Part shown: one piece after another, positions 1 through 64,000 of the stretch
Position numbering within the stretch: position 1 is the first letter of the stretch
Layout: every line of letters starts with the position of its first letter
Notes under the pieces: model-generated
What the model saw: the letters and a program-made list of their open reading frames with translations, nothing else
Told to the model about the DNA's origin: nothing
Databases searched by the model: none
Made by a program: the position numbers and the translations under genes
Assembly: GCA_963785725.1 (NCBI GenBank)
Contig: CAWAWS010000033.1
Coordinates: 160,001-224,000 of the forward strand
DNA from: an uncultured delta proteobacterium
GTDB lineage: Bacteria > Myxococcota_A > Polyangia > Palsa-1104
Direction: 5' to 3'
DNA: 64,000 bases

Positions 1-2199
1 GGCGCTGGCGGCGCCATCGACGAAGCCGGACATGCTGGAGCCGCCCGACAGCGTCGTCGTCTTCGTGGCGCCCATCGCCAAGCTGGAGACGATCTGCACG
101 CCTTGCGTGACGTAGACGGTGCCTTTGCCGTCGTAGACGAGGTCGTGTGGCTCCGTCACGCCCGAGGCCAGCGTCGTCACCTGCTGCGACTGGAGATCGT
201 AGGTGCGCACGGCGTTGTTGGCGTAGTCGGCGAAATAGAGGGTCTGCGCGCCGTCGAACGCCAGATAGTGCGCCGAGCCGATCTGCGCCGCGCTGCCGGC
301 GCCGTCGTTGGTGCCGCCTTGACCGGGGGTGCCGGCGACGGTGGAGACGACGGCGCTGTAGCTGCCGCCGGCGGTCGAGATGGCGAGCTTGCGGATCGTG
401 TTGTTGTAGAAGTCGCCGACGTAGACGTCGTTGCCGACGGCGACGGCGCCCCACGAGCCGTTGAAGCGCGCCAGCGCGCCCGGGCCGTCGAGCGTGCCGG
501 TCTGGAACGGCGAGCCGGCGAACGTCGAGACCGTGGGCGTCGCGCCGAGCGCGCCGGCGATGCGGCGAACGACGTTGTTCTGCGCGTCGAAGACGAAGAC
601 GTCGCTGCCGGCGACGGCGACGCAGCCGGGGCCGCGGAAGCGCGCCTGCGTGCCGAGCGCGTCGAGCCAGCCCGACGGCGAGCCGTTCGACGGGCCGGCG
701 ATGGTCGTGCGCTGGCCGTTGGATTTGGCGATGGTGGTGACGCTGTTGTTGCCGTACTCGGCGACGACGACGACACCGCTCGTGGCGTCGCCGAAGCTGG
801 CCAGCCCGGCCGGCGTCGTCAGGCGCGCGGCGGCGCCGACGGCGTCGACGTTGCCGTTCATGCCGGCGGTGCCCGCCAGCGTCGTCACCGTCGCCGACAC
901 CGGATCGACGGCGCGGATGACGTGATCGCCTTCGTCGGAGACGTAGATGGTCGTGCCGTCGTAGACGAGGCCGATGGGCCGGTCGAAGCTGGCCGGACCG
1001 GGAGTGCTGTCGACCGACGACTGCGTGCCGTTGCCGGCGAGCGTCGTCGTGGCGCCGCTGGTGATGTTGATGGAGCGGACGCGGTTGTTGCCCCATTCGG
1101 CGAGATAGAGCAGCCCGCGCGCTTCGTCGAGCGCCAGGCCGCCCGGCGTCGAGAAGCGCACCTGCGTCGCCGTCGGGCTGTCGACGATGCCGCTGGTGTC
1201 GGGCTGCCCGCACAGCGTCGACAGCTTGGGCGGCGACTGGGTCAAGTCGGCGACGCGAATCGTCTGCGCGCTGGCGTCGGCGATATAGAGCTTGGTCTCG
1301 GCCGTATCGAGCGCCATGCCGTAGGGATCGCGGATCGTCGCCGGTGGATCGCTCGCCTGCGTCGGGCTGTCGGCGATGCCGCTCGTGCCGGGCACGCCGA
1401 CGATGGTCGTGACCGCGCCCGTGGCCACGTCGATGCGGCGGACGACGCTGTTGGCGCGATCGCCGACGTAGAGGTGCTTGCCGTCGCTGGAGGCGATGAT
1501 GACGCCGTCGTAGGGCCCGAAGTTGAAGCGCGCCGCGGTGCCGACGGCGTCGACATCGCCGGTGCCGCCGGCCGCGCCCGCGAGCAGCACGACGTTGTTG
1601 AAGCCGACGGTGACCGGCACCGTGACCGACGCCGTCGCGTCGGACGCATCGGTGGCGACGACGTGAAAGAGGCCGGCATACGCGGGCGCCGTGTAGTTGC
1701 CGTCAGCGTCGATGCTGCCGCCGGTCGTCGACTCGACGACGCTCCAGGTGACCTCGCGCGTCGCCGTCAGCGCCAGCGTGCGGTTGCGGCCGACCGTCGC
1801 CGGCGACGGCGTGACCGCCAGCGGCTGCGGCGCCGACGCCATGAGCGTGATCGTCAGCTTGGCGATCCCGCCCGGCTTGAGCGTCACCGTGCCTTGGCCG
1901 GCGACGAGCGCGATGCCATGCGCGTCTTGCCCGACGAGGCTCAGCGTCACCGTCCCGCCCGACGTGTGCGGCCGATAGCGAAAGCGCTCGACGCGCGTGG
2001 CCGCGAAGCCATCGAGCGCCAACGACGTCTGCCCGCTCTCGGCGCCGCTCACCGTCAGCGCCAACGAGTGCACCGCCGCCAGCGTCGCCGCCGGCACCGT
2101 CGCCGGCGCCAACAGCGTGACGTCGACGGCATATTCCTTGGTGCAGCTGGACGACAGCAGCACGAACGCCAGCCACAACGAGCGCGAACGGAGCGTCAC
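1..2199 (-). CDS. NHL-repeat (beta-propeller) lipoprotein with N-terminal Ig-like region; 3' end runs off the window
   Basis: Absent from the ORF track because it has no stop in the window. Hand translation from GTG 2199: MTLRSRSLWLAFVLLSSSC (lipobox-like), later WSVVESTTGGSIDADGNYTAP and repeated TTLAG...DG...ARF...LYVAD motifs; both ends are in the same frame. Same architecture as the neighbouring gene. Alternative start 2208. Confidence 0.85.
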   Translation of the reverse strand, partial: MTLRSRSLWLAFVLLSSSCTKEYAVDVTLLAPATVPAATLAAVHSLALTVSGAESGQTSLALDGFAATRVERFRYRPHTSGGTVTLSLVGQDAHGIALVAGQGTVTLKPGGIAKLTITLMASAPQPLAVTPSPATVGRNRTLALTATREVTWSVVESTTGGSIDADGNYTAPAYAGLFHVVATDASDATASVTVPVTVGFNNVVLLAGAAGGTGDVDAVGTAARFNFGPYDGVIIASSDGKHLYVGDRANSVVRRIDVATGAVTTIVGVPGTSGIADSPTQASDPPATIRDPYGMALDTAETKLYIADASAQTIRVADLTQSPPKLSTLCGQPDTSGIVDSPTATQVRFSTPGGLALDEARGLLYLAEWGNNRVRSINITSGATTTLAGNGTQSSVDSTPGPASFDRPIGLVYDGTTIYVSDEGDHVIRAVDPVSATVTTLAGTAGMNGNVDAVGAAARLTTPAGLASFGDATSGVVVVAEYGNNSVTTIAKSNGQRTTIAGPSNGSPSGWLDALGTQARFRGPGCVAVAGSDVFVFDAQNNVVRRIAGALGATPTVSTFAGSPFQTGTLDGPGALARFNGSWGAVAVGNDVYVGDFYNNTIRKLAISTAGGSYSAVVSTVAGTPGQGGTNDGAGSAAQIGSAHYLAFDGAQTLYFADYANNAVRTYDLQSQQVTTLASGVTEPHDLVYDGKGTVYVTQGVQIVSSLAMGATKTTTLSGGSSMSGFVDGAASA

Positions 2200-2297
2200 C
2201 GCCGTCACTATATCATCGTCCACGCGCGCTCGGCTCGGCCACGCGACAAGAAGTCGTCGTGAATGTGCGAGTGGGGAAAGCTGCGCCCGAGAAGTAG

Positions 2298-4982
2298 CTA
2301 GTTGGCGATTTGGATGACCGACTCGCCGGCGCTCTCGACGATGAGCTCGCCGGTCGCGAACGCGGCCACGCCGGTCGGGAAGCTGAGCCCGCCGGGCGCG
2401 GCGCCGGCGAGCACGCCGCCGGCGTTGGCGACGCCGAGCAGCGTGCCGACCTCTTGCGACGCCGGATCGTAGACGCGCACGACCTCGTCGTCGGTGATGA
2501 GCAGCTGGCCGTTGGGCAGCATCGCCAGGCCGAAGGGCGACTCGAGCTGCGCGAACGCCGCCGGGCCATCGAGGTAGCCGACGGTGCCCATGACGTTGAC
2601 GACCGTGGTGACGTAGCCGCTCGCGAGATCGATGCGACGAATGGAGCTGGCGCTGGAATCGGCGACGTAGAGCGCGCCGGTGCCGTCGTAGACGATGCCG
2701 GTCGGATAGTTGAAGCGCGCTTCGGCGGCGCTGCCGTCGACCGCGATGCCGCCGCCGGCCGCGCCCCACATCGTCGTCGCCGGGCCGCTCGGCAGCGCGA
2801 TCTTGAGGACGGCGCCCGAGTCTTCGGTGACGTACATCGTCGTCGGGTCGACGAGCGCGGCGCCGCGCGGCAGCGCCACTTTGGTGACGATGGTGGTGAC
2901 CTGGCCGCTGGTCGTGTCGACGCTGCGGATGGCGCTGGCGTCGCAATCGATGACGTAGACGGTCGACGCGCCGTCGTAGACGAGGCCGGGCGCGGCGCCG
3001 AAGGTCGCGGCCGTGCCTTTGCCGTCGCTGGTGCCTTCGGTGCCGCTGCCGGCGAGCGTGGTGACGGTGGCCGCGAAGCCGCCGCCGGCGGCGCTGCTGA
3101 TGGCGATGTCGCGGATGCGATAGTTGGCGAAGTCGGCGATGAAGGCCACTGCTTTGGCGGTCGTGCCGCCGAGCGCGATGGCGTAAGGCGAGGAGAACTG
3201 CGCCTGCGCGCCCGCGCCGTTGGCGCTGCCGGCGTGCTGCGGCCAGCCAGCGAAGGTCGTGACCGCGTGCGTCGCGCCGGCGACGCTGGCGACGCGACGG
3301 ATGCAGCTGTTGCCGCTGTCGATGACGAACGCGTCGCCGCCGGCGATGGCGACCCCGGTCGCGCCGTTGAAGCGAACGCTGGCGCCGGTGCCGTCGGCGT
3401 AGCCGAGGCCGGGCGGATTCGTCGTCGAGCCGGCGAGCGTGGTGACGACGCCCGAGGACTTGACGATGAGGCGCAGGTTGCCGTTGTTGGGATCGCCGAC
3501 GACGAGCTGCCCCGACGCGGCGGTGCCGATGGACGCGACGCCGTTGGGCCGGCTGAAGAGCGCGGCCGCGCCGGTGCCGTCGCCGTTGCCGAAGTTGCCG
3601 GCGGTGCCGGCCAGCGTCGTCACCGTCGAATTCGACAGCGTGATCTTGCGGACGACGCCGTCGGCTTCACTGAAGTAGACCGCCTGATCGTCGATGGCGA
3701 CGCCGATGGGGTTGGACAGCTGCACCGGCCCCGGGTTGCTGTCGACGGAGGCGCAGTTGCCGTTGCCGGCGAGCGTCGTCGTGGCGCCGCCGGCGATGGC
3801 GACCGAGCGCACGCGGCAGTTGTTGTACTCGGCGACGTAGAGGAGGCCGCGCTTTTCGTCGAGCGCGATGCCGAGCAGCGTGTTGAATACGGCGGCGGAG
3901 CCGGTGGGCGCGTCGCCGTAGCCGTAAATGTAGGGCTGGCCGGCGACGGTGGTGACGCGCGGCGGCGTCATCGTCAGGTCGATGGCGCGGATGGTGGCGT
4001 TGCCGAAGTCGCTGACGTAGACGTGCTGCTCGGCGGCGTCGACGGCGATGCCCCAGGGCGCGCTGAACGTCGCCGGCGGATCGCCGGGATGGCTCGGGCT
4101 GTCGTTGGCGCCGTTGACGCCGGGCACGCCGGCGATGGTGGTGACGGCGCCCGACGCGATGTCGATGCGACGGACGGTGCCGTTGCCGCGATCGGCGACG
4201 TACAGGTGCGTGCCGGCGCTGTTGGCGGCGAGGCTGGAGTCGCCGCCGACGAAGTCGAAGCGCGCGTCGTTGCCGGTGCCGTCGCGGCTGCCGGAGCCGC
4301 CGGGCATGCCGGCCAACGTCGCCAGCGTGTTGTAGCCGACGGTGACGGTGACGCTGGTGGAGCCGCCGCCGTTGGCGCTGGCGACGACGTGATAGAGGCC
4401 GGGAATGGCGGGCGCGTGATAGGTGCCGTCGCTGCCGATGCTACCGCCGTTGGTCTCGACGACGCTCCAGATGACGGCGGCGCCGGCGCTGAAGCTGACG
4501 CTGCCGTTGCGCCCGACGCTGGCCGCGGCCGGCGTCACCGTCGGTCCGGCCGCGCCCATGTCGCCGGCCGAGGCGCTCGTGCCCGGCGGCGTGAGCACGA
4601 TCTGCAGCTTGGCGCGACCGTGGACGAGCGTCGCCATCGCGCTGCCGCTCGCCAACACGTGGCCGCCGCCGTCGACGGCGCTGACGGCGATCGTGAGTGC
4701 GCCGCTCGACGCGCTCGGCAGGTACCAGAGCTGCTGGCTGTGCGTCGCCGTCAGCCCGTCGGCCAGCATGCGATATTGGTTGCTCTCGGCGCCGCTGGCC
4801 GCGACGAGGAAGTACTGCAGCGACGTCGCCTGCGCCGCCGTCAGCTGCGGCGCGCTGACCGTGACCTCGACGCCGCCGGCGCTGTTCTGCGGCGCGCAGC
4901 CGACGCCGCCGATGACGACGCTGCCGCAGCCGACCAGGGCGCAAGCGAGGATCCCGAACCGACGCAGCGTCGCTTCCCGCAT
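2298..4982 (-). CDS. NHL-repeat lipoprotein with N-terminal Ig-like region
   Basis: Many VTTLAG..DG.G..A.F..P.GIA....LYVAD..N..IR.I repeats; signal with ALVGC; ATG 4982 preceded by GAGGAGG. Confidence 0.9.
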   Translation of the reverse strand: MREATLRRFGILACALVGCGSVVIGGVGCAPQNSAGGVEVTVSAPQLTAAQATSLQYFLVAASGAESNQYRMLADGLTATHSQQLWYLPSASSGALTIAVSAVDGGGHVLASGSAMATLVHGRAKLQIVLTPPGTSASAGDMGAAGPTVTPAAASVGRNGSVSFSAGAAVIWSVVETNGGSIGSDGTYHAPAIPGLYHVVASANGGGSTSVTVTVGYNTLATLAGMPGGSGSRDGTGNDARFDFVGGDSSLAANSAGTHLYVADRGNGTVRRIDIASGAVTTIAGVPGVNGANDSPSHPGDPPATFSAPWGIAVDAAEQHVYVSDFGNATIRAIDLTMTPPRVTTVAGQPYIYGYGDAPTGSAAVFNTLLGIALDEKRGLLYVAEYNNCRVRSVAIAGGATTTLAGNGNCASVDSNPGPVQLSNPIGVAIDDQAVYFSEADGVVRKITLSNSTVTTLAGTAGNFGNGDGTGAAALFSRPNGVASIGTAASGQLVVGDPNNGNLRLIVKSSGVVTTLAGSTTNPPGLGYADGTGASVRFNGATGVAIAGGDAFVIDSGNSCIRRVASVAGATHAVTTFAGWPQHAGSANGAGAQAQFSSPYAIALGGTTAKAVAFIADFANYRIRDIAISSAAGGGFAATVTTLAGSGTEGTSDGKGTAATFGAAPGLVYDGASTVYVIDCDASAIRSVDTTSGQVTTIVTKVALPRGAALVDPTTMYVTEDSGAVLKIALPSGPATTMWGAAGGGIAVDGSAAEARFNYPTGIVYDGTGALYVADSSASSIRRIDLASGYVTTVVNVMGTVGYLDGPAAFAQLESPFGLAMLPNGQLLITDDEVVRVYDPASQEVGTLLGVANAGGVLAGAAPGGLSFPTGVAAFATGELIVESAGESVIQIAN

Positions 4983-5036
4983 CCGACCTCCTCGCTGCCG
5001 CTGCAGCAACCGCGACCGCAACTGTTACTGCGACAA

Positions 5037-6728
5037 CTAGAACGGATCCTCGATCTGCCCTTCACCGGCCAAGCTCTTGATCGGCTTCTTCGGCAAGCGC
5101 GCCAGCTCGACCTCGAGCTCGGCGTGCGCGTCGCCGGCGACGACACGCGTGGCGCTGCGGAAGCCCGGCTTGCGAATGACGAGCGCGCGCTTGCCCGCCT
5201 GCGCCGGCAGCTCCGTCGTCAGCGGCACCGTGCCGAGCACGTGATCGCCCTGCACGACCTGCGCGCCGTCGGTGCCGGCGACGTGCAGGCGCACCGGCTG
5301 CGGCGCCGGCGCCGCCACGACCAGCTGCGGCGGCGACGGCATCGTCGGCGCCACAGCCAACGCCGACTCACGCGTCACCACCGGCATCGGCGGCGAGATC
5401 GGCGGCGCCGAGGCGGTCATCGTCATCTGCGTCATCTGCGGCGCCCGACCGTCGCCGAAGCGGATCACCGTCAGCGCCACGATGAGCGCCGCCGCGCACG
5501 AGCCGGCCACGATGATCGCCCGCCGATGCCCCTGCGGGCGCAGCGACACCACCGGCAGCTCGATCGACTGCATCTCGCCCGTGGTCCGGCTCAACGTCGT
5601 CTCGGTGCGGTCGAGCAGCGGCACGACCGGGCTCGACGCGACGCCGATCTGCCCCGAGCGCGCCATCGGCAAGGGCGGCGGCACGAACGGCGACTCCTGC
5701 GCCATCGTCACTTCCAGCTCCGCCAGCTCCGCCGGTAAGTCGTCGTGCTCTTCCAGCACCGCGTCTTGGTCGAGCGAGGGCAAGAGCTCGACTTGCGCCG
5801 CCGACGGCATCTCCAGCGTGGCGATGAACACGCGCTGCCGATCGGACGTGCCGCGCCGCTCGCGCACGATCGGCGCCAGCGCCTGCACCACTTCGCCGCA
5901 GCTCTGAAAGCGATCTTCACGATTGCGCGCCAGCATGCGCAGCACGATCGTGTCCAGCTCGGCCGTGATGTCCGGCCGCATCGACGACGGCGCCGGCGGA
6001 TTGGCGTCGCGAATGCGGCGCAGCGTCTGCAAGTCGTCCTCGCCGCGAAAGACGCGCCGCATGGTCAACAGCTCGTGCAGCACGATGCCGAGCGAGAAGA
6101 TGTCCGACCGGCGATCGACGGGATCGCCTTCGGCCTGCTCCGGCGACATGTAACTGATCTTGCCCTTGAGCGTGCCCGTGCGCGTCAGATCGTCGCGCAT
6201 GTGGCTGGCCGCTTTGGCGATGCCGAAGTCGAGCAGCTTCACGTCGCCCGTCGCCGTCATCATGATGTTCGACGGGCTCACATCGCGATGCACGATCTCG
6301 AGCGGCCGCCCTTCGCCGTCGTGCAGCGCGTGCGCATAATCGAGCGCGCTCGCCACCTCGGCGACGATGCGGCAGGCGATCTCGACGGGAATCAGCCGCT
6401 TCAAGTTGGCGACGCGGCGAGCGACCTGCACGAGGTCGAAGCCTTCGATGTGCTCCATCGCCAAGAACGGCTGGCCTTGCATGGCGCCGAACTCGAACAC
6501 GCGCACGATATTGGGATGTCGTAAGAGAACGCTGAGCCGCGCCTCCGCTAAGAACATCTTGACGAAGCTGGAGTCGCGCGCGACTTCGGGAAGGATGCGC
6601 TTGACGACACAGCGCTGCCCGACTGAGCCGCCTTCGTGCAGCATTGCTTCATAGACAATCGCCATTCCGCCCCGACCGAGCACCTTACCCAGTCGATATT
6701 TTGCGAGAGGCTGAACACTCATTGTCAC
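5037..6728 (-). CDS. Hanks-type Ser/Thr protein kinase with TM helix and C-terminal PEGA-like domain
   Basis: LGRGGMA, VVKRIL, HRDVSPSN, DFGIAK, YMSPEQ, DIFSLG motifs; hydrophobic IIVAGSCAAALIVALTVI; LGTVPL...LVIRKPGF. Start could be ATG 6722. Confidence 0.95.
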   Translation of the reverse strand: MTMSVQPLAKYRLGKVLGRGGMAIVYEAMLHEGGSVGQRCVVKRILPEVARDSSFVKMFLAEARLSVLLRHPNIVRVFEFGAMQGQPFLAMEHIEGFDLVQVARRVANLKRLIPVEIACRIVAEVASALDYAHALHDGEGRPLEIVHRDVSPSNIMMTATGDVKLLDFGIAKAASHMRDDLTRTGTLKGKISYMSPEQAEGDPVDRRSDIFSLGIVLHELLTMRRVFRGEDDLQTLRRIRDANPPAPSSMRPDITAELDTIVLRMLARNREDRFQSCGEVVQALAPIVRERRGTSDRQRVFIATLEMPSAAQVELLPSLDQDAVLEEHDDLPAELAELEVTMAQESPFVPPPLPMARSGQIGVASSPVVPLLDRTETTLSRTTGEMQSIELPVVSLRPQGHRRAIIVAGSCAAALIVALTVIRFGDGRAPQMTQMTMTASAPPISPPMPVVTRESALAVAPTMPSPPQLVVAAPAPQPVRLHVAGTDGAQVVQGDHVLGTVPLTTELPAQAGKRALVIRKPGFRSATRVVAGDAHAELEVELARLPKKPIKSLAGEGQIEDPF

Positions 6729-6733
6729 CTATG

Positions 6734-6763
6734 AGTTTATCGACGGTAGCGTAATAGCGTCAA
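6734..6763 (-). promoter_or_regulatory. sigma70-type promoter candidate for the kinase gene
   Basis: Minus strand TTGACG-18nt-TAAACT in the AT-rich divergent gap. Confidence 0.45.
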
Positions 6764-6801
6764 TCGCTGTCTTAAGGACTATGTTAAGATGAGGAGTGCG
6801 A

Positions 6802-7464
6802 ATGCGCTTGCGTCATCCAATGTACGTACTGTCGTTATGCGTACTCGTGAATGCTCTCTGTGCCGCGCGCGCGCATGCCAAACCGACGACAAACGAGCTG
6901 GCCAGGGCCCACTTCGAGCTCGGACGGGCTCAGTACAAACACGGTGACTATGAAGGCGCGCTGCGCGAGTTCGACGAGTCCTTCAAGCTACAACAAGCGC
7001 CTTTGCTGCTCTATAACGCCGGATTGGCAGCGCGCAAAGCCGGGCATGACGCAGTCGCGTTGCACCGATTTGAAGATTATCTAAAACGCGCGCCCGACGA
7101 CGCCGCCGAGCGCAGCGAAGTACAACGTTATGTCGATGAGTTGCACGCGGCCGGGATTACGGAGGAGCCGCAAACGCCGGCGGTCGTCGCGCCGCCGCCG
7201 GTCGTCGCGCCGCCGCCGCCGCTGACGCCGGTTCCCGTCGTCGTCGCGCCGCCTGCGTCAGATTCGCCGCACCCGGTGCCCGTCTACAAAAAGTGGTGGC
7301 TGTGGACGACCGTGGGCGTCGTCGTCTTGGCCGGCGTTGGTGTCGGTGTCGGCTTGGCGTTGTCGCAGGGCGATAACTTCAAACCGACATTGCCCGACGT
7401 CTCGCTCAATTCGCTGCCGGCGCACGCCGCCGCGTCATTGACGTTCCGCTTGGCGCGCCACTAA
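6802..7464 (+). CDS. Exported tetratricopeptide-repeat protein with Pro-rich linker and C-terminal TM
   Basis: Signal peptide; ARAHFELGRAQYKHGDYEGALREF and LLYNAGLA TPR motifs; PVYKKWWLWTTVGVVV TM; GAGGAG RBS. Confidence 0.85.
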   Translation: MRLRHPMYVLSLCVLVNALCAARAHAKPTTNELARAHFELGRAQYKHGDYEGALREFDESFKLQQAPLLLYNAGLAARKAGHDAVALHRFEDYLKRAPDDAAERSEVQRYVDELHAAGITEEPQTPAVVAPPPVVAPPPPLTPVPVVVAPPASDSPHPVPVYKKWWLWTTVGVVVLAGVGVGVGLALSQGDNFKPTLPDVSLNSLPAHAAASLTFRLARH

Positions 7465-7526
7465 GCGACGCCGAGAATTCCTTAAGCGCGCATTGCGCGA
7501 ATGCCAAGCATTCGTGCGCGGTCGTT

Positions 7527-8207
7527 TTACGAGCCGGGCGCCCACTGAAAGGGCAATGGCAACTTTGCGATCTGCGTAAGCGCCTCCTCTTGCCAGTGCG
7601 CATTCGATCGCTGCAGCGGCAAGAGCGCGTCGTAAGCCGACAAGAGCCAGTGCACGTAATCGTCGACGGTGAACGGCTGCTCGCGCGGCTGCAGCGCGGC
7701 CGCCTCGTCCCAGCGCTCGACGACGCGCAGATAGAGCGCGCGCGCTTGCAGATCGACGAGGACGGCGTCGGCGAGCGCGCCTTTGTCGGCTTCGAAGCGC
7801 GCGCGCTGCGGCGGCGGACAGAGCGCGTGCCCCAGAAAGTCGACGCCGGTCGGCGCGCGCCACGCCGAATGCAGCGGATAGACGCGGCAGGCGAGCGGAC
7901 GCGCCGCGTGCACGCCGCAGCGATGGGCTTGGCCGAGCGACATGAGCAGCGCGCAGGCGCCGTTCGGCTGTTTGCGCAGGAGGAACGCCTGGCGCGGACC
8001 GCCGCGATGGAGCGTGAACGACTCGGCCCAATCGTCGGGTGTCGTGCGCACGGTGACGAGCGACGACCAGGGCACGGCGAGCGCGCGCAACAGGCGCCAC
8101 AAGTCGTGACCATTGACGGGCACGACGTACTCGAAGCAGCACGGCGTCGTGCAGCCGAAGCAGGCCGACGCGCTCGCGGCCTGGCCGTGGACGACGGGCA
8201 GCTTCAT
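7527..8207 (-). CDS. YkgJ-family (CxxCxxCC) cysteine-cluster protein
   Basis: CFGCTTPCC, GACALL, RCGVHAARPLACRVYP; ATG 8207 overlaps the upstream TGA (ATGA). Confidence 0.85.
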   Translation of the reverse strand: MKLPVVHGQAASASACFGCTTPCCFEYVVPVNGHDLWRLLRALAVPWSSLVTVRTTPDDWAESFTLHRGGPRQAFLLRKQPNGACALLMSLGQAHRCGVHAARPLACRVYPLHSAWRAPTGVDFLGHALCPPPQRARFEADKGALADAVLVDLQARALYLRVVERWDEAAALQPREQPFTVDDYVHWLLSAYDALLPLQRSNAHWQEEALTQIAKLPLPFQWAPGS

Positions 8208-8758
8208 CGGGCGGCGGTCATCCACGTGAGGTAGTCGTCGATGACGTGGCGACGGCCGCTGCGCGCGACGGCCTCATTCCAGCGCCCGCGAGCGGCGGCG
8301 TCGGCGGCGGATTCGGCGACGGCAGCGTCGATGTCGGCGCGCGCGTCGCCGATTCGCGCGCGCCAGGCGGCGGCGAGCGGCGGCGGGCAGGCGGCGTCGT
8401 TGCCGAGCGCGACCTGCGGCGCGGCGGTCGGCAGATCGGCATCGGCGGCGGCGGCGAGCGCGACGTGCCACGGGTAGACGCGACAAGAGAGCGGGCGAAC
8501 GGCGTGCACGCCGCAGCGTCGCGTCGTGCCCAACGAGACGGCGAAGACGCAGCTGCCGTCGCCGGCGTGGCGCAAGCGGAAGCCGTAGCGCGGGCCGTCG
8601 GCGGCGAGCAGGAAGCCGTCGTCGTCGCTGACGACGGCCGCGAACGACGACCACGACAGGCCCAGCGCGGCTTGCAGGCGGCCCACGTCGGCGGCGCCGA
8701 GCGCGACCGCGCGGCCGACACAGCAGGGCGCGGCGCAGGTGACGCACGGCGAGCTCAT
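8204..8758 (-). CDS. YkgJ-family (CxxCxxCC) cysteine-cluster protein
   Basis: CVTCAAPCC, GSCVF, RCGVHAVRPLSCRVYP. Confidence 0.85.
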   Translation of the reverse strand: MSSPCVTCAAPCCVGRAVALGAADVGRLQAALGLSWSSFAAVVSDDDGFLLAADGPRYGFRLRHAGDGSCVFAVSLGTTRRCGVHAVRPLSCRVYPWHVALAAAADADLPTAAPQVALGNDAACPPPLAAAWRARIGDARADIDAAVAESAADAAARGRWNEAVARSGRRHVIDDYLTWMTAAR

Positions 8759-8765
8759 GCGACCG

Positions 8766-10040
8766 CTAAGGCTCGGCTTGCGCGCGCAGGCGACCGTCGA
8801 GCTCGGTCACGGCCGCGTGCACCGCCGGCTTGTCGGCGAGCGACAGCGCCAAGAGCTTCCACGGCGCGCGCTCGTGCGGCAGGAAGAAGGCCTCGCGCGC
8901 CAGCAGCCGCACGCCGTCGCGCCGAACGGCTTCGGGCGCCGACTGCATGAGATCGTAGCCGCAGCCGTAGTCGTTGCCGAAGCCGGTCAGATAGTCGTGC
9001 CACAGCTGCAGCGCGCGCTCGGGCTGGCGACGCGAGGCGACGGCGACACGCACTTGCGCCGCGTAACGCCACAGCTTGTCGCTCGCGCAGGCGGCTTCGA
9101 CGCGCGCCGCCGGCACGGCGAATTCGGCGGCGCTCGCCGGAAAGATCGCGCCCAAGTGCGCGCGCACGAGGTCGAGCCGCAGCGTCGGCGGGCCGAGCTC
9201 GGGCGCGCGCTGCGCAAAGCTATCGCGCGCCATCGCCTGCGCCCGGCGCGCGTCACCGAGCGCCAAGAGCGAGCGGTAGACCAAATACTCGGCCACGTCG
9301 TTGAGCTCGGCGTCGGGCACGTCGCCGCGGCGGATGGCGTCGCCGGGAATCTTGCGCGGCACCTCGGCGTCGAAGAGCGTCTCGCACAGCGGCAGCGCCG
9401 CCGTTCGCTCGCCGAGCGCGCGCGACAGCCAGTCGAGGTAGATCGACGCCAGCGACGGCAAATGCGCCAGCTGTAGGAGGCGCGCGTAGGCCAGCACGCT
9501 GGCGCGCACGTCGGGCTTCGTCAGCAGCGGATCGCCGCGCCGGCCGAGCTCGTCGAGCGCCCCCAAGTGGAAGTCGTAGGCGAAGACCAACAGATCCGCC
9601 GTCGGCCGCTGCGCCAGCGACGGATCGCGCGCCACCGTCGCCAGCAGGGTCGCCGCCGGGTGCGCGTTCAGATCGACGCCGAGCTGCCCGGGCGCCGGGC
9701 GCGCCGGGCCGAGCCGCTTGGCCGCCTGGCGCAGCTCGACGACGAAGGCAGCGTCGGCATCGGGCGCGAACAGCGTCTGCGCCAGCACATCGCCGGCGAC
9801 GAGCGCGCGTTCGAGCGGCCGGTCGGCCAACAGCGGCCACAGCGCGCGGACGAGGCGCGGATCGAGCCCGCGTCGTGGCAGCTGGCCGAGAATGCGCTTC
9901 AGCTGCAGGGCCGGCGGCTCGTCGAAGCGCGCGTCGCGCGGGGTCGCCGCCGGATCGAGCACGACCGGCGGCACGGTCGCCAAGATCGCCGCCGTCGCCG
10001 GCAGTCCGAGCGCGCGCGCTTTGTCGACGATCGTCGTCAT
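8766..10040 (-). CDS. Hypothetical, probably alpha-helical protein (424 aa)
   Basis: Protein-like Leu/Ala-rich composition; ATGA overlap with the upstream HATPase stop, 7-nt gap to the downstream gene. Confidence 0.75.
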   Translation of the reverse strand: MTTIVDKARALGLPATAAILATVPPVVLDPAATPRDARFDEPPALQLKRILGQLPRRGLDPRLVRALWPLLADRPLERALVAGDVLAQTLFAPDADAAFVVELRQAAKRLGPARPAPGQLGVDLNAHPAATLLATVARDPSLAQRPTADLLVFAYDFHLGALDELGRRGDPLLTKPDVRASVLAYARLLQLAHLPSLASIYLDWLSRALGERTAALPLCETLFDAEVPRKIPGDAIRRGDVPDAELNDVAEYLVYRSLLALGDARRAQAMARDSFAQRAPELGPPTLRLDLVRAHLGAIFPASAAEFAVPAARVEAACASDKLWRYAAQVRVAVASRRQPERALQLWHDYLTGFGNDYGCGYDLMQSAPEAVRRDGVRLLAREAFFLPHERAPWKLLALSLADKPAVHAAVTELDGRLRAQAEP

Positions 10041-10720
10041 GCGGGCGGCAGCTCGACGCGGAAGCAGGAGCCGCGGCCGAGCTCGCTCTTGACCGCCAAG
10101 CGGCCGCCGAGCGCGGCGACGGTGTCGCGGACGATGGCCAAGCCGACGCCGGCGCCGGCGCCGCGCTTCGTCGAATAGAGCGGCTCGAAGATGCGCTGCA
10201 CTTGGTCGGCGGGGATGCCGCTGCCGCTGTCCTCGATCTCGATGCGCGCCCAGCCGTCATCGCCGTGGCCGATGCGGATGGCGAGGCGATTGTGGTCGCG
10301 ATCGCCGCGCGGACCGGGCGACATCGATTGCGCGCCGTTGAGCAGCAGGCTGACCAAGAGCTGGCCCAGCTGCCGCTCCGTCGCCAACACCAGCGGTGCG
10401 GGCGCGAACGCGCGCACGAGCCGGGCATGCCGCGCGATCTCGCTCGCCGTGACGTCGAGGACGCGATCGGCCACGGTCGCGACGTCGAGCGGCGCCGGCG
10501 CACGCGCGTCATCGCCGCCGAAGAGCGCGAGGTAGCGCGCGAAGCCGGCGATGCGGGCGGTGTCCTCGGGCAAGAGCGGCTCCAGCGCGCCGGCGCGGCC
10601 TTGCGCCGCCGCGTGCGCGCGCAGCCGTTCGAGCAGCGACGGCAGCGTCGCCGCCATCGCCGTCAGGTTCGCGGCCACGAAGCCCACGCGATCGCGCGCC
10701 GCGCCGTCGTCGTCAGCCAC
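10037..10720 (-). CDS. Stand-alone histidine-kinase-like HATPase_c protein
   Basis: N box LLLNGAQS, G1 IEDSGSGI, F IFEPLYSTK, G2 GAGVGLAIV, SELGRGSCFRVELP. Start GTG 10720 is inferred; the ORF track fuses it to the giant upstream gene. Confidence 0.75.
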   Translation of the reverse strand: MADDDGAARDRVGFVAANLTAMAATLPSLLERLRAHAAAQGRAGALEPLLPEDTARIAGFARYLALFGGDDARAPAPLDVATVADRVLDVTASEIARHARLVRAFAPAPLVLATERQLGQLLVSLLLNGAQSMSPGPRGDRDHNRLAIRIGHGDDGWARIEIEDSGSGIPADQVQRIFEPLYSTKRGAGAGVGLAIVRDTVAALGGRLAVKSELGRGSCFRVELPPA

Positions 10721-10758
10721 GGGCCGTCGTCCGCAGCCCAGCGTCGCCGGACGTGTCG

Positions 10759-13700
10759 TTAGGCCGGCTTCTTGCCATTCGCGCCCGTGCCGCCGGCCGG
10801 AGCCGCCGCGCCGCCACCGCCGCGCCGCCGCCCGCCGGCGCATCCCGCCGCCGCCGCCCGCGCCGGCACCGCCGCCCGCCGGCGCATTCCCGCCGCCGAG
10901 ACCGCCCGCCATCGCCAGCTCCAGCGGATCAGGCGGCGCCAGGAACTTCGCCGTGAACCCCTCGTCGAGGAAGATGTTCCAGTTCGCCGCCTGTTGCATG
11001 ATCGGCGCGATCGTATCGGGCACGCGCTCGGCATCCTCCAGCGGCGGCTGAGTCGGCGGATTGAAGTTGGCGTTCCCGGCGTGCAGCGGCCCGTCGCCGC
11101 CGCCCATCGTCACCCAAATCGAGCCCAACGCCGACCCGATGGCGTTCGCGTCCAGCCGCGGCTGCGTCATCCGCAGGACGTTGATCTGCGCGATCCCGCT
11201 GAAGCCGACCATCTTCGTCGCCCGGCGAATCTGATCGACGACCGGCTGCGCCTGCGCCTTCCACATCGCGAACAGCTCTTCCGGCTTCTTCCCCGGATTC
11301 GCCTTTTGCAGCTTCTGCAGCTCCGCGATCTTCTTCGCCGAGACCTGCGAGCGATTCTCGACCGGCGACGCGAACGGAATGGCGTCGAGCTTGAGCACGC
11401 CCTCTTGCACCGAATCCCAGCCGAGAATTTTCGAGAAGCTGAACTTCGCGGCCGCTTCGTCCCACTTCATCATCTTGGGTGCCGGTCCAGCCGCGCCTTT
11501 TGCCGGCGGCGCGCCGTTCGCGGCGGCCGCACCGTTCGCCGGTGCCGCCGCGCCACCCGGTGCTGCCGCGCCACTCGCGCCCGCGTGACTGGCGCCGGCT
11601 CCGCCGGCCGCGCCCGCTCCGCCGGCGCCCGCGCCGCCGCCGCCCGCATTTCCCGCGACTGCCGGATTCGCCGCGCCGGCACCCGCGCCGCCGCCCGCGC
11701 CCGCATGGGCGGCCGCGCCGTTTGCGCCCGCGCCGCCCGCCGCATTCGCACCGGCACCGCCGCCGGCCGCACCCGCAGCAGTCGCGCCGCCGCCCGCTGG
11801 ATTCGCCGCGCCCGCGCCACCGCCTGCCGCGCTTGCCGGACCCGCGCCGCCGGCATTCGCCGCGCCGGCGCCGCCCGCATTCGCTGCGCCCGCGCCGCCC
11901 GCATTCGCCGCGCCGGCGCCGCCCGCCGCGTTCGCCGCGCCGGCACCGCCGCCGCCCGCCGCATCCGCGCCGGCCGCGCCCGCACCGCCGGCCGCGCCCG
12001 CGCCGTCGGCCGCCGGCTTGCCATCGGCCCCCGCTTTGCCATCCGCGAGCGGCTTGCCGTCGGGCCCGACTTTGCCGTCCGCGCCCGGCTTGCCGCTCTT
12101 GGCCTGCACCTGCGTGATGACCGTCGTCATCTGCACGAGCCCCGGCGCGCCCGCATTGAACGCCGCTGCCATCGCCATCCAGAACGCCGGCGCCGGCACG
12201 ACACCGGCATCGATCGTCGTCAGCTTCGCCTGCACCTGCGCCGCCGGACCCAAGCGATCGAGCGCCACGCGCAACGTCTTCGCCATGTCCGCCGCCACCG
12301 CGATCGCCGCCAGCTTCGAATTGATGAACGCCGACTTCTCGGTGTCCGCCATCTTCTCGACTTCGGCGATCAAATACTGCCCCGCCTTCGAGCCCTTGTT
12401 GTTCTCCTTGAACTTGGCGAACAGCTCGAGCGCCTTGATCTGCTCGTCGGACAGCGAATAGCCGGGATCGAAGCCCGCCGCCGGCTTGTACTCCTTGCCG
12501 ACGTACAAGTTGCCCGCATACAGCTTGCCCGCGTAGTCCTTCGCCGGCGGCAGCGTGTCCTCGGGCTTGGCCGCGTCGTGCAGCTTCTGATACTCCTGCA
12601 CGACGTCGCCCCAGACCTTCGCTTCGAAGTTGTAGAACTTCTTCTGCGCCAGCTTCTCCTTGAACGACGCGAACGTCTCGCCTTCGCGCTTCTGCTTGAC
12701 GAAGTTCGAGTAGGCGATGCGCGCCTGATCCGCCGTGCCGGCCGCGAAATCGCCCGGCGGCGGCATCAGGTGACGCTGATGCGCGTCCTTAGCGGCGGTG
12801 TCGAGCTTCTTGGTCGCGGCCTCGGCGCCATGCGTCTTCTGATCGATCTTGGCCTTGTATTCGTGCTCGTTCTTGGCGAGCTGCTCCTTCTCTTTGTCCT
12901 CGTCCGTCTTGCCCTTGTCGGCGACCGCCTGCACCGTCGGATTGAGCGGACCCGCGGAGACTTCGTCCTTCTTCGCGCCGGCGTTCTTGTCCTTGGCGCC
13001 GCCTGCCGCCGGGGCACCGCCTGCCGCACCCGCCGCGCTCGCGCCACCCGCGGCGCCGCCGGCCGCAGCCGCGCCGCCCGCAGCCGCGCCGCCGGCCGCA
13101 GCTGGTCCCGCAGCCGCCGGCGCCGGCGCCCCCGCACCCGCTGCACCGCCGGCGCCCGCTTTGCCGCCGGCCGCGCCACCAAACGTCGCCTTGCGCGCGT
13201 CGAGCGACTTCGCCTGCGAGATGATTCCGGCCGGACCGGCAGCGACGGCCGGACCGGGCGCGCCGACGGAGCTGCCACCGCCACCGCCCTTGCCGCCGCC
13301 GCCACCGCCGTCGCCTTTGGGCATCGACCCGCCGCCGCCGCCGCCCTGCTGCGTGCCGCGATTGCTGGCCGAGCCCGGCTCGGGGCTCGGCGGCGACGCG
13401 CCCGTCGGTGGCGCGGCGTTGCCGGCGGCCGGCGGCGCCGCCGGCTGCGCCTTGGGAATCGCGCCCGCCGCCGTCGCCGACACGCCCGGATCGGACGGCA
13501 ACGCCGGCAGCGTCACCGCCGGCAACACCAACAGCGGCGGCGGCAGCGGCACCGGCGGCGGCACCGGAATCGGCGCCGGCTTCGCCAGCACGGGCGGCAT
13601 CGGCGGCTCCGGCGGCGGCGGCGGCACCGGCGCCTTCTCCTGCTCCGTCGGCTTCTCGGTCGCGCCCTCTTTTTGCGCCTGCTTCTCGGCCTCGGCGACG

Positions 13701-16700
13701 TGCTTCTGCGCCTTGGCGCCCTCTTCTTGGTGATGCTTGACCTTGTGCTCGTGCTCAGCCTTCTGCTGATGCACTTTCTTCTCGTGCTCTTGCTCGGCTT
13801 TGGCGTAGTCGGCCTGCTGCTTGGCGACGTGGCGAACGTGCTCCTCGTCCTGCGCCTTCTGCTTCCGCTGCACCTCGGCCAGATCGGCCTGGTACTTGGC
13901 CGTGATGAGCGCCTGCACCTCTTCCCGCTCGGCGACGACGTTGACGCCCGTGTCGGGGTTGATGCCCATGTGCGCGATCTGCGCGCGGCGCCACTCGAGC
14001 ACGAGACGACCGGCGCGCGCCGGATCGCTCTTGGACGCGATCGCCACCGCCTTGGCCAGCTTCTCCGTCGGTGACGTGCAGGCGTCGGCGGGATCGATCT
14101 GCTCGGCGTTGTCGGCGTGCTCGCGATAGAAGTCCCACGCCTTGCCGGGAATGCCGAACATGGCGTTGAAGTCGACGGGCGCCGCCGTCATGCCGTTTTC
14201 CCAGCCCGGCGGCAGCTCCGCGAACTGCCCCGCGGCCGCCTTCATGCGCTGCAACACGGGCGCGATCTTTTCCTTCGCCTCTTTGTTGCCCTGATCGTCG
14301 GAGGTCTTGCTGGCGCCGTCTTTGACGCCGTTCTGCATCTTGGTGAGGCCGTCGTCGCGCAGCGACAGGCCGTTGACGAACTTGGTGCCGCCGGGACCGC
14401 CGAGCTGCAGGTCGATGGGCTGGAACGGCTGGAACGAGCCCAAGTCGATGTGCGCGAAGTTCACCGACGCCAACGTGTACTTCTTGTCGATGATCGTGAA
14501 CCAGCAGATCTCGGCGTGCATCGTCGCGATCAAGTTGGCGATGAGATCGAGCGACGCGGCGACGAACGGGTTGATCTGGATCTTCGCGCCTTCGCCCTGG
14601 CGATAGGTGCCGGTGATGCCGGCGCCCAAGTCGAGGTTGAGGCGCGCCACGATCTCGGCGCCGATGCCGACCGACGCCGACGCGATGAGCAGCTGGATCT
14701 CGCCGACGATCTGCACCGAGAACGAGAGCGCGAGATAGGAGCCCATCGAGATCTGGCCGCCGAAGCTGATCGGCGGCAGGCCGCCCGAGTCGAGCGCGTC
14801 GAGCCCGCCTTCGAGCTTCGGGTTCTCCAGCTTCACCTTCGGCATGCGATAGCCGGCGGCGACGCCGAAGCCGAGGCGCAACGCCAAGCTCGCCACGCCG
14901 ACGGTCGCCAGCGGAATGTCGATGTCGTTGTGCAGCGCGGCCAGCTGGTGATCGCTGTCGTCGGCGTGCTTGTCGGTCGGCGTGATGCCGCCGATCTGCA
15001 GGCCGTCTTTCTGCGAATACTTGACGGCGACGACGAGCTCCGTCGACTCGTCGGGCGTGAGCGTGATCGAGCCCTCGAAGACGAAGCCCGCGCCGTAGCC
15101 GATCTTGACGGTGGCGGTCTTGATGTACTGGTTGTTCTTCGGGTTGAGCGTGGCGCCGACTTCGATGCCGTTGCCGTCGAGCTGGCCGATGACCTCGGCC
15201 TTGTCGAAGCCGGGCACGGTGACGGGAAACTTGATCCTCGCGTAGAGCCCGGTGCCGGACGCGTAGCCGGCTTCGAACGTGCCTTTGCCGTCCTTTTGGA
15301 ACGGCGAGGCGAACTGCGTCGTCAGCTTGGCGCTCAAGCCGGCGCCGGGCGCGTACGAGACGACGATCGTCGGATCTTCGAGCGCGAGGAACTCGGGCGG
15401 AACGAGGTGCAGCTCGCCGCTGGCCTGCGTCAGCTTCCAGTTGGCGATGGCGACTTTGATGCTGCCCGACTTGATGAAGCTCGACAGCGGTGAGCCGGCG
15501 ACGGGCACGACCTTGAGCTCGGCCGACGTCGACAGGCCGAGGCCGTCGCCGGCGGTGACGACCGCTTTGCCCTCGACGTCGACGCCGGGGAAGGCCGCTT
15601 TGACGTTCAGCTCGCCCGACGAGAACTTGTTCTGCACGACCGAGATGCTGCCGTCGGCGACGACATCGCCGATCTTGACGTGCTGCACGGCCAAGGTCGC
15701 GTCGATGCCCTTGCCGTTGTGATAATTGCCGACGAACGTCGCCTGGCAGTCGCTGATGCCGGCGATGGGGATGCCGTTGATGACGGCGTTGACGCCGAAG
15801 TCGAGGTCGGTCTTCTCGCCGCCGCCGATGCCGATGCTGAACTTGGCGGTGACGCTCGAGAAGGAGACGTAGTTCTTCATCCCCTGCGCGAGCTTGGTGG
15901 CGTCGACGACGCCGTTGAGCTTGAAGCTCGCCGGCTCGCCACCGCCGGCGGCGGCGTCGACGGTCATGTCGACCTGCGCCAACCCGGCCACGTCGGCCGA
16001 CGCGCCGCCGTCGACGGTGAACTTCTTGGTCGCGCTCGTCCAGCTGGCGTTGATGGCGCTCTTGCCGACGTCGAACTTGACCGCGCCCATCGTCGGCGGC
16101 GGCTTGAGCGTGCCTTTGATGCTGATGGCTTTGTTGGCGTACTCGAACGCCAAAATCGAGCCGGGGCCGAGCTCTTTGACGACCGGCGACATGTCGATCG
16201 AGGTCTTGATGGTGACGTCGCCCTTGGCGTACTCGATCTCGGCGACCTGGAACGCGTCCGAGACCTTGCCGAGGCCTTTGAGCTTGGTGACCTTGCCCTT
16301 GACGTCGATGGCGTTGTTCGTGACCTTGATGGTGGCTTCGGCGTCGAGGTGCTCCGAGTAAGCCGCGGCCAAGTTGAGCTTGATGCCGTCGCCGGTCGTG
16401 CTGAGCTTGCTGTCGGCGAGCGTGAGCCCGATCTTGGTCGCATCGAAGATGGCGAACGCTTTGGCGTCGACGTTGGCGCTGCCGGTGAGCTTCTTGGCCG
16501 CGTAGTTGAAGTCGAAGGTGCCTTCGCCGACGTTGTCGACGGTCATCTTGCCGGCGATGGCCGCGTGCATGCCGGCGCCGGCGTCGAAGCCGACCGAGCT
16601 GCCGTCGTTGACGGTCAGGTGCGCCGGACCCATGTCGACGGGGACGCTCGACAACAGCTTGCCGTTGACGCCGGTGTTGTTGGCGGTGACGGCGACTTTG

Positions 16701-19700
16701 AGACCCTTCAACGCCGGCGCGGTCATCTCCGCGTCGACGGCGACGTTGAAGGCGCCGGTGCGAATGTTGACGTCGGCGCTCTTGATCGTGCCGTTGACGG
16801 CCTCGGGCACGACGAAGCCGCCGTCGCCCAAGCTGACGGCGCCCGTCTTCCACACGGCGCTGCCGTGCTTGGTCTGGAAGTATTCCGAGGCGGTGATGGC
16901 GACGTCGGTGACTTCAGCGTCGAAGTCGTTGTCGTTGCCGATATGCACTTGGAACTTGCCCGACAGCATCTTCTTGCTGCCCGACGTCCACGTGACCGAG
17001 CCGGTGGCGGTGGTGCCCAAGGTGAACTTGCCGCCGGCGTAGTTGACCTGCATCGGGGCGTGGAAGCCGTCGACTTTGACGCCGGGCAAGCCGCTCGTGA
17101 GCTTGTTGACGGCGGCGTCGGCGTTGATGGTCGCGTTGAACGTGGCTTGGTCTTTGTTGCCGCCGATCTTGGTGATGGCGACGTCGGCCAACGCGGCGAC
17201 GCCGAACTTGATGGTGCCGACGCTCTTGAAGTCGCCGCCGTTGCTCGAGCCCGCCGACGCCTGGACCTTGCCGAGGATGAGGTTGTTCGTCATCGGCGCG
17301 AGCTCGAACTCGCCGTCGGCCGACCAGTCGAGCACGCCTTGGTTCCAGCCGACGCTGGCTTTGGCGCTCGAGCCGCCGCCCGCGCCGTGCGCCTGCAAGT
17401 GGCCGTTGAGGATCTTGTTGGGCAGCAGGTCGATCGTGCCGCCGTCGAGCGTGACGCTGACGCCGCCGGCTTTGATCGTCGTGTCCTTGGCCGCGGTCAG
17501 CGTGCCGGTGATCTCTTTGCCGCTGACCTTCGCTTTGAGCTGCGAGAAGACGACCTGGCCGCTGATGGGCGCGACGCTGACGGCGACCTGCGTGGCGTCG
17601 AACGTGAACGCGTTGGCGCCGGCGGTGCGGTCGTAGACGACGTGCATGTCGCCGCTCAGCTGGCTGACGACCGAGGCGAGCGGAATGTGCGTGTCGGCCT
17701 TGATGTCGATGGGCTTGCCGGCGCCGGCCGCGATGACGGTGACGGCGATGTCGGGCAGCCCGCCGAGCTTGACGATGCCGCTGGCGCTGCCGATGAGCCC
17801 GGCGGTCTTCTCCATCGTGAGCTGCGACGCGCTGTCGATGGCGATGTCGACGCCGCCGACGCTGATCGTCTTGCCGCCGTGAATCGTCGCGCCGTAGCCG
17901 GTCGAATCGAGGTGCGCCTCGTCGATGGTCAGCCCTTGCAGCGGCCCGGCGAGCGCGACGTCCTTGGCCGTGGCGCTGATGCCTTTGGCGTTGTCGTAGC
18001 CGAGGTCGAGCGACGCGCCGCCGGCGACGATGCCGTCGAGCGCCTTGAACTTGACCGTCGTCTTGGCGTCCCAATTGCCGGCGACGTACTTGAACGAGAA
18101 CGGCGTCTCTTCGGTGAACGCCGACTCGGTGACGGTGCCGGCGACGTTGGCGCCGGTGACCTTGCCGCCGTCGATGATCGGCGTGGCCTTGGCCTTGACC
18201 GTCCCGCCCAGCACATCGACGGTCACCTGTCCGTCGGTCAACGAGAGCTGCTTCTGCGCGTTCATCTTCAGCGTCAACGAGCCGTTGATGGTCGCGCCCG
18301 GCACCGTCAGCGAAATGCCGTTCTCGGGCACCGTCAAGGTCGCGCCGAGGCCGCCCTCTTGGTCCTCGAGCGTGATCGTGCCGGTGAAGATGCTGCCGAC
18401 GGTGATCTTGGCCTCGCCCGTCGCCGAAAAGTGCGGCTTGCCGCCGGTGACGCTGACCGCGAGCTGCATTCCGCCCATGACGGTGGCGCCGTCGGGCAAC
18501 AGGCGCTGCAGCGCGCCGGCGTCGAGCGGCGCCGAAGCCGTGACCGCCTCGCCGATCTTGTTGACGGTGATGCCGCTCGGGAAGACGCTGGCGAGCGGCC
18601 CCGACGCGAAGTTGGCGTTCTTGCAGCTGAGCGAATTGCCGCCGCCTTCGTTCGAGGCCGTCAGCTGGCCGGTCATCGCGCCGCCGGTCAACCCGGCCAG
18701 GTCGACGGCGACGGTGCCTTCGACCTTCAAGGCGCCGCTGCTGTCGTAGCTGACGTGGCCGGTGGCGCTGGCGGCGCCGCCCGCGCCCATCTGCACTTCG
18801 ACCGAGCCGGTGATCTGCGGCGCGCCCGCGCCCTTTTCGAAGTGCAGCTGGCCGTTGTTGATCTGGCCGGTGATGGGACCGACGGTGACGGGGCCGCTGG
18901 CGAACTGAAGGTCGCCCGACAGCGTGCCGTTGGCGTAGGTGACGTTGGGGACGCTGACGTACTGCGCGATGCGCGGGTCGGATGCCTTGATGTCCGTCGC
19001 GTGCACGCTCAACGGCGACGCGGCGCCGCTCGTGTAACCGACTTTCAAGTTGCCGGCCAGCTGCGGCACGAGCGCGTGCACGTCGACGTCGACCTCCGCC
19101 TGCGTCGACAGCTGCCCGTTGGCGTACTGCAGGCCGAGCGACACCGGCGCGCCCGGAAACGCCGTGATCTTGAGCGACGCCGAGCCCTTGAGCTGCGACA
19201 GATCGTAGGTGCCGCCGGCGCCGGGGATGGTCAGGCTGACTTGATCGAGCGAGCCTACCGACGCCAACCCTGCCGGCGCGATGTTCGAGCCGGTGATCGT
19301 GATGTCGCCGAGCGCGGTGCCCAAGTTGCGCACGTCGGTGGCGCCGACGGCGACGGACGCGTTGAGCTGGCTCAGCTGACCGAGCGTGCCGCCCAAGTCG
19401 AGGCTGATCGGCCCGCCGGCGGTGCTCGCCGAGACCTGCCAGCCGGGCTTCACGTCGATGTTGATGTCGGGCAGCGTGACGCGCGGGACGGCGAACTTGA
19501 CGCCGATCGATCCGGTGAGCGAGCCGCCCGGATCCATCGCCAAGTTCTGCCAGGTGCCGGTGACGAGGCCGCCGAGCAAGCTGACGGTGACGTTGCCGCT
19601 GACGCCGAACGTGTTGGCGCCGAACGCGTCCTTGACCGAGACGGTGAGTCCGGAAACCGAGATGCCGGGGACGCCGGCGTTGGCGATGGTGATCGAGCCG

Positions 19701-22135
19701 TCGAGCTGGCCGCCTTGGTACGCGATCGTCGCCGTGCCGCTGATGACGGCGGCGCCGCCGGGTCCGGCCGTGAACGTGCCGGTCGCGTCGCCGGTGACGT
19801 TGGCGCCGTCGATCTGCAGCGTCGACGCCGTCAACGCCAGCGAGCCGCCGCCGGGCAGCGCCAGCGTCACCGGCGCGCCCAAGTGCAGCGCCGCCTGCAG
19901 CTTGCCGTCCTCGACGCGCACGTCGTCGAAGATCGCCTGCGCCAGCTGCGGCATCGTGAACTTGACGTCTTTGCCGACGACACTGAGCTTGCCGGCGGCG
20001 TAGCTGATCTGCGCCGTGCCGCTCAGTCCCGGCAGATCGATCGGGATCTCGGCGCCGGCGGTGACGGTGATCGTCTTGCCGTCCCAGGTGATCGTCGCCT
20101 GGACGCTGGCCTGCAAGCCGGCGATTTGGATCGTGCCGTTGAGCGTGGCGTTGAAGGTGATGCCGCCCGGCCCGGCGCTCAAGATCGCCGTCATGTGCAT
20201 CGTGCCGCCGGCCAGGCCGTTGTCCATGCGCACGTCGGCGCCGCCGGACAAGGTGACGTCGACGCCGCCGCCCGGCGACGACGCGACGTCGATGACGAAG
20301 TCCGTCGCCTGCACGGGGAAGTCTTTGCTGAGCAGATCGCCGGGCGCGAGGTTGGCCGTGCCTTTGAACCCGTTGGCGTCGAGCTGCACCGACACCTGCT
20401 TGACGACGGCGCCCGGCACGTTGATGGGCACGATCAAGGTGCCCGAGACGGCGCCGCTGGCGTCGACGGTCAGCGTGCCGGCGGTGCCGTGCAGCGCGCC
20501 CGACTCGACGCTCGCCGACAGCGTGCCCGAGTCGACCTTGTCGCCGGTCGCTTTGAACGTGGCCGTGTTGATCTTGAGCGGCCCGATGCTCTGACCGACG
20601 GTGATCTGCTTCTTGCCGTCGCCGATGTCCTGCGCCTGCGGCAAGTGACTCGAGAGATCGAGCCCTTTTTGCAGCACATTGAGCACCCACTTCGACGGCG
20701 TGCCGGCGGCGCCGCCGGCCGGCGCCGCGCCGCCGCCGCTGTCACGCGAGATCGTGCCCGCCGGCGCGCGCTCGCGCACCTGCAGCGCGTTCGCGCCCGG
20801 CGCCGCGCCGCTCGTGACCGCCTGCGCGACGCGATCGGCCTCGTTCTCGACCGCCGATCCCGGCGCCGACAGCGACGCCGAAGCGGCCGGCGCCGCGCCC
20901 GCCTGCTGCGCGACGTGGGTCAGCTCGTGCGCCAACAGCCGCTTGCCCGCCAGCGTCGCCGGATCGTACTTGCCGGCCGCGAAGAAGACGTCCTCACCCT
21001 GCGTAAATGCCGTCGCGCCTAGTCGTTCGGCCTCGGCCGCGGCGTTGGCGTCGTCGTGCACGCGCACGCCCGACAGCGACGTCCCTAGCCGCGGCTCGAG
21101 CTCGGCGCGCACCGAGCTCGGCAGCGGCTTGCCTTGCGCGGGCCCGTTGCCACCGTTCGGGCCCAATCCACCGAGGCGGGCAGCGACGGCGGCGCGCGCT
21201 TCGCGACCGTCGGCGATGCGGCGGCCGCCGAGCGCATGCAGCGCCGTCGCGCGCACGCGGGCGGCATGCGCGTCGCCTTCGGGGCCGAGCAGCGCCTGCA
21301 TTTCACTGCGCGCCGCGCCCCGTTCGAGCAGCAGCACGAGCGCATCGGCCAGCCGGCGCGCCTCGCCCATGACGGCGTCGACGGCGGCATGCGTCGGCTC
21401 GTAGGCGGCGAGCGCCAGCGGCCGCGACGTGATGCGCGGCGCGCGACCGAGCGCCGCCCGCACCGTCATCGACGCGCGCGCGCGCTCGGCGACGAGCGGC
21501 GCCGGCCCGCTCAGCGGACCCAAGCGACGCAAGATCGAGTGCGCCTCCCGCTCGGCGCCTGCCGACGGCGCGCCCGGCCGCGACGACGGCGACGCCGTGC
21601 GCTGCTGCGCCGCGTGGATCGCCTCGTGCACCAGCACCGACGGGCGCGCTTCACCGCTGCCGACGAACACGCGGCGACCGAGCGTGAACGCGCTCGTGCT
21701 CAGCCGTGCCGTCACCAAGTCGACGAGCGGGCTCGTCACCAGCTCGACGTCGCCGAGCGGCTGCGCCAACGCGGCCTCGGCGATGGCGCGCGAATCGGCC
21801 GGCAGCGTCGCGCGCGCCAACGACGCATCGATGCTGTCCAGCCCGACGAACGCTTGCTCCCACAAGCTCGTCGCCAGCGGCGCACCCAAGTCGCGGACCA
21901 GCTCGAGATAGGCGCGCCGGCGCTCGGACGGCGGCAGCCCCTGCCGCAACAGCGCCGCCAACGCCAGCGGATCGGCGCCGCGATCGAGCAGCATGGCCCA
22001 GATGGCGCGCGGCGAGCCCGACTGCCACGGCTGCTCGTCTTCGAGCGCGCGGGCACGACGCGGCAGCGGCTGCGGCCGAGCGGGCGCTGCTACATCATGA
22101 TCGAAGAGCCGCTGCACTCGGTCCGTCCCCCACAC
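10759..22135 (-). CDS. Giant DUF4157 (eCIS core domain) protein, ~3,790 aa after frameshift correction
   Basis: Canonical DUF4157 text VRVHDDANAAAEAERLGATAFTQGEDVFF...LLAHELTHVAQQ (HELTH 20915-20929) plus an earlier divergent copy AFTLGRRVF...LVHEAIHAAQQ (21614-21628). Likely true stop TAA 10759-10761, reached after two 1-nt deletions near 10820-10845. Start uncertain (22135 or 22117). Confidence 0.85.
11690..12010 (-). repeat. Coding Gly/Ala low-complexity repeat (GGAGAANA-type units)
   Basis: Several consecutive GGAGAANA units in the translation; gcattcgccgcgcc recurs in the DNA. Confidence 0.75.
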
Positions 22136-22239
22136 GCGGTCAGCGAGGCTGTCCTAGCGTATCCGTCTCAGCAGGTTATCGCCATGCTAAAGAAAAAGTT
22201 GCTAGCGACCTGCGTCACCTCTGCGAGAGCTATCTAAGA

Positions 22240-23073
22240 CTATGAATCTACGTCAGCTTTCCAACCGAGCGAGATCGCCCGCGCGGACCAGCTGGCGGCG
22301 TGATCGGCGGCACTTTCGAGCTGCGTCAGCGCGCCATCTTCGCGATAGAGGCGCGCCAGTCGAGCGGCGGCGGCGGCACTGCCGAGATCGGCGGCGCGCA
22401 TGAGCCAGGCGAGCGCGCGCGCCGTGCCGCCGGGACGCGCGCCGTGCCGCAGGCCGAGGCGAAAGCAGCCTTCGGCGCTGCCGGCGTCGGCGGCGGCCTG
22501 CTCCCAGCGCGCCGCGGCCTCGGGATCGCGCGCGCCGCCGACGCCGTCTTCGAACAGCCGCGCCAGCTCCAGCTGCGCGGCGACGACGCCACGCTCGGCC
22601 GCGACGCCGTAGAGCATGCGCGCGCGCCTCGGGTCGACGGCGACGCCGAGGCCGCGCAAGTGGGCGGCGCCGAGGAGCCAGAAGGCCTGCTCGTCGCCGG
22701 CGGCGGCGGCGCGACGCAGCCAGTCGACGCCGGCGGCGGCGGTCGCCGGCTCGAGCAGCAAGAGGCCGCCGAGCGCGACGGCGGCGGCGGCGAGCGCGGC
22801 GTCGGCGGCGCGTTCGAGGTAGGCGAGGCCGCGCGCGCGATCGACCGGTCCACCACGGCCGGCGAGCATCATGAGGCCGACGGCGAGCGCCGCGTGCGGG
22901 CTGCCTTGGTCGGCGCCGAGCTGCATGAGGCCGCGCCCTTCACCGACGGCGACGGCATCGTCGCAAGCGGCGAGCTCGCAGGCGGCGATGTACAGCCGCG
23001 CGGCGCGCCGATCGTCGTCGGGCTCGACGAGCGCAGCTTCGGCGTCACGGCGCAGCTTGTCGAGATCGGGCAC
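22240..23073 (-). CDS. Sel1-like repeat protein
   Basis: GRGGPVDRARGLAYLERAA, GLGVAVDPRRARMLYGVAAERG, AQLELARLFEDGVGG..DPEAAARW. Confidence 0.85.
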   Translation of the reverse strand: MPDLDKLRRDAEAALVEPDDDRRAARLYIAACELAACDDAVAVGEGRGLMQLGADQGSPHAALAVGLMMLAGRGGPVDRARGLAYLERAADAALAAAAVALGGLLLLEPATAAAGVDWLRRAAAAGDEQAFWLLGAAHLRGLGVAVDPRRARMLYGVAAERGVVAAQLELARLFEDGVGGARDPEAAARWEQAAADAGSAEGCFRLGLRHGARPGGTARALAWLMRAADLGSAAAAARLARLYREDGALTQLESAADHAASWSARAISLGWKADVDS

Positions 23074-23155
23074 GCCGCGAGAATACGGCGAGCGGCGCGC
23101 GCGTGCCCAGCCTCTTTGTCACGCTTCGTCGCCGAACGTTACATATACTGCCGCG

Positions 23156-23935
23156 GTGTTTTCCGTCGACGTCGACGCGATCGATCTGGCGCCCATCCTC
23201 GAACAATTCGCGCGCGACGGCTACGCGCGCCTCGGCCGCGTCGTCGCCGACGAGACGCTGGCGGCGCTCGGCACGCGCGTCGACGACATCATGGCCGCGC
23301 GCGTGCGTCACGACGGGCTCTTCTTCCAGCGCGACTCCGACAGCGGCCGCTACGAAGACCTGAAGTACGGCGCCGGCTGGCAAGGACCGTCGCCCGACTA
23401 TCGCAAGATCGAGAAGCTGGAGCTCGATCCGCTGTTTCGCGCCTATATCTGCAATCGGCTGCACGAACGGATCGCGCGCGCCCTCATCGACGGGCCGATT
23501 TCGCTCTATCGCGCCGTCCTGTTCACGAAGAGCGCGACCGGCGGCACGCTCCTGCCGTGGCATCAAGACGGCGGGCTCTTTTGGGGCATCGATCGCATGC
23601 CGTTTCTGCAGCTGTGGACGGCGCTCGACGACTGTCCGCTCGACGGCGGCTGCCTCGAGGTCCTGCCGGGCACGCATCGCGCCGGGCTGACGACGATCCA
23701 AGGCGGCGTCGTGCCCGACGATCGGCTGCTCGCCGTCGACGCCGAGAAGAACGCGCTGCCGCTGCCGGCCAAAGCGGGCGAGATGATGCTCGTTCACAAC
23801 CACTTGTGGCATCGCTCGCTGCAGAGCCACTCGGGCCGGCGCCGCTCGACGCTGTCGGTGTGCCTGATGACGGCGGCGACGCGCTGTCTGCGCAAGAAGC
23901 GGGCGCCGCGGCAGTTCTTTCGCGTCTTCGAGTGA
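23156..23935 (+). CDS. Phytanoyl-CoA dioxygenase (PhyH) family Fe(II)/2OG dioxygenase
   Basis: FARDGY, PWHQD, WTALDD...GCLEVLPGTH, LWHRS, RRSTL; start moved to GTG 23156 to avoid overlapping the Sel1 gene. Confidence 0.9.
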   Translation: MFSVDVDAIDLAPILEQFARDGYARLGRVVADETLAALGTRVDDIMAARVRHDGLFFQRDSDSGRYEDLKYGAGWQGPSPDYRKIEKLELDPLFRAYICNRLHERIARALIDGPISLYRAVLFTKSATGGTLLPWHQDGGLFWGIDRMPFLQLWTALDDCPLDGGCLEVLPGTHRAGLTTIQGGVVPDDRLLAVDAEKNALPLPAKAGEMMLVHNHLWHRSLQSHSGRRRSTLSVCLMTAATRCLRKKRAPRQFFRVFE

Positions 23936-23977
23936 CACGTCACAGTCGGCCGCCGACGGAGCTGCTACTGTCCGTAG

Positions 23978-24665
23978 GTGGATCTCACGCTGCTCGACAT
24001 CGTCGCTCGCACCGTCTGCGGCGTCGTCGGCGTCAGCGCCGTCGGCGTCACGCTGCGGCTGATCGGGCGCAAGGTCAAACGTGACGCCGAGGCGCTCGCC
24101 GAGGTCGGCGAAATGCGCGCCGTCCATGCGGTCCGGCTCGTCAATGTCGTGCCCGACGATTTGGTGCGCACGAGCGGCGTCGCGCTACCGCGGGGCGAGC
24201 TGGTCAAGACGCGCTTCAGCGGCCGCGCCTGCATCGCGCATCAGTGCTCGCTCATCGTCAATCCCGGCGTCGACGCGCGGGTGTTCGAGACCAGCGAGCA
24301 CGGCGAGCTCTATATCGAAGACGAAGGCGCGCGCGCGCTCGTACGAGGCGAGATTCCCGTCATCGCGCTGGTCGACCGCGCCAGCGGTGAATGGACCAGC
24401 GAGACGCTGCCGCCGCACGTTCGCGAGTGGCTGCAAGAGGCGACGGCGTCCGACGAGTGGGAACACTCTCGCCATTTGCGCTGGGTGGAACGCTGGATCG
24501 AGCCCGGCGAGCGCGTCTGCGTCGTCGGCGCCGCGACGCTGCAGCTCGACGAAGGCGGCGGTCGGCGGCGACTACCGGCAATCGGCGGAGCTGTTGACGT
24601 TCGAGACCGCCGACGACGCGCCGCTGTCGGTCAGCAACGATCCGACGCTGCTCGTCACTTCGTGA
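23978..24665 (+). CDS. Hypothetical membrane-anchored protein (possibly GIDE-like), apparent +1 frameshift near 24552
   Basis: N-terminal TM, LVKTRFSGRACI, ERWIEPGERVCVVG; protein-like text continues in another frame as GGDYRQSAELLTFETADDAPLSVSNDP to TGA 24665; removing one base gives 229 codons. Confidence 0.65.
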
Positions 24666-26787
24666 GCGGCTGACGAATGATGGCCAGCGCGCGCCCGGGC
24701 AGCTGGTACTTCGCCTCGGTCATCGGCAGATCGCGCTTCGAATCGTCCGACGTATCGAGCTCCAAGCGCCACTGCTCGCCCGCTTCGAGCACCGTCGGCA
24801 GCGTGAACTTCATGGCCTCGTGATGCGCGTTGAACAGCACCAAGATGCCGTCGCCCCAGATGCGCCCGCCCTGCTCGTCCGGCGTCTCGATCGAATCGCC
24901 GCCCAGTAGGACCATCCACGAGCGCACGAAGGGCTTTTGCCAATCCTCGTCGTCCATCTCGGTGCCGTCGGGGCGAAACCAGGTCAGATCCTTGTACGTC
25001 GAGTCCCACACCTGCTCGCCGCGGAAGAAGCGACGCCGCTGCAGCGTCGGCTGGCGACTGCGAAAGTGAATCAGCCGGCGCGTAAACGCGAGCAGCGCTT
25101 TTTTGCGATCGTCGAGATTCCAATCGACCCACGACAGCGCGTTGTCTTGACAATAGGTGTTGTTGTTTCCCTTTTGCGTGCGCCCCATCTCATCGCCGGC
25201 GACGATCATCGGCACGCCTTGCGACACGAACAGCGTCGCCAACAGGTTGCGCATTTGCCGCTCGCGCAGGGCGATAATGCCTTTGTCGTCGGTCTCGCCT
25301 TCGACGCCGCAATTCCAGGCCTGATTGTCGTCGGCGCCGTCGCGGTTCGACTCGCCGTTGGCTTCATTGTGCTTTTGGCTATAAGTGACCAAATCGTGCA
25401 GCGTGAAGCCATCGTGCGCCGTAATGAAGTTGATGCTGGCTTGCGGACGCCGATTCTCGCCTTGATATAAATCGGAGTTTCCCGCCAATCGATATCCCAT
25501 TTCGCCGACCAAATTCTCGTCGCCCTTCCAAAAGCGGCGCACGGCGTCGCGGTATTTGCCGTTCCATTCGCGCCACGGCACGGGCAGATTGCCGACTTGA
25601 TAGCCGCCCATGCCGACGTCCCAGGGCTCGGCGATCAGCTTGACGCGCGACAACAGCGGATCTTGCGTCACGATCTGAAAGAACGACGAATCGCGCGCAT
25701 ACTCGCCTTTGCCGGTACGCCCGAGCACCGTCGCCAAGTCGAAACGAAAGCCGTCGACGTGCATCTCGCTGACCCAATAGCGCAGCGAATCCATGACGAA
25801 CCGCGCCGTCTGCACGTTCGAGGTATTGAAGCTGTTTCCGCAGCCGGTAAAGTCGAGATAATGCCGCTTGTCCGGCATCAACCAATAATAGCTGGCGTTA
25901 TCGATTCCCTTGAACGACAGCGTCGGCCCGAGATGATTGCCTTCGCAGGTATGATTATAAACGACGTCGAGGATGACCTCGATTCCGGCGGCGTGCAGCG
26001 CTTTGACCATCGTCTTGAATTCTTCGACTTGAATACCGGGCTGCGAGCGACTCGAATAGCGCTGATCGGGTGAAAAGAAATTGAGCGTGCTGTAACCCCA
26101 ATAGTTGGTCAGCTTGCGCTCTTGCAAGAAGGAATCGGTCGGAAATTCGTGCACCGGCAAGAGCTCGATGGCGGTGACGCCGAGCGTCTTCAGGTGCTCG
26201 ATGATCGCCGGATGGGCCAGGCCACGATAGGTCCCGCGCAGCTCTTTGGGCACGTCGGGATGCAGCTGCGTCAGGCCTTTGACGTGCGCTTCGTAGATGA
26301 CCGTCGTTCGCCACGGCAGCTCGAGCCGCCGATCGTTACCCCAATCGAACTCGTCGCTCACGACGACGCTGCGAGGCATTCCCGGCGCGCTGTCGCGGCT
26401 GTCGATGTCGAGATCCTGCCGCTTGCGCTTCGGATCGTAGGACAATAGAGGCTTCGACCAATCGGGCTGACCCCACACCGACTTGGCGTAGGGATCGACG
26501 AGCAGCTTGGCCGGATTGCAGCGATGGCCGTTGTCGGGATCGAACGGACCGTGCACGCGCAAGCCGTAGAGCGCCCCGGAGCGCACGCCGCGCGCATAGC
26601 CGTGCCAGATGTAGTCGGTGGCCTGCGGCAGGTCGAAGCGGCCGATCTCGCGCTGCGGATCGTCGGGATCGTAGAGGCAGACCTCGACGCGGGTGGCGAC
26701 GCGCGAGCTGACCGAGAAGTTGGTGCCGTCGGCGTCGGGCGTCGCGCCGAGCGGAAACGGCCGGCCGGCAAAGACGGCGAAGCTCAT
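24655..26787 (-). CDS. glgX: Glycogen debranching enzyme (GH13 isoamylase)
   Basis: GRPFPLGAT, NPAKLLVDPYAK, NYWGYST, DVVYNH, DGFRFDLA, IAEPWD, FITAHDGFTL; ATG 26787 (MSFAVFAGRP). Confidence 0.97.
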   Translation of the reverse strand: MSFAVFAGRPFPLGATPDADGTNFSVSSRVATRVEVCLYDPDDPQREIGRFDLPQATDYIWHGYARGVRSGALYGLRVHGPFDPDNGHRCNPAKLLVDPYAKSVWGQPDWSKPLLSYDPKRKRQDLDIDSRDSAPGMPRSVVVSDEFDWGNDRRLELPWRTTVIYEAHVKGLTQLHPDVPKELRGTYRGLAHPAIIEHLKTLGVTAIELLPVHEFPTDSFLQERKLTNYWGYSTLNFFSPDQRYSSRSQPGIQVEEFKTMVKALHAAGIEVILDVVYNHTCEGNHLGPTLSFKGIDNASYYWLMPDKRHYLDFTGCGNSFNTSNVQTARFVMDSLRYWVSEMHVDGFRFDLATVLGRTGKGEYARDSSFFQIVTQDPLLSRVKLIAEPWDVGMGGYQVGNLPVPWREWNGKYRDAVRRFWKGDENLVGEMGYRLAGNSDLYQGENRRPQASINFITAHDGFTLHDLVTYSQKHNEANGESNRDGADDNQAWNCGVEGETDDKGIIALRERQMRNLLATLFVSQGVPMIVAGDEMGRTQKGNNNTYCQDNALSWVDWNLDDRKKALLAFTRRLIHFRSRQPTLQRRRFFRGEQVWDSTYKDLTWFRPDGTEMDDEDWQKPFVRSWMVLLGGDSIETPDEQGGRIWGDGILVLFNAHHEAMKFTLPTVLEAGEQWRLELDTSDDSKRDLPMTEAKYQLPGRALAIIRQPLTK

Positions 26788-27001
26788 CGGTTGGTGGCCT
26801 GAGCGGTCGTTGCGTAAACAAAAGACATGCTCTGGATTTCTGCACGCCCTGCGCCGTGACAAGCCGCGTCGACGCGAAGAATCGTCGTAACGGCCGACGT
26901 GTACGCGTTGCAACTCGCGCGAACGTCACTACAACCCGCGTAGAACAAGTGCGCGCGGCGTCGAATGAGCTTCCTCGCTGGGCTGAACACATGAGGCTTC
27001 G

Positions 27002-28603
27002 ATGGAGAGCGCGCGCTTGAACAGAGAGCCGAGCAAGCCCGTGGTCGCCGCGATCGACGGTGACGGCGACGAGACGGGCGAGGCCGCGGCCGCTTGGCGA
27101 CAGGCCCGCGCCACGGTGCGGGTGCTGGCGATCGGCTTGGCCGCGATCGCGACGGTGTACCTCGCCTACGCGCTGCGCGGCATCGTGCTGCTGGTCGTCT
27201 TATCGACATTTTTCGCGTATTTGATGGCGCCGCTCGTCGATCGCTTGCACGGCCACGGCCGCCGGCTCGGTCGCGGCTCCGCCATCGCCCTCATCTACTT
27301 GGCGCTCATCGCCGCCTTTGCCGGCGCCGGCTTCGTGCTCGTGCCGCGGCTCGGCGATCAGCTGGCGACGCTGGGCAAAGCCGCGCCGTCGTACATGGCG
27401 CTCGAGCGACAGGGCGCGCGCAGCCTCGACGGCTGGTACGAACGCGCGCATCTGTCGGCGGCGACGCGCGGGGCGCTCGACAGCGCCCGCGTGCACGTCA
27501 TCGACGGGCTGTCGCGCAAGCTCGAGGTCGTCAGCGCCGAGCTGCTCGACAGCCTGCGTTTCCTGCCGTTTTTGGTGCTGATTCCCGTCATCGCCTTCTT
27601 CCTGCTGAAGGACGCCGCGCTGTTTCGGCGCGCGGCGCTGGCCATCTTGCCGCCCGGCCGCGTGCGCTGGCGCGGCGGCGACTTCCTGAACGAGGTCAGC
27701 TCGACGCTGGCCTTTTTCATTCGCGCCCAGCTGCTCGCCTGCTCGTTCATCGGCATCGTCTGCACCCTCGGCTTCGTCGCGCTCGGCGTTCCGTACGCGC
27801 TCGTGCTCGGCGGCCTGGCCGGCCTGTTCGAGGTCGTGCCCGTCATCGGACCGGCCGTGACGCTCGTCGCCGCGCTCGCCTTCGCCGGCAGCCGCTCCCT
27901 GCCGACGGCGCTCGCGACCCTGTGCTTCCTCGGCAGCCTCCGGCTCGTGCACGACTATCTCGTCTATCCGCGCCTCATCGCGCGCGGCATCAAGCTGCAT
28001 CCGCTGGCGATCATCCTCGCCGTCTTGTGCGGCTCGACGCTGAGCGGCTTGTGGGGCGTCTTTCTGGCGATCCCGGCGACGGCCATTTGCTGCATCAGCT
28101 GGCGCTATTTCCGGCTCCATCTCGGCACCGAGGGCGTCGTCGCCGAGCTCATCAGCCGCGAGATGCCGAACGAACGGCCGGCGATCGTGGTCGCGCCGGC
28201 GCCGCTCGACGCGCCCGGCCGGCTCGGCGGGCTGAAGGTGCTGCTCGTCGACAACGACGACGACGCGCGCCAGCTGCTGACGGCCGTGCTCGAACGCGAA
28301 GGCGCGCAAGCGTTTGGCGCGTCGAGCGCCGCCGAGGCCATGCTGCTCCTGCGCTCGACACGCCCGCACGTGCTCATCAGCGACCTCGGCATGCCCGGCG
28401 AAGACGGCTTCGACCTGATGCGGCAGATTCGCGCGGCGACGGCCTTCGGCGAACCGATGATTCCGGCGGCGGCGCTGACCGGCTACGCCACCGACGAAGA
28501 TCGCGCGCGCGTCCTCGACGCCGGCTTCCTCTTGCACGTGCCGAAGCCGGTCGATCCGGCCGAGCTGACCCGCGTCGTGTCGTCGCTCGCCCGCGGCCAC
28601 TAA
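27002..28603 (+). CDS. AI-2E (TqsA/PerM) family transporter fused to a C-terminal receiver domain
   Basis: Multiple TM helices, AYLMAPLVDRL, VPVIGP, LVYPRLI..GIKLHPL, GLWGVFLAIP; then VLLVDND, ISDLGMPGEDG, ALTGY, VPKPVD. Confidence 0.88.
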   Translation: MESARLNREPSKPVVAAIDGDGDETGEAAAAWRQARATVRVLAIGLAAIATVYLAYALRGIVLLVVLSTFFAYLMAPLVDRLHGHGRRLGRGSAIALIYLALIAAFAGAGFVLVPRLGDQLATLGKAAPSYMALERQGARSLDGWYERAHLSAATRGALDSARVHVIDGLSRKLEVVSAELLDSLRFLPFLVLIPVIAFFLLKDAALFRRAALAILPPGRVRWRGGDFLNEVSSTLAFFIRAQLLACSFIGIVCTLGFVALGVPYALVLGGLAGLFEVVPVIGPAVTLVAALAFAGSRSLPTALATLCFLGSLRLVHDYLVYPRLIARGIKLHPLAIILAVLCGSTLSGLWGVFLAIPATAICCISWRYFRLHLGTEGVVAELISREMPNERPAIVVAPAPLDAPGRLGGLKVLLVDNDDDARQLLTAVLEREGAQAFGASSAAEAMLLLRSTRPHVLISDLGMPGEDGFDLMRQIRAATAFGEPMIPAAALTGYATDEDRARVLDAGFLLHVPKPVDPAELTRVVSSLARGH

Positions 28604-28669
28604 TCCCGACCCAACAATCCGAAAGCAGTAGTGTTTTTGATTTGGAGCGAGGCGCCGAAGCGGCGGAGG

Positions 28670-28993
28670 TTAGGGCATGCGCAGCGAGACGGCCGCGCCG
28701 TACGCCGTGTCACGCTCGACGGTCGGCGCGAACAGCGGCAGCACGACGACGGGGCCGCGCGCGTAACGCGCGATGGCCGGCGCGCTGCGATCGAGCACGC
28801 CGAACGCCACTTCCTTCAGATCGATGATGTCGCTCTGCTCCAGCATCGCCGTCGCCGCCACCAGCGAGCCGCGCGACTTCGCCGTCGGCATATAACGTAA
28901 GTCGACCGCTACCACGGCTTTCGGCGGCGCCGGCACGATCGGCGCGCCATGCGACAGCGACCCCAGCGCGAGATAGGCAAACAGCGGCAGCAT
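28670..28993 (-). CDS. Small hypothetical, probably exported protein
   Basis: Hydrophobic N-terminus, purine-rich RBS-like GAAGGGTGG, upstream sigma54-like site. Confidence 0.6.
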   Translation of the reverse strand: MLPLFAYLALGSLSHGAPIVPAPPKAVVAVDLRYMPTAKSRGSLVAATAMLEQSDIIDLKEVAFGVLDRSAPAIARYARGPVVVLPLFAPTVERDTAYGAAVSLRMP

Positions 28994-29087
28994 CGGTCAG
29001 CCACCCTTCGCGTGGCGCGGAAGCGCCGTCGTCGTCGCGTGGAAGAGCCGGAAATCGTTGCTACGGCATCGCATGACGAGAGTGCAC

Positions 29088-29104
29088 TGCAAGCGCTTCG
29101 CCAG
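29088..29104 (-). promoter_or_regulatory. sigma54 (-24/-12) promoter candidate
   Basis: Minus strand CTGGCGAAGCGCTTGCA, GG-N10-GC, about 95 nt upstream of ATG 28993. Confidence 0.55.
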
Positions 29105-29311
29105 CGCCGGCTCCCGTCGACGACGCGGGTTCGACAGCGCCTTGTGCCGGCGAATACACGCTCCATGGGCGCGCTTAGGGAACCAAAGTTCCACTAACGA
29201 GCCCAAACGCGCTTTTCCTTCGCTCGGAAAGTCTACTGACACAAGGCTGTCAGGAGGGCGGCGCTAGGCTGTCTTCGTTCGGCAGCCACGACCACTCACC
29301 AGGAGATGACC

Positions 29312-29932
29312 ATGCGACTTCACTTCAGCCCCTATTCCGCCAACTCGCGCCGCGTCGTCATGGCGGCCATCGCGCTCGGCCGTGATCTCGAGCTGGTGCC
29401 GGTCGATCTGGCCAAGCGTGAGCAGCGGCAGGCGGCGTTCCTGCAGCTCAACCCGTGCGGGCGCGTGCCGGTGCTCGAAGACGGCGACTTCGTGCTCACC
29501 GAGTCGCACGCGATCATTCAATATCTCGCCGAGCAGACGCCGGAGCAGGCGCTCTATCCGACGGGCTTGCGCTCGCGGGCCGACGTCAATCGCTGGCTGT
29601 TTTGGTCGGCGCAGCACTGGCAGCCGTCGATCAGCGTCGTCAGCTGGGAGCGCGTCGTCAAGCCGCTCGTCGGCGCCGGACCGGCCGATCCCAACGAGAT
29701 CGCGCGCGGCGAGCGGCTCGTCCTCGAGAACGCGCGCGTGCTCGATCAGCAGCTGGCCGACAAACAGTGGGTGACGCAAGATCGGCTGACCTTGGCCGAT
29801 TTGGCGTTGGCGGCGCCGCTGCAAGTGATGGTGCCGGCGCAGCTGCCGCTGGCTGATTTCCGCCATTTGCAGGCTTGGTTCGCGCGTGTCCAGGCGCTCG
29901 ACGCCTGGAAGCGGAGCGGCGCGGCGCGGTGA
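29312..29932 (+). CDS. Glutathione S-transferase family protein
   Basis: SANSRRV, LNPCGRVPVLEDGDFVLTESHAIIQYLA, LTLADL; AGGAG RBS. Confidence 0.95.
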   Translation: MRLHFSPYSANSRRVVMAAIALGRDLELVPVDLAKREQRQAAFLQLNPCGRVPVLEDGDFVLTESHAIIQYLAEQTPEQALYPTGLRSRADVNRWLFWSAQHWQPSISVVSWERVVKPLVGAGPADPNEIARGERLVLENARVLDQQLADKQWVTQDRLTLADLALAAPLQVMVPAQLPLADFRHLQAWFARVQALDAWKRSGAAR

Positions 29933-30035
29933 TCGCGGTCGCAAGCACACGTTCGCTCGAGGGTCATAGTTGCGGCATGAAAGCGGTTGCGCGACTGTTC
30001 TGCGGTCCGACATGACAATCGAAGCGGGAGGGGTG

Positions 30036-32024
30036 ATGCGAAGCTCAATGTTGCGGGGATTCTTCTGTCTGACGATGGCGATGCTGGCGAGCGGTGTGGC
30101 GGCGGCGGCCGAGACGCCGCCGCCGCTCATCGCGCGCGACGTGCTGTTCGGCAACCCGGAGCGCATCGCGCCGCAGCTGTCGCCCGACGGCAAGCGGCTG
30201 GCGTGGCTGGCGCCGGACACGAAGAACGTGCTGCAGGTGTGGGTCAAGACGGTGGCGCTCACCGACAAGAGCGACGAGAAGATGGTGACGGCCGACAAGA
30301 AGCGCGGCATTCGCAGCTACTTCTGGGCCAAGGACAATCGCACGCTGCTCTACATCCAGGACGCGGACGGCGACGAGAACTGGCACGTCTACGGCGTCGA
30401 TTTGACGAGCGGCACGGTGCGCGATTTGACGCCGTTTCAGGGCGTGAACGCGGCCGTGATCGCCGTCAACGAGAAGTTCCCGCACGCGCTGCTGGTGCAG
30501 ATGAACGTGCGCAACAAGGCGCTGCACGACGTCTATCGCTGTGATCTCGAGACCGGGGCGTTGACGCTCGACACGCAGAATCCGGGCGACGTCGCGGGCT
30601 GGGTCGTCGACAACCACATGGTCGTGCGCGGCGCGCACGTCTCGCTGCCCGACGGTGGCACCGAGCTGCGCGTGCGCGATTCGGCCAAAGGGGCGTGGCG
30701 CACGCTGTTGAAGGCGTCGATGGAGGAGGACCTCGCCTTTTACGGCTTCACGCCCGACGGCAAGCGCGCCTATTTGAGCACGTCGCTCGGCAGCGACACG
30801 GCGCGCCTGGCCGAGCACGATCTGAAGACCGGCGCCGAGAAGACGCTGGCGCAGCGCGACGACGTCGATATCGGCGGCGTCGTCGTGCAGCCGCGCACGG
30901 AGAAGATCCAAGGCGTGTCGTTCATGCCGGGACGGCTCGTGTGGACGATCATCGACCCGTCCATCAAAGACGACTTCGCGGCGATTCAAAAGGTCATGGA
31001 CGCCGACGTCAATGTCGTGAGCCGCGATGATGACGACCAGACGTGGCTCGTGGCGTATCAGCGCGATCGCGGGCCGATCAGCTACTACACGTATTCGCGG
31101 GGGACGAAGCAGGCGACGTTCATGTTCGTGCATCAGCCGAAGCTCAACGGGCTGACGCTGGCGGAGATGAAGCCGTACACGATCGATGCGCGCGACGGGG
31201 TGAAGCTGCCGATCTACGTGACGTTGCCGCCGGGGCGCGATCCGAAGGGCTTGCCGCTCGTGCTGTTCGTGCACGGTGGACCGTGGGCGCGCGACGGCTG
31301 GGGCTACAACCCTAGCGCGCAGTGGCTGGCCAATCGCGGCTATGCCGTATTGCAGGTGAACTACCGCGGCTCGACGGGCTACGGCAAAAAGTTCCTGCAC
31401 CTCGGCGACAAGCAGTGGGGCAAGACGATGCATACCGACCTGCTCGACTCGGTCAACTGGATGGTCAAGCAGGGCTGGGTCGATCCCAAGCGCGTCGCCA
31501 TCATGGGCGGCTCGTACGGCGGCTATGCGGCGTTGGCGGGCGCGGCGTTCACGCCTGACTTCTTCAAGTGCTCGGTGGATATCGTCGGGCCGTCGAACTT
31601 GTTCACGCTGTTGAAGACGATTCCGCCCTATTGGAAGCCGATGATCGCGGTGTTCTACACGCGCATGGGCGATCCCGAGAAAGATCAGGCGCTGTTGCAC
31701 GCGGCGTCGCCGCTGTTCTCGGCCGACAAGATCAGGATTCCGATGCTGATCGGACAGGGCGCGAACGATCCGCGCGTCAATCAGGCGGAGTCGGAGCAGA
31801 TCGTGTCGGCGCTGGAGAAGAACGGGCAGCACGCCGTCTATGTGCTCTATCCCGACGAAGGGCACGGGTTTGCGCGGCCGGAGAATCGCATCGACTTCAA
31901 CGCGCGGGCCGAGAAGTTCCTGTCCGAGCAGCTGGGTGGTCGCTACGAGCCGCTCAAGGGCGAGAAGATTCCGGGCTCGACAGCGGTCGTGCGCGAAGTC
32001 GGCAAGAAGCCCGCGCAGCACTGA
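30036..32024 (+). CDS. S9 family (prolyl oligopeptidase/acylaminoacyl) peptidase, exported
   Basis: Signal peptide; HGGPW, NYRGSTGYG, GGSYGG nucleophile, GANDPRV, DEGHG. Confidence 0.95.
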   Translation: MRSSMLRGFFCLTMAMLASGVAAAAETPPPLIARDVLFGNPERIAPQLSPDGKRLAWLAPDTKNVLQVWVKTVALTDKSDEKMVTADKKRGIRSYFWAKDNRTLLYIQDADGDENWHVYGVDLTSGTVRDLTPFQGVNAAVIAVNEKFPHALLVQMNVRNKALHDVYRCDLETGALTLDTQNPGDVAGWVVDNHMVVRGAHVSLPDGGTELRVRDSAKGAWRTLLKASMEEDLAFYGFTPDGKRAYLSTSLGSDTARLAEHDLKTGAEKTLAQRDDVDIGGVVVQPRTEKIQGVSFMPGRLVWTIIDPSIKDDFAAIQKVMDADVNVVSRDDDDQTWLVAYQRDRGPISYYTYSRGTKQATFMFVHQPKLNGLTLAEMKPYTIDARDGVKLPIYVTLPPGRDPKGLPLVLFVHGGPWARDGWGYNPSAQWLANRGYAVLQVNYRGSTGYGKKFLHLGDKQWGKTMHTDLLDSVNWMVKQGWVDPKRVAIMGGSYGGYAALAGAAFTPDFFKCSVDIVGPSNLFTLLKTIPPYWKPMIAVFYTRMGDPEKDQALLHAASPLFSADKIRIPMLIGQGANDPRVNQAESEQIVSALEKNGQHAVYVLYPDEGHGFARPENRIDFNARAEKFLSEQLGGRYEPLKGEKIPGSTAVVREVGKKPAQH

Positions 32025-32382
32025 GCGGCACCTCGCGCACGCCTTCGGTTCCATCCGCAGCAAACATTCCTACCGTTGCTGACGTCGCGTGAAGCGCGGC
32101 TCAGGTTCTCGTTCCAGCAGTCCTGTAGCCGCGTTCGAGCGCACACAATCGGGTGGCTGACGTCGCGTGACTGGCTCGACGACCGTTCCCGCGACGATCG
32201 ATTCCGGCAGCGACGATCGATTCCGGAGGATGGTGGGCTCGGGGTAATTCCCCCCATCCGCCCTCCCTTTATCGCGTTTGCCGCGAAAAAGTTGCGGGGG
32301 ACGAACGAAACGCAAGGATGTTGGGATCGAACGCCCGCCGCAACCCCTCGCGGCGAGCGTTGGCGCGAGGACGCCGCCGCGC

Positions 32383-35306
32383 TTACGGCGTCAGGACGTA
32401 CGAGAAGATATGCAACATGCCCGAGCTGACCTGCCCCGGCAGCGTGACGCTGGCGACGGTCTTCGTCGGGTCGAGCGCCGTCGACGTGTAGAACAAGTAG
32501 ACGTTCAGCGTCTGCTGTCCGCCGCCGCTCTGGTTACGCGCGGTCGTCGTGAGCGCCGTGACGTTGCCGGGCGCCTGCGTGCCGCCACCGCCGCCGAGCG
32601 TCCAGTCGCTGAGCGCGAGCGTGAACGCCGCCGACGTGCCATCGGTGTACGTGATGGTGCCGGTGCCGCTGGCCGGGCCGTCTTCCGACGAGCCCGAGCC
32701 AGGCGATGCTGCCGCCCTTTTGCGTCGTCGAGAACGTCAGCGTCTGCGCGTTGGCGACGATGTTGTCGAGCGTGCTGCCCGCCGGCGCCATCGGGAACGT
32801 GATGCCGTTGTAGGTGAACGACGTGGCGCCGACCCCGTTGGCGGTCAACTGCTCGGCCGAGTAGCTGTAGCCGAGACCGTCGAAGTTGGCGACCGCGGGC
32901 GTGGCGTTGGGGCTGATGCCGCGCGCGTTGTAGGCGGTCGACACGCTGGCGAAGCTGCCCGGACCGAACGACGGCGGCGCGTCGGCGACACCGCCGCCCC
33001 ACGTCGACGCGTTGGTGCCGAGCGTGAAGTCGAGCGTCGCGCCGGCCAGAATCGTGCTGACCGGCAGCCACAAGCTCGTCGTCGCCGCGCCGTTGAGCGT
33101 GGCGCTCTGCACGTAGTAGCTCGTCGAAGAGCCGCCGGCGGAGTTGATCTGGAACGTCTTGCCGTTACCGAGGTGCACGGCGATGCTCGGGAACGACGGG
33201 CTGGCAATGGCGACGCCGCCGACGCCCGGCACTTCCGGATAGAGGCCCATCATGAACCACACGACCAGCGACGACATGGCGCCCAAGTCGTCGTTGCCGG
33301 GCATGCCGCCGGGCATCGTCGAGAAGGCCTCGGTGAGCGCGCGGTGCACGACGTTCTGCGTGCGCCACGGCGCGCCGGCCCAGTCGTACATGAACGGCGT
33401 CGAGAAGTCGGGCTCGTTGCCGATGTAGCAATAAGCGGAGCTGCCACCGGCGTTCATCGACGTGAAGAACGTGTCGAGGCGCGGGACGACGACGCTGTTG
33501 CCGCCCATGAGCGCGAAGAGGCCGGGCAGATCTTGCGGCGCATACCACGTGTACTGCTCGGCGCTGGCCTCGGTGAAGCCGGCGTTGAACCCTTGCGCCG
33601 GCCCGAGCGGCGTCGGCCACGAGCCGTCGGCGTTGCGCGGCTCGATCGACGGATTCGGCGTCGCCGCCTGGTCGAGCTCGTTGCGCCAGTAAGTCGAGCG
33701 CGCGCCGGCGATGCGCGCCAGATCGGGGTCGCCGTTGGCGGCCGCGAAGCGCGCGACCGCGGCGTCACGCGCGCCGTATTCGAGCGCGTCGGACGCCGAC
33801 CACGTCGGCGCCGCCGGATAGCCGCGACCGATGTAATCGGACAGCGCCGGCAGCTCGGTCGCGCCGTGGCAGTTCGCGCCCGTGTTGGTCGTCATGTTGT
33901 GCATGACCGAGACGGCGGTGGCGGTGTCGAAGTTGGTGGCGCCGAAGGCCCAGCTGTTGGCGACGATGAGCGAGCCCGGATCGCCGGCCATGACGTTGTC
34001 TTCGACGTTGTTCTGCGACCACTTGGGATAGGCGCCGCACTGCGTGGCGTCGTTGACGAGCGACTGCACGACGTCGCTCCAAATGTCGGGGAAGAGCAGC
34101 GCCGCCAGCTGAACCTGGCTGCGATAGATGTCCCAGCCCGAGAAGTTCGAATACTGCGCCACGTGCGGCGCGGCGACGGAGTGCTGCACGCCTTCGAAGC
34201 CCATGTAGTCGCCGGTGACGTCGCTGTAGACGTTCGGATGCAGCAGCGAGTGATAGAGCGCCGTGTAGAACTTGGTCGTGTCGTCGCCCGTGCCGCCGGT
34301 CGCTTGGATGGCGTTGAGCCGCGTGTTCCAGGCCGTCTTGGCCGCAGCGTGAATGCCGTCGAAGTCGAAGGCGGGGTTCTCGGCCGTGAGGTTGGCCTTC
34401 GAGTTCGTCTGATTGGTGTACGAGATGCCGATCTTGACGTTGACCACTTGCGTCGTCGAGGCGTCGAAGCCGAGGGTCGCCTTGCCGGCGGCGAGGGTCG
34501 ACGTCTTCCACGGCCGATCGAACGTGATCGTGTAATAGAGGGGGAACGTGCCGCCGCCACAGAACTTGCCGCCGAGCGTGTAGCCGCTCAAGCCGTCGTT
34601 GGTGGCGGCCGGCGGTCATCGCGAGCGCCGTGATGCCGCTCTGCGTCTGCGAGCGCGACGTGTCGAGCACGATGGTCGCGTTGCTGTTGGGCGGGAACGT
34701 GATGCGGGCCATGCCCGTGCGCGCCGTCGCCGTCAGCTCGACCTGCACGTTGGCGTCGGACGTGGCCGAGTAGTAGCCGGGCGACGCCTTCTCTTGCGCG
34801 TGCGAGAAGTTGAACGTGGTGGCCGTCGGATCGACGAGCGCGAGCAGCGGCAGGTCGCCGCCGTTGGCGCAGCCGGCGCCGCTGAAGTGGGTCAGGCTGA
34901 AGCCGGAGATCGTCGTCGCCGCGTAGGCGTAGCCGGACGGGCTGGCGCCGGGCGTGTCGGGGCTGAACGCGACCATGCCCCAGGGAACGGTCGCGCCCGG
35001 GAAGTCGTCGCCCGCCGCGCCACCGCCGACGGGATTGACGACGTTGGGCGCGTTGTCGGTGCCGATGAACGGGTTGACGAACTGCGTGACGTCGGGGAGC
35101 ACCGGGCCGGTCATGTCGGCGCCGGCCAAGTCGCCGCTCGCCACGCTGCCGTCGCTGGGCACGGTCATGTCGGCGCCGGTGATCGCTAGGTCACCGTTGC
35201 TGCCGCTCATGTCGGTGCCTGGGGTGATGGTGCTCGGACCGCAACCGACGGCGGCCATGACGACGGGAAAAAGCCAAGTAAGGGACGACGACGATCGCGA
35301 TTTCAT
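32383..35306 (-). CDS. GH92 alpha-1,2-mannosidase-like lipoprotein, split by two apparent +1 frameshifts (~34607, ~32693)
   Basis: AAVGC lipobox, VNPFIGT, FPGATVPWGMV, FSLTHFSGAGC; then FYTALYH, FSGWDIYRSQ, GNEP, PGNDDLGAMSS; hand-translated tail GTITYTDG...SDWT...SVTLP ends at TAA 32383. Removing two bases gives 974 codons. Confidence 0.9.
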
Positions 35307-35606
35307 GCATGCGCCTCGCGTAGCGCGGGAACCGCGGCAAAAGCTCCGACAAGATCGCGTAATCGCGCGAGTTACTATCGGCTACCTCGCCCCGGTGAGC
35401 CCGCGAGCCTCCGTTCTTACACGCCGCTGTACTGGGCCCTTATCATCTTGCGTGATACCGCTCATTCACAGCGTCAATAGTAGTGCCGACGTCGTCGACG
35501 CTGAGGCGCGAAGTCGGGTACGCGGCGCCCCAGTCGCGCGGCGTAACGAAATGTAGGGAAGAATCATCGCGCGGCCGATCGCGGCGCGTCGGCGACCACG
35601 AGACGG

Positions 35607-36542
35607 TCAGCCGGCGCGTTCGTGGTCGAGCGCGGCGGCGAGCTCGATGACCTGGCGGCGCAGCCAGCGGTGGCCGTCGTCGTCGTGGACGCGGCTGTGC
35701 CAGAAGGCGCCGATGGTGACGCCGTGGTCGCCGAACGGCAGCGGCCGCCGCACCAACGGCAACAGCTCGACGAGCGGCTGCGCGATGCGATTGGCGAGCG
35801 TGAAGCAGAAGTCGCCCTGCATGATGACGTAGGGCGCGATGAGGAAGTTGGGCACCGTGAGGACGATGCGGCGCTCGTGGCCCATCTTCGCCAAGAGCTC
35901 GTCGGCCAATCCGACCGTGCCGACGGGCAGCGCCTCGATGTGCTCGAGCTGCAGGTAGCGCTTCAAGCCCAGCGTGCCGGCGGCGAACGGGTGGCCGGCT
36001 CGCAGGATGCACACCAGGTGATCGCGGAAGATCCAGCGCCGATGCAGACCGCGCGGCACGTCGCGGACGCGCGTGCCGCCGAGCACGAGGTCGACCGAGC
36101 CCGACTCGAGCGCGCTCCACGGAAATTCGCGCATCGGCGGGACGATGTGCAGCACGACGTCGGCGGCCTGCGCGCGCACGCGATTGACGAGCGCGCTCAA
36201 GAGCACGAACTGCACGTAGTCGGTGGCCGCGATGACGAACGTGCGCCGCGCCGTCTGCGGGTCGAACACGCCGCCGCCGGCCACCGCTTTGCCGACGCGA
36301 TCGAGCGCCTCGCCGACGTCGCGCTGCAGCGCCAAGGCGCGCGACGTCGGCACCATTCCCGTCGCCGCCCGCACGAGCAGCGGATCGCCGAGCGCCTGCC
36401 GCAGGCGCGACAGCGCGTTGGAGACGGCCGATTGGCTGAGGCCGAGCCGCTTGGCCGCGCGGGTGACGTTGCGCTCGGCGAGGAGCACGTCGAACACGAC
36501 CAGCAGGTTCAGGTCGAACCCGGACAGGCGCGTCGAGTCCAT
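35607..36542 (-). CDS. LysR-family transcriptional regulator
   Basis: FDLNLLVVFDVLLAERNVTRAAKRLGLSQSAVSNALSRLR HTH plus substrate-binding domain. Confidence 0.95.
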   Translation of the reverse strand: MDSTRLSGFDLNLLVVFDVLLAERNVTRAAKRLGLSQSAVSNALSRLRQALGDPLLVRAATGMVPTSRALALQRDVGEALDRVGKAVAGGGVFDPQTARRTFVIAATDYVQFVLLSALVNRVRAQAADVVLHIVPPMREFPWSALESGSVDLVLGGTRVRDVPRGLHRRWIFRDHLVCILRAGHPFAAGTLGLKRYLQLEHIEALPVGTVGLADELLAKMGHERRIVLTVPNFLIAPYVIMQGDFCFTLANRIAQPLVELLPLVRRPLPFGDHGVTIGAFWHSRVHDDDGHRWLRRQVIELAAALDHERAG

Positions 36543-36611
36543 GGCCTGCGATTGTCGCGCAGCTAGGCCGCGCGGCTCAAGGATCTTCGAAAGAGATCGT
36601 TACGTTATCGT

Positions 36612-38421
36612 TTACTGCAGCGGCGCGCAGGTGGAGACGCCGGCGCCGACGATGAAGCGGCCGTCGTGCGCGATCGTCGTCGAGAACAGCTTCGGGTTGT
36701 TGCGCGACACTTGGTAGATCGTGTCACCGACGAAGATGTAGAAGTAGCCGCCCCAGAACTTCATGGCCCAGCTCATGGTGCCGCTCAGCGCCGGATAGGT
36801 GAACGTCTGCAGGATGGCGCCGTTGGCCGGGCTGAGCTGGTACAGCGTGGCCAAGTTCGTCGGCGACTCGAAGTCGGGCACGAAGCCCCACAGCGTGCCG
36901 TCGCCGAGGCCGGAGAGCTCGGGCAGGCCGGGCACGGTGCCGACCGGCGACACGGTCAGCGACGGGAACGCGACCGTGGCCAGCGTCGACGACGAGATTC
37001 TGCGTCGTGCCGCCGCCGGCGATGTAGAGCGTGTCGTTGCCGTTCGTCGGATCGAAGACGAAGCCCATGCCGAAGACGATGAGACCGTCCTGGCCGACCT
37101 GGAAGCTCGTCGGCGTGCAGGCGCCGGTCGTGGTGTCGACGGTGAACATCTGGCCGTCGGTGTAGGCGACCCAGGCGACGGCGTTCTGGTCGACGGCCAT
37201 CGAGTTCGGATTCGACGCGTCCGGGCACTGCAGCTGCGCGATGTCGGTGAACGTCAACGTCGCCGGATCGAAGCGCGAGAAGAGGCCGCCTTGGTCGACC
37301 GTGTAGATCCACTGGCTGGCCTCGACGCAGACCGTGTTGACGTAGGCCGAGAGCGGCACGACGGCGTTGGGCATGCGCGAGTTGCCGGTCTTGAAGTCGA
37401 GCGTGCCCGTCTTCAGATGCGGCGGCGCGCTGTCGGACGCGGTGAACGTCACGGGAATCGCCGCCGTGCCGCCGACGTCGACCACGAACGTCGTCGTCTG
37501 GCCCGAGCTGAGCGTGAACCCCGGGTCGGTGCCGGCGCCGAGCGTGACGCCGGTGACGACGCAGGCGTCGGTGCCGTCGTTGCCGAGCGTGACCGGCGCC
37601 GTCTGCGACGTGTTCAGGATGACGTTGCCGAAGTCGAGGCTGGGCGGCGTGATCGTCAAGTTGCAGCCGACGTCGATGTCGGCCGACAGCGGCACGGCGA
37701 CGTCGGCCTGCGTCGTGTCGCTGCTCTGGAAGTCGAGCGTGCCGGTGCGATGATGCGGGGGCTGCACATCGGTGGGCGCGAAGTCGACCTCGAGCGGCGC
37801 CGAGTCGCCCGGATCGAGGTCGAACAGCGTCGCCTGGCCGGGCGTAATCTTGAATTCGGCGTCGCTGCCGGTGCCGATGACGATGTCGTCGAGCTCGCAG
37901 GGGCCGATGCCGATGTCCTTGACGATGACGGTGCGCGTGACGGTGCTGCCGAGCGGCACCGTGCCGAAGTCGACGGCGCTGGGCGCGACCGAGATCGTGC
38001 ACGTGCTCTTGATGCTGGCGGTGAGCGCCACCGACGCCGTCGCCGACGTGATGTCGTTGCTGTCGATGGTGAGCGCGCCTTTGCGCGCCAGCGGCAGCAC
38101 TTTGGCCGGCGGCGTGAAGCTCACCGCCAGCGTCGCCGACGCGTTGGGCCCGATGCTGGTGCTCGACGCGCTGGCGAGGCTGAAGCCGGGATTGCTCGTC
38201 GCGGCGATGACGATCGGTCGCAGGTCGCACATGCCGCTGCCGCTGTTGAACGCCGTCACGCTCTGCGTCACGGTGGCGCCGGGCAGCACCTCGCCGAAAT
38301 CGAGCGCGTTCGTCGACAAGCCGAGCACGCAATCGGCCGGAAGCAGGCTCGAGCGCCCGCAGCCAATGAGCGCCGAGGACAGGGTCGCCAGCAACGCCAG
38401 CCGGCCGATTCGCGAGTTCAT
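36612..38421 (-). CDS. Lipoprotein with three ASH/choice-of-anchor D Ig-like repeats and a C-terminal beta-rich domain; apparent +1 frameshift ~36996
   Basis: LIGC lipobox; three (L/V)DFG.V...T...N.G...C repeats; C-terminus in a second frame ending IVGAGVSTCAPLQ; removing one base gives 603 codons. Confidence 0.82.
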
Positions 38422-38526
38422 GGACGGCTGCTCCGCAAGTTCGTGGCCTTACACTAAGCCTGCACTAGGACTTCGACAGCCGTTTTACCACGAGCCGTCC
38501 ACGTTTCCTGCGCCCGAGATCACTAT

Positions 38527-38826
38527 ATGATTTCGGCCTTGCCGACAAACACTGCTCCGCGGAGCCTGCCGCGCTCCGCCACCGCTGCCCGCGCCGGCGC
38601 TCGCACGCGCGTTCTCGTCGCTGCCGTGGCCGCGACCGGCCTCTTGGCCTGCGCCGGCTGTGCCGGCGAGCTGGTGCAGCGGCCGCCCGCCGCCGACCCG
38701 ACGGCCGCCGCCGCTGCCGAAGCGCCGTTCACGCCGCCGCCCGTGCGCGCCGACGACCCCGTCTTGACGCCGGCCAAGCGACCGCCAACGCCTACGGCCA
38801 CGAAGCCCAGCGACGAGAGGCCATGA
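38527..38826 (+). CDS. Small Pro-rich lipoprotein, first gene of the copper operon
   Basis: LLACAGC lipobox-like; ATGA overlap with the TolC gene; start uncertain. Confidence 0.6.
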   Translation: MISALPTNTAPRSLPRSATAARAGARTRVLVAAVAATGLLACAGCAGELVQRPPAADPTAAAAAEAPFTPPPVRADDPVLTPAKRPPTPTATKPSDERP

Positions 38827-40199
38827 GCCGCGCCGCTTTCGTCCTCACGCTCGCGGCCGCGCTCGGCGGCTGCTCGGTGCCGCGCCAAGCCGGGTTCGAC
38901 GACGTCGCGCACAAGCTCGCCGGCCGCAGCGACTATCGCGTGCATTGGAAGACCGGCGGCGACGAAGATCGCGCCATCGCCGACGAGACGCGCCGCCTCC
39001 TGTCGCGCCCGCTGACGCTGGAAAGTGCGACACAAATCGCGCTCTTCGGTAACCCGGAGCTGCAGGCGACCTATGAGCGCCTGGGCGTCGCGCAGGCCGA
39101 CGTCGTGCAAGCCGGCCTGTTGCGCAACCCGCATATTTCGCTGCATTACGGCTTCAACGTCTTCGGCGGCGGGGTCGACGAGCTGCTCGGCTCGGTGACG
39201 GGCATGTTTCTCGACCTGTTCCTGATGCCGCTCAAGAAGAAGCTGGCGCTGGCTGAGCTGGCGCGCGTGCAGCTCGAGGTCGGCGACGCGGTGCTGCAAA
39301 AGGCGCATCAAGTGGCCCAGGCATTTTACGCCGTGCAGGCGGCGACGCAGCTCGTCGCCATGCGCCACACGCTGCTCGACGCGCAACAGGCCGCGGCCGA
39401 GCTGGCGCTGCGGCAGCACGAAGCCGGCACCGCGAGCGACCTCGAGCTCGCCGGCGAGCAGGCGGCGTACGTGCAAGCGCGCATCGACCTCGGCCGCGCC
39501 GACGCCGAGCGGCTGGGCGAGCGCGAGAAGCTGACGCGCCTCCTCGGCGTGTGGGGCGCGGACGTCGACTATCGCGTGGCGCCGTCGCTGCCGGAGCTGC
39601 CGGCGAGCGAGCCGGCGCTGGCGCACCTCGAGCGCATCGCCATCGAGCATCGCCTCGATTTGGCGGCCGCAAAAGCGGAGTTGGCGACCGCTTCGACGGC
39701 GCTGCAGCTGGAGAAAGGGACGCGCGCCATCGGCGGCCTCGACCTCGGCGTCAACGCACACCGCGATCCCGATGGGCCGGTCACCGTCGGGCCGACGCTC
39801 GATCTGGAGCTCCCGATCTTCGACCAGAAGCAGGCGGAGATGGCGCGGCTGCGGGCCTCGTTGCGCGCGGCGCAAGATCGCGCCGACACGATTGCGTTGA
39901 CCGTCAGGTCCGAAGTGCGCGACGCGCGCAATCGTCTCTTGGCCACGCGCGCGGCCATCGAAGATTATCGGCGCGCGTTATTGCCGCTGCGCGAGAAGAT
40001 CGTGGCGCTGTCGCAAGAGCAATACAACGCGATGTTATTGGGCGTCTATCAGCTCATTTCGGCCAAACAGAGCGAGACCAATACCTATCGCGAATATATC
40101 GAGATGGTGCGCGATTATTGGATCGCGCGCGCCGACCTCGAATATGCGATCGGTACGCGGCTGGCGAATATCGGTAGCGACAAAGGAGAACAGCCATGA
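38823..40199 (+). CDS. TolC-family outer-membrane protein, copper-resistance associated
   Basis: LGGC lipobox, NPELQA, AGLLRNP, ELPIFD, YNAMLLGVYQL; ATGA overlap with the oxidase gene. Confidence 0.92.
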   Translation: MSRAAFVLTLAAALGGCSVPRQAGFDDVAHKLAGRSDYRVHWKTGGDEDRAIADETRRLLSRPLTLESATQIALFGNPELQATYERLGVAQADVVQAGLLRNPHISLHYGFNVFGGGVDELLGSVTGMFLDLFLMPLKKKLALAELARVQLEVGDAVLQKAHQVAQAFYAVQAATQLVAMRHTLLDAQQAAAELALRQHEAGTASDLELAGEQAAYVQARIDLGRADAERLGEREKLTRLLGVWGADVDYRVAPSLPELPASEPALAHLERIAIEHRLDLAAAKAELATASTALQLEKGTRAIGGLDLGVNAHRDPDGPVTVGPTLDLELPIFDQKQAEMARLRASLRAAQDRADTIALTVRSEVRDARNRLLATRAAIEDYRRALLPLREKIVALSQEQYNAMLLGVYQLISAKQSETNTYREYIEMVRDYWIARADLEYAIGTRLANIGSDKGEQP

Positions 40200-41440
40200 G
40201 CCTCAGCCGTCGCGAGCTCTTGTTGTCGAGCGCGCTCTTGGCCGGCGCCGTCGCCAAAAAAGCGGAAGCGGCGACGGTGAATCGCGCCTGGACGCCCGAT
40301 GAAGCGGCGACCCACGCGCAGCATTACACCCCCGTCGTGACGCCCGATGGCGCGACCTTGCCGTGGAAGATGGTCAATGGCGTCAAAGAATTTCATTTGA
40401 TCGCCGAGCCGGTGGAGCGTGAGTTCGCGCCCGGAATGACCATTCACTGCTGGGGTTATAACGGGATGACGCCGGGCCCGACGATCGAAGCGGTGGAAGG
40501 CGACCGCGTGCGCATCTTGGTGACCAATCGTTTACCGGAGAATACGTCGGTGCATTGGCACGGCGTCATATTACCGAACGGAATGGACGGGGTTTCGGGG
40601 CTGAATCAACCGCATATCAAGCCTGGTGAAACCTACGCCTATGAATTCACGCTCAAGCAACACGGCACGCAGCTCTATCATCCGCACTCCGACGAAATGG
40701 TGCAGATGGCCATGGGAATGGAGGGATTTTTCGTCATTCACCCCAAGAATGCGCCGCGCATCGATCGTGATTTCGCGATATTTCTGCAGGAATGGTTCGT
40801 GGCGCCGGGGACCTATACGCCGAACGCCTCGGTCATGACCGACTTCAACTTGTTTACATTCAATAGCCGAATATTTCCGGGCACGGCGCCGCTGGTCGTC
40901 CGGCAAGGGCAGCGCGTGCGGATTCGTTGGGCCAACCTGAGCATGGATAGTCATCCCGTTCATATTCACGGCCATTCATTCAAGATCGTCGGCACCGACG
41001 GCGGCGCCATTCCGCCGTCGGCGCAATGGCCGGCGACGACAGTGAACGTGCCGCCGGGGACGACGCGCGACATCGAGTTCATCGCCGACAATCCCGGCGA
41101 TTGGGCGCTGCATTGCCATAAGAATCATCACACGATGAATCAAATGTCGCACGACGTGCCCAATATGATGGGCGTCGAGCAGCGCGCGGTGGAAGAGAAG
41201 ATGCGCCGCCTATTGCCGGGATATATGGCGATGGGAACGACCGGAATGGGCGATATGAGTGAAATGAATATGGGTGGTCCGAAGAATTGGGTGCCGATGA
41301 TGACCGGCGAAGGCAAGTTCGGGCCGATGCAAATGGGCGGCATGTTCACGATCGTCAAAGTGCGCGCGAATATCGGCAGCTACGAAGATCCGGGGTGGTA
41401 CGAAGCGCCGAAAGGAACGCGCGCCTACAAGGTCGAATAG
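40196..41440 (+). CDS. Multicopper oxidase (two-domain type) with Tat signal and Met-rich tail
   Basis: SRRELL Tat motif; HWHG, YHPH, HPVHIHGH, HCHKNHHTMNQM. Confidence 0.93.
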   Translation: MSLSRRELLLSSALLAGAVAKKAEAATVNRAWTPDEAATHAQHYTPVVTPDGATLPWKMVNGVKEFHLIAEPVEREFAPGMTIHCWGYNGMTPGPTIEAVEGDRVRILVTNRLPENTSVHWHGVILPNGMDGVSGLNQPHIKPGETYAYEFTLKQHGTQLYHPHSDEMVQMAMGMEGFFVIHPKNAPRIDRDFAIFLQEWFVAPGTYTPNASVMTDFNLFTFNSRIFPGTAPLVVRQGQRVRIRWANLSMDSHPVHIHGHSFKIVGTDGGAIPPSAQWPATTVNVPPGTTRDIEFIADNPGDWALHCHKNHHTMNQMSHDVPNMMGVEQRAVEEKMRRLLPGYMAMGTTGMGDMSEMNMGGPKNWVPMMTGEGKFGPMQMGGMFTIVKVRANIGSYEDPGWYEAPKGTRAYKVE

Positions 41441-41550
41441 CGCGGCGACCTATTCACGCGAGGGCGCTGCGAGCCCCAGCTGTCTCCACGACGAAACAGA
41501 AATGATAGGGAGCGCGCGCGTAAACAGGCGGGAACGCACGTCGTGACGCT

Positions 41551-41566
41551 TGGAACGGCGCGTGCT
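41551..41566 (+). promoter_or_regulatory. sigma54 promoter candidate
   Basis: TGGAACGGCGCGTGCT, GG-N10-GC; predicted +1 falls near 41577, beside in-frame GTG 41578. Confidence 0.5.
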
Positions 41567-41577
41567 TGGCGACGATC

Positions 41578-43818
41578 GTGCTCATTCGCCCGCAATCCCG
41601 CGACTCCGCTATTTCGATCGCCGCGCTCGCGTTGACGCTCGCGGCTTGCGCCTCCGGCCACGGCAGCGCCGACGACGCCGGGCGACCGCCCATCGTCGGC
41701 GGCGACTTGGCGGCGCCGACCGATGCCGCCATGACGGCAACCGATGGCAGCGTCGCGGCCGATGGCGGCGCGGCGGCCGATTTAGGGACGCCGGCGCTCG
41801 CCTGTAAGACCCACTATCTCGACCCGCAAACGTACTTATCGGGCGCCGTCGATTCGCAATGGTATATCGACAATATTCCGTTCCTCGACGTTCCCGACGC
41901 CGAGACGAACAGCAATATTCAGCCGATCTATTATTATCGCTGGAGCACGCTGAAGCGGGCGGCGCGCTATACCGATCCGACGAACGGATATGTATTCCTC
42001 GAATTCCTGGAGCCGCCGGCATATGCGTCGGCGTTCGGCGCCGTCAATGCCGCCGCCGGGCATCATTTGTACGAGGCGCGCTGGCTGCACGATTCGCGTT
42101 ATGGCGACGATTACTTGAACTATTGGCTCAAAGGCGCGGGCACGGCCGGCGTGCGTCAATACAGCTTCTGGGTCGCGGATTCGACGTGGGCGCGCTATCT
42201 CGTCAGTGGCGACGGCGCGTTCGCGCATTCGTTATTGCCGCAGCTGAAAGCCAATTACGACGCGTGGGCCGATCATTTCGACGCGACGCTCGGCCTCTAT
42301 TGGCAAGTGCCGGTTTGGGACGCGATGGAATACATGGCCGATACCTATTCGAGCGAGAATCCCGACAAGGATCCGTACCATGGCGGACCGGGATATCGAC
42401 CGACGATCAACGCCTATCAATATGCGGACGCGCTGGCGATCGCCAATATCGCGCAGACCTTCGACAACGATCCGGCGACGGCGACGACCTATCGCGCGCG
42501 GGCGACGGCGCTGCAAACGGCGATGCAGACGAATCTGTGGGCGCCGACGAGCCACTTCTTCGTGCATCGATATCGCGACAGCAACGCGCTCTTCGACCAA
42601 GGCGGCGGGCGCGAGGAGATTGGCTTCGTGCCATGGCAGTTCAATATGCCGACCGCGGGTTACGAGAGCACGTGGCAGAACACGATCATGAACGCGAGCG
42701 CGTTCTATACGGCGTATGGACCGACGACGGTGGCGAAGGATAATCCGCTCTATTTGTATCAATACACGAAGGGCACCTGCTGCCACTGGAATGGGCCGTT
42801 GTGGCCTTATTCGACGACGCAAACGCTGAAGGCGATGGCGAATCTGCTCAATAATTATCAGCAGACCTACGTGAGCGCGGCCGATTATTTCACGCTGCTC
42901 GAATCCTTCGCGAAGTCGCAATACAAGAACGGTGAGCCCTATGTCGCCGAAGCGCTCGATCCCGACGACACGACGGGCGCGCCGATTTGGACGTACGATA
43001 CGCCGTCGCATAGCGAGCATTACAACCATTCGGGATTCGTCGATCTGGTCATCAGCGGGCTGATTGGGCTACATCCGAGCGCGGACGACATGGTGCATAT
43101 CAAGCCATTGACGCCGGCGGCTTGGGATCATTTCATGCTCGAGAACGTCAGTTATCACGGCCATTATCTGACGATCATTTGGGATCAAACCGGCACGTAT
43201 TACGGCGCCGGCACCGGGTTTACGATCTACCAGGACTGCAATGTGCTGCATACGCAGCCGACGCTGGGCGAAGTCGACGTGCCCTTGGCGAACGGCAGCT
43301 GGGCGCCGGCGCCGTACGTGCGAATGAACAATATCTTCGCCAACGCCAATGGCGCGACCTATCCGACGGCGAGCGCGTCGTATACGTGGTCGGGCGACAA
43401 TATCGCGCAGATCAATGACGGGCTCGTCATCTACGATAAATCGGTCAATGGCAGCCCGAATAACGCACAGCTGCACAATCGCTGGACCAATTACGGCAGT
43501 AAGAATACCAGCGATTGGGTCGCGTTCGACTTGGGTACGGCGCAGACGTTGAATGAGCTGACGCTGCATATCTATAGCGACGGCGGCGGCGTGACGGTGC
43601 CGGCGAGCTATACGATCGAGACGTCTGCCGACGGCGCGACGTGGACGGCGGCCACGAACGTGCAGCGGCAGCCGACGACGCCCGTCGCCGGGCCCAATGT
43701 CGCGACGTTCGATTCGATATCGACGCGCTATGTGCGCGTGACGTTTCCGACGCCGAATTGCCCGAGCGGGACCGGCTGCGCCGGCGTCACCGAGCTCGAG
43801 GCTTGGGTGGCGCCGTAG
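41578..43818 (+). CDS. (alpha/alpha)6 glycoside hydrolase (MGH1/GH63-like) lipoprotein with C-terminal F5/8 type C (discoidin) domain
   Basis: LAAC lipobox; NIPF, YYYRW, HHLYEARW, DAME, REEIGFVPW, WNGPLWPY, EHYNHS; C-terminal DWVAFDLG...YTIETSADG.TW...RYVRV. Start 41566 or 41578. Confidence 0.8.
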   Translation: MLIRPQSRDSAISIAALALTLAACASGHGSADDAGRPPIVGGDLAAPTDAAMTATDGSVAADGGAAADLGTPALACKTHYLDPQTYLSGAVDSQWYIDNIPFLDVPDAETNSNIQPIYYYRWSTLKRAARYTDPTNGYVFLEFLEPPAYASAFGAVNAAAGHHLYEARWLHDSRYGDDYLNYWLKGAGTAGVRQYSFWVADSTWARYLVSGDGAFAHSLLPQLKANYDAWADHFDATLGLYWQVPVWDAMEYMADTYSSENPDKDPYHGGPGYRPTINAYQYADALAIANIAQTFDNDPATATTYRARATALQTAMQTNLWAPTSHFFVHRYRDSNALFDQGGGREEIGFVPWQFNMPTAGYESTWQNTIMNASAFYTAYGPTTVAKDNPLYLYQYTKGTCCHWNGPLWPYSTTQTLKAMANLLNNYQQTYVSAADYFTLLESFAKSQYKNGEPYVAEALDPDDTTGAPIWTYDTPSHSEHYNHSGFVDLVISGLIGLHPSADDMVHIKPLTPAAWDHFMLENVSYHGHYLTIIWDQTGTYYGAGTGFTIYQDCNVLHTQPTLGEVDVPLANGSWAPAPYVRMNNIFANANGATYPTASASYTWSGDNIAQINDGLVIYDKSVNGSPNNAQLHNRWTNYGSKNTSDWVAFDLGTAQTLNELTLHIYSDGGGVTVPASYTIETSADGATWTAATNVQRQPTTPVAGPNVATFDSISTRYVRVTFPTPNCPSGTGCAGVTELEAWVAP

Positions 43819-44380
43819 CGGCGCTCTCGAAATCGCTGCGTAGCTTGGCAAAGATGAGCGTATCGGAATATTCGCCGTCTTCGATCATATCCTGGCGCAA
43901 TATCCCGTCGAGGCGATAGCCGAGCCGCTTGGGGATATTGGCGGAGCGCGCATTCGTCGACGAGCAGCGGATCTCGACACGATTGAATCCCAACGTAAAA
44001 CAGGCCGATTCGAGGCAGGCGACGGCTTCGCTCATATAACCTTGGCCCTCGAAATCGCCGAGTATCCAATAGCCGAGCTCGCAGCGATTGTGCGGCCAAG
44101 CGATGCTATGGACGCCTACATTGCCGAGATAATTGCCGTCCGCGCGGCGGAAGATGCTGAAGTCGAACGTCTCCGCCGCGCTCCAGCGTTCGCGCGACAG
44201 CTCGATGTAGGCGCGCTCGTCGGCGACAGTCTTGGTTTCGTCGACCCACGGCAAGAAGCGGCGCAGGCGCGCGCGATCGCGATTGACGTACGAAAACATC
44301 AGCGCCGCGTCGGTCATCGAATGACGTCTCAACAGCACTGCTGTGCCTTCGAGCTGCTCGGGTAAGGTCCGCTTGCCCAT
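43787..44380 (-). CDS. GNAT N-acetyltransferase, RimJ/RimL type
   Basis: LRRFLPW, CELGYW...GQGYMSEAV, NRVEIRC..TNARS..IPKRLGY..DGILRQ. Confidence 0.92.
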   Translation of the reverse strand: MGKRTLPEQLEGTAVLLRRHSMTDAALMFSYVNRDRARLRRFLPWVDETKTVADERAYIELSRERWSAAETFDFSIFRRADGNYLGNVGVHSIAWPHNRCELGYWILGDFEGQGYMSEAVACLESACFTLGFNRVEIRCSSTNARSANIPKRLGYRLDGILRQDMIEDGEYSDTLIFAKLRSDFESAATAPPKPRAR

Positions 44381-44594
44381 TGCTGCACCGTCCTCAGCAT
44401 AATGAATTCGCGGCACTAAATCGATACCGGCGCCGATTTCGCGTGGGACGACGAGATCCCGATCACTCCGAATGGCTCCATCTCGTCTGCAATATCGAAA
44501 CGATTGCCGAGTGACGACGATTTCACGAGCTGCGGGCGCAGTGCATGAGCTTTCCGGGCTTCGAGCGCTCAGTCGTGATGACCGACGCGCGATA

Positions 44595-45176
44595 TCAGCG
44601 ACGGCAGGTCAGGTGAAAGCCGGGTGTGCCACCGCCGCTGTCGAGATGGCCGCAGTAGCTGAGGCAGCGGGTGCCTTTGGCGAAGCAGTCGCATTCGCGG
44701 GCAACGCCGGCGACGGGAGCGCACGCGGCCGGCAGCGCCTTGCACGTGTAATCGGTCGGTAATTCGAAGACGTCGCTGAGGACGATTTCGCAATAGTCGC
44801 GGCTGGCGTCACAATAGTGCGCGCCGCACGGAATGAAGCCGCGCGGCGGTGGCGCGCGGCAGCTGCCTTGCACGTCGAGGTCGACGCCGGCGCGATGAGC
44901 GGCGCATTCGTTGCCGTAGCTTTGTCGATCGCAGCCGCAAACGGGCGCTTCGTCCGCGGCGCAGCTGATTTCCGCTTTGCGACAAATGCCGGGCTTCTTG
45001 CCTTTGCCGCATAAGGCCGGTTTGAATGCGCAGTATTCGTCGGCGGCGCAGGCGGAGCGGTCGCGACAAGCGCGGTCGGCGTGCGGATGGCAGCCGGCGG
45101 CAGCGAGGATGACGAGCGCGAATGACGCGGCGGCGCGGAATTCGCCGAGCGCGCGCGGGCTCCGCTTACGAAGCAT
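44595..45176 (-). CDS. Cys-rich lipoprotein with a Kazal-like domain
   Basis: AAGC lipobox; APVCGCDRQSYGNECAAHRAGV. Confidence 0.8.
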   Translation of the reverse strand: MLRKRSPRALGEFRAAASFALVILAAAGCHPHADRACRDRSACAADEYCAFKPALCGKGKKPGICRKAEISCAADEAPVCGCDRQSYGNECAAHRAGVDLDVQGSCRAPPPRGFIPCGAHYCDASRDYCEIVLSDVFELPTDYTCKALPAACAPVAGVARECDCFAKGTRCLSYCGHLDSGGGTPGFHLTCRR

Positions 45177-45182
45177 CCGTCC

Positions 45183-46472
45183 TCATTCGCGACGGCGACG
45201 ACGAAGCTGCACGCGCCAGGCGCCGGCGAGCGCCAAGAACGCGAGCGCGAGGCAGGCCAACGATGGCGCGCCGCCGCCGCTGCCGAGCATTTGGCAGCTG
45301 CAGCCGTGTGCGACGACGACCGGCGCGCCGCTGCCGGGCACGCCGGCATCGGCGCCGACCGCGCCGCCGCCGCCGCTGCCGCCGACGCCCAAATCTGCGT
45401 TGCCGGGCATTGCGTCGCCGAGCCAGGGCGCGACGCAGAGGTTCGTCGTCTTCTTGCAGCCGCACTCGCTCGGGCAGCCGCTGCCGCACGTGCCCGCGGC
45501 TTTTACGCCGGCATAATTACCCGATTGAAATGCTTTAAGGTCGCTAGTTTCGTCCGCGCCTTGCGCGGCGGCGGCGGCGATCGCGCAATGTGCGGTGGCG
45601 ATGGCGTCGATATCCGATTCGAGAGCGGTATATCCGGCATCGCCGGCGCCATCGGGCGTGCCGTTGGCGACATTGGCCGCTTGCATCGTCGGCAATTGCG
45701 ATTGACCGGCGCCGAGGCTCAGATAGGCGATGACATACTCGGTGCGGCGAACATCGGGATTATTGCCGTTGTTGGCGACGTTATCCCAGCTCATGCCGTC
45801 CTTTTGGACGTAGCCGAATATGCGGCTATAGCCGGTAAAACCCATATTCGGTAGATCGAAGATCATATCGAACATCGGGACGCGCGGATCGGCGCTATCG
45901 CCGCCCGGATAAAAGCGCGCCTTTTGCGCCATCGAGGCAGCGGTCAAGTTGGCGTCATTGTCTTCGATGCCGAGCGCGGCCATGACGCGCCAATCCATCG
46001 AGTTGGGAAAGGCGCTGACGTGGTCGGCCCAAAAGTCGGTGGGCCAACCGCCGGAGACTTGGCCGGTCCAGTCGTTGATGGTTTCGTGCAGTGAGAGTAA
46101 GTAGCCCCAGAAGCCATCGACGCCGTAAGCGTTGCCGTAAAAGGCGTCGCCGGAGACGGTGACGCCGAGGCCGCAGCACTCGCTGCCGGTGTGCGCGCCA
46201 CCGGTCTGCGGACCGGCTTCGAAGGTATAGACGCCGGCTGCGGGAACGTCGAAGAGCATGACGAGCTCTTTGATGACGTTGTCGCCGTAAGCAAAGTATG
46301 CGGACGGAAAGGTTCCGTACTGCGAGATAATGCCGTTATCGACACACCAAACAGTGGTCTTCGAGGCGTAGACCTGGGTTTCGGTCGCGCTGCAGGCCTC
46401 GACGCGAGAGGCAGCGCCGCAGAGGATTGCCGACGCGACGGCGACGGCGAACATCGTTTGCGTTCGGTTCAT
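45183..46472 (-). CDS. Exported protein with MYXO-CTERM sorting signal
   Basis: Signal peptide; C-terminal HGCSC + Gly linker + hydrophobic helix + RRRRR; ATG 46472 after GAGGTG. Confidence 0.85.
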   Translation of the reverse strand: MNRTQTMFAVAVASAILCGAASRVEACSATETQVYASKTTVWCVDNGIISQYGTFPSAYFAYGDNVIKELVMLFDVPAAGVYTFEAGPQTGGAHTGSECCGLGVTVSGDAFYGNAYGVDGFWGYLLSLHETINDWTGQVSGGWPTDFWADHVSAFPNSMDWRVMAALGIEDNDANLTAASMAQKARFYPGGDSADPRVPMFDMIFDLPNMGFTGYSRIFGYVQKDGMSWDNVANNGNNPDVRRTEYVIAYLSLGAGQSQLPTMQAANVANGTPDGAGDAGYTALESDIDAIATAHCAIAAAAAQGADETSDLKAFQSGNYAGVKAAGTCGSGCPSECGCKKTTNLCVAPWLGDAMPGNADLGVGGSGGGGAVGADAGVPGSGAPVVVAHGCSCQMLGSGGGAPSLACLALAFLALAGAWRVQLRRRRRE

Positions 46473-47096
46473 GGTCACCTCGTTTCAAGTCGCTCTTATC
46501 AATACGACTAAGTAGGTTCGGCGTGACGAATAATGCGCATTGTTGCGGTTCAATCGAGGTAGGCGCCCGACTGACATAGGTCGCTTAGCGCACCTCGTTT
46601 CGAGGTGTCGTGCCTACCTTTGGTCTTGGCACGATGTTCATTAGAGCAGACGTCGTGCCGCGCGCGAGGCCGACTCGGCAGTTTAATTGCGAACACGTCA
46701 TTCGTTTTCAATTCGCGACGAGGAGGCGAGCGCGATCGCGTTTCGACCGTCGCGGCGTGCGTCGCCCGAGGAGGTGAAGGGCTGGGATCGGACGCCCCGA
46801 TTGTCTCCTACGCGAGTCGAAAACCTGTGTGCGCCTATACGTAAATCGCACGGGTTAGGTCGGAGTTTGGACGGCCGGCTTATTGCATTTCGTGCCTGGT
46901 TTGGCAGCAACGCATCTTTGGCTTCGGTCGCGATCAGGGCTGTCCTTCTGGGACCGTGGCGAGCTATCGCGCGTGCGGGATGTTGGGAGCACCGAGGCGC
47001 TGGTTTATCGGCCGGCGACCACGGAGTGACGACGCAGACTGTGCGCGCAATAGGTTTGCCGACGCGATGAATAAGGACACCGCTAACGGAGGATGG

Positions 47097-48224
47097 ATGT
47101 CGAGAGGATATCGGTACGTCGTTGCGATGGCATTGGTGGCGGTGGCGTGCAGCGGCAATAAGGGCAATATGAATGGCGGCAATGGCGGCGGTAGCGGTGT
47201 CGCCGGCGGCAGCGGTGTTGCCGGCGGTAGCGGTGTTGCCGGCGGCAATGCGGGCGGCGGCGGCGCGAGCGGTGGGGCCGACCTCGCGCTGACGAGCGGC
47301 GGCGCCGACCTCGCGCAGGGCGCGCATGACGCCGGCAGCGGCAACGACGCGGGCAGCTGCGTCATGCCGTCGAGCGGGACGCGCACGGCGCCGCCGTTCG
47401 GCACGTCGACGGTCACGACGACCGGCCTCTTGGTTCGCGTCATGAACAACTGCTCGTTCCCGCTTTGGATTCACGGGCAGGGCAATGATGGCGGTACGGG
47501 CACGAATACGCTGGCGCCGGACAACAAAGAGCTATTGCAAGGTCAGGAGCAGGATTACGACGCCAAGACGGCGTTCGGCTCGGCGCGGGTTACGGCGTAT
47601 AAGACGGGACCGCTTCAGGATGAAGCGCAGTTCGTGGAAATGAATTATGCGAATGGGCAGCTCGGTTACAACGTGTCTTATGTCGACTATCTGGGATTGC
47701 CGGTGGAAGTGACGGCGAGCTGCGGGACGACTGCTTGTTACGCGCCGTTGGCGACGATCCTCGACGGCTGCCCGAGTAATTTGCAGGCGACCGACCGCTG
47801 CGTTTCGCCCGACGATTGGTGCAACGATCCGACGAACGCGATGACCGATTATTGCAAAGCGCTCGATACGACGGCGCAGCAGGCGCTGCAGTTGCCGCAG
47901 TGCCAGAGCGATTTGGCGACGTGGCGGGCGAACGGGAACGCGACGGCCGCTATCGGGACGACGCCGAGCGTGTACGCGTGCAAGGATTTCTGGGCGTCGA
48001 GCTCGTATTGCTGCGCAGTCGTCAATCGCGGGGTCGTGGCGTCGAAGACGCCGACGGACGCGTGCGGGTTCTATCAGACGCCGCCGTACAATACGTATTC
48101 GAAGTGGGTGCACGAGAAGTGCCCGATGATCTACTCGTTCCCGTATGACGACGCGGCGGGACAGAGCGGATATCATCAGTGCAATACGAACGAGCTGCGG
48201 ATTACTTGGTGCCCCGGCGGCTGA
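47097..48224 (+). CDS. Thaumatin-like / GH64-like putative beta-1,3-glucanase lipoprotein
   Basis: AVAC lipobox, Gly-rich linker, VMNNCSFPLW, YNVSYVDYLGLPV, YSKWVHEKCP..YSFPYDD, ITWCP; GGAGG RBS. Confidence 0.8.
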   Translation: MSRGYRYVVAMALVAVACSGNKGNMNGGNGGGSGVAGGSGVAGGSGVAGGNAGGGGASGGADLALTSGGADLAQGAHDAGSGNDAGSCVMPSSGTRTAPPFGTSTVTTTGLLVRVMNNCSFPLWIHGQGNDGGTGTNTLAPDNKELLQGQEQDYDAKTAFGSARVTAYKTGPLQDEAQFVEMNYANGQLGYNVSYVDYLGLPVEVTASCGTTACYAPLATILDGCPSNLQATDRCVSPDDWCNDPTNAMTDYCKALDTTAQQALQLPQCQSDLATWRANGNATAAIGTTPSVYACKDFWASSSYCCAVVNRGVVASKTPTDACGFYQTPPYNTYSKWVHEKCPMIYSFPYDDAAGQSGYHQCNTNELRITWCPGG

Positions 48225-48294
48225 CGGTCGGCGTGCAGACGGCAGGAGCCGGCTATCATCACCAAACGAGGCAGGACACGGCCTTCGGCTTTCA

Positions 48295-48445
48295 GCTCAG
48301 TGATATTTCTATCACCTCCGGCTCAGTGATATTTCCATCACCTTCGGCTCAGTGATATTTCCATCACCTTCGGCTCAGTGATATTTCTATCACCTTCGGC
48401 TCAGTGATATTTCTATCACCTTCGGCTCAGTGATATTTCTATCAC
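48295..48445. repeat. Tandem array of six 26-bp units with palindromic core
   Basis: GCTCAGTGATATTTC(T/C)ATCACCT(T/C)CG starting at 48295, 48321, 48347, 48373, 48399 and 48425 (last one partial). Confidence 0.97.
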
Positions 48446-48780
48446 TCTCAATTCGGTGGTTGCGATGGTCGCGTCACGCTGGAGCGAATGCTCGGACCTC
48501 GAGCGTGCCAGCATTGCCAGTCCTTGGCTCGCTCGGGGTGGCAGCAAGCGGCGAGGTGCTGAGCGAGCGCACCGGTGCGAACGGGGGCAGTGACCGTCGA
48601 CCGCGTCGGCGCCGTGTGCGCCATCCCGATTCGCGAGCCCTAGCATTACAATTGTCGTTCGTTCACGCGATGGAGTCGACGTCCGAGCTCGCCGCGATGA
48701 CGGTGCTTACGTCACGCCAGCGCAACCGTACAGCGACCTTTTGCATCGCATCATGAGCACGCAACAGGAGGAGATCGTCA

Positions 48781-49149
48781 ATGCCAAGCCGAGAGCGAGT
48801 CCAAGCATTCATCGACCGAATGGAGCGCGGCGAGCACTACGCGCTGATGACCGAGTTTTACGCGCAAGACGCGACCGCGCAGGAGAACAACGAGCCGCCG
48901 CGCGTCGGTCTCGCCGCGATGATGGAGAACGAGCGCAAAGCAAACGAGCGGCTCAAGTTCCTCAGCACGCGCGCAGCGTCGGTCCTCGTCGACGGCGATC
49001 GGGTCGCGATCAACTGGATCTTCGATATTGTCGCCGCCGAGCATTCGTTCCAAATGGACGAGATCGCTTACCAGGAGTGGCGCGGCGACAAGATCCTCCA
49101 CGAGCGCTACTTCTACGACCCGGCCCAAAGACGGCCGAAAGCGAAGTAA
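48781..49149 (+). CDS. SnoaL-like / NTF2-family protein
   Basis: FYAQDATAQEN, VDGDRVAINW.F, DEIAYQEWRGDKILHERYFYDP; GGAGGAG RBS. Confidence 0.9.
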   Translation: MPSRERVQAFIDRMERGEHYALMTEFYAQDATAQENNEPPRVGLAAMMENERKANERLKFLSTRAASVLVDGDRVAINWIFDIVAAEHSFQMDEIAYQEWRGDKILHERYFYDPAQRRPKAK

Positions 49150-49160
49150 CCCATCGACGG

Positions 49161-49314
49161 CTGTCGCCATCAACTCGCGTCGCTCGGCACAATCCTTTGC
49201 GATTGCCGCCATCAGCTCGCGTCGCGCTGGCATGAGCCTGACGACTGTCGCCATCAGCTCACGGCGCGCTCGACGCGATCCTTGCCGATTGTCGCCGTCA
49301 GCTGACGTCGCGCT
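49161..49314. repeat. Degenerate ~42-bp tandem repeat, 4 copies
   Basis: (C/T)TGTCGCCATCAGCTCGCGTCGCGC-like core at 49161, 49203, 49245, 49289. Confidence 0.8.
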
Positions 49315-49440
49315 CCGGCGCTGGCTCAATCGCGACGACTCGCATCGCGATTCCGACTGAACATCAATTGGCTCGGGATATTTGTTACTGAGGGAGCTAC
49401 AAGGCGGCTCTTGGTGATAGTTATATCACGAACAAGGCCT

Positions 49441-49485
49441 TCACCGAGCTCGCCGCGATATTTCTATCACCAGCGAGCTCGGTGA
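49441..49485. repeat. REP-like hairpin enclosing a copy of the GATATTTCTATCAC motif
   Basis: Perfect 13-bp arms TCACCGAGCTCGC / GCGAGCTCGGTGA between convergent genes. Confidence 0.75.
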
Positions 49486-49493
49486 TATTTCTA

Positions 49494-51596
49494 TTACCAG
49501 CCGGTGTTGCCGGAGACCTTCGTGAAGAACGAGTCGGGGGCGATGCCCTTGTCGATGGCACCCATCGTCGAGCCGCTGACGGCGACGTTGGTGAAGTTGG
49601 CGCTGCCGCGACTCGCGCCGTCGAGCGCCGCGATACCGTACGTGCCGGCGCCGGTCACGTTGATGTTGCTCAGGTTCACGTCCGAGATCTTGGCGATGTC
49701 GGCGGCGGCGATGATATCGGCCGGCTGCGTCTCGCCCATCGTATACCCCGTACCGTATCCGCGGAACTCGATGCCGGCATACGTCGGGTCGACGATATCG
49801 ACCGTGTCGACCGAGATATCGTTGACGTCGCCTTCACGCATGTAGAACTTGAGCGCGCCGTGCAGCCAAGGCGTCGCCGTGTTCTCGAAGAACATCTCGC
49901 CGCCGGCGCGCAAGAGGAGGATATTCTTGAACGTCGTCAGCGCCGAGCCGAAGGGATAGGGCGAGAACTCGTTGTCGACCAGAATGCCGGGATAGGTGAG
50001 CACGTCTTCGCACGTCAGGTTCTCGAAGTGGTTGTCATTGCCGCCGTAGATACCGAAGCAGTTGGCGCGCCACGGCATCTGCACCGAGACGTTGTGCACG
50101 TAGTTGCCGTGCTCGACGCCCTGATCCTTGTCCGTCGGCGCCGCCGGGTAATGACCGTGCGCGACCCACGCCGTCCATTTGATCGACCACACCGCGACCG
50201 AATCGTCGCCGGTATTGCGCATATGGCAATTCTCGACCGTGGTATTCGTCGTGCCGTTATCGAGGTTGATTCCGTCCGCGTAAGTATTGCGAATACGGCA
50301 GTTACGAATGGTCAACATATCGGTCGGCGTCGGCTGGTTGGCGGGATCGTTACCGACCCAGATACCGGCGACGGTATGCTCGATCCAGACGTTCTCGATG
50401 AGCGAGCCGACGCCCATCGGGCCGGCGAAACCCTTTTGCGGCAGGCCGTCGTTGTTGTTGATGTCGTAACCGGGCGCCGTCGACAACGCCGCTTCGTTGC
50501 GCGCCGTCGAGACGCCGCGGATCGAGAAGTCGCCGAACGTGCACACGACCGCGCCGTCGCAGAAGAACATGGTCTTGGCGCCGTCGAATTCGGTGTACCA
50601 CATGCCGGCGCCGCGAATTTCGTGCCCCGGGTTGTCGAGTCCGACGTTATTCGAGCTGATCTTTTGAATCTTGTAATGACCTTTCGGGAACCATAGTTTC
50701 GGCGTCGATTGAATGGCGCTCAAGATCTTATCGGCATAATCGGTTCCCGCCGGATCGTCGGGCATGATACCGAGCGTCGACGCGTCGACGAAGCCGGCCG
50801 GCATCGTCAACGGCGCCGCAACCTGCTCGAGATCGATGAGATCGATGACGTAGAACGGCGCCGAATCCTGCGCGTCGCGCTGCAGCTTGACCTCGGCGCC
50901 GACGGGGATGCCGTTCGGGAACGAGTCGGGACCGAGGCGAATCTCGTCGAAGAACGTGTGCGGCTGCGCGCCCGGCGCATTCAGCGTATTGGCCGGCACG
51001 TCGAGCAAGCTGCCCTGATACGACCACGAATAATGCGACGTCAGCGCCAAATCCTGCACGCGCGTGCCGTTGATATAGAGGCCGAGCGTCGCGTTGATGC
51101 CGCCGCCCGTCGCCGAGTCGGGGATCGAGAAGCGCACGACGAGCGAGTTCGCCGCGGCCGTCGACGTAAACGCGACATAATCGCCGGTCTTATTGAGCTG
51201 CACCGCTTGGCGGCCGATCGCTTCGGCCTCGATATGCGTCGCGTCCCACTTCGTGCGATTGGGGCCGATCGTCGTGGCGTTCGTCTTGGCGTCTTCCGCC
51301 TGCAGCTCGATCCACGGCTCGTCCATGCCGCGGCCGGCGAATAGGTCGCCGCCGCCGCCGGCCGTGCCCGTGCCGCCGGCGGTGCCCGTGCCGCCGCCGT
51401 TGCCGGTGCCACCGCCGTTGCCGGTGCCACCGCCGTTGCCGCCGCCGTTGCCACTGCCGCCGCCGTTGCTGCCGCTGCCGCCGCCGCCGCTGACTTCGAC
51501 CTTCGTGGGCTGGCAAGCCGCCGCCGCGCCACAGCACAACACGAGCAGGCCCGCCCGGAGAGCTCGAACGAACGGATCGCGTTTCTCGATTCGCAT
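49494..51596 (-). CDS. GH87-like alpha-1,3-glucanase (mycodextranase/mutanase-like) lipoprotein
   Basis: AAAC lipobox, Gly-rich linker, QAED, ANSLVVRFSIPD, HTFFDE, IDLIDLE, GAGMWYT, NVWIEH, RNTYADGIN, RNTGDD. Confidence 0.85.
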   Translation of the reverse strand: MRIEKRDPFVRALRAGLLVLCCGAAAACQPTKVEVSGGGGSGSNGGGSGNGGGNGGGTGNGGGTGNGGGTGTAGGTGTAGGGGDLFAGRGMDEPWIELQAEDAKTNATTIGPNRTKWDATHIEAEAIGRQAVQLNKTGDYVAFTSTAAANSLVVRFSIPDSATGGGINATLGLYINGTRVQDLALTSHYSWSYQGSLLDVPANTLNAPGAQPHTFFDEIRLGPDSFPNGIPVGAEVKLQRDAQDSAPFYVIDLIDLEQVAAPLTMPAGFVDASTLGIMPDDPAGTDYADKILSAIQSTPKLWFPKGHYKIQKISSNNVGLDNPGHEIRGAGMWYTEFDGAKTMFFCDGAVVCTFGDFSIRGVSTARNEAALSTAPGYDINNNDGLPQKGFAGPMGVGSLIENVWIEHTVAGIWVGNDPANQPTPTDMLTIRNCRIRNTYADGINLDNGTTNTTVENCHMRNTGDDSVAVWSIKWTAWVAHGHYPAAPTDKDQGVEHGNYVHNVSVQMPWRANCFGIYGGNDNHFENLTCEDVLTYPGILVDNEFSPYPFGSALTTFKNILLLRAGGEMFFENTATPWLHGALKFYMREGDVNDISVDTVDIVDPTYAGIEFRGYGTGYTMGETQPADIIAAADIAKISDVNLSNINVTGAGTYGIAALDGASRGSANFTNVAVSGSTMGAIDKGIAPDSFFTKVSGNTGW

Positions 51597-52159
51597 TGGA
51601 ATTTCCCTCTTCAATCGGCGGCGTGTGCCGCGTTCGAATGGAAGAGGTCGCGACGCGACCGACCGTCGCATTATTTCTGTACGTTCTCCGAGACAGCAGC
51701 TAAGCGCCCACAAGCACGGCGTATTCTGACGCGCGGGCGGCGACGGCGGGCGCGGCGCGAGCGACTGCCGCCTCAGCTCGCCGGCAATTCATTTAATGGT
51801 GAGCTCCGCGAGCGCCGTCGCGCCCAGCGCGTCAGGCGCGAGTGGGTCGGCGATCGAGGCGCCAGCGCGCTTGGACGCTGACGCGCTCGAATCCGCGATG
51901 GCGATGACAACGCACCGCGCGAGCCGCCGATCGATTCACAGCGCTAAGGCCACTTGCCCACGCACTGACCGGTCGCATCTTCCGCAAACGCAATAACGCA
52001 CAACAAATTGATTTTCTTATACTAATTACCAACACCTCCGGTCGCCGAAACTAAAATGCGACGGTACGCCGAGTGTCGCCCTCTGGTTTACGAGGGCCCA
52101 GTCGGCCTTCGGTTCGCGAGGCCCGCGCCGCGGATTCTTGTCCCATACGGAGGCGACCG

Positions 52160-54172
52160 ATGATTCGATTTCGTTATCCCCTGCTGCTCTCGACCGCGCT
52201 TCTCGCTGGCGCGTGCGGCGGTACCGTCGACAGCTCGAGCTGCATCCCGGGCGTCGCCAGCAACGTCACCATCACCATCTCCGGCAGCACCAACACCGTG
52301 CTCCACGGCTGCGGGCTCGGCGACGGCGGCAGCGACGGCGGCGGCACGGTCGGCAGCGGCGGCGGCACCATCGGCGGCGGCGGCGGCGATGCCGGCGGCG
52401 GCGGCAACGGCGGCGGCACGACGTCGAGCGGCGGCGGCGGCGGCACGGTGACCGGCAGCGGCGGCGGCTCGCCTCCCGCCGTCACCCGCGGCGCCACCGT
52501 GCCCTACTGGGAGTTCGAAGCCGAGAGCGCGACGACCAACGGCACCATCATCGGACCGAGCCGCACGTTCGGCGATTTGTCGTCGGAGGCGTCGGGTCGC
52601 AAAGCGGTGACGCTGTCGAACGTCGGGCAGAACGTGTCGTTTACGACGCAAGCGCCGGCGAACTCGATCGTCGTCCGTTATTCGGTGCCGGATACGACCC
52701 AGTCGACGGCGATCGACCCGCAAGCGGCCACGCCGACGCAGACGCTCGGGCTCTATATCAACGGCGCGCGTAAGGCGAGCTTGCAGATGACGTCGCGCTG
52801 GTCGTGGACTTACGGTGACGCGGACTCGCAGAACTCGGGCTCGAACAGCGCGGGCAGCGGCACGGCGCATCACTTCTACGACGAGACGCACCTCATGTTC
52901 GCCGAGGTTCCGGCGGGCGCGACGATCATGCTGCAAAAGGATTCGATGGATACCGCGGCGTCTTACACGATCGATCTCGTCGACTTCGAGGACGTCGGCG
53001 CGCCGCTCACGCAACCGGCCGGCTCGCTATCATTGACCGATTACGGCGCGGTCGCCAATGACGGCAATGATGACGGCCCGGCGCTGCAGAACGCCATCAA
53101 CGACGCGCAGACCAAAGGCAAGACGTTATGGATTCCGGCGGGGACGTTCGACATTCTATTCAACAACATTAGCGACGTGACGAAGCGCAATATCCAGACG
53201 AACGGCATCTTCATTCAGGGCGCGGGTATGTGGTACACGACGCTCAACGGCTTCGGCGCGCAGATCAAGCTCGGCGGCAACACCTGCAGCTTCAGCGACT
53301 TCCTGCTCTCCGGCGACATTACGTTCCGCGACGACACCAAAGGCTATCAGGGTTTCGACGGCCCTTATGGCAAAGGCTCGAAGGTCACCAACGTCTGGAT
53401 CGAGCATACGAACGTCGGATTGTGGGTCGGCCACGGCGCCATGCCGACGCCGGTGACGGCGCCGCTCACCGACGGGCTCGTCGTGCACGGCATCCGCGTG
53501 CGCGACACTTACGCCGACGGCATCAACCTCGCCAATGCCACGAGCAACAGCACCGTCGAGCAGTCGGTCTTCCGCAACACCGGCGATGATTCGATGGCGT
53601 CGTGGAGCTACTCGGGTGACGGCAGCGTCGCGTGCTCGAATGACATGTTCCACTTCAACACCATGCAGGTCAGCTGGCGGGCCGCCTGCATGTCGATTTA
53701 CGGCGGTAACAACATCAGCATGGAGGACAACGTCTGCAGCGACACGACCAACTATCCCGGCATCCTGGTCTCGACGACCTTCTCGCCGCTGCCGCTGACG
53801 GGTACGACGTCGGTGCAGCGCAACACACTGACCCGTGACGGAGGTTTCCACTTCAATCAGCAATATGGCGCCATCAAGTTCTTTGCCGATACGCAGCCGC
53901 TCGGCGGAACGATTACGGTAAAGAACATCGACATCACGGACCCGACGTTTGCCGGCATTCACTTCGGTGGCTCGCAGCAGCAGTCGGGGATTACGATCGA
54001 CACCGTCAATGTCACGAACTACACGACGCAGGGTATTTGGGTGGCGTCGGAGTCGCACGGCACGGCCACGCTGAGCAACGTCACGGTCGCGGGCACGCCC
54101 AACGTCGGGCTGCAGAACGACGCGCCCAACGCCTTTACCGTGACCAAAGGCAGCGGCGACACCGGGTTCTAA
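52160..54172 (+). CDS. GH87-like alpha-1,3-glucanase lipoprotein (paralogue)
   Basis: AGAC lipobox, EAE, ANSIVVRYSVPD, HHFYDE, IDLVDFE, GAGMWYT, NVWIEH, RDTYADGIN, RNTGDD; GGAGG RBS. Confidence 0.87.
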   Translation: MIRFRYPLLLSTALLAGACGGTVDSSSCIPGVASNVTITISGSTNTVLHGCGLGDGGSDGGGTVGSGGGTIGGGGGDAGGGGNGGGTTSSGGGGGTVTGSGGGSPPAVTRGATVPYWEFEAESATTNGTIIGPSRTFGDLSSEASGRKAVTLSNVGQNVSFTTQAPANSIVVRYSVPDTTQSTAIDPQAATPTQTLGLYINGARKASLQMTSRWSWTYGDADSQNSGSNSAGSGTAHHFYDETHLMFAEVPAGATIMLQKDSMDTAASYTIDLVDFEDVGAPLTQPAGSLSLTDYGAVANDGNDDGPALQNAINDAQTKGKTLWIPAGTFDILFNNISDVTKRNIQTNGIFIQGAGMWYTTLNGFGAQIKLGGNTCSFSDFLLSGDITFRDDTKGYQGFDGPYGKGSKVTNVWIEHTNVGLWVGHGAMPTPVTAPLTDGLVVHGIRVRDTYADGINLANATSNSTVEQSVFRNTGDDSMASWSYSGDGSVACSNDMFHFNTMQVSWRAACMSIYGGNNISMEDNVCSDTTNYPGILVSTTFSPLPLTGTTSVQRNTLTRDGGFHFNQQYGAIKFFADTQPLGGTITVKNIDITDPTFAGIHFGGSQQQSGITIDTVNVTNYTTQGIWVASESHGTATLSNVTVAGTPNVGLQNDAPNAFTVTKGSGDTGF

Positions 54173-54183
54173 TCGACACCAAA

Positions 54184-54219
54184 GCGGCGGCCGCGACGAT
54201 CGACGTCCGCGGCCGCCGC
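54184..54219. terminator. GC-rich hairpin between convergent genes
   Basis: GCGGCGGCCGCG / CGCGGCCGCCGC arms 11 nt after the stop at 54172. Confidence 0.5.
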
Positions 54220-54362
54220 CAAAGCCCCGCCCGCTCGCGTCTCTCGCACTATCCGCCAGTCATTCCCGTCAATCCAATCGCACGCGTCGTACCCATCAAA
54301 AGTCCGCTCGCCATGACGATTGATCGTTCCGTTGAGCCAACCATGCGACCTCCGCTGCCGCG

Positions 54363-55247
54363 TTAGGGCTGGCGGAGCTCGGCGAGCAGGAATTGCCAAA
54401 CGGCGGCGACGCGCGGGACCTCGCGCAGCGCGCGCCGACCGACGAGCCATAAGTCGTCGCTGGGCCACTCCGACGCGCTCTCGGCCAACGCCCGCGTATA
54501 TTCGACCGGCGCGAGCCCATGCCGCTCGGCGTGCACCGCCGGCGCCAGCACGAGGCCGAGCCCGCTGCGCGCCGCCGCCAGCTGCGACGGAAAGTGGCTC
54601 GTGCGCAACAAGACGTCGGCCTTCGGCACGTGCTTGGTCAGCCAGCGCGCGACGTGAAAGCTGGCCATGTCGCCGTCCCAACCGATCCACGGCGCGTCCT
54701 CCCAGCGTCGCAAACGACCGAGCGCCTTGTGCAGCTTCGCGGTCGCGGTGGCGACCCAACGCGACGTGCCCAGCTTGGTCACGAGCAGGTCGGCGCCTTC
54801 GGGCGGCACCGAGCGCAGCGCGACATCGGCCTCGTGGCGCGACAAATCGATCACGTGTTGCGACGCGTCAATCTCGATGCGCAGTCGGGGATGGCGCGCG
54901 TGCAGCTTGACGAGCGCCGGCGCGACGAACTCCTGCGCCAAACCGGGCGCGGCGCTCAGCCGCACGACGCCCTCGACGTGTCGCTCGGCGCCCGACGTGT
55001 CGCGCGCGAAGCGGCCTTGCGCGGCCTCCATCGACTCGACCGCGGGCAGGCCGAGCTCGGCCAAGCGCGTCGCCACCAAGCCCTGCCGCGTACGCTCGAA
55101 GAGGCGCGCACCCAGCTCCTCCTCGAGGCCGGCCAAACGCCGGCTCACCGTCGACGTGTCGAGCCCGAGGCGACGCGCGGCCACGCCCAAGCTGCCGGCG
55201 CGAAAGACAGCGAGGAAGAGGCGCAGATCGTCCCAGCTGTGGCGCAT
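54363..55247 (-). CDS. LysR-family transcriptional regulator
   Basis: WDDLRLFLAVFRAGSLGVAARRLGLDTSTVSRRLAGLEEELGARLFER; start 55247 or 55271. Confidence 0.95.
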   Translation of the reverse strand: MRHSWDDLRLFLAVFRAGSLGVAARRLGLDTSTVSRRLAGLEEELGARLFERTRQGLVATRLAELGLPAVESMEAAQGRFARDTSGAERHVEGVVRLSAAPGLAQEFVAPALVKLHARHPRLRIEIDASQHVIDLSRHEADVALRSVPPEGADLLVTKLGTSRWVATATAKLHKALGRLRRWEDAPWIGWDGDMASFHVARWLTKHVPKADVLLRTSHFPSQLAAARSGLGLVLAPAVHAERHGLAPVEYTRALAESASEWPSDDLWLVGRRALREVPRVAAVWQFLLAELRQP

Positions 55248-55324
55248 GAGGTCTTGCGTTTTTGCCGGCATGACTTGTCATCTTGCGTGTTGTCTTGCAT
55301 GGCTGCAACCCGCATCTTGAGGGC

Positions 55325-56350
55325 ATGGAAACCACCGACCTCTCGCTTCCCGCATTGCATGTCGTCCTCGGCGCCGGTCAGATCGGCTCGCGGCTCGCCG
55401 AGCTGCTGCTCGCGCGCGGCCATCGCGTGCGCCTCGTCAAGCGCGGAGCGCCCGGTGCCGCCCGTCCCAACCTCGAGTGGGCGCGCGGCGATCTCATGGA
55501 TCTCGCGTTCGCCGCGGAGGCCACGCGCGGCGCCGCCGTCGTTTATGACTGCATGAATCCGGCCTATCACATGTGGCCGACGCAGCTGTTGCCGATGGCG
55601 CGCGGCGCCTTGCACGGCGCGACGCGGGCCGGCGCGCGGCTCGTCGCGCTCGACTGCCTCTACATGTACGGCCGCCCCGACGGCCCGATGAGCGAAGACA
55701 CGCCGATGCGGCCGTGCTCGAAGAAGGGGCAGCTGCGCGTCGAGCTCGCCAAGCTGCGGCTCGACGCCGATCAGCGCGGCGACGTGCGCGTCGCCATCGG
55801 CCGCGCCAGCGACTTCTTCGGCGCCGATCTGCAGTATTCGGCCTGGAGTGACCGCTTTTATCAGCGCGTGCTCGCCGGCAAAGCAGCGGAGTGCACGGGC
55901 GATCCCGATCAGCCGCACTCGTATACGTATGTCGAGGATGTCGCGCGGGCGCTGGCGACCTTGGGCGAGCGCGAGGAGGCGCTGGGCGCGGTGTGGCATT
56001 TGCCGACGCCGCCGGCCGAGAGCACGCGCGCGCTCACCGAGCGGCTGGGACGCGCGCTCGGGCTGCCGCAGATCGCGGTCAAGCGCGTGCCGAAATTCGT
56101 ATTGCGCGTGGGCGGGCTGTTTCAGCCGGCGCTGGGCGAGCTGGCGGAGATGACGTATCAGTGGGAGATGCCGTATGTCGTCGACGACTCGCGCTTTCGC
56201 CGCGTGTTTGAGCAGGCGCCGACGCCGATCGATGTCGCGGTCGCGGAGGTCGCGGCGTGGGCGCGCAAGCGCTATCAGCTGCCGGCGCAGGCGGCGCGCG
56301 GTGCGGGCGAGCACTCTCGAAGCGATCGCGCGCAGACCGCACGACCATAA
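55325..56350 (+). CDS. NAD-dependent epimerase/dehydratase family protein
   Basis: VLGAGQIG Rossmann motif, LYMYG, RASDFFG, HSYTYVEDVARAL; divergent from LysR. Confidence 0.9.
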   Translation: METTDLSLPALHVVLGAGQIGSRLAELLLARGHRVRLVKRGAPGAARPNLEWARGDLMDLAFAAEATRGAAVVYDCMNPAYHMWPTQLLPMARGALHGATRAGARLVALDCLYMYGRPDGPMSEDTPMRPCSKKGQLRVELAKLRLDADQRGDVRVAIGRASDFFGADLQYSAWSDRFYQRVLAGKAAECTGDPDQPHSYTYVEDVARALATLGEREEALGAVWHLPTPPAESTRALTERLGRALGLPQIAVKRVPKFVLRVGGLFQPALGELAEMTYQWEMPYVVDDSRFRRVFEQAPTPIDVAVAEVAAWARKRYQLPAQAARGAGEHSRSDRAQTARP

Positions 56351-56400
56351 CCGCGCCGTCGTTCGTTCTATCGGCGTTCGAATCGCGTACTGCGCGCGTC

Positions 56401-56910
56401 TTACTTGAGCGCGCGTTTTCGCGGGCGGCGACGCGGGCGCGCGCCATCGGACGCCGTCGGCTTGGCCGCCCCATTCGCCACCGCCGGCTTGGCCGCCCCA
56501 TTCGCCGCCGCCGGCTTGGCCGCGCCATTCGACTTGGCGGCCGCCCCCGCCGCTTTCACCAACGCGCCCTTGCCCTTCGCCGCCGCGGACGCTTCACGCG
56601 ACGCCACTTCGACGGACGCCACTTCGCCATCGAGCGGCGGCTCCCACTCGCCGGTCGCCTCGCGAATTCGCGCGGTGTCGAGCGTACAGATCCGCTTCTG
56701 CCCCACCCGCTCCTTCCGCAGGATGCCGGCGTCGACGAGCACATCCCAGTGATGACAGAGCAGCGCCATGCTGATGCCCAACGACTCCGCCAAGTCCGTG
56801 CCGCACTGCGAACACTTCGACAATAGATCGACGATCTCGACGCGACGCGGGTCGGCCAGCGCCTTGAAAATCTTGGCGCGCTCCTCGGCGGTCATGCGTC
56901 CCGTGCTCAT
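56401..56910 (-). CDS. ArsR/SmtB-family regulator with Ala/Lys-rich repetitive tail
   Basis: IFKALADPRRVEIVDLL...DLAESLGIS...HHWDVLVDAGIL...RVG. Confidence 0.9.
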   Translation of the reverse strand: MSTGRMTAEERAKIFKALADPRRVEIVDLLSKCSQCGTDLAESLGISMALLCHHWDVLVDAGILRKERVGQKRICTLDTARIREATGEWEPPLDGEVASVEVASREASAAAKGKGALVKAAGAAAKSNGAAKPAAANGAAKPAVANGAAKPTASDGARPRRRPRKRALK

Positions 56911-56947
56911 GCTGGAAACATAGCGCTTCTAAACCCTTCGCGCATCG

Positions 56948-57000
56948 CTCAAACATCGGCTTGACTATTGGTCGGTGCGTACTCAAATAGCTGCTTGACT
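56948..57000. promoter_or_regulatory. Duplicated operator candidate in the arsR / RND divergent gap
   Basis: CTCAAACATCGGCTTGACT (56948) and CTCAAATAGCTGCTTGACT (56982), each TCAA-N8-TTGA. Confidence 0.6.
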
Positions 57001-57042
57001 GTTTGACCGTTTGACCAAGCCGCGTTCCCGAAGGAGTCACGG

Positions 57043-58206
57043 ATGACCGCTAACCGCCCGTCCTACCTCGCTTTACCGCTCTCGCTCGCCGCCCTCCTCT
57101 TCGCCGCGCTGCTGCCGGCGTGCAGCCGTCCCGTCGAAGCGAGCGCGCAGCCCGACCAACGCCCACAAGTCACCGTCGCGCGGCCGATTGCGGCGGCCGT
57201 GACCGAGTTCAGCGAGCACACGGGCCGCGCCGAGTCGCCGGAGAGCGTGGAGATTCGGCCACGCGTCGGCGGCAGCATCGTCAAAGCCAACTTCCACGAG
57301 GGCGATCTGGTGAAGAAGGGCGCGCTGCTCTTCGTCATCGACCCGCGGCCTTTCGAAGTGGCGCTGGCGCGGGCCAAGGCCGAATTGGCCAGCATTCGCG
57401 CCGATCACGAGCTGTCGCGCAAGAACCTCGATCGCGCGCAGCAGCTCATGGACGCGCATGCGATTCCGACACGCGACTTCGACGTGCAAAAAGCGCAGCA
57501 GGAGCAGCTGACGGCGCGCGCGGACATGGCGACGGCGGCGATTCGCGCGGCCGAGCTGGACCTCGAATATGCCTACATTCGCTCGCCCATCGATGGACGC
57601 ATCGGTCGTAAGTTGGTCACTGAAGGTAACCTCGTCGGCCCGAGCACGGTTTCGCCGCTGGCGACCGTCGTTTCGGTCGATCCGCTCTACGTTTACGTCG
57701 AGCTGGAAGAGGCGCGCGGGCTCGAGCTCGACCGTGGCAAGTCCTTGCGCGCCGAGATCGGCTTCGCCGGCGAAGACGGCTATCCGCGGCCGGCGCGCGT
57801 CGACTTCATCGACAACCACGTCGAAACCGGCAGCGGCACCGTCAAAGTGCGCGCCGTCATTCCCAATCACGACGGGCGCTTGACGCCGGGATTGTTCGCC
57901 CGCGTGCGCATCCCGCGCGGCGGCGAGCGCAATTCGCTGCTCGTCGCCGACCGCGCCGTTGCCACCGATCAAGAGCATCGCTTCGTCTGGGTCGTCGACG
58001 GCGATCAGAAACTGCAATATCGCGCCGTCACGCTCGGGCCGATTTCGGACGGGTTGCGCGTCATTCGCACCGGGCTCACGCCGACCGATCAAGTGCTCGT
58101 GCGCGGCTTACAGCGCGCCCGCGCCGGCGTCGCCGTAATAGCCGAGCTCGTGCCGATGCGCGCCACCGACGCCGCGGCGAAGGTCAATCAGGGAGCCGCC
58201 CAATGA
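57043..58206 (+). CDS. RND efflux periplasmic adaptor (MexE-like)
   Basis: LPAC lipobox, VEIRPRVGG, LFVIDPRPF, IRSPIDGRIG, LTPGLFARV. Confidence 0.95.
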   Translation: MTANRPSYLALPLSLAALLFAALLPACSRPVEASAQPDQRPQVTVARPIAAAVTEFSEHTGRAESPESVEIRPRVGGSIVKANFHEGDLVKKGALLFVIDPRPFEVALARAKAELASIRADHELSRKNLDRAQQLMDAHAIPTRDFDVQKAQQEQLTARADMATAAIRAAELDLEYAYIRSPIDGRIGRKLVTEGNLVGPSTVSPLATVVSVDPLYVYVELEEARGLELDRGKSLRAEIGFAGEDGYPRPARVDFIDNHVETGSGTVKVRAVIPNHDGRLTPGLFARVRIPRGGERNSLLVADRAVATDQEHRFVWVVDGDQKLQYRAVTLGPISDGLRVIRTGLTPTDQVLVRGLQRARAGVAVIAELVPMRATDAAAKVNQGAAQ

Positions 58207-61200
58207 AGCTCGCTCATTTCTTCATCGACCGGCCGATATTCGCCGGCGTTCTATCGATTATTATCTTCATCCTCGGACTGATATCGATATTCAGGCTGCC
58301 GATATCGGAATATCCCGAGGTCGTGCCGCCGACCGTCGTCGTGCGCGCGCAATATCCCGGCGCCAACCCGCAAGTCATCGCGGAGACGGTGGCGGCGCCG
58401 CTCGAGCAAGAGATCAACGGCGTCGAGGACATGATTTATATGTCGTCGCTGGCCAACTCCGACGGCTCGATGACGCTGACGGTGACGTTTCGGCTCGGCG
58501 CCGACCTCGACCGCGCGCAGGTGCAAGTGCAAAACCGCGTCGCCCAAGCGTTACCGCGCTTGCCGGAAGACGTGCGGCGCTTCGGCGTAACGACGCGCAA
58601 GACGTCGCCCGATTTGACGATGGTCGTGCACTTGTACTCGCCCGATAATCGTTATGACGACACCTATATCCGCAACTACGCGCTGCTGCAGGTCAAGGAC
58701 ACCTTGGCGCGTATTCCCGGAATGGGCGACGTGCAGCTGTTCGGCTCGGGCGATTACAGCATGCGCGTGTGGCTCGACCCGGAGAAGGTCGCGTCGCGCG
58801 GCTTGACGGCGAGCGACGTCGTGCGCGCGCTGCGCGAGCAGAACATCCAGGTCGCCGCCGGCGCGCTCGGGCAGCAGCCGGCGCCACGCGACGCCAGCTT
58901 TCAGATCAGCATCAACGCGCGCGGCCGGCTCGTCGAAGAGTCGGAGTTCGCCGATATCATCGTCAAGACGACGGCCGACGGCGCGCAGGTGCGCTTGGCC
59001 GATATCGCGCGAATCGAATTGGGCGCGAATCAATATGCGTTACGCAGCTTGCTCGACAACAAGCGCGCCGTTGCCATTCCCATCTTTCAAGCGCCGGGCT
59101 CGAACGCGCTGCAGCTGTCGGACACGGTGCGCGCGACAATGAAGGAGCTGTCGAAGAGCTTCCCGCAAGGGCTGACTTACGATGTCGTCTACGATCCGAC
59201 GCGCTTCGTCCGCGCCTCGATCGAAGAGGTCATTCGTACGCTGTTCGAAGCGCTCGTCCTCGTCGTGCTCGTCGTCATTCTGTTCCTGCAGACCTGGCGC
59301 GCGTCGATTATTCCGATCGCGGCCGTTCCCGTCTCGCTCGTCGGCACCTTCGCGATGATGAACATCCTCGGATTCTCCATCAACGCGTTATCGCTATTCG
59401 GGTTGGTGCTCGCCATCGGCATCGTCGTCGACGACGCCATCGTCGTCGTCGAAAACGTCGAGCGCAATATCGCGCTCGGGTTATCGCCCATCGACGCCAC
59501 ACGGCGCGCGATGAACGAAGTGAGCGGACCGATCGTCGCCATCGCGCTCGTCCTGTGCGCGGTCTTCGTACCCATCGGCTTCATCCCCGGCTTGACCGGA
59601 CAGTTCTATCGTCAGTTCGCGCTCACGATCGCCATCTCGACGGTCATTTCGGCGTTCAATTCGCTGACATTGAGCCCGGCGTTGGCGGCGCGATTGCTGC
59701 GCGCGCACGACGCGCCCAAAGATCTGCCGACGCGCTTCATGGATCGCGCCCTCGGCTGGCTGTTCCGTCCATTCAATCGCGTCTTCGACGCGGCTTCCAA
59801 TCGTTATGTCGCGCTCGTGCGCAGCATTCTGCGCCGCTCCGGCGTTGCCATTTTCGCTTACGCCGGCTTATTGGCGTTGACCTATCTCGGCTTCGCCAAA
59901 GTTCCGGGCGGGTTCGTGCCGACGCAGGACAAGCAATATCTCGTCGGCTTCGCGCAGCTCCCGGACGCGGCGTCGCTCGAGCGCTCGGACGAGGTCATTC
60001 GGCGGATGTCGAAGATCGCGCTCGAAACCGAAGGCGTCGAGCACGCGATTGCCTTTCCCGGCTTGTCGATTTCGGGACTGAGCAATAGCCCGAACTCGGG
60101 CGTCGTCTTCGTGGGATTGAAGCCGTTCGAAGAGCGGCGCGGCAAAGGCTTATCGGGGCCGGAGATCGCGGCCACGCTCAATCGTAAGTTCGCGGCCGAG
60201 CAAGACGCGTTCATCGCCGTGTTTCCGCCGCCACCGGTGCAAGGATTGGGGACGATTGGCGGCTGGAAACTGTATGTCGAAGATCGCGCCAATCGCGGCC
60301 CGACCTCGCTCTTTGACGACACGCAAAAGCTGATGGCGGCAGGCGCGAAGTCGAAAGACTTCGTCGGGCTATTCTCGGGATATGAGATCGGAGTGCCGCA
60401 ATTGTTCGCCGATCTCGATCGCCAGAAGGCGAAAGCCGAGGGCGTGGCCATCACCGATGTCTTCGAGACGATGCAGGCCTATTTGGGATCGGTCTACGTA
60501 AACGACTTCAACCGCTTCGGGCGAACGTTTCAGGTGACCGTGCAAGCGGACGCGTCGCATCGAATGACCGCGCAAGATATCCTCGGATTGAAGACGCGGA
60601 ACGCCGACGGCGCGATGGTGCCGCTCGGAAGCATGCTCACCGTGCGCGATACGACCGGGCCCGACCGCGTCACGCGCTATAATGGTTATCCGGCCGCGGA
60701 ATTGAACGGCGGGCCGGCGCCGGGCGTGAGCTCGCGACAGTCGCTGGACGCGATGGCGGCCTTGGCCACGCGTGAATTGCCGCCGGGAACGACATACGAA
60801 TGGACCGATTTGTCGTTCCAGCAGGTGCAAGCGGGCAATACGGCGCTATTGGTGTTTCCGCTGTGTGTGCTCTTGGTCTTCTTGGTTTTGGCAGCCCAAT
60901 ATGAAAGCTGGTCATTGCCGTTGACGGTCATCTTGATCGTGCCGATGTGCTTGTTGGCTGCCATCACCGGTGTTTGGCTCGATGGCAGCGACAACAATAT
61001 CTTCACGCAAATCGGCCTGTTCGTGCTCGTTGGGTTGGCGTGCAAGAACGCCATCCTCATCGTCGAGTTCGCCAAAGACGAGCAAGAGAAGAACGACGAT
61101 CCAATCGCGGCGGTGTTGGCGGCTTGCCGGTTGCGACTGCGCCCCATCTTGATGACTTCGATCGCGTTCATCATGGGTGTTTGGCCGCTCGTCTCGTCGC

Positions 61201-61397
61201 ACGGCGCCGGCGCGGAGATGCGGCGCGCGATGGGTGTCGCCGTCTTCTCGGGAATGATTGGCGTGACCGTCTTCGGCTTGTTGCTGACGCCGGTGTTCTT
61301 CGCGGCGCTGCGGCGGAAGCGGGCCGCGCGCCGCGCTAACGGCGTGGCCGCGGCGCGACCTGCGCCAACGTCGCCGCACGTGCCGACTTCGGCCTGA
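58203..61397 (+). CDS. RND efflux permease (HAE1, MexF/OqxB-like)
   Basis: FFIDRPIFA, LPISEYPEVVPP, AIGIVVDDAIVVVENVER, KNAILIVEFA, RLRPILMTS. Confidence 0.97.
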   Translation: MKLAHFFIDRPIFAGVLSIIIFILGLISIFRLPISEYPEVVPPTVVVRAQYPGANPQVIAETVAAPLEQEINGVEDMIYMSSLANSDGSMTLTVTFRLGADLDRAQVQVQNRVAQALPRLPEDVRRFGVTTRKTSPDLTMVVHLYSPDNRYDDTYIRNYALLQVKDTLARIPGMGDVQLFGSGDYSMRVWLDPEKVASRGLTASDVVRALREQNIQVAAGALGQQPAPRDASFQISINARGRLVEESEFADIIVKTTADGAQVRLADIARIELGANQYALRSLLDNKRAVAIPIFQAPGSNALQLSDTVRATMKELSKSFPQGLTYDVVYDPTRFVRASIEEVIRTLFEALVLVVLVVILFLQTWRASIIPIAAVPVSLVGTFAMMNILGFSINALSLFGLVLAIGIVVDDAIVVVENVERNIALGLSPIDATRRAMNEVSGPIVAIALVLCAVFVPIGFIPGLTGQFYRQFALTIAISTVISAFNSLTLSPALAARLLRAHDAPKDLPTRFMDRALGWLFRPFNRVFDAASNRYVALVRSILRRSGVAIFAYAGLLALTYLGFAKVPGGFVPTQDKQYLVGFAQLPDAASLERSDEVIRRMSKIALETEGVEHAIAFPGLSISGLSNSPNSGVVFVGLKPFEERRGKGLSGPEIAATLNRKFAAEQDAFIAVFPPPPVQGLGTIGGWKLYVEDRANRGPTSLFDDTQKLMAAGAKSKDFVGLFSGYEIGVPQLFADLDRQKAKAEGVAITDVFETMQAYLGSVYVNDFNRFGRTFQVTVQADASHRMTAQDILGLKTRNADGAMVPLGSMLTVRDTTGPDRVTRYNGYPAAELNGGPAPGVSSRQSLDAMAALATRELPPGTTYEWTDLSFQQVQAGNTALLVFPLCVLLVFLVLAAQYESWSLPLTVILIVPMCLLAAITGVWLDGSDNNIFTQIGLFVLVGLACKNAILIVEFAKDEQEKNDDPIAAVLAACRLRLRPILMTSIAFIMGVWPLVSSHGAGAEMRRAMGVAVFSGMIGVTVFGLLLTPVFFAALRRKRAARRANGVAAARPAPTSPHVPTSA

Positions 61398-61408
61398 GCG
61401 ACGCTAAC

Positions 61409-61453
61409 CCGCTAAGGACTAATCATGTGCGATATGTGATGAGTCCTTAGCGG
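61409..61453. terminator. Hairpin between convergent genes, likely bidirectional terminator
   Basis: Perfect 12-bp arms CCGCTAAGGACT / AGTCCTTAGCGG. Confidence 0.65.
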
Positions 61454-61460
61454 AAGCGAC

Positions 61461-62147
61461 TCAGTAGCCGTGCGAATAGACCGAGCTGCTCTCGGGCGGC
61501 GCATCGGCGAACGTCCCGCCAAATCCAAATTCGATACCGCTCACCATATGCATGCGACGCAAGCCGTCACACGTAAAGAGCGCCGGTAAGACTGCCGCCA
61601 AATCCGAGGCGGGCATCGACCACAACGCGTTGGCACCGTGAACGGCGATGGTGAAGATTCCTTTGTTCACGACTGTCGGTAAGCGGAAGAGGCCATTGTA
61701 GTCGTCGCCGGTTCGCTCGACGGAGAAGACGCGCAAGCCGACGTGGCCCTCGATTTTCTGCGCGTTGGCGATGAAGTCGACCGCGAGACCAGATAGGTTA
61801 CCGGTAAAATGCAGTGCATTCTGGGCACCGCGAACGTCGATGGCCATTGGATAGCGGTTGTCGAGTGAGCCGACGACCTGCACGTGATCGCCTTTATGGT
61901 CGACTTCGCTGTCGAGGAACATGCCGCAGACGCGACCGCGAATGGAGCCGCCGGCGGAGCGCAATCCGCTCGACGGATCGCCGGGGCGCGGGTGCGCGTC
62001 TTCGTGTTTGACGGTGAAGGGCTGGCCGCTGAATTGGTAAGTGGCGCGCGGCATCGAGTGGCCGTCGATGACGACGGGACCGGGGCCGGCACAGCCGACG
62101 GCGACCACGCCCAACGCGAGAATGAGTGGGCGAATGGGTGCGAACAT
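61461..62147 (-). CDS. Hypothetical beta-rich lipoprotein
   Basis: MFAPIRPLILALGVVAVGC lipobox after a GAGG RBS; the longer ORF extension is shadow of the next gene. Confidence 0.75.
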   Translation of the reverse strand: MFAPIRPLILALGVVAVGCAGPGPVVIDGHSMPRATYQFSGQPFTVKHEDAHPRPGDPSSGLRSAGGSIRGRVCGMFLDSEVDHKGDHVQVVGSLDNRYPMAIDVRGAQNALHFTGNLSGLAVDFIANAQKIEGHVGLRVFSVERTGDDYNGLFRLPTVVNKGIFTIAVHGANALWSMPASDLAAVLPALFTCDGLRRMHMVSGIEFGFGGTFADAPPESSSVYSHGY

Positions 62148-62209
62148 GGCGATTGTTCCTCGAATGACGTTAAGGATTAAGCGTTCGCGTACGAATAATG
62201 GATTGCGTC

Positions 62210-62530
62210 TCATGCGCCGGCGGCCTTCGCGGCGCGCAGCTTCAAGAGGCGTAGCGACGGATAGCCGAGCGTCAGCGTCTGCAGCGTCCAGCCGATGGCG
62301 GCCGCAGGCGCGACGCCGCTGGCCAGGCGAAATGCGTAGGCCGCCTCGCCGACATGCAGCGCGACCGCGCCGACGAAGACGGCGATGAGCACCGCGGCCG
62401 GCGGCAGCCAAAACAGGTGCGCCGTCCACCACGCGAGCGCCGGCGGGTCGAAGGCGAGCACGCCGAGCGTGGTCATTCCGGCGATGATGGTGATCCACCA
62501 AACGACGTGCGGACGATCGATAGGCGACAT
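62210..62530 (-). CDS. Small membrane protein, TMEM254/DUF4499-like
   Basis: TM helices, ALHVGEAAYAF, WTLQTLTLGYPSL. Confidence 0.72.
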   Translation of the reverse strand: MSPIDRPHVVWWITIIAGMTTLGVLAFDPPALAWWTAHLFWLPPAAVLIAVFVGAVALHVGEAAYAFRLASGVAPAAAIGWTLQTLTLGYPSLRLLKLRAAKAAGA

Positions 62531-62702
62531 GAGGCGCATGATAACCGGGCGCGGCGCCGCGGGAAAGTCGGGCATCCCGGCGCGGCCGATTCCAGGCGAT
62601 GACGCTAGCCTGTTCGCGTCGACCAGGCATGTGACGGCGGCACTTGCCGGACGCGCCAAGCCGCTCGAGCAATCGACACGCACGAGGGACGGCGCTCCGC
62701 GG

Positions 62703-62867
62703 ATGGCGCGCGAGAATCGCGACAACGACGCGCCACTGCTGGGCTATCCGGCACCTTCGAGCTGCTCGAAGACGATTTATGAAGGCTTCGGCGACTCGAA
62801 CTATTACGAATTGGGCGAGAAGATCGATCCGACGTCGTTCGAGGCGGTGACGGTCAGGCCCGAGTAA
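62703..62867 (+). CDS. Possible small protein (54 aa)
   Basis: Protein-like IYEGFGDSNYYELGEKIDP in an otherwise empty gap; no family recognised. Confidence 0.3.
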   Translation: MARENRDNDAPLLGYPAPSSCSKTIYEGFGDSNYYELGEKIDPTSFEAVTVRPE

Positions 62868-62903
62868 TCGCGATTCACAGCAGCGCGTAGCCCGTAACGG
62901 TGT

Positions 62904-63824
62904 TCAATAGACGTGCGGGACGAACAGCTGCGGCGGAATGGGACCGCGCAGGTAATTCGGGTTGTGCACGCGCGCCGGAAGCTCGACCGTAGGCTGCTCG
63001 ATATCGCCCGCCGGAATCTGCTCCAGCAAGTGATGAATGCAGTTCAGACGCGCCCGCTTCTTATCATTGGCTTCGACGACCCACCAGCGCGCTTCGGGAA
63101 TATGCGTGCGCTCGATCATCGTCTCTTTGGCTTTCGTATAGTCTTCCCAATGGCGGCGCGACTCCAAGTCCATCGGGCTCAATTTCCAGCGCTTCAAAGG
63201 ATCGTGAATCCGCATCGCGAATCGTAAGTACTGCTCGTCATCGGTGATCGAAAACCAATATTTGATGAGCACGATTCCCGAGCGCACGAGCATCTTTTCG
63301 AACTCGGGCGTGCTGCGAAAGAACTCTTCGTATTCTTCGTCGCTGCAAAAGCCCATGACGCGCTCGACGTTGGCGCGGTTGTACCAGCTGCGATCGAAGA
63401 GCACGATCTCGCCGCCGGCCGGCAGATGCGCGATGTATCGCTGGAAATACCACTGCGTGCGCTCGCGGTCGTTGGGCGCGGGCAACGCGGCGACGCGGCA
63501 CACACGCGGGTTCAATCGCTGCGTAATGCGCTTGATGACGCCGCCTTTGCCGGCCGCGTCGCGCCCTTCGAAGAGCACGACGACTTTGAGCTTATTGCGG
63601 ACGACCCAGTCTTGCAGCTTGACCAGCTCGCCCTGCAGCCGCAACAGCTCGCGAAAATAGCGGCCGCGATCGAGCGCCGGCCCGTGGCCGTTGCCGTCGT
63701 TCTTGAGCGCGCCGTCGTCGAGCTCCATCTCCAGCTCTTCGTCGATGCTATCGAGCACCTCGCTGCGGACGCGCTGCTGGAGATCGCCGATGTCGAGACC
63801 GTAGCGTTCGTCTTGGCCGCTCAC
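62904..63824 (-). CDS. ppk2: Polyphosphate kinase 2
   Basis: FEGRDAAGKGG, QWYFQRY, FDRSWYNR, WKLSPMD, DKKRARLN. Confidence 0.96.
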   Translation of the reverse strand: MSGQDERYGLDIGDLQQRVRSEVLDSIDEELEMELDDGALKNDGNGHGPALDRGRYFRELLRLQGELVKLQDWVVRNKLKVVVLFEGRDAAGKGGVIKRITQRLNPRVCRVAALPAPNDRERTQWYFQRYIAHLPAGGEIVLFDRSWYNRANVERVMGFCSDEEYEEFFRSTPEFEKMLVRSGIVLIKYWFSITDDEQYLRFAMRIHDPLKRWKLSPMDLESRRHWEDYTKAKETMIERTHIPEARWWVVEANDKKRARLNCIHHLLEQIPAGDIEQPTVELPARVHNPNYLRGPIPPQLFVPHVY

Positions 63825-64000
63825 GAGTTCACCGCCAATGAGGCATACGAATGAAGCAAAGCTGCAGCGAGCATGGGCAGAAGGGCTCCTTTGCCGCAGC
63901 CTACTGCCGCGGCGTTACGCGCACGGTCACCATCCGGCAAATCCCGCGTGACGGACGGACGACATATTACCTCGACCCGCGGTGGCAGCCTACCCAGGCC

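Follow-up and report, generated by a model that had tools for sequence, protein, structure and literature searches.

The window, the whole stretch of 64,000 nt that was analysed, contains a group of five genes on the minus strand, encoding a giant DUF4157 protein, a HATPase derived from a histidine kinase, a 424-aa protein and two CxxCxxCC proteins (Table 1). The preliminary description had these five genes joined by four tight junctions, and three of the four were confirmed in the sequence, on the minus strand: the ATGA overlap at 10037-10040, the 7-nt gap at 8759-8765 and the ATGA overlap at 8204-8207. The fourth, a 38-nt gap between the giant gene and the HATPase gene, is not found in the reading frame as given. 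The promoter-like element upstream of the giant gene is present in the window and in 5 relatives, with one copy in the own genome under the pattern used, and a sigma-70 promoter scan gave matches no commoner than chance. Further upstream, outside the span first described, the Sel1-repeat gene is also the neighbour of the giant in two same-genus genomes. The hairpin after the last stop is likely the transcript end, an assignment that is weak since such sites are rarer than in shuffles, and no Rfam match was obtained over 6000-24000. Among the sequencing runs listed as containing this DNA, none was of RNA.

Table 1. Coordinates of genes and features at the giant DUF4157 locus.
Feature	Position	Strand	Remarks
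11-bp hairpin between convergent genes	7494..7518	.	right after last stop; scored on + strand
CxxCxxCC (YkgJ-type) protein 2	7527..8207	-	226 aa, 8 Cys; likely passenger
CxxCxxCC (YkgJ-type) protein 1	8204..8758	-	184 aa, 8 Cys; likely passenger
424-aa protein, unnamed family	8766..10040	-	predicted all-alpha TPR-like solenoid; 178 clusters at 50% identity
His-less histidine-kinase derivative	10037..10720	-	227 aa; truncated DHp without H-box, HATPase_c with N, G1, F and G2 boxes
Giant DUF4157 protein gene	10759..22117	-	~3,790 codons; start GTG 22117 and stop TAA 10761-10759 both likely
GC-rich Gly/Ala repeat	10762..10880	-	reading-frame slip here fuses giant to HATPase in assembly
Two Lys-rich modules between Gly/Ala/Pro linkers	10901..12958	-	modules at 12101-12958 and 10901-11503
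Conserved core	13736..14935	-	links constant body to variable tail; 38-73% identity, 22 full-length homologues
Gly/Val/Thr-rich region, ~1,930 aa	14936..20725	-	beta-rich by pattern; Arg 0.5%; conserved in relatives
Second DUF4157 copy	20894..21127	-	PF13699 E 1.4e-31; motif HELTHVAQQ
First DUF4157 (eCIS core / PVC-metallopeptidase) copy	21593..21805	-	PF13699 E 7e-9; motif HEAIHAAQQ
Promoter-like element	22176..22201	-	CAAC, ~12 nt, GCCGATAA-like box; conserved upstream of giant; putative function
Sel1-repeat gene	22240..23073	-	upstream of giant

As assembled, the giant gene and the HATPase gene form a single open frame (22135-10037, 4,032 codons), and no stop of the giant precedes the HATPase in the sequence as given. 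The TAA at 10761-10759, with the GTG at 10720 after a spacer of 38 nt, is present in a different frame, so the 38-nt gap requires a frame slip in the GC-rich repeat. The coding score supports the giant frame down to about 10850, turns non-coding at 10850-10700 and becomes coding again within the HATPase. The assembly is indel-rich, with frame changes in 12 of 52 orthologue comparisons, and PF02518 is carried by none of the 22 giant homologues, that is, none is fused to a HATPase. A short-read contig of a close strain spans 10529-10773, covering the HATPase start, the intergenic gap and the TAA, and differs by 9 substitutions with no gap; the repeat at 10775-10900 was bridged by no contig. The fusion of giant and HATPase is likely an assembly error; less probably, this repeat contains a genuine frameshift or was joined wrongly. 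For the start of the giant, GTG 22117 is likely, judged by sequence comparison, and was preferred over 22135 because six relatives start at a matching motif.

The assignment of the giant as a DUF4157 protein was upheld, since eCIS_core PF13699 was matched twice by Pfam. Both N-terminal copies are above the Pfam cut-off and contain the HExxHxxQ motif, and only about 110 residues lie ahead of the first. The Gly/Val/Thr-rich region gave no match in Pfam, NCBIfam or PHROG and shows internal duplications in relatives, and the conserved core gave no match against PDB and ESM Atlas. This core is common to 22 giant homologues of 2,282-5,676 aa, across which a constant N-terminal part is combined with variable C-terminal domains, a constant/variable effector architecture described in the accessible part of PMC3482391 (section 13). 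When 24 sequences, partial proteins among them, were compared over their last 200 aa, they formed 16 groups; an S..T..HSxxE motif closes 7 of the 24 sequences, and one tail ends in Endonuclea_NS_2 (E 9e-4, below the Pfam cut-off). The giant family combines a constant beta-rich body with swapped C-terminal tips, and these tips are likely toxic.

In the copy studied here, the tail gave no match in Pfam, NCBIfam or PHROG and stops short of any recognisable toxin tip. Its second Lys-rich module is terminal, and in all 5 full-length relatives having this module it is internal. A profile of 8 tails from the smaller DUF4157 neighbours of the 424-aa paralogues, which are divergent tails and perhaps make a weak profile, matched neither the giant nor three orthologues nor the own genome. 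On sequence grounds, this copy probably represents an allele that is disarmed or has no tip, or else its terminal module is an effector that escaped recognition.

Structural genes of the Afp/PVC type, which the preliminary description proposed to look for elsewhere in the genome, were found on contigs other than C33, the contig of the giant. Its statement that the window holds no sheath, tube or baseplate gene also agrees with the search for sheath, tube and baseplate-J families, which match only C13 (Pvc16, two sheaths, tubes, CIS_tube and hub), C7 (AAA) and C9 (Baseplate_J), never C33. The eCIS cluster on C13 reaches the contig end and contains split genes. On contig C33, the giant is encoded neither at the 3' end of an eCIS operon nor near one, which counts against an operon-linked EAT and not against orphan cargo, and the view of the giant as an orphan DUF4157 gene was borne out by the location of the structural genes. 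Tube genes are present in 40 of the 42 genomes of the order, so co-occurrence with eCIS is not discriminating. In the accessible part of PMC8213781, DUF4157 is strongly eCIS-specific and linkers of >1,000 aa are also reported; the accessible literature also places DUF4157 in T6SS effectors, regards its role as unresolved, finds many eCIS toxins without immunity genes, and mentions no lumen cargo longer than 1,228 aa (in another figure >1,100 aa). The giant is likely a polymorphic effector of an injection system whose genes lie on other contigs, with eCIS as the presumed route of export.

The absence of the His from the HATPase held throughout the family, with the H-box missing in 22 of 22 aligned members and also on alignment with five kinases of the own genome. 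The HATPase_c domain was matched by PF02518 (E 2.5e-20), and N128, D164, G166, G168, F178, G191 and G193 are invariant in the family alignment. Most members are without a sensor domain, and some have a degenerate receiver domain N-terminal to the HATPase.

The 424-aa protein is confidently predicted (AlphaFold2 pLDDT 97.6) to be a TPR-like solenoid, with the all-alpha solenoid spanning residues ~116-420. Fold matches had Z 6.5-9.4 and rmsd 4-10 A; the best was MalT domain III (Z 9.4, rmsd 6.3; this Z is generic for helical repeats), and others were PlcR, APC/C subunits, PEX5 and type III secretion chaperones. Foldseek against PDB and BFVD gave none at E 0.001, and no usable family match was obtained in Pfam, NCBIfam, PHROGs, PDB sequences or ESM Atlas. 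Weak TPR matches (E ~0.001-0.05) were seen in 3 of 98 family members. Fused longer versions of 761-2,170 aa were not found, on weak evidence.

The five-gene order is not kept across relatives, in which a co-oriented giant lies upstream of the HATPase/424-aa pair in 0 of 24 loci and a CxxCxxCC gene follows the 424-aa gene in 0 of 23. Of the four small genes, the HATPase and 424-aa genes recur beside the giant, and the CxxCxxCC genes do not. In 32 of 33 related loci the 424-aa gene is immediately preceded by the HATPase gene; in the 33rd, about 100 nt separates the two. An in-frame fusion of both occurs in one locus (L093). The giant stands head-to-head with this pair across a short spacer in 15 of the 24 loci, and in the other 9 the pair is located away from it; co-transcription with the giant is therefore not a general rule. 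These relatives are not independent samples, and the family tree is a quick version without bootstrap.

The giant and the 424-aa gene each occur in 12 of 401 genomes of the class, and both in 8; a giant is also present in three genomes where the pair lies apart from it. No member of the 424-aa family turned up in the giant-holding genomes G191 and G279 (each 92% complete) and G271 (53%), nor in G069 (95% complete; weak giant match only), indicating that it is dispensable. In a phylum-wide search with four candidates scored per genome, 1 of 400 other genomes matched; no relative was found on viral contigs, and the gene set was not described in the literature covered (main texts without supplements, few subscription journals).

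Among 19 paralogue loci of the 424-aa family, a DUF4157 gene is adjacent or one gene off in 7 (the own genome of 8.9 Mb has 7 such genes), and the other 12 gave no DUF4157 match. Paralogues without a HATPase adjoin the 3' ends of DUF4157-type genes and also occur in tandem arrays. Small genes other than the 424-aa gene stand downstream of complete giants. The 424-aa gene does not have the layout of a toxin-immunity pair, in which the cognate gene directly follows the toxin tip and changes with it: it is upstream and divergent in relatives and stays similar while the tips vary.

The explanation we favour, tentatively and at a little under an even chance, is that the giant is a polymorphic eCIS effector, the solenoid a cargo chaperone or guard, the HATPase an ATP-binding switch and the CxxCxxCC proteins passengers. 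The giant would serve, with its swappable tips, an injection system encoded elsewhere; the 424-aa solenoid, whose fold is predicted, would bind such cargo within the producer, and the coupled His-less HATPase would act as its ATP-binding switch. Giant, HATPase and solenoid may bind one another. Against the chaperone or guard function, the 424-aa family was not detected in four giant-holding genomes, most of the paralogue loci are without a DUF4157 match, and the top fold match, MalT domain III, is a sensor and not a chaperone. Against eCIS cargo, the giant has about three times the length of any lumen cargo mentioned in the accessible literature, tube genes are nearly universal in the order, and DUF4157 is not confined to eCIS. 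It is doubtful whether the solenoid represents, more broadly, a new chaperone/guard family for DUF4157 cargo in predatory Myxococcota, in one clade gated by an H-box-less kinase as an ATP-dependent switch that would license loading or release of effectors of 3,000-5,700 residues.

The head-to-head layout with a short spacer, the degenerate receiver domains, the fold matches to MalT domain III and PlcR, and the bacterial histidine pseudokinases with regulatory roles in the accessible literature are all consistent with a signalling module instead, in which a pseudokinase and a ligand-sensing repeat protein would control how the giant is expressed from their common promoter region. However, neither protein has a DNA-binding domain, and the HATPase-free paralogues at DUF4157 3' ends and in tandem arrays behave like immunity or chaperone cassettes; such a module is possible but rather unlikely. 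The great length of the giants, the 1,930-aa beta-type region with its duplications and scarce Arg, and the fact that in no locus examined does the giant lie beside structural genes would suit a surface or spike-borne filament rather than lumen cargo, with a beta-rich stalk, DUF4157 cleaving or anchoring, and a tip acting by contact. This is improbable, as the giant has no RHS, haemagglutinin or autotransporter family match, and the eCIS specificity of DUF4157 and the long linkers of PMC8213781, in its accessible part, point the other way.

Both CxxCxxCC proteins were confirmed as such by Pfam (PF03692 at 29.8 and 24.6 bits, cut-off 23). FliB-type protein methylases, which the preliminary description places in the CxxCxxCC/YkgJ family, carry out Fe-S/SAM-dependent lysine methylation of a partner, and a functional unit of all five genes in a narrow lineage, where the giant is modified by the CxxCxxCC proteins, would fit the tight junctions. 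The adjacency of the 424-aa and CxxCxxCC genes is bridged by close-strain contigs (two runs, one study), and an ENA contig of 224,839 nt is on record for the nearest homologue of the 424-aa protein (68%) and likewise for one of CxxCxxCC protein 2 (67%), possibly one and the same contig. This unit is nevertheless very unlikely: besides the 0 of 23 loci above, the pair is a self-contained tandem, a single 357-aa fusion in G236 and split in G131, and close homologues were found in 7 of 401 genomes and in none of the 67 of family f17, which has the other three genes. A tie of the CxxCxxCC genes to a DUF4157 neighbour was refuted by five genomes (G236, G131, G010, G110 and G152) that hold the pair in unrelated contexts without giant, HATPase or 424-aa gene. 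The literature covered has only incidental mentions of ykgJ. FliB-like maturation gained no support, and the CxxCxxCC genes are likely local passengers. Least probable is a real giant-HATPase fusion, in which a rearrangement swapped the toxin tip for the HATPase: the open assembled frame and the missing tip that relatives have would allow it, but the linker is non-coding by score, a Gly/Ala/Lys-type ending with TAA lies in another frame, no homologue is fused and the assembly is indel-rich.

The five-gene operon as such has little significance. The solenoid family, which tracks DUF4157 genes, has a confident predicted fold and is accompanied by a His-less kinase, is a testable candidate for the handling of eCIS cargo, meaning its selection, its loading and the means of keeping it harmless. 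If it is a chaperone/guard family, the effectors handled would greatly exceed in size the eCIS cargo of the accessible literature. Uncultured soil myxobacteria also offer, in the giant family, a supply of unclassified toxin-like tips. The accessory HATPase/solenoid pair is new as far as the literature covered goes, and the kind of effector is already known.

Like the PVC-metallopeptidase toxins, as far as the accessible parts of PMC3482391 and PMC8213781 describe them, the giant has an N-terminal HExxHxxQ, a long linker and variable C-terminal domains, and its family also has MCF1-SHE-like and nuclease tips, with eCIS genes in the genome. It differs in that the family is much longer (2,282-5,676 aa), that its branch has two DUF4157 copies and a constant beta-rich body without family match, that it is far from structural genes, with no recognisable tip in this copy, and that it is linked to an accessory pair not found described in the literature. 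AlgoCIS Cgo1/Cgo2 have the same N-terminal region, DUF4157 and variable C-terminal part in the accessible text of bioRxiv 10.64898/2026.05.27.728243, where Cgo2 (1,228 aa) loads via a disordered N-terminus; the giant is 3 times longer, with ~110 residues before DUF4157. Compared with the YkgJ family (PF03692), both CxxCxxCC proteins are narrowly above the cut-off and retain CxxCxxxCC and four more Cys, but they are paralogues in tandem, which many relatives have as one fused protein of 337-361 aa. The 424-aa protein resembles MalT domain III, APC/C subunits, PEX5 and type III secretion chaperones in arrangement only, with no sequence match. For the HATPase, EspC was the best NCBIfam match of the C-terminal DHp helix and ATPase domain (E 2e-38, far below cut-off). 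As in EspC/EspA-type kinases and DivL, the ATP-binding boxes are retained; in contrast to these, as far as the accessible descriptions go, the entire start of the H-box helix is missing rather than substituted, and the HATPase is always coupled to the solenoid gene.

The five genes of the window do not make up a conserved system; what recurs among relatives is a tail-swapping family of giant DUF4157 proteins and, beside the giant gene, a tightly coupled pair formed by the His-less HATPase gene and the 424-aa gene. Close orthologues of the 424-aa protein were found at 14 loci in the genome scan and 23 in the metagenome scan (some loci duplicate each other or individually labelled ones, and the counts are not independent). 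Named records of relatives were from Myxococcota (Polyangia, Haliangiales, Kofleriaceae), which makes the window's source a likely member too. The HATPase gene lay directly upstream of the 424-aa gene at 32 of the 33 loci with upstream DNA, and about 100 nt away at the 33rd; on one metagenome contig (L093) the two proteins are fused in frame, either a real fusion or an assembly collapse. At loci with at least 800 nt of further upstream DNA, the giant gene was head-to-head with the pair in 15/24 and other genes were found in 9/24. A quick tree placed the window's 424-aa protein as sister of a Haliangiales/Kofleriaceae group, in which the head-to-head order predominates. On the pair's other side and facing it, a second large tail-like protein with a cysteine-rich partner was observed in two genomes of family f17 (L027, L029), placing the pair within a toxin island.

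The His-less nature of the HATPase, claimed in the preliminary description, was confirmed: in 22/22 aligned members the H-box is absent, whereas boxes N, G1, F and G2 are kept. In an alignment with five kinases from its own genome, the window's HATPase begins at the expected H-box position, and some members carry a weak N-terminal receiver domain. It is no canonical kinase: ATP binding is likely, autophosphorylation by the usual route not possible. The 424-aa family (178 clusters at 50% identity) had no family or PDB sequence match. AlphaFold2 (98 rows) gave an all-helical model (pLDDT 97.6, pTM 0.95), for which Foldseek at E 0.001 returned no match and a wide fold search returned TPR-type solenoids (best Z 9.4, rmsd 6.3, 255 residues), a Z level common among helical repeats. 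The modelled solenoid is TPR-like, membership of the TPR family not being established.

Among 19 loci of HATPase-less paralogues, a DUF4157 gene was adjacent or one gene off in 7, for the most part in tail-to-tail orientation and a few bases apart; none was beside the paralogue in the other 12, in 4 of which it abuts the 3' end of a Lys-rich helical protein, cargo-like by eye. Since the window's own genome has 7 DUF4157 genes (8 PF13699 matches) per 8.9 Mb, this adjacency is far above chance, inflated by kinship. Further paralogues are arrayed behind the pair in giant loci. Six smaller DUF4157 or DUF4157-like neighbours of paralogues have C-terminal helical tails that contain Gly/Ala-rich hydrophobic hairpins, by eye suggestive of membrane-active domains; Pfam named DUF4157 alone in the three scanned.

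The giant consists of two HExxHxxQ domains, a Gly/Val/Thr-rich region of about 1,930 residues, a conserved core, and Lys-rich modules set between Gly/Ala/Pro linkers. Arg makes up 0.5% of the long region, with Lys in its place, as against about 10% in the HATPase, in the 424-aa protein and in the N-terminal 470 residues of the giant; the low Arg content may reflect the export route. The promoter-like element ahead of the giant also precedes it in five other genomes (L066, L068, L072, L035, L034), and its GCCGATAA-like box resembles the sigma-28 -10 consensus. The core, present in 12/401 genomes of the class, retrieved 22 proteins of 2,282-5,676 aa. The family diverges C-terminal of the core: across 24 sequences, the C-terminal 200 residues fell into 16 groups, several from partial proteins. 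The ending S..T..HSxxE, observed in 7 of the 24, agrees by eye with the MCF1-SHE signature given in PMC3482391, and the family follows the constant-head, variable-tail pattern of polymorphic toxins in section 13 of that paper. The giant of G191 ends in Endonuclea_NS_2 (E 9e-4, below cut-off), other tips resemble restriction-endonuclease-like folds by eye only, and a Pfam scan of 13 of the 22 homologues named no tip. As the last module of the window copy is internal in all five full-length relatives having it, this giant is likely tip-less, or the module is an unrecognised effector.

Gene order, coupling, the missing histidine and polymorphism are observed and the fold is predicted; binding, export and toxicity are inferred. 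The giant would be expressed from its own promoter-like element, held in the cytoplasm by the solenoid, and handed to the injection system; its DUF4157 domain would process or refold it, the tip would do damage in armed alleles, and the HATPase would likely gate the solenoid via ATP binding. The whole is the favoured reading, put forward tentatively, its probability being somewhat short of even. A purely regulatory pair is unlikely. The giant and 424-aa genes each occurred in 12 of 401 genomes, 8 shared; five further genomes carry the pair, four with the core and the fifth with the giant's start beside it. No member of the 424-aa family turned up in G191, G279, G271 or G069, which counts against an obligate link to the giant. 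A candidate immunity family of 243-250 aa, in which a HEAT signal is weak, follows the giant in G271 (L071) and at several loci (L083, L092, L082, L103, L107, L110) runs convergently towards the 424-aa gene; it was not found in the window's genome.

The preliminary description pointed to the rest of the genome for structural genes of an injection system, and these were found on contigs C13, C7 and C9, with tube and sheath family matches on C13 and C7; the window's contig (C33, of which the window is 160001-224000) has none of the tube, sheath and Baseplate_J families searched. Of the sheath genes on C13, the first looks split. Tube genes were present in 40/42 genomes of the order and in 5/5 f17 genomes checked, so their presence allows a link between giant and eCIS and does not prove it. 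The chief strain on the proposed mechanism is the size of the giant, the longest eCIS cargo in the passages compared being 1,228 aa. That the giant takes a non-lumen route is rather improbable. Contig C39 encodes a DUF4157 protein of 345 aa whose end is ribonuclease-like, followed by a 128-aa barstar-like gene (both by eye), likely an ordinary toxin-immunity pair.

That the five genes form one unit is very improbable. All five are present and three junctions are exactly as first described, and the adjacency of CxxCxxCC and 424-aa genes was confirmed in close strains and may reach a sister lineage; the proposed order did not recur, with a co-oriented giant in 0/24 loci and a CxxCxxCC gene after the 424-aa gene in 0/23 loci with downstream DNA. 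In two same-genus genomes the pair is mid-contig, apart from the giant; there the giant comes after the same Sel1 gene that precedes it in the window, and in both its contig breaks off inside the giant gene, putting downstream neighbours beyond view. Within the genus, the Sel1-repeat gene is a steadier neighbour of the giant than the CxxCxxCC genes are: it precedes the giant in G103 and G236 and follows it in G271. The CxxCxxCC genes are paralogues; their counterparts form a single fused protein of 357 aa in G236, are split in G131, and sit in unrelated neighbourhoods; many homologues are 337-361 aa long, and close ones were found in 7/401 genomes and in 0/67 f17 genomes. They look like local passengers, a narrow-lineage functional link to the 424-aa gene being possible, and the cassette of giant and four small genes dissolves on comparison.

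The fourth junction, between giant and HATPase, differs from the first description in that both lie in one open frame as assembled. The peptide ending at the TAA is of Gly/Ala/Lys type, resembling the giant's linkers, and the giant frame from about 10850 to 10700 scores as non-coding. The assembly is indel-rich, with frame changes in 12/52 orthologue comparisons (8 distinct genes, including ileS, rplC and icd, identified by eye), and PF02518 was absent from 22/22 full-length giant homologues. A 245-nt contig of a close strain spans 10529-10773 gap-free, so the HATPase start, spacer and TAA are real outside this assembly; it reaches just about 14 letters past the TAA, leaving the repeat itself unbridged. 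The fusion is very probably an assembly error, and a genuine one is most improbable.

Coordinates of features in the window, on other contigs of its genome (C) and at loci of relatives (L)
Feature	Position	Remark
Sel1-repeat gene	22240-23073	upstream of giant
Promoter-like element	22176-22201	CAAC, ~12 nt, GCCGATAA-like box
Open frame as assembled	22135-10037	4,032 codons; DUF4157 and HATPase_c
GTG	22117	likely giant start
Arg-poor region	14936-20725	1,930 residues
TAA	10761-10759	38 nt ahead of GTG 10720; frame different from giant
HATPase/424-aa junction	10037-10040	ATGA overlap
424-aa/first CxxCxxCC junction	8759-8765	7-nt spacer
Junction of the two CxxCxxCC genes	8204-8207	ATGA overlap
eCIS gene region	C13:1-11400	Pvc16, two sheaths, two tubes, CIS_tube, hub gene, running to contig end
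eCIS gene region	C9:121000-137000	Baseplate_J
eCIS gene region	C7:785385-797486	AAA ATPase
DUF4157 protein, ribonuclease-like end	C39:574068-575557	
HATPase/424-aa fusion	L093:948-2792	
Second large tail-like protein and partner	L027:727-9288; L029:2-4452	
Weak-HEAT family	L071:11177-11938	
Smaller DUF4157-type neighbours	L039:4805-7534; L040:96-2783; L041:16573-18930; L142:612-2657; L144:7779-9458; L140:1-1434	

The gene set was not found described in the literature searched (main texts, mostly outside subscription journals), and comparison was made with PMC3482391, PMC8213781, PMC11297309 and bioRxiv 10.64898/2026.05.27.728243. The pseudokinase-solenoid pair, like its link to DUF4157 cargo, is real, without a name, and testable. 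The giant shares its head, its polymorphism and its genomic setting with the PVC-metallopeptidase polymorphic toxins; it belongs with them and would act as they do, although its own tip is unrecognised and it is not near an eCIS operon.
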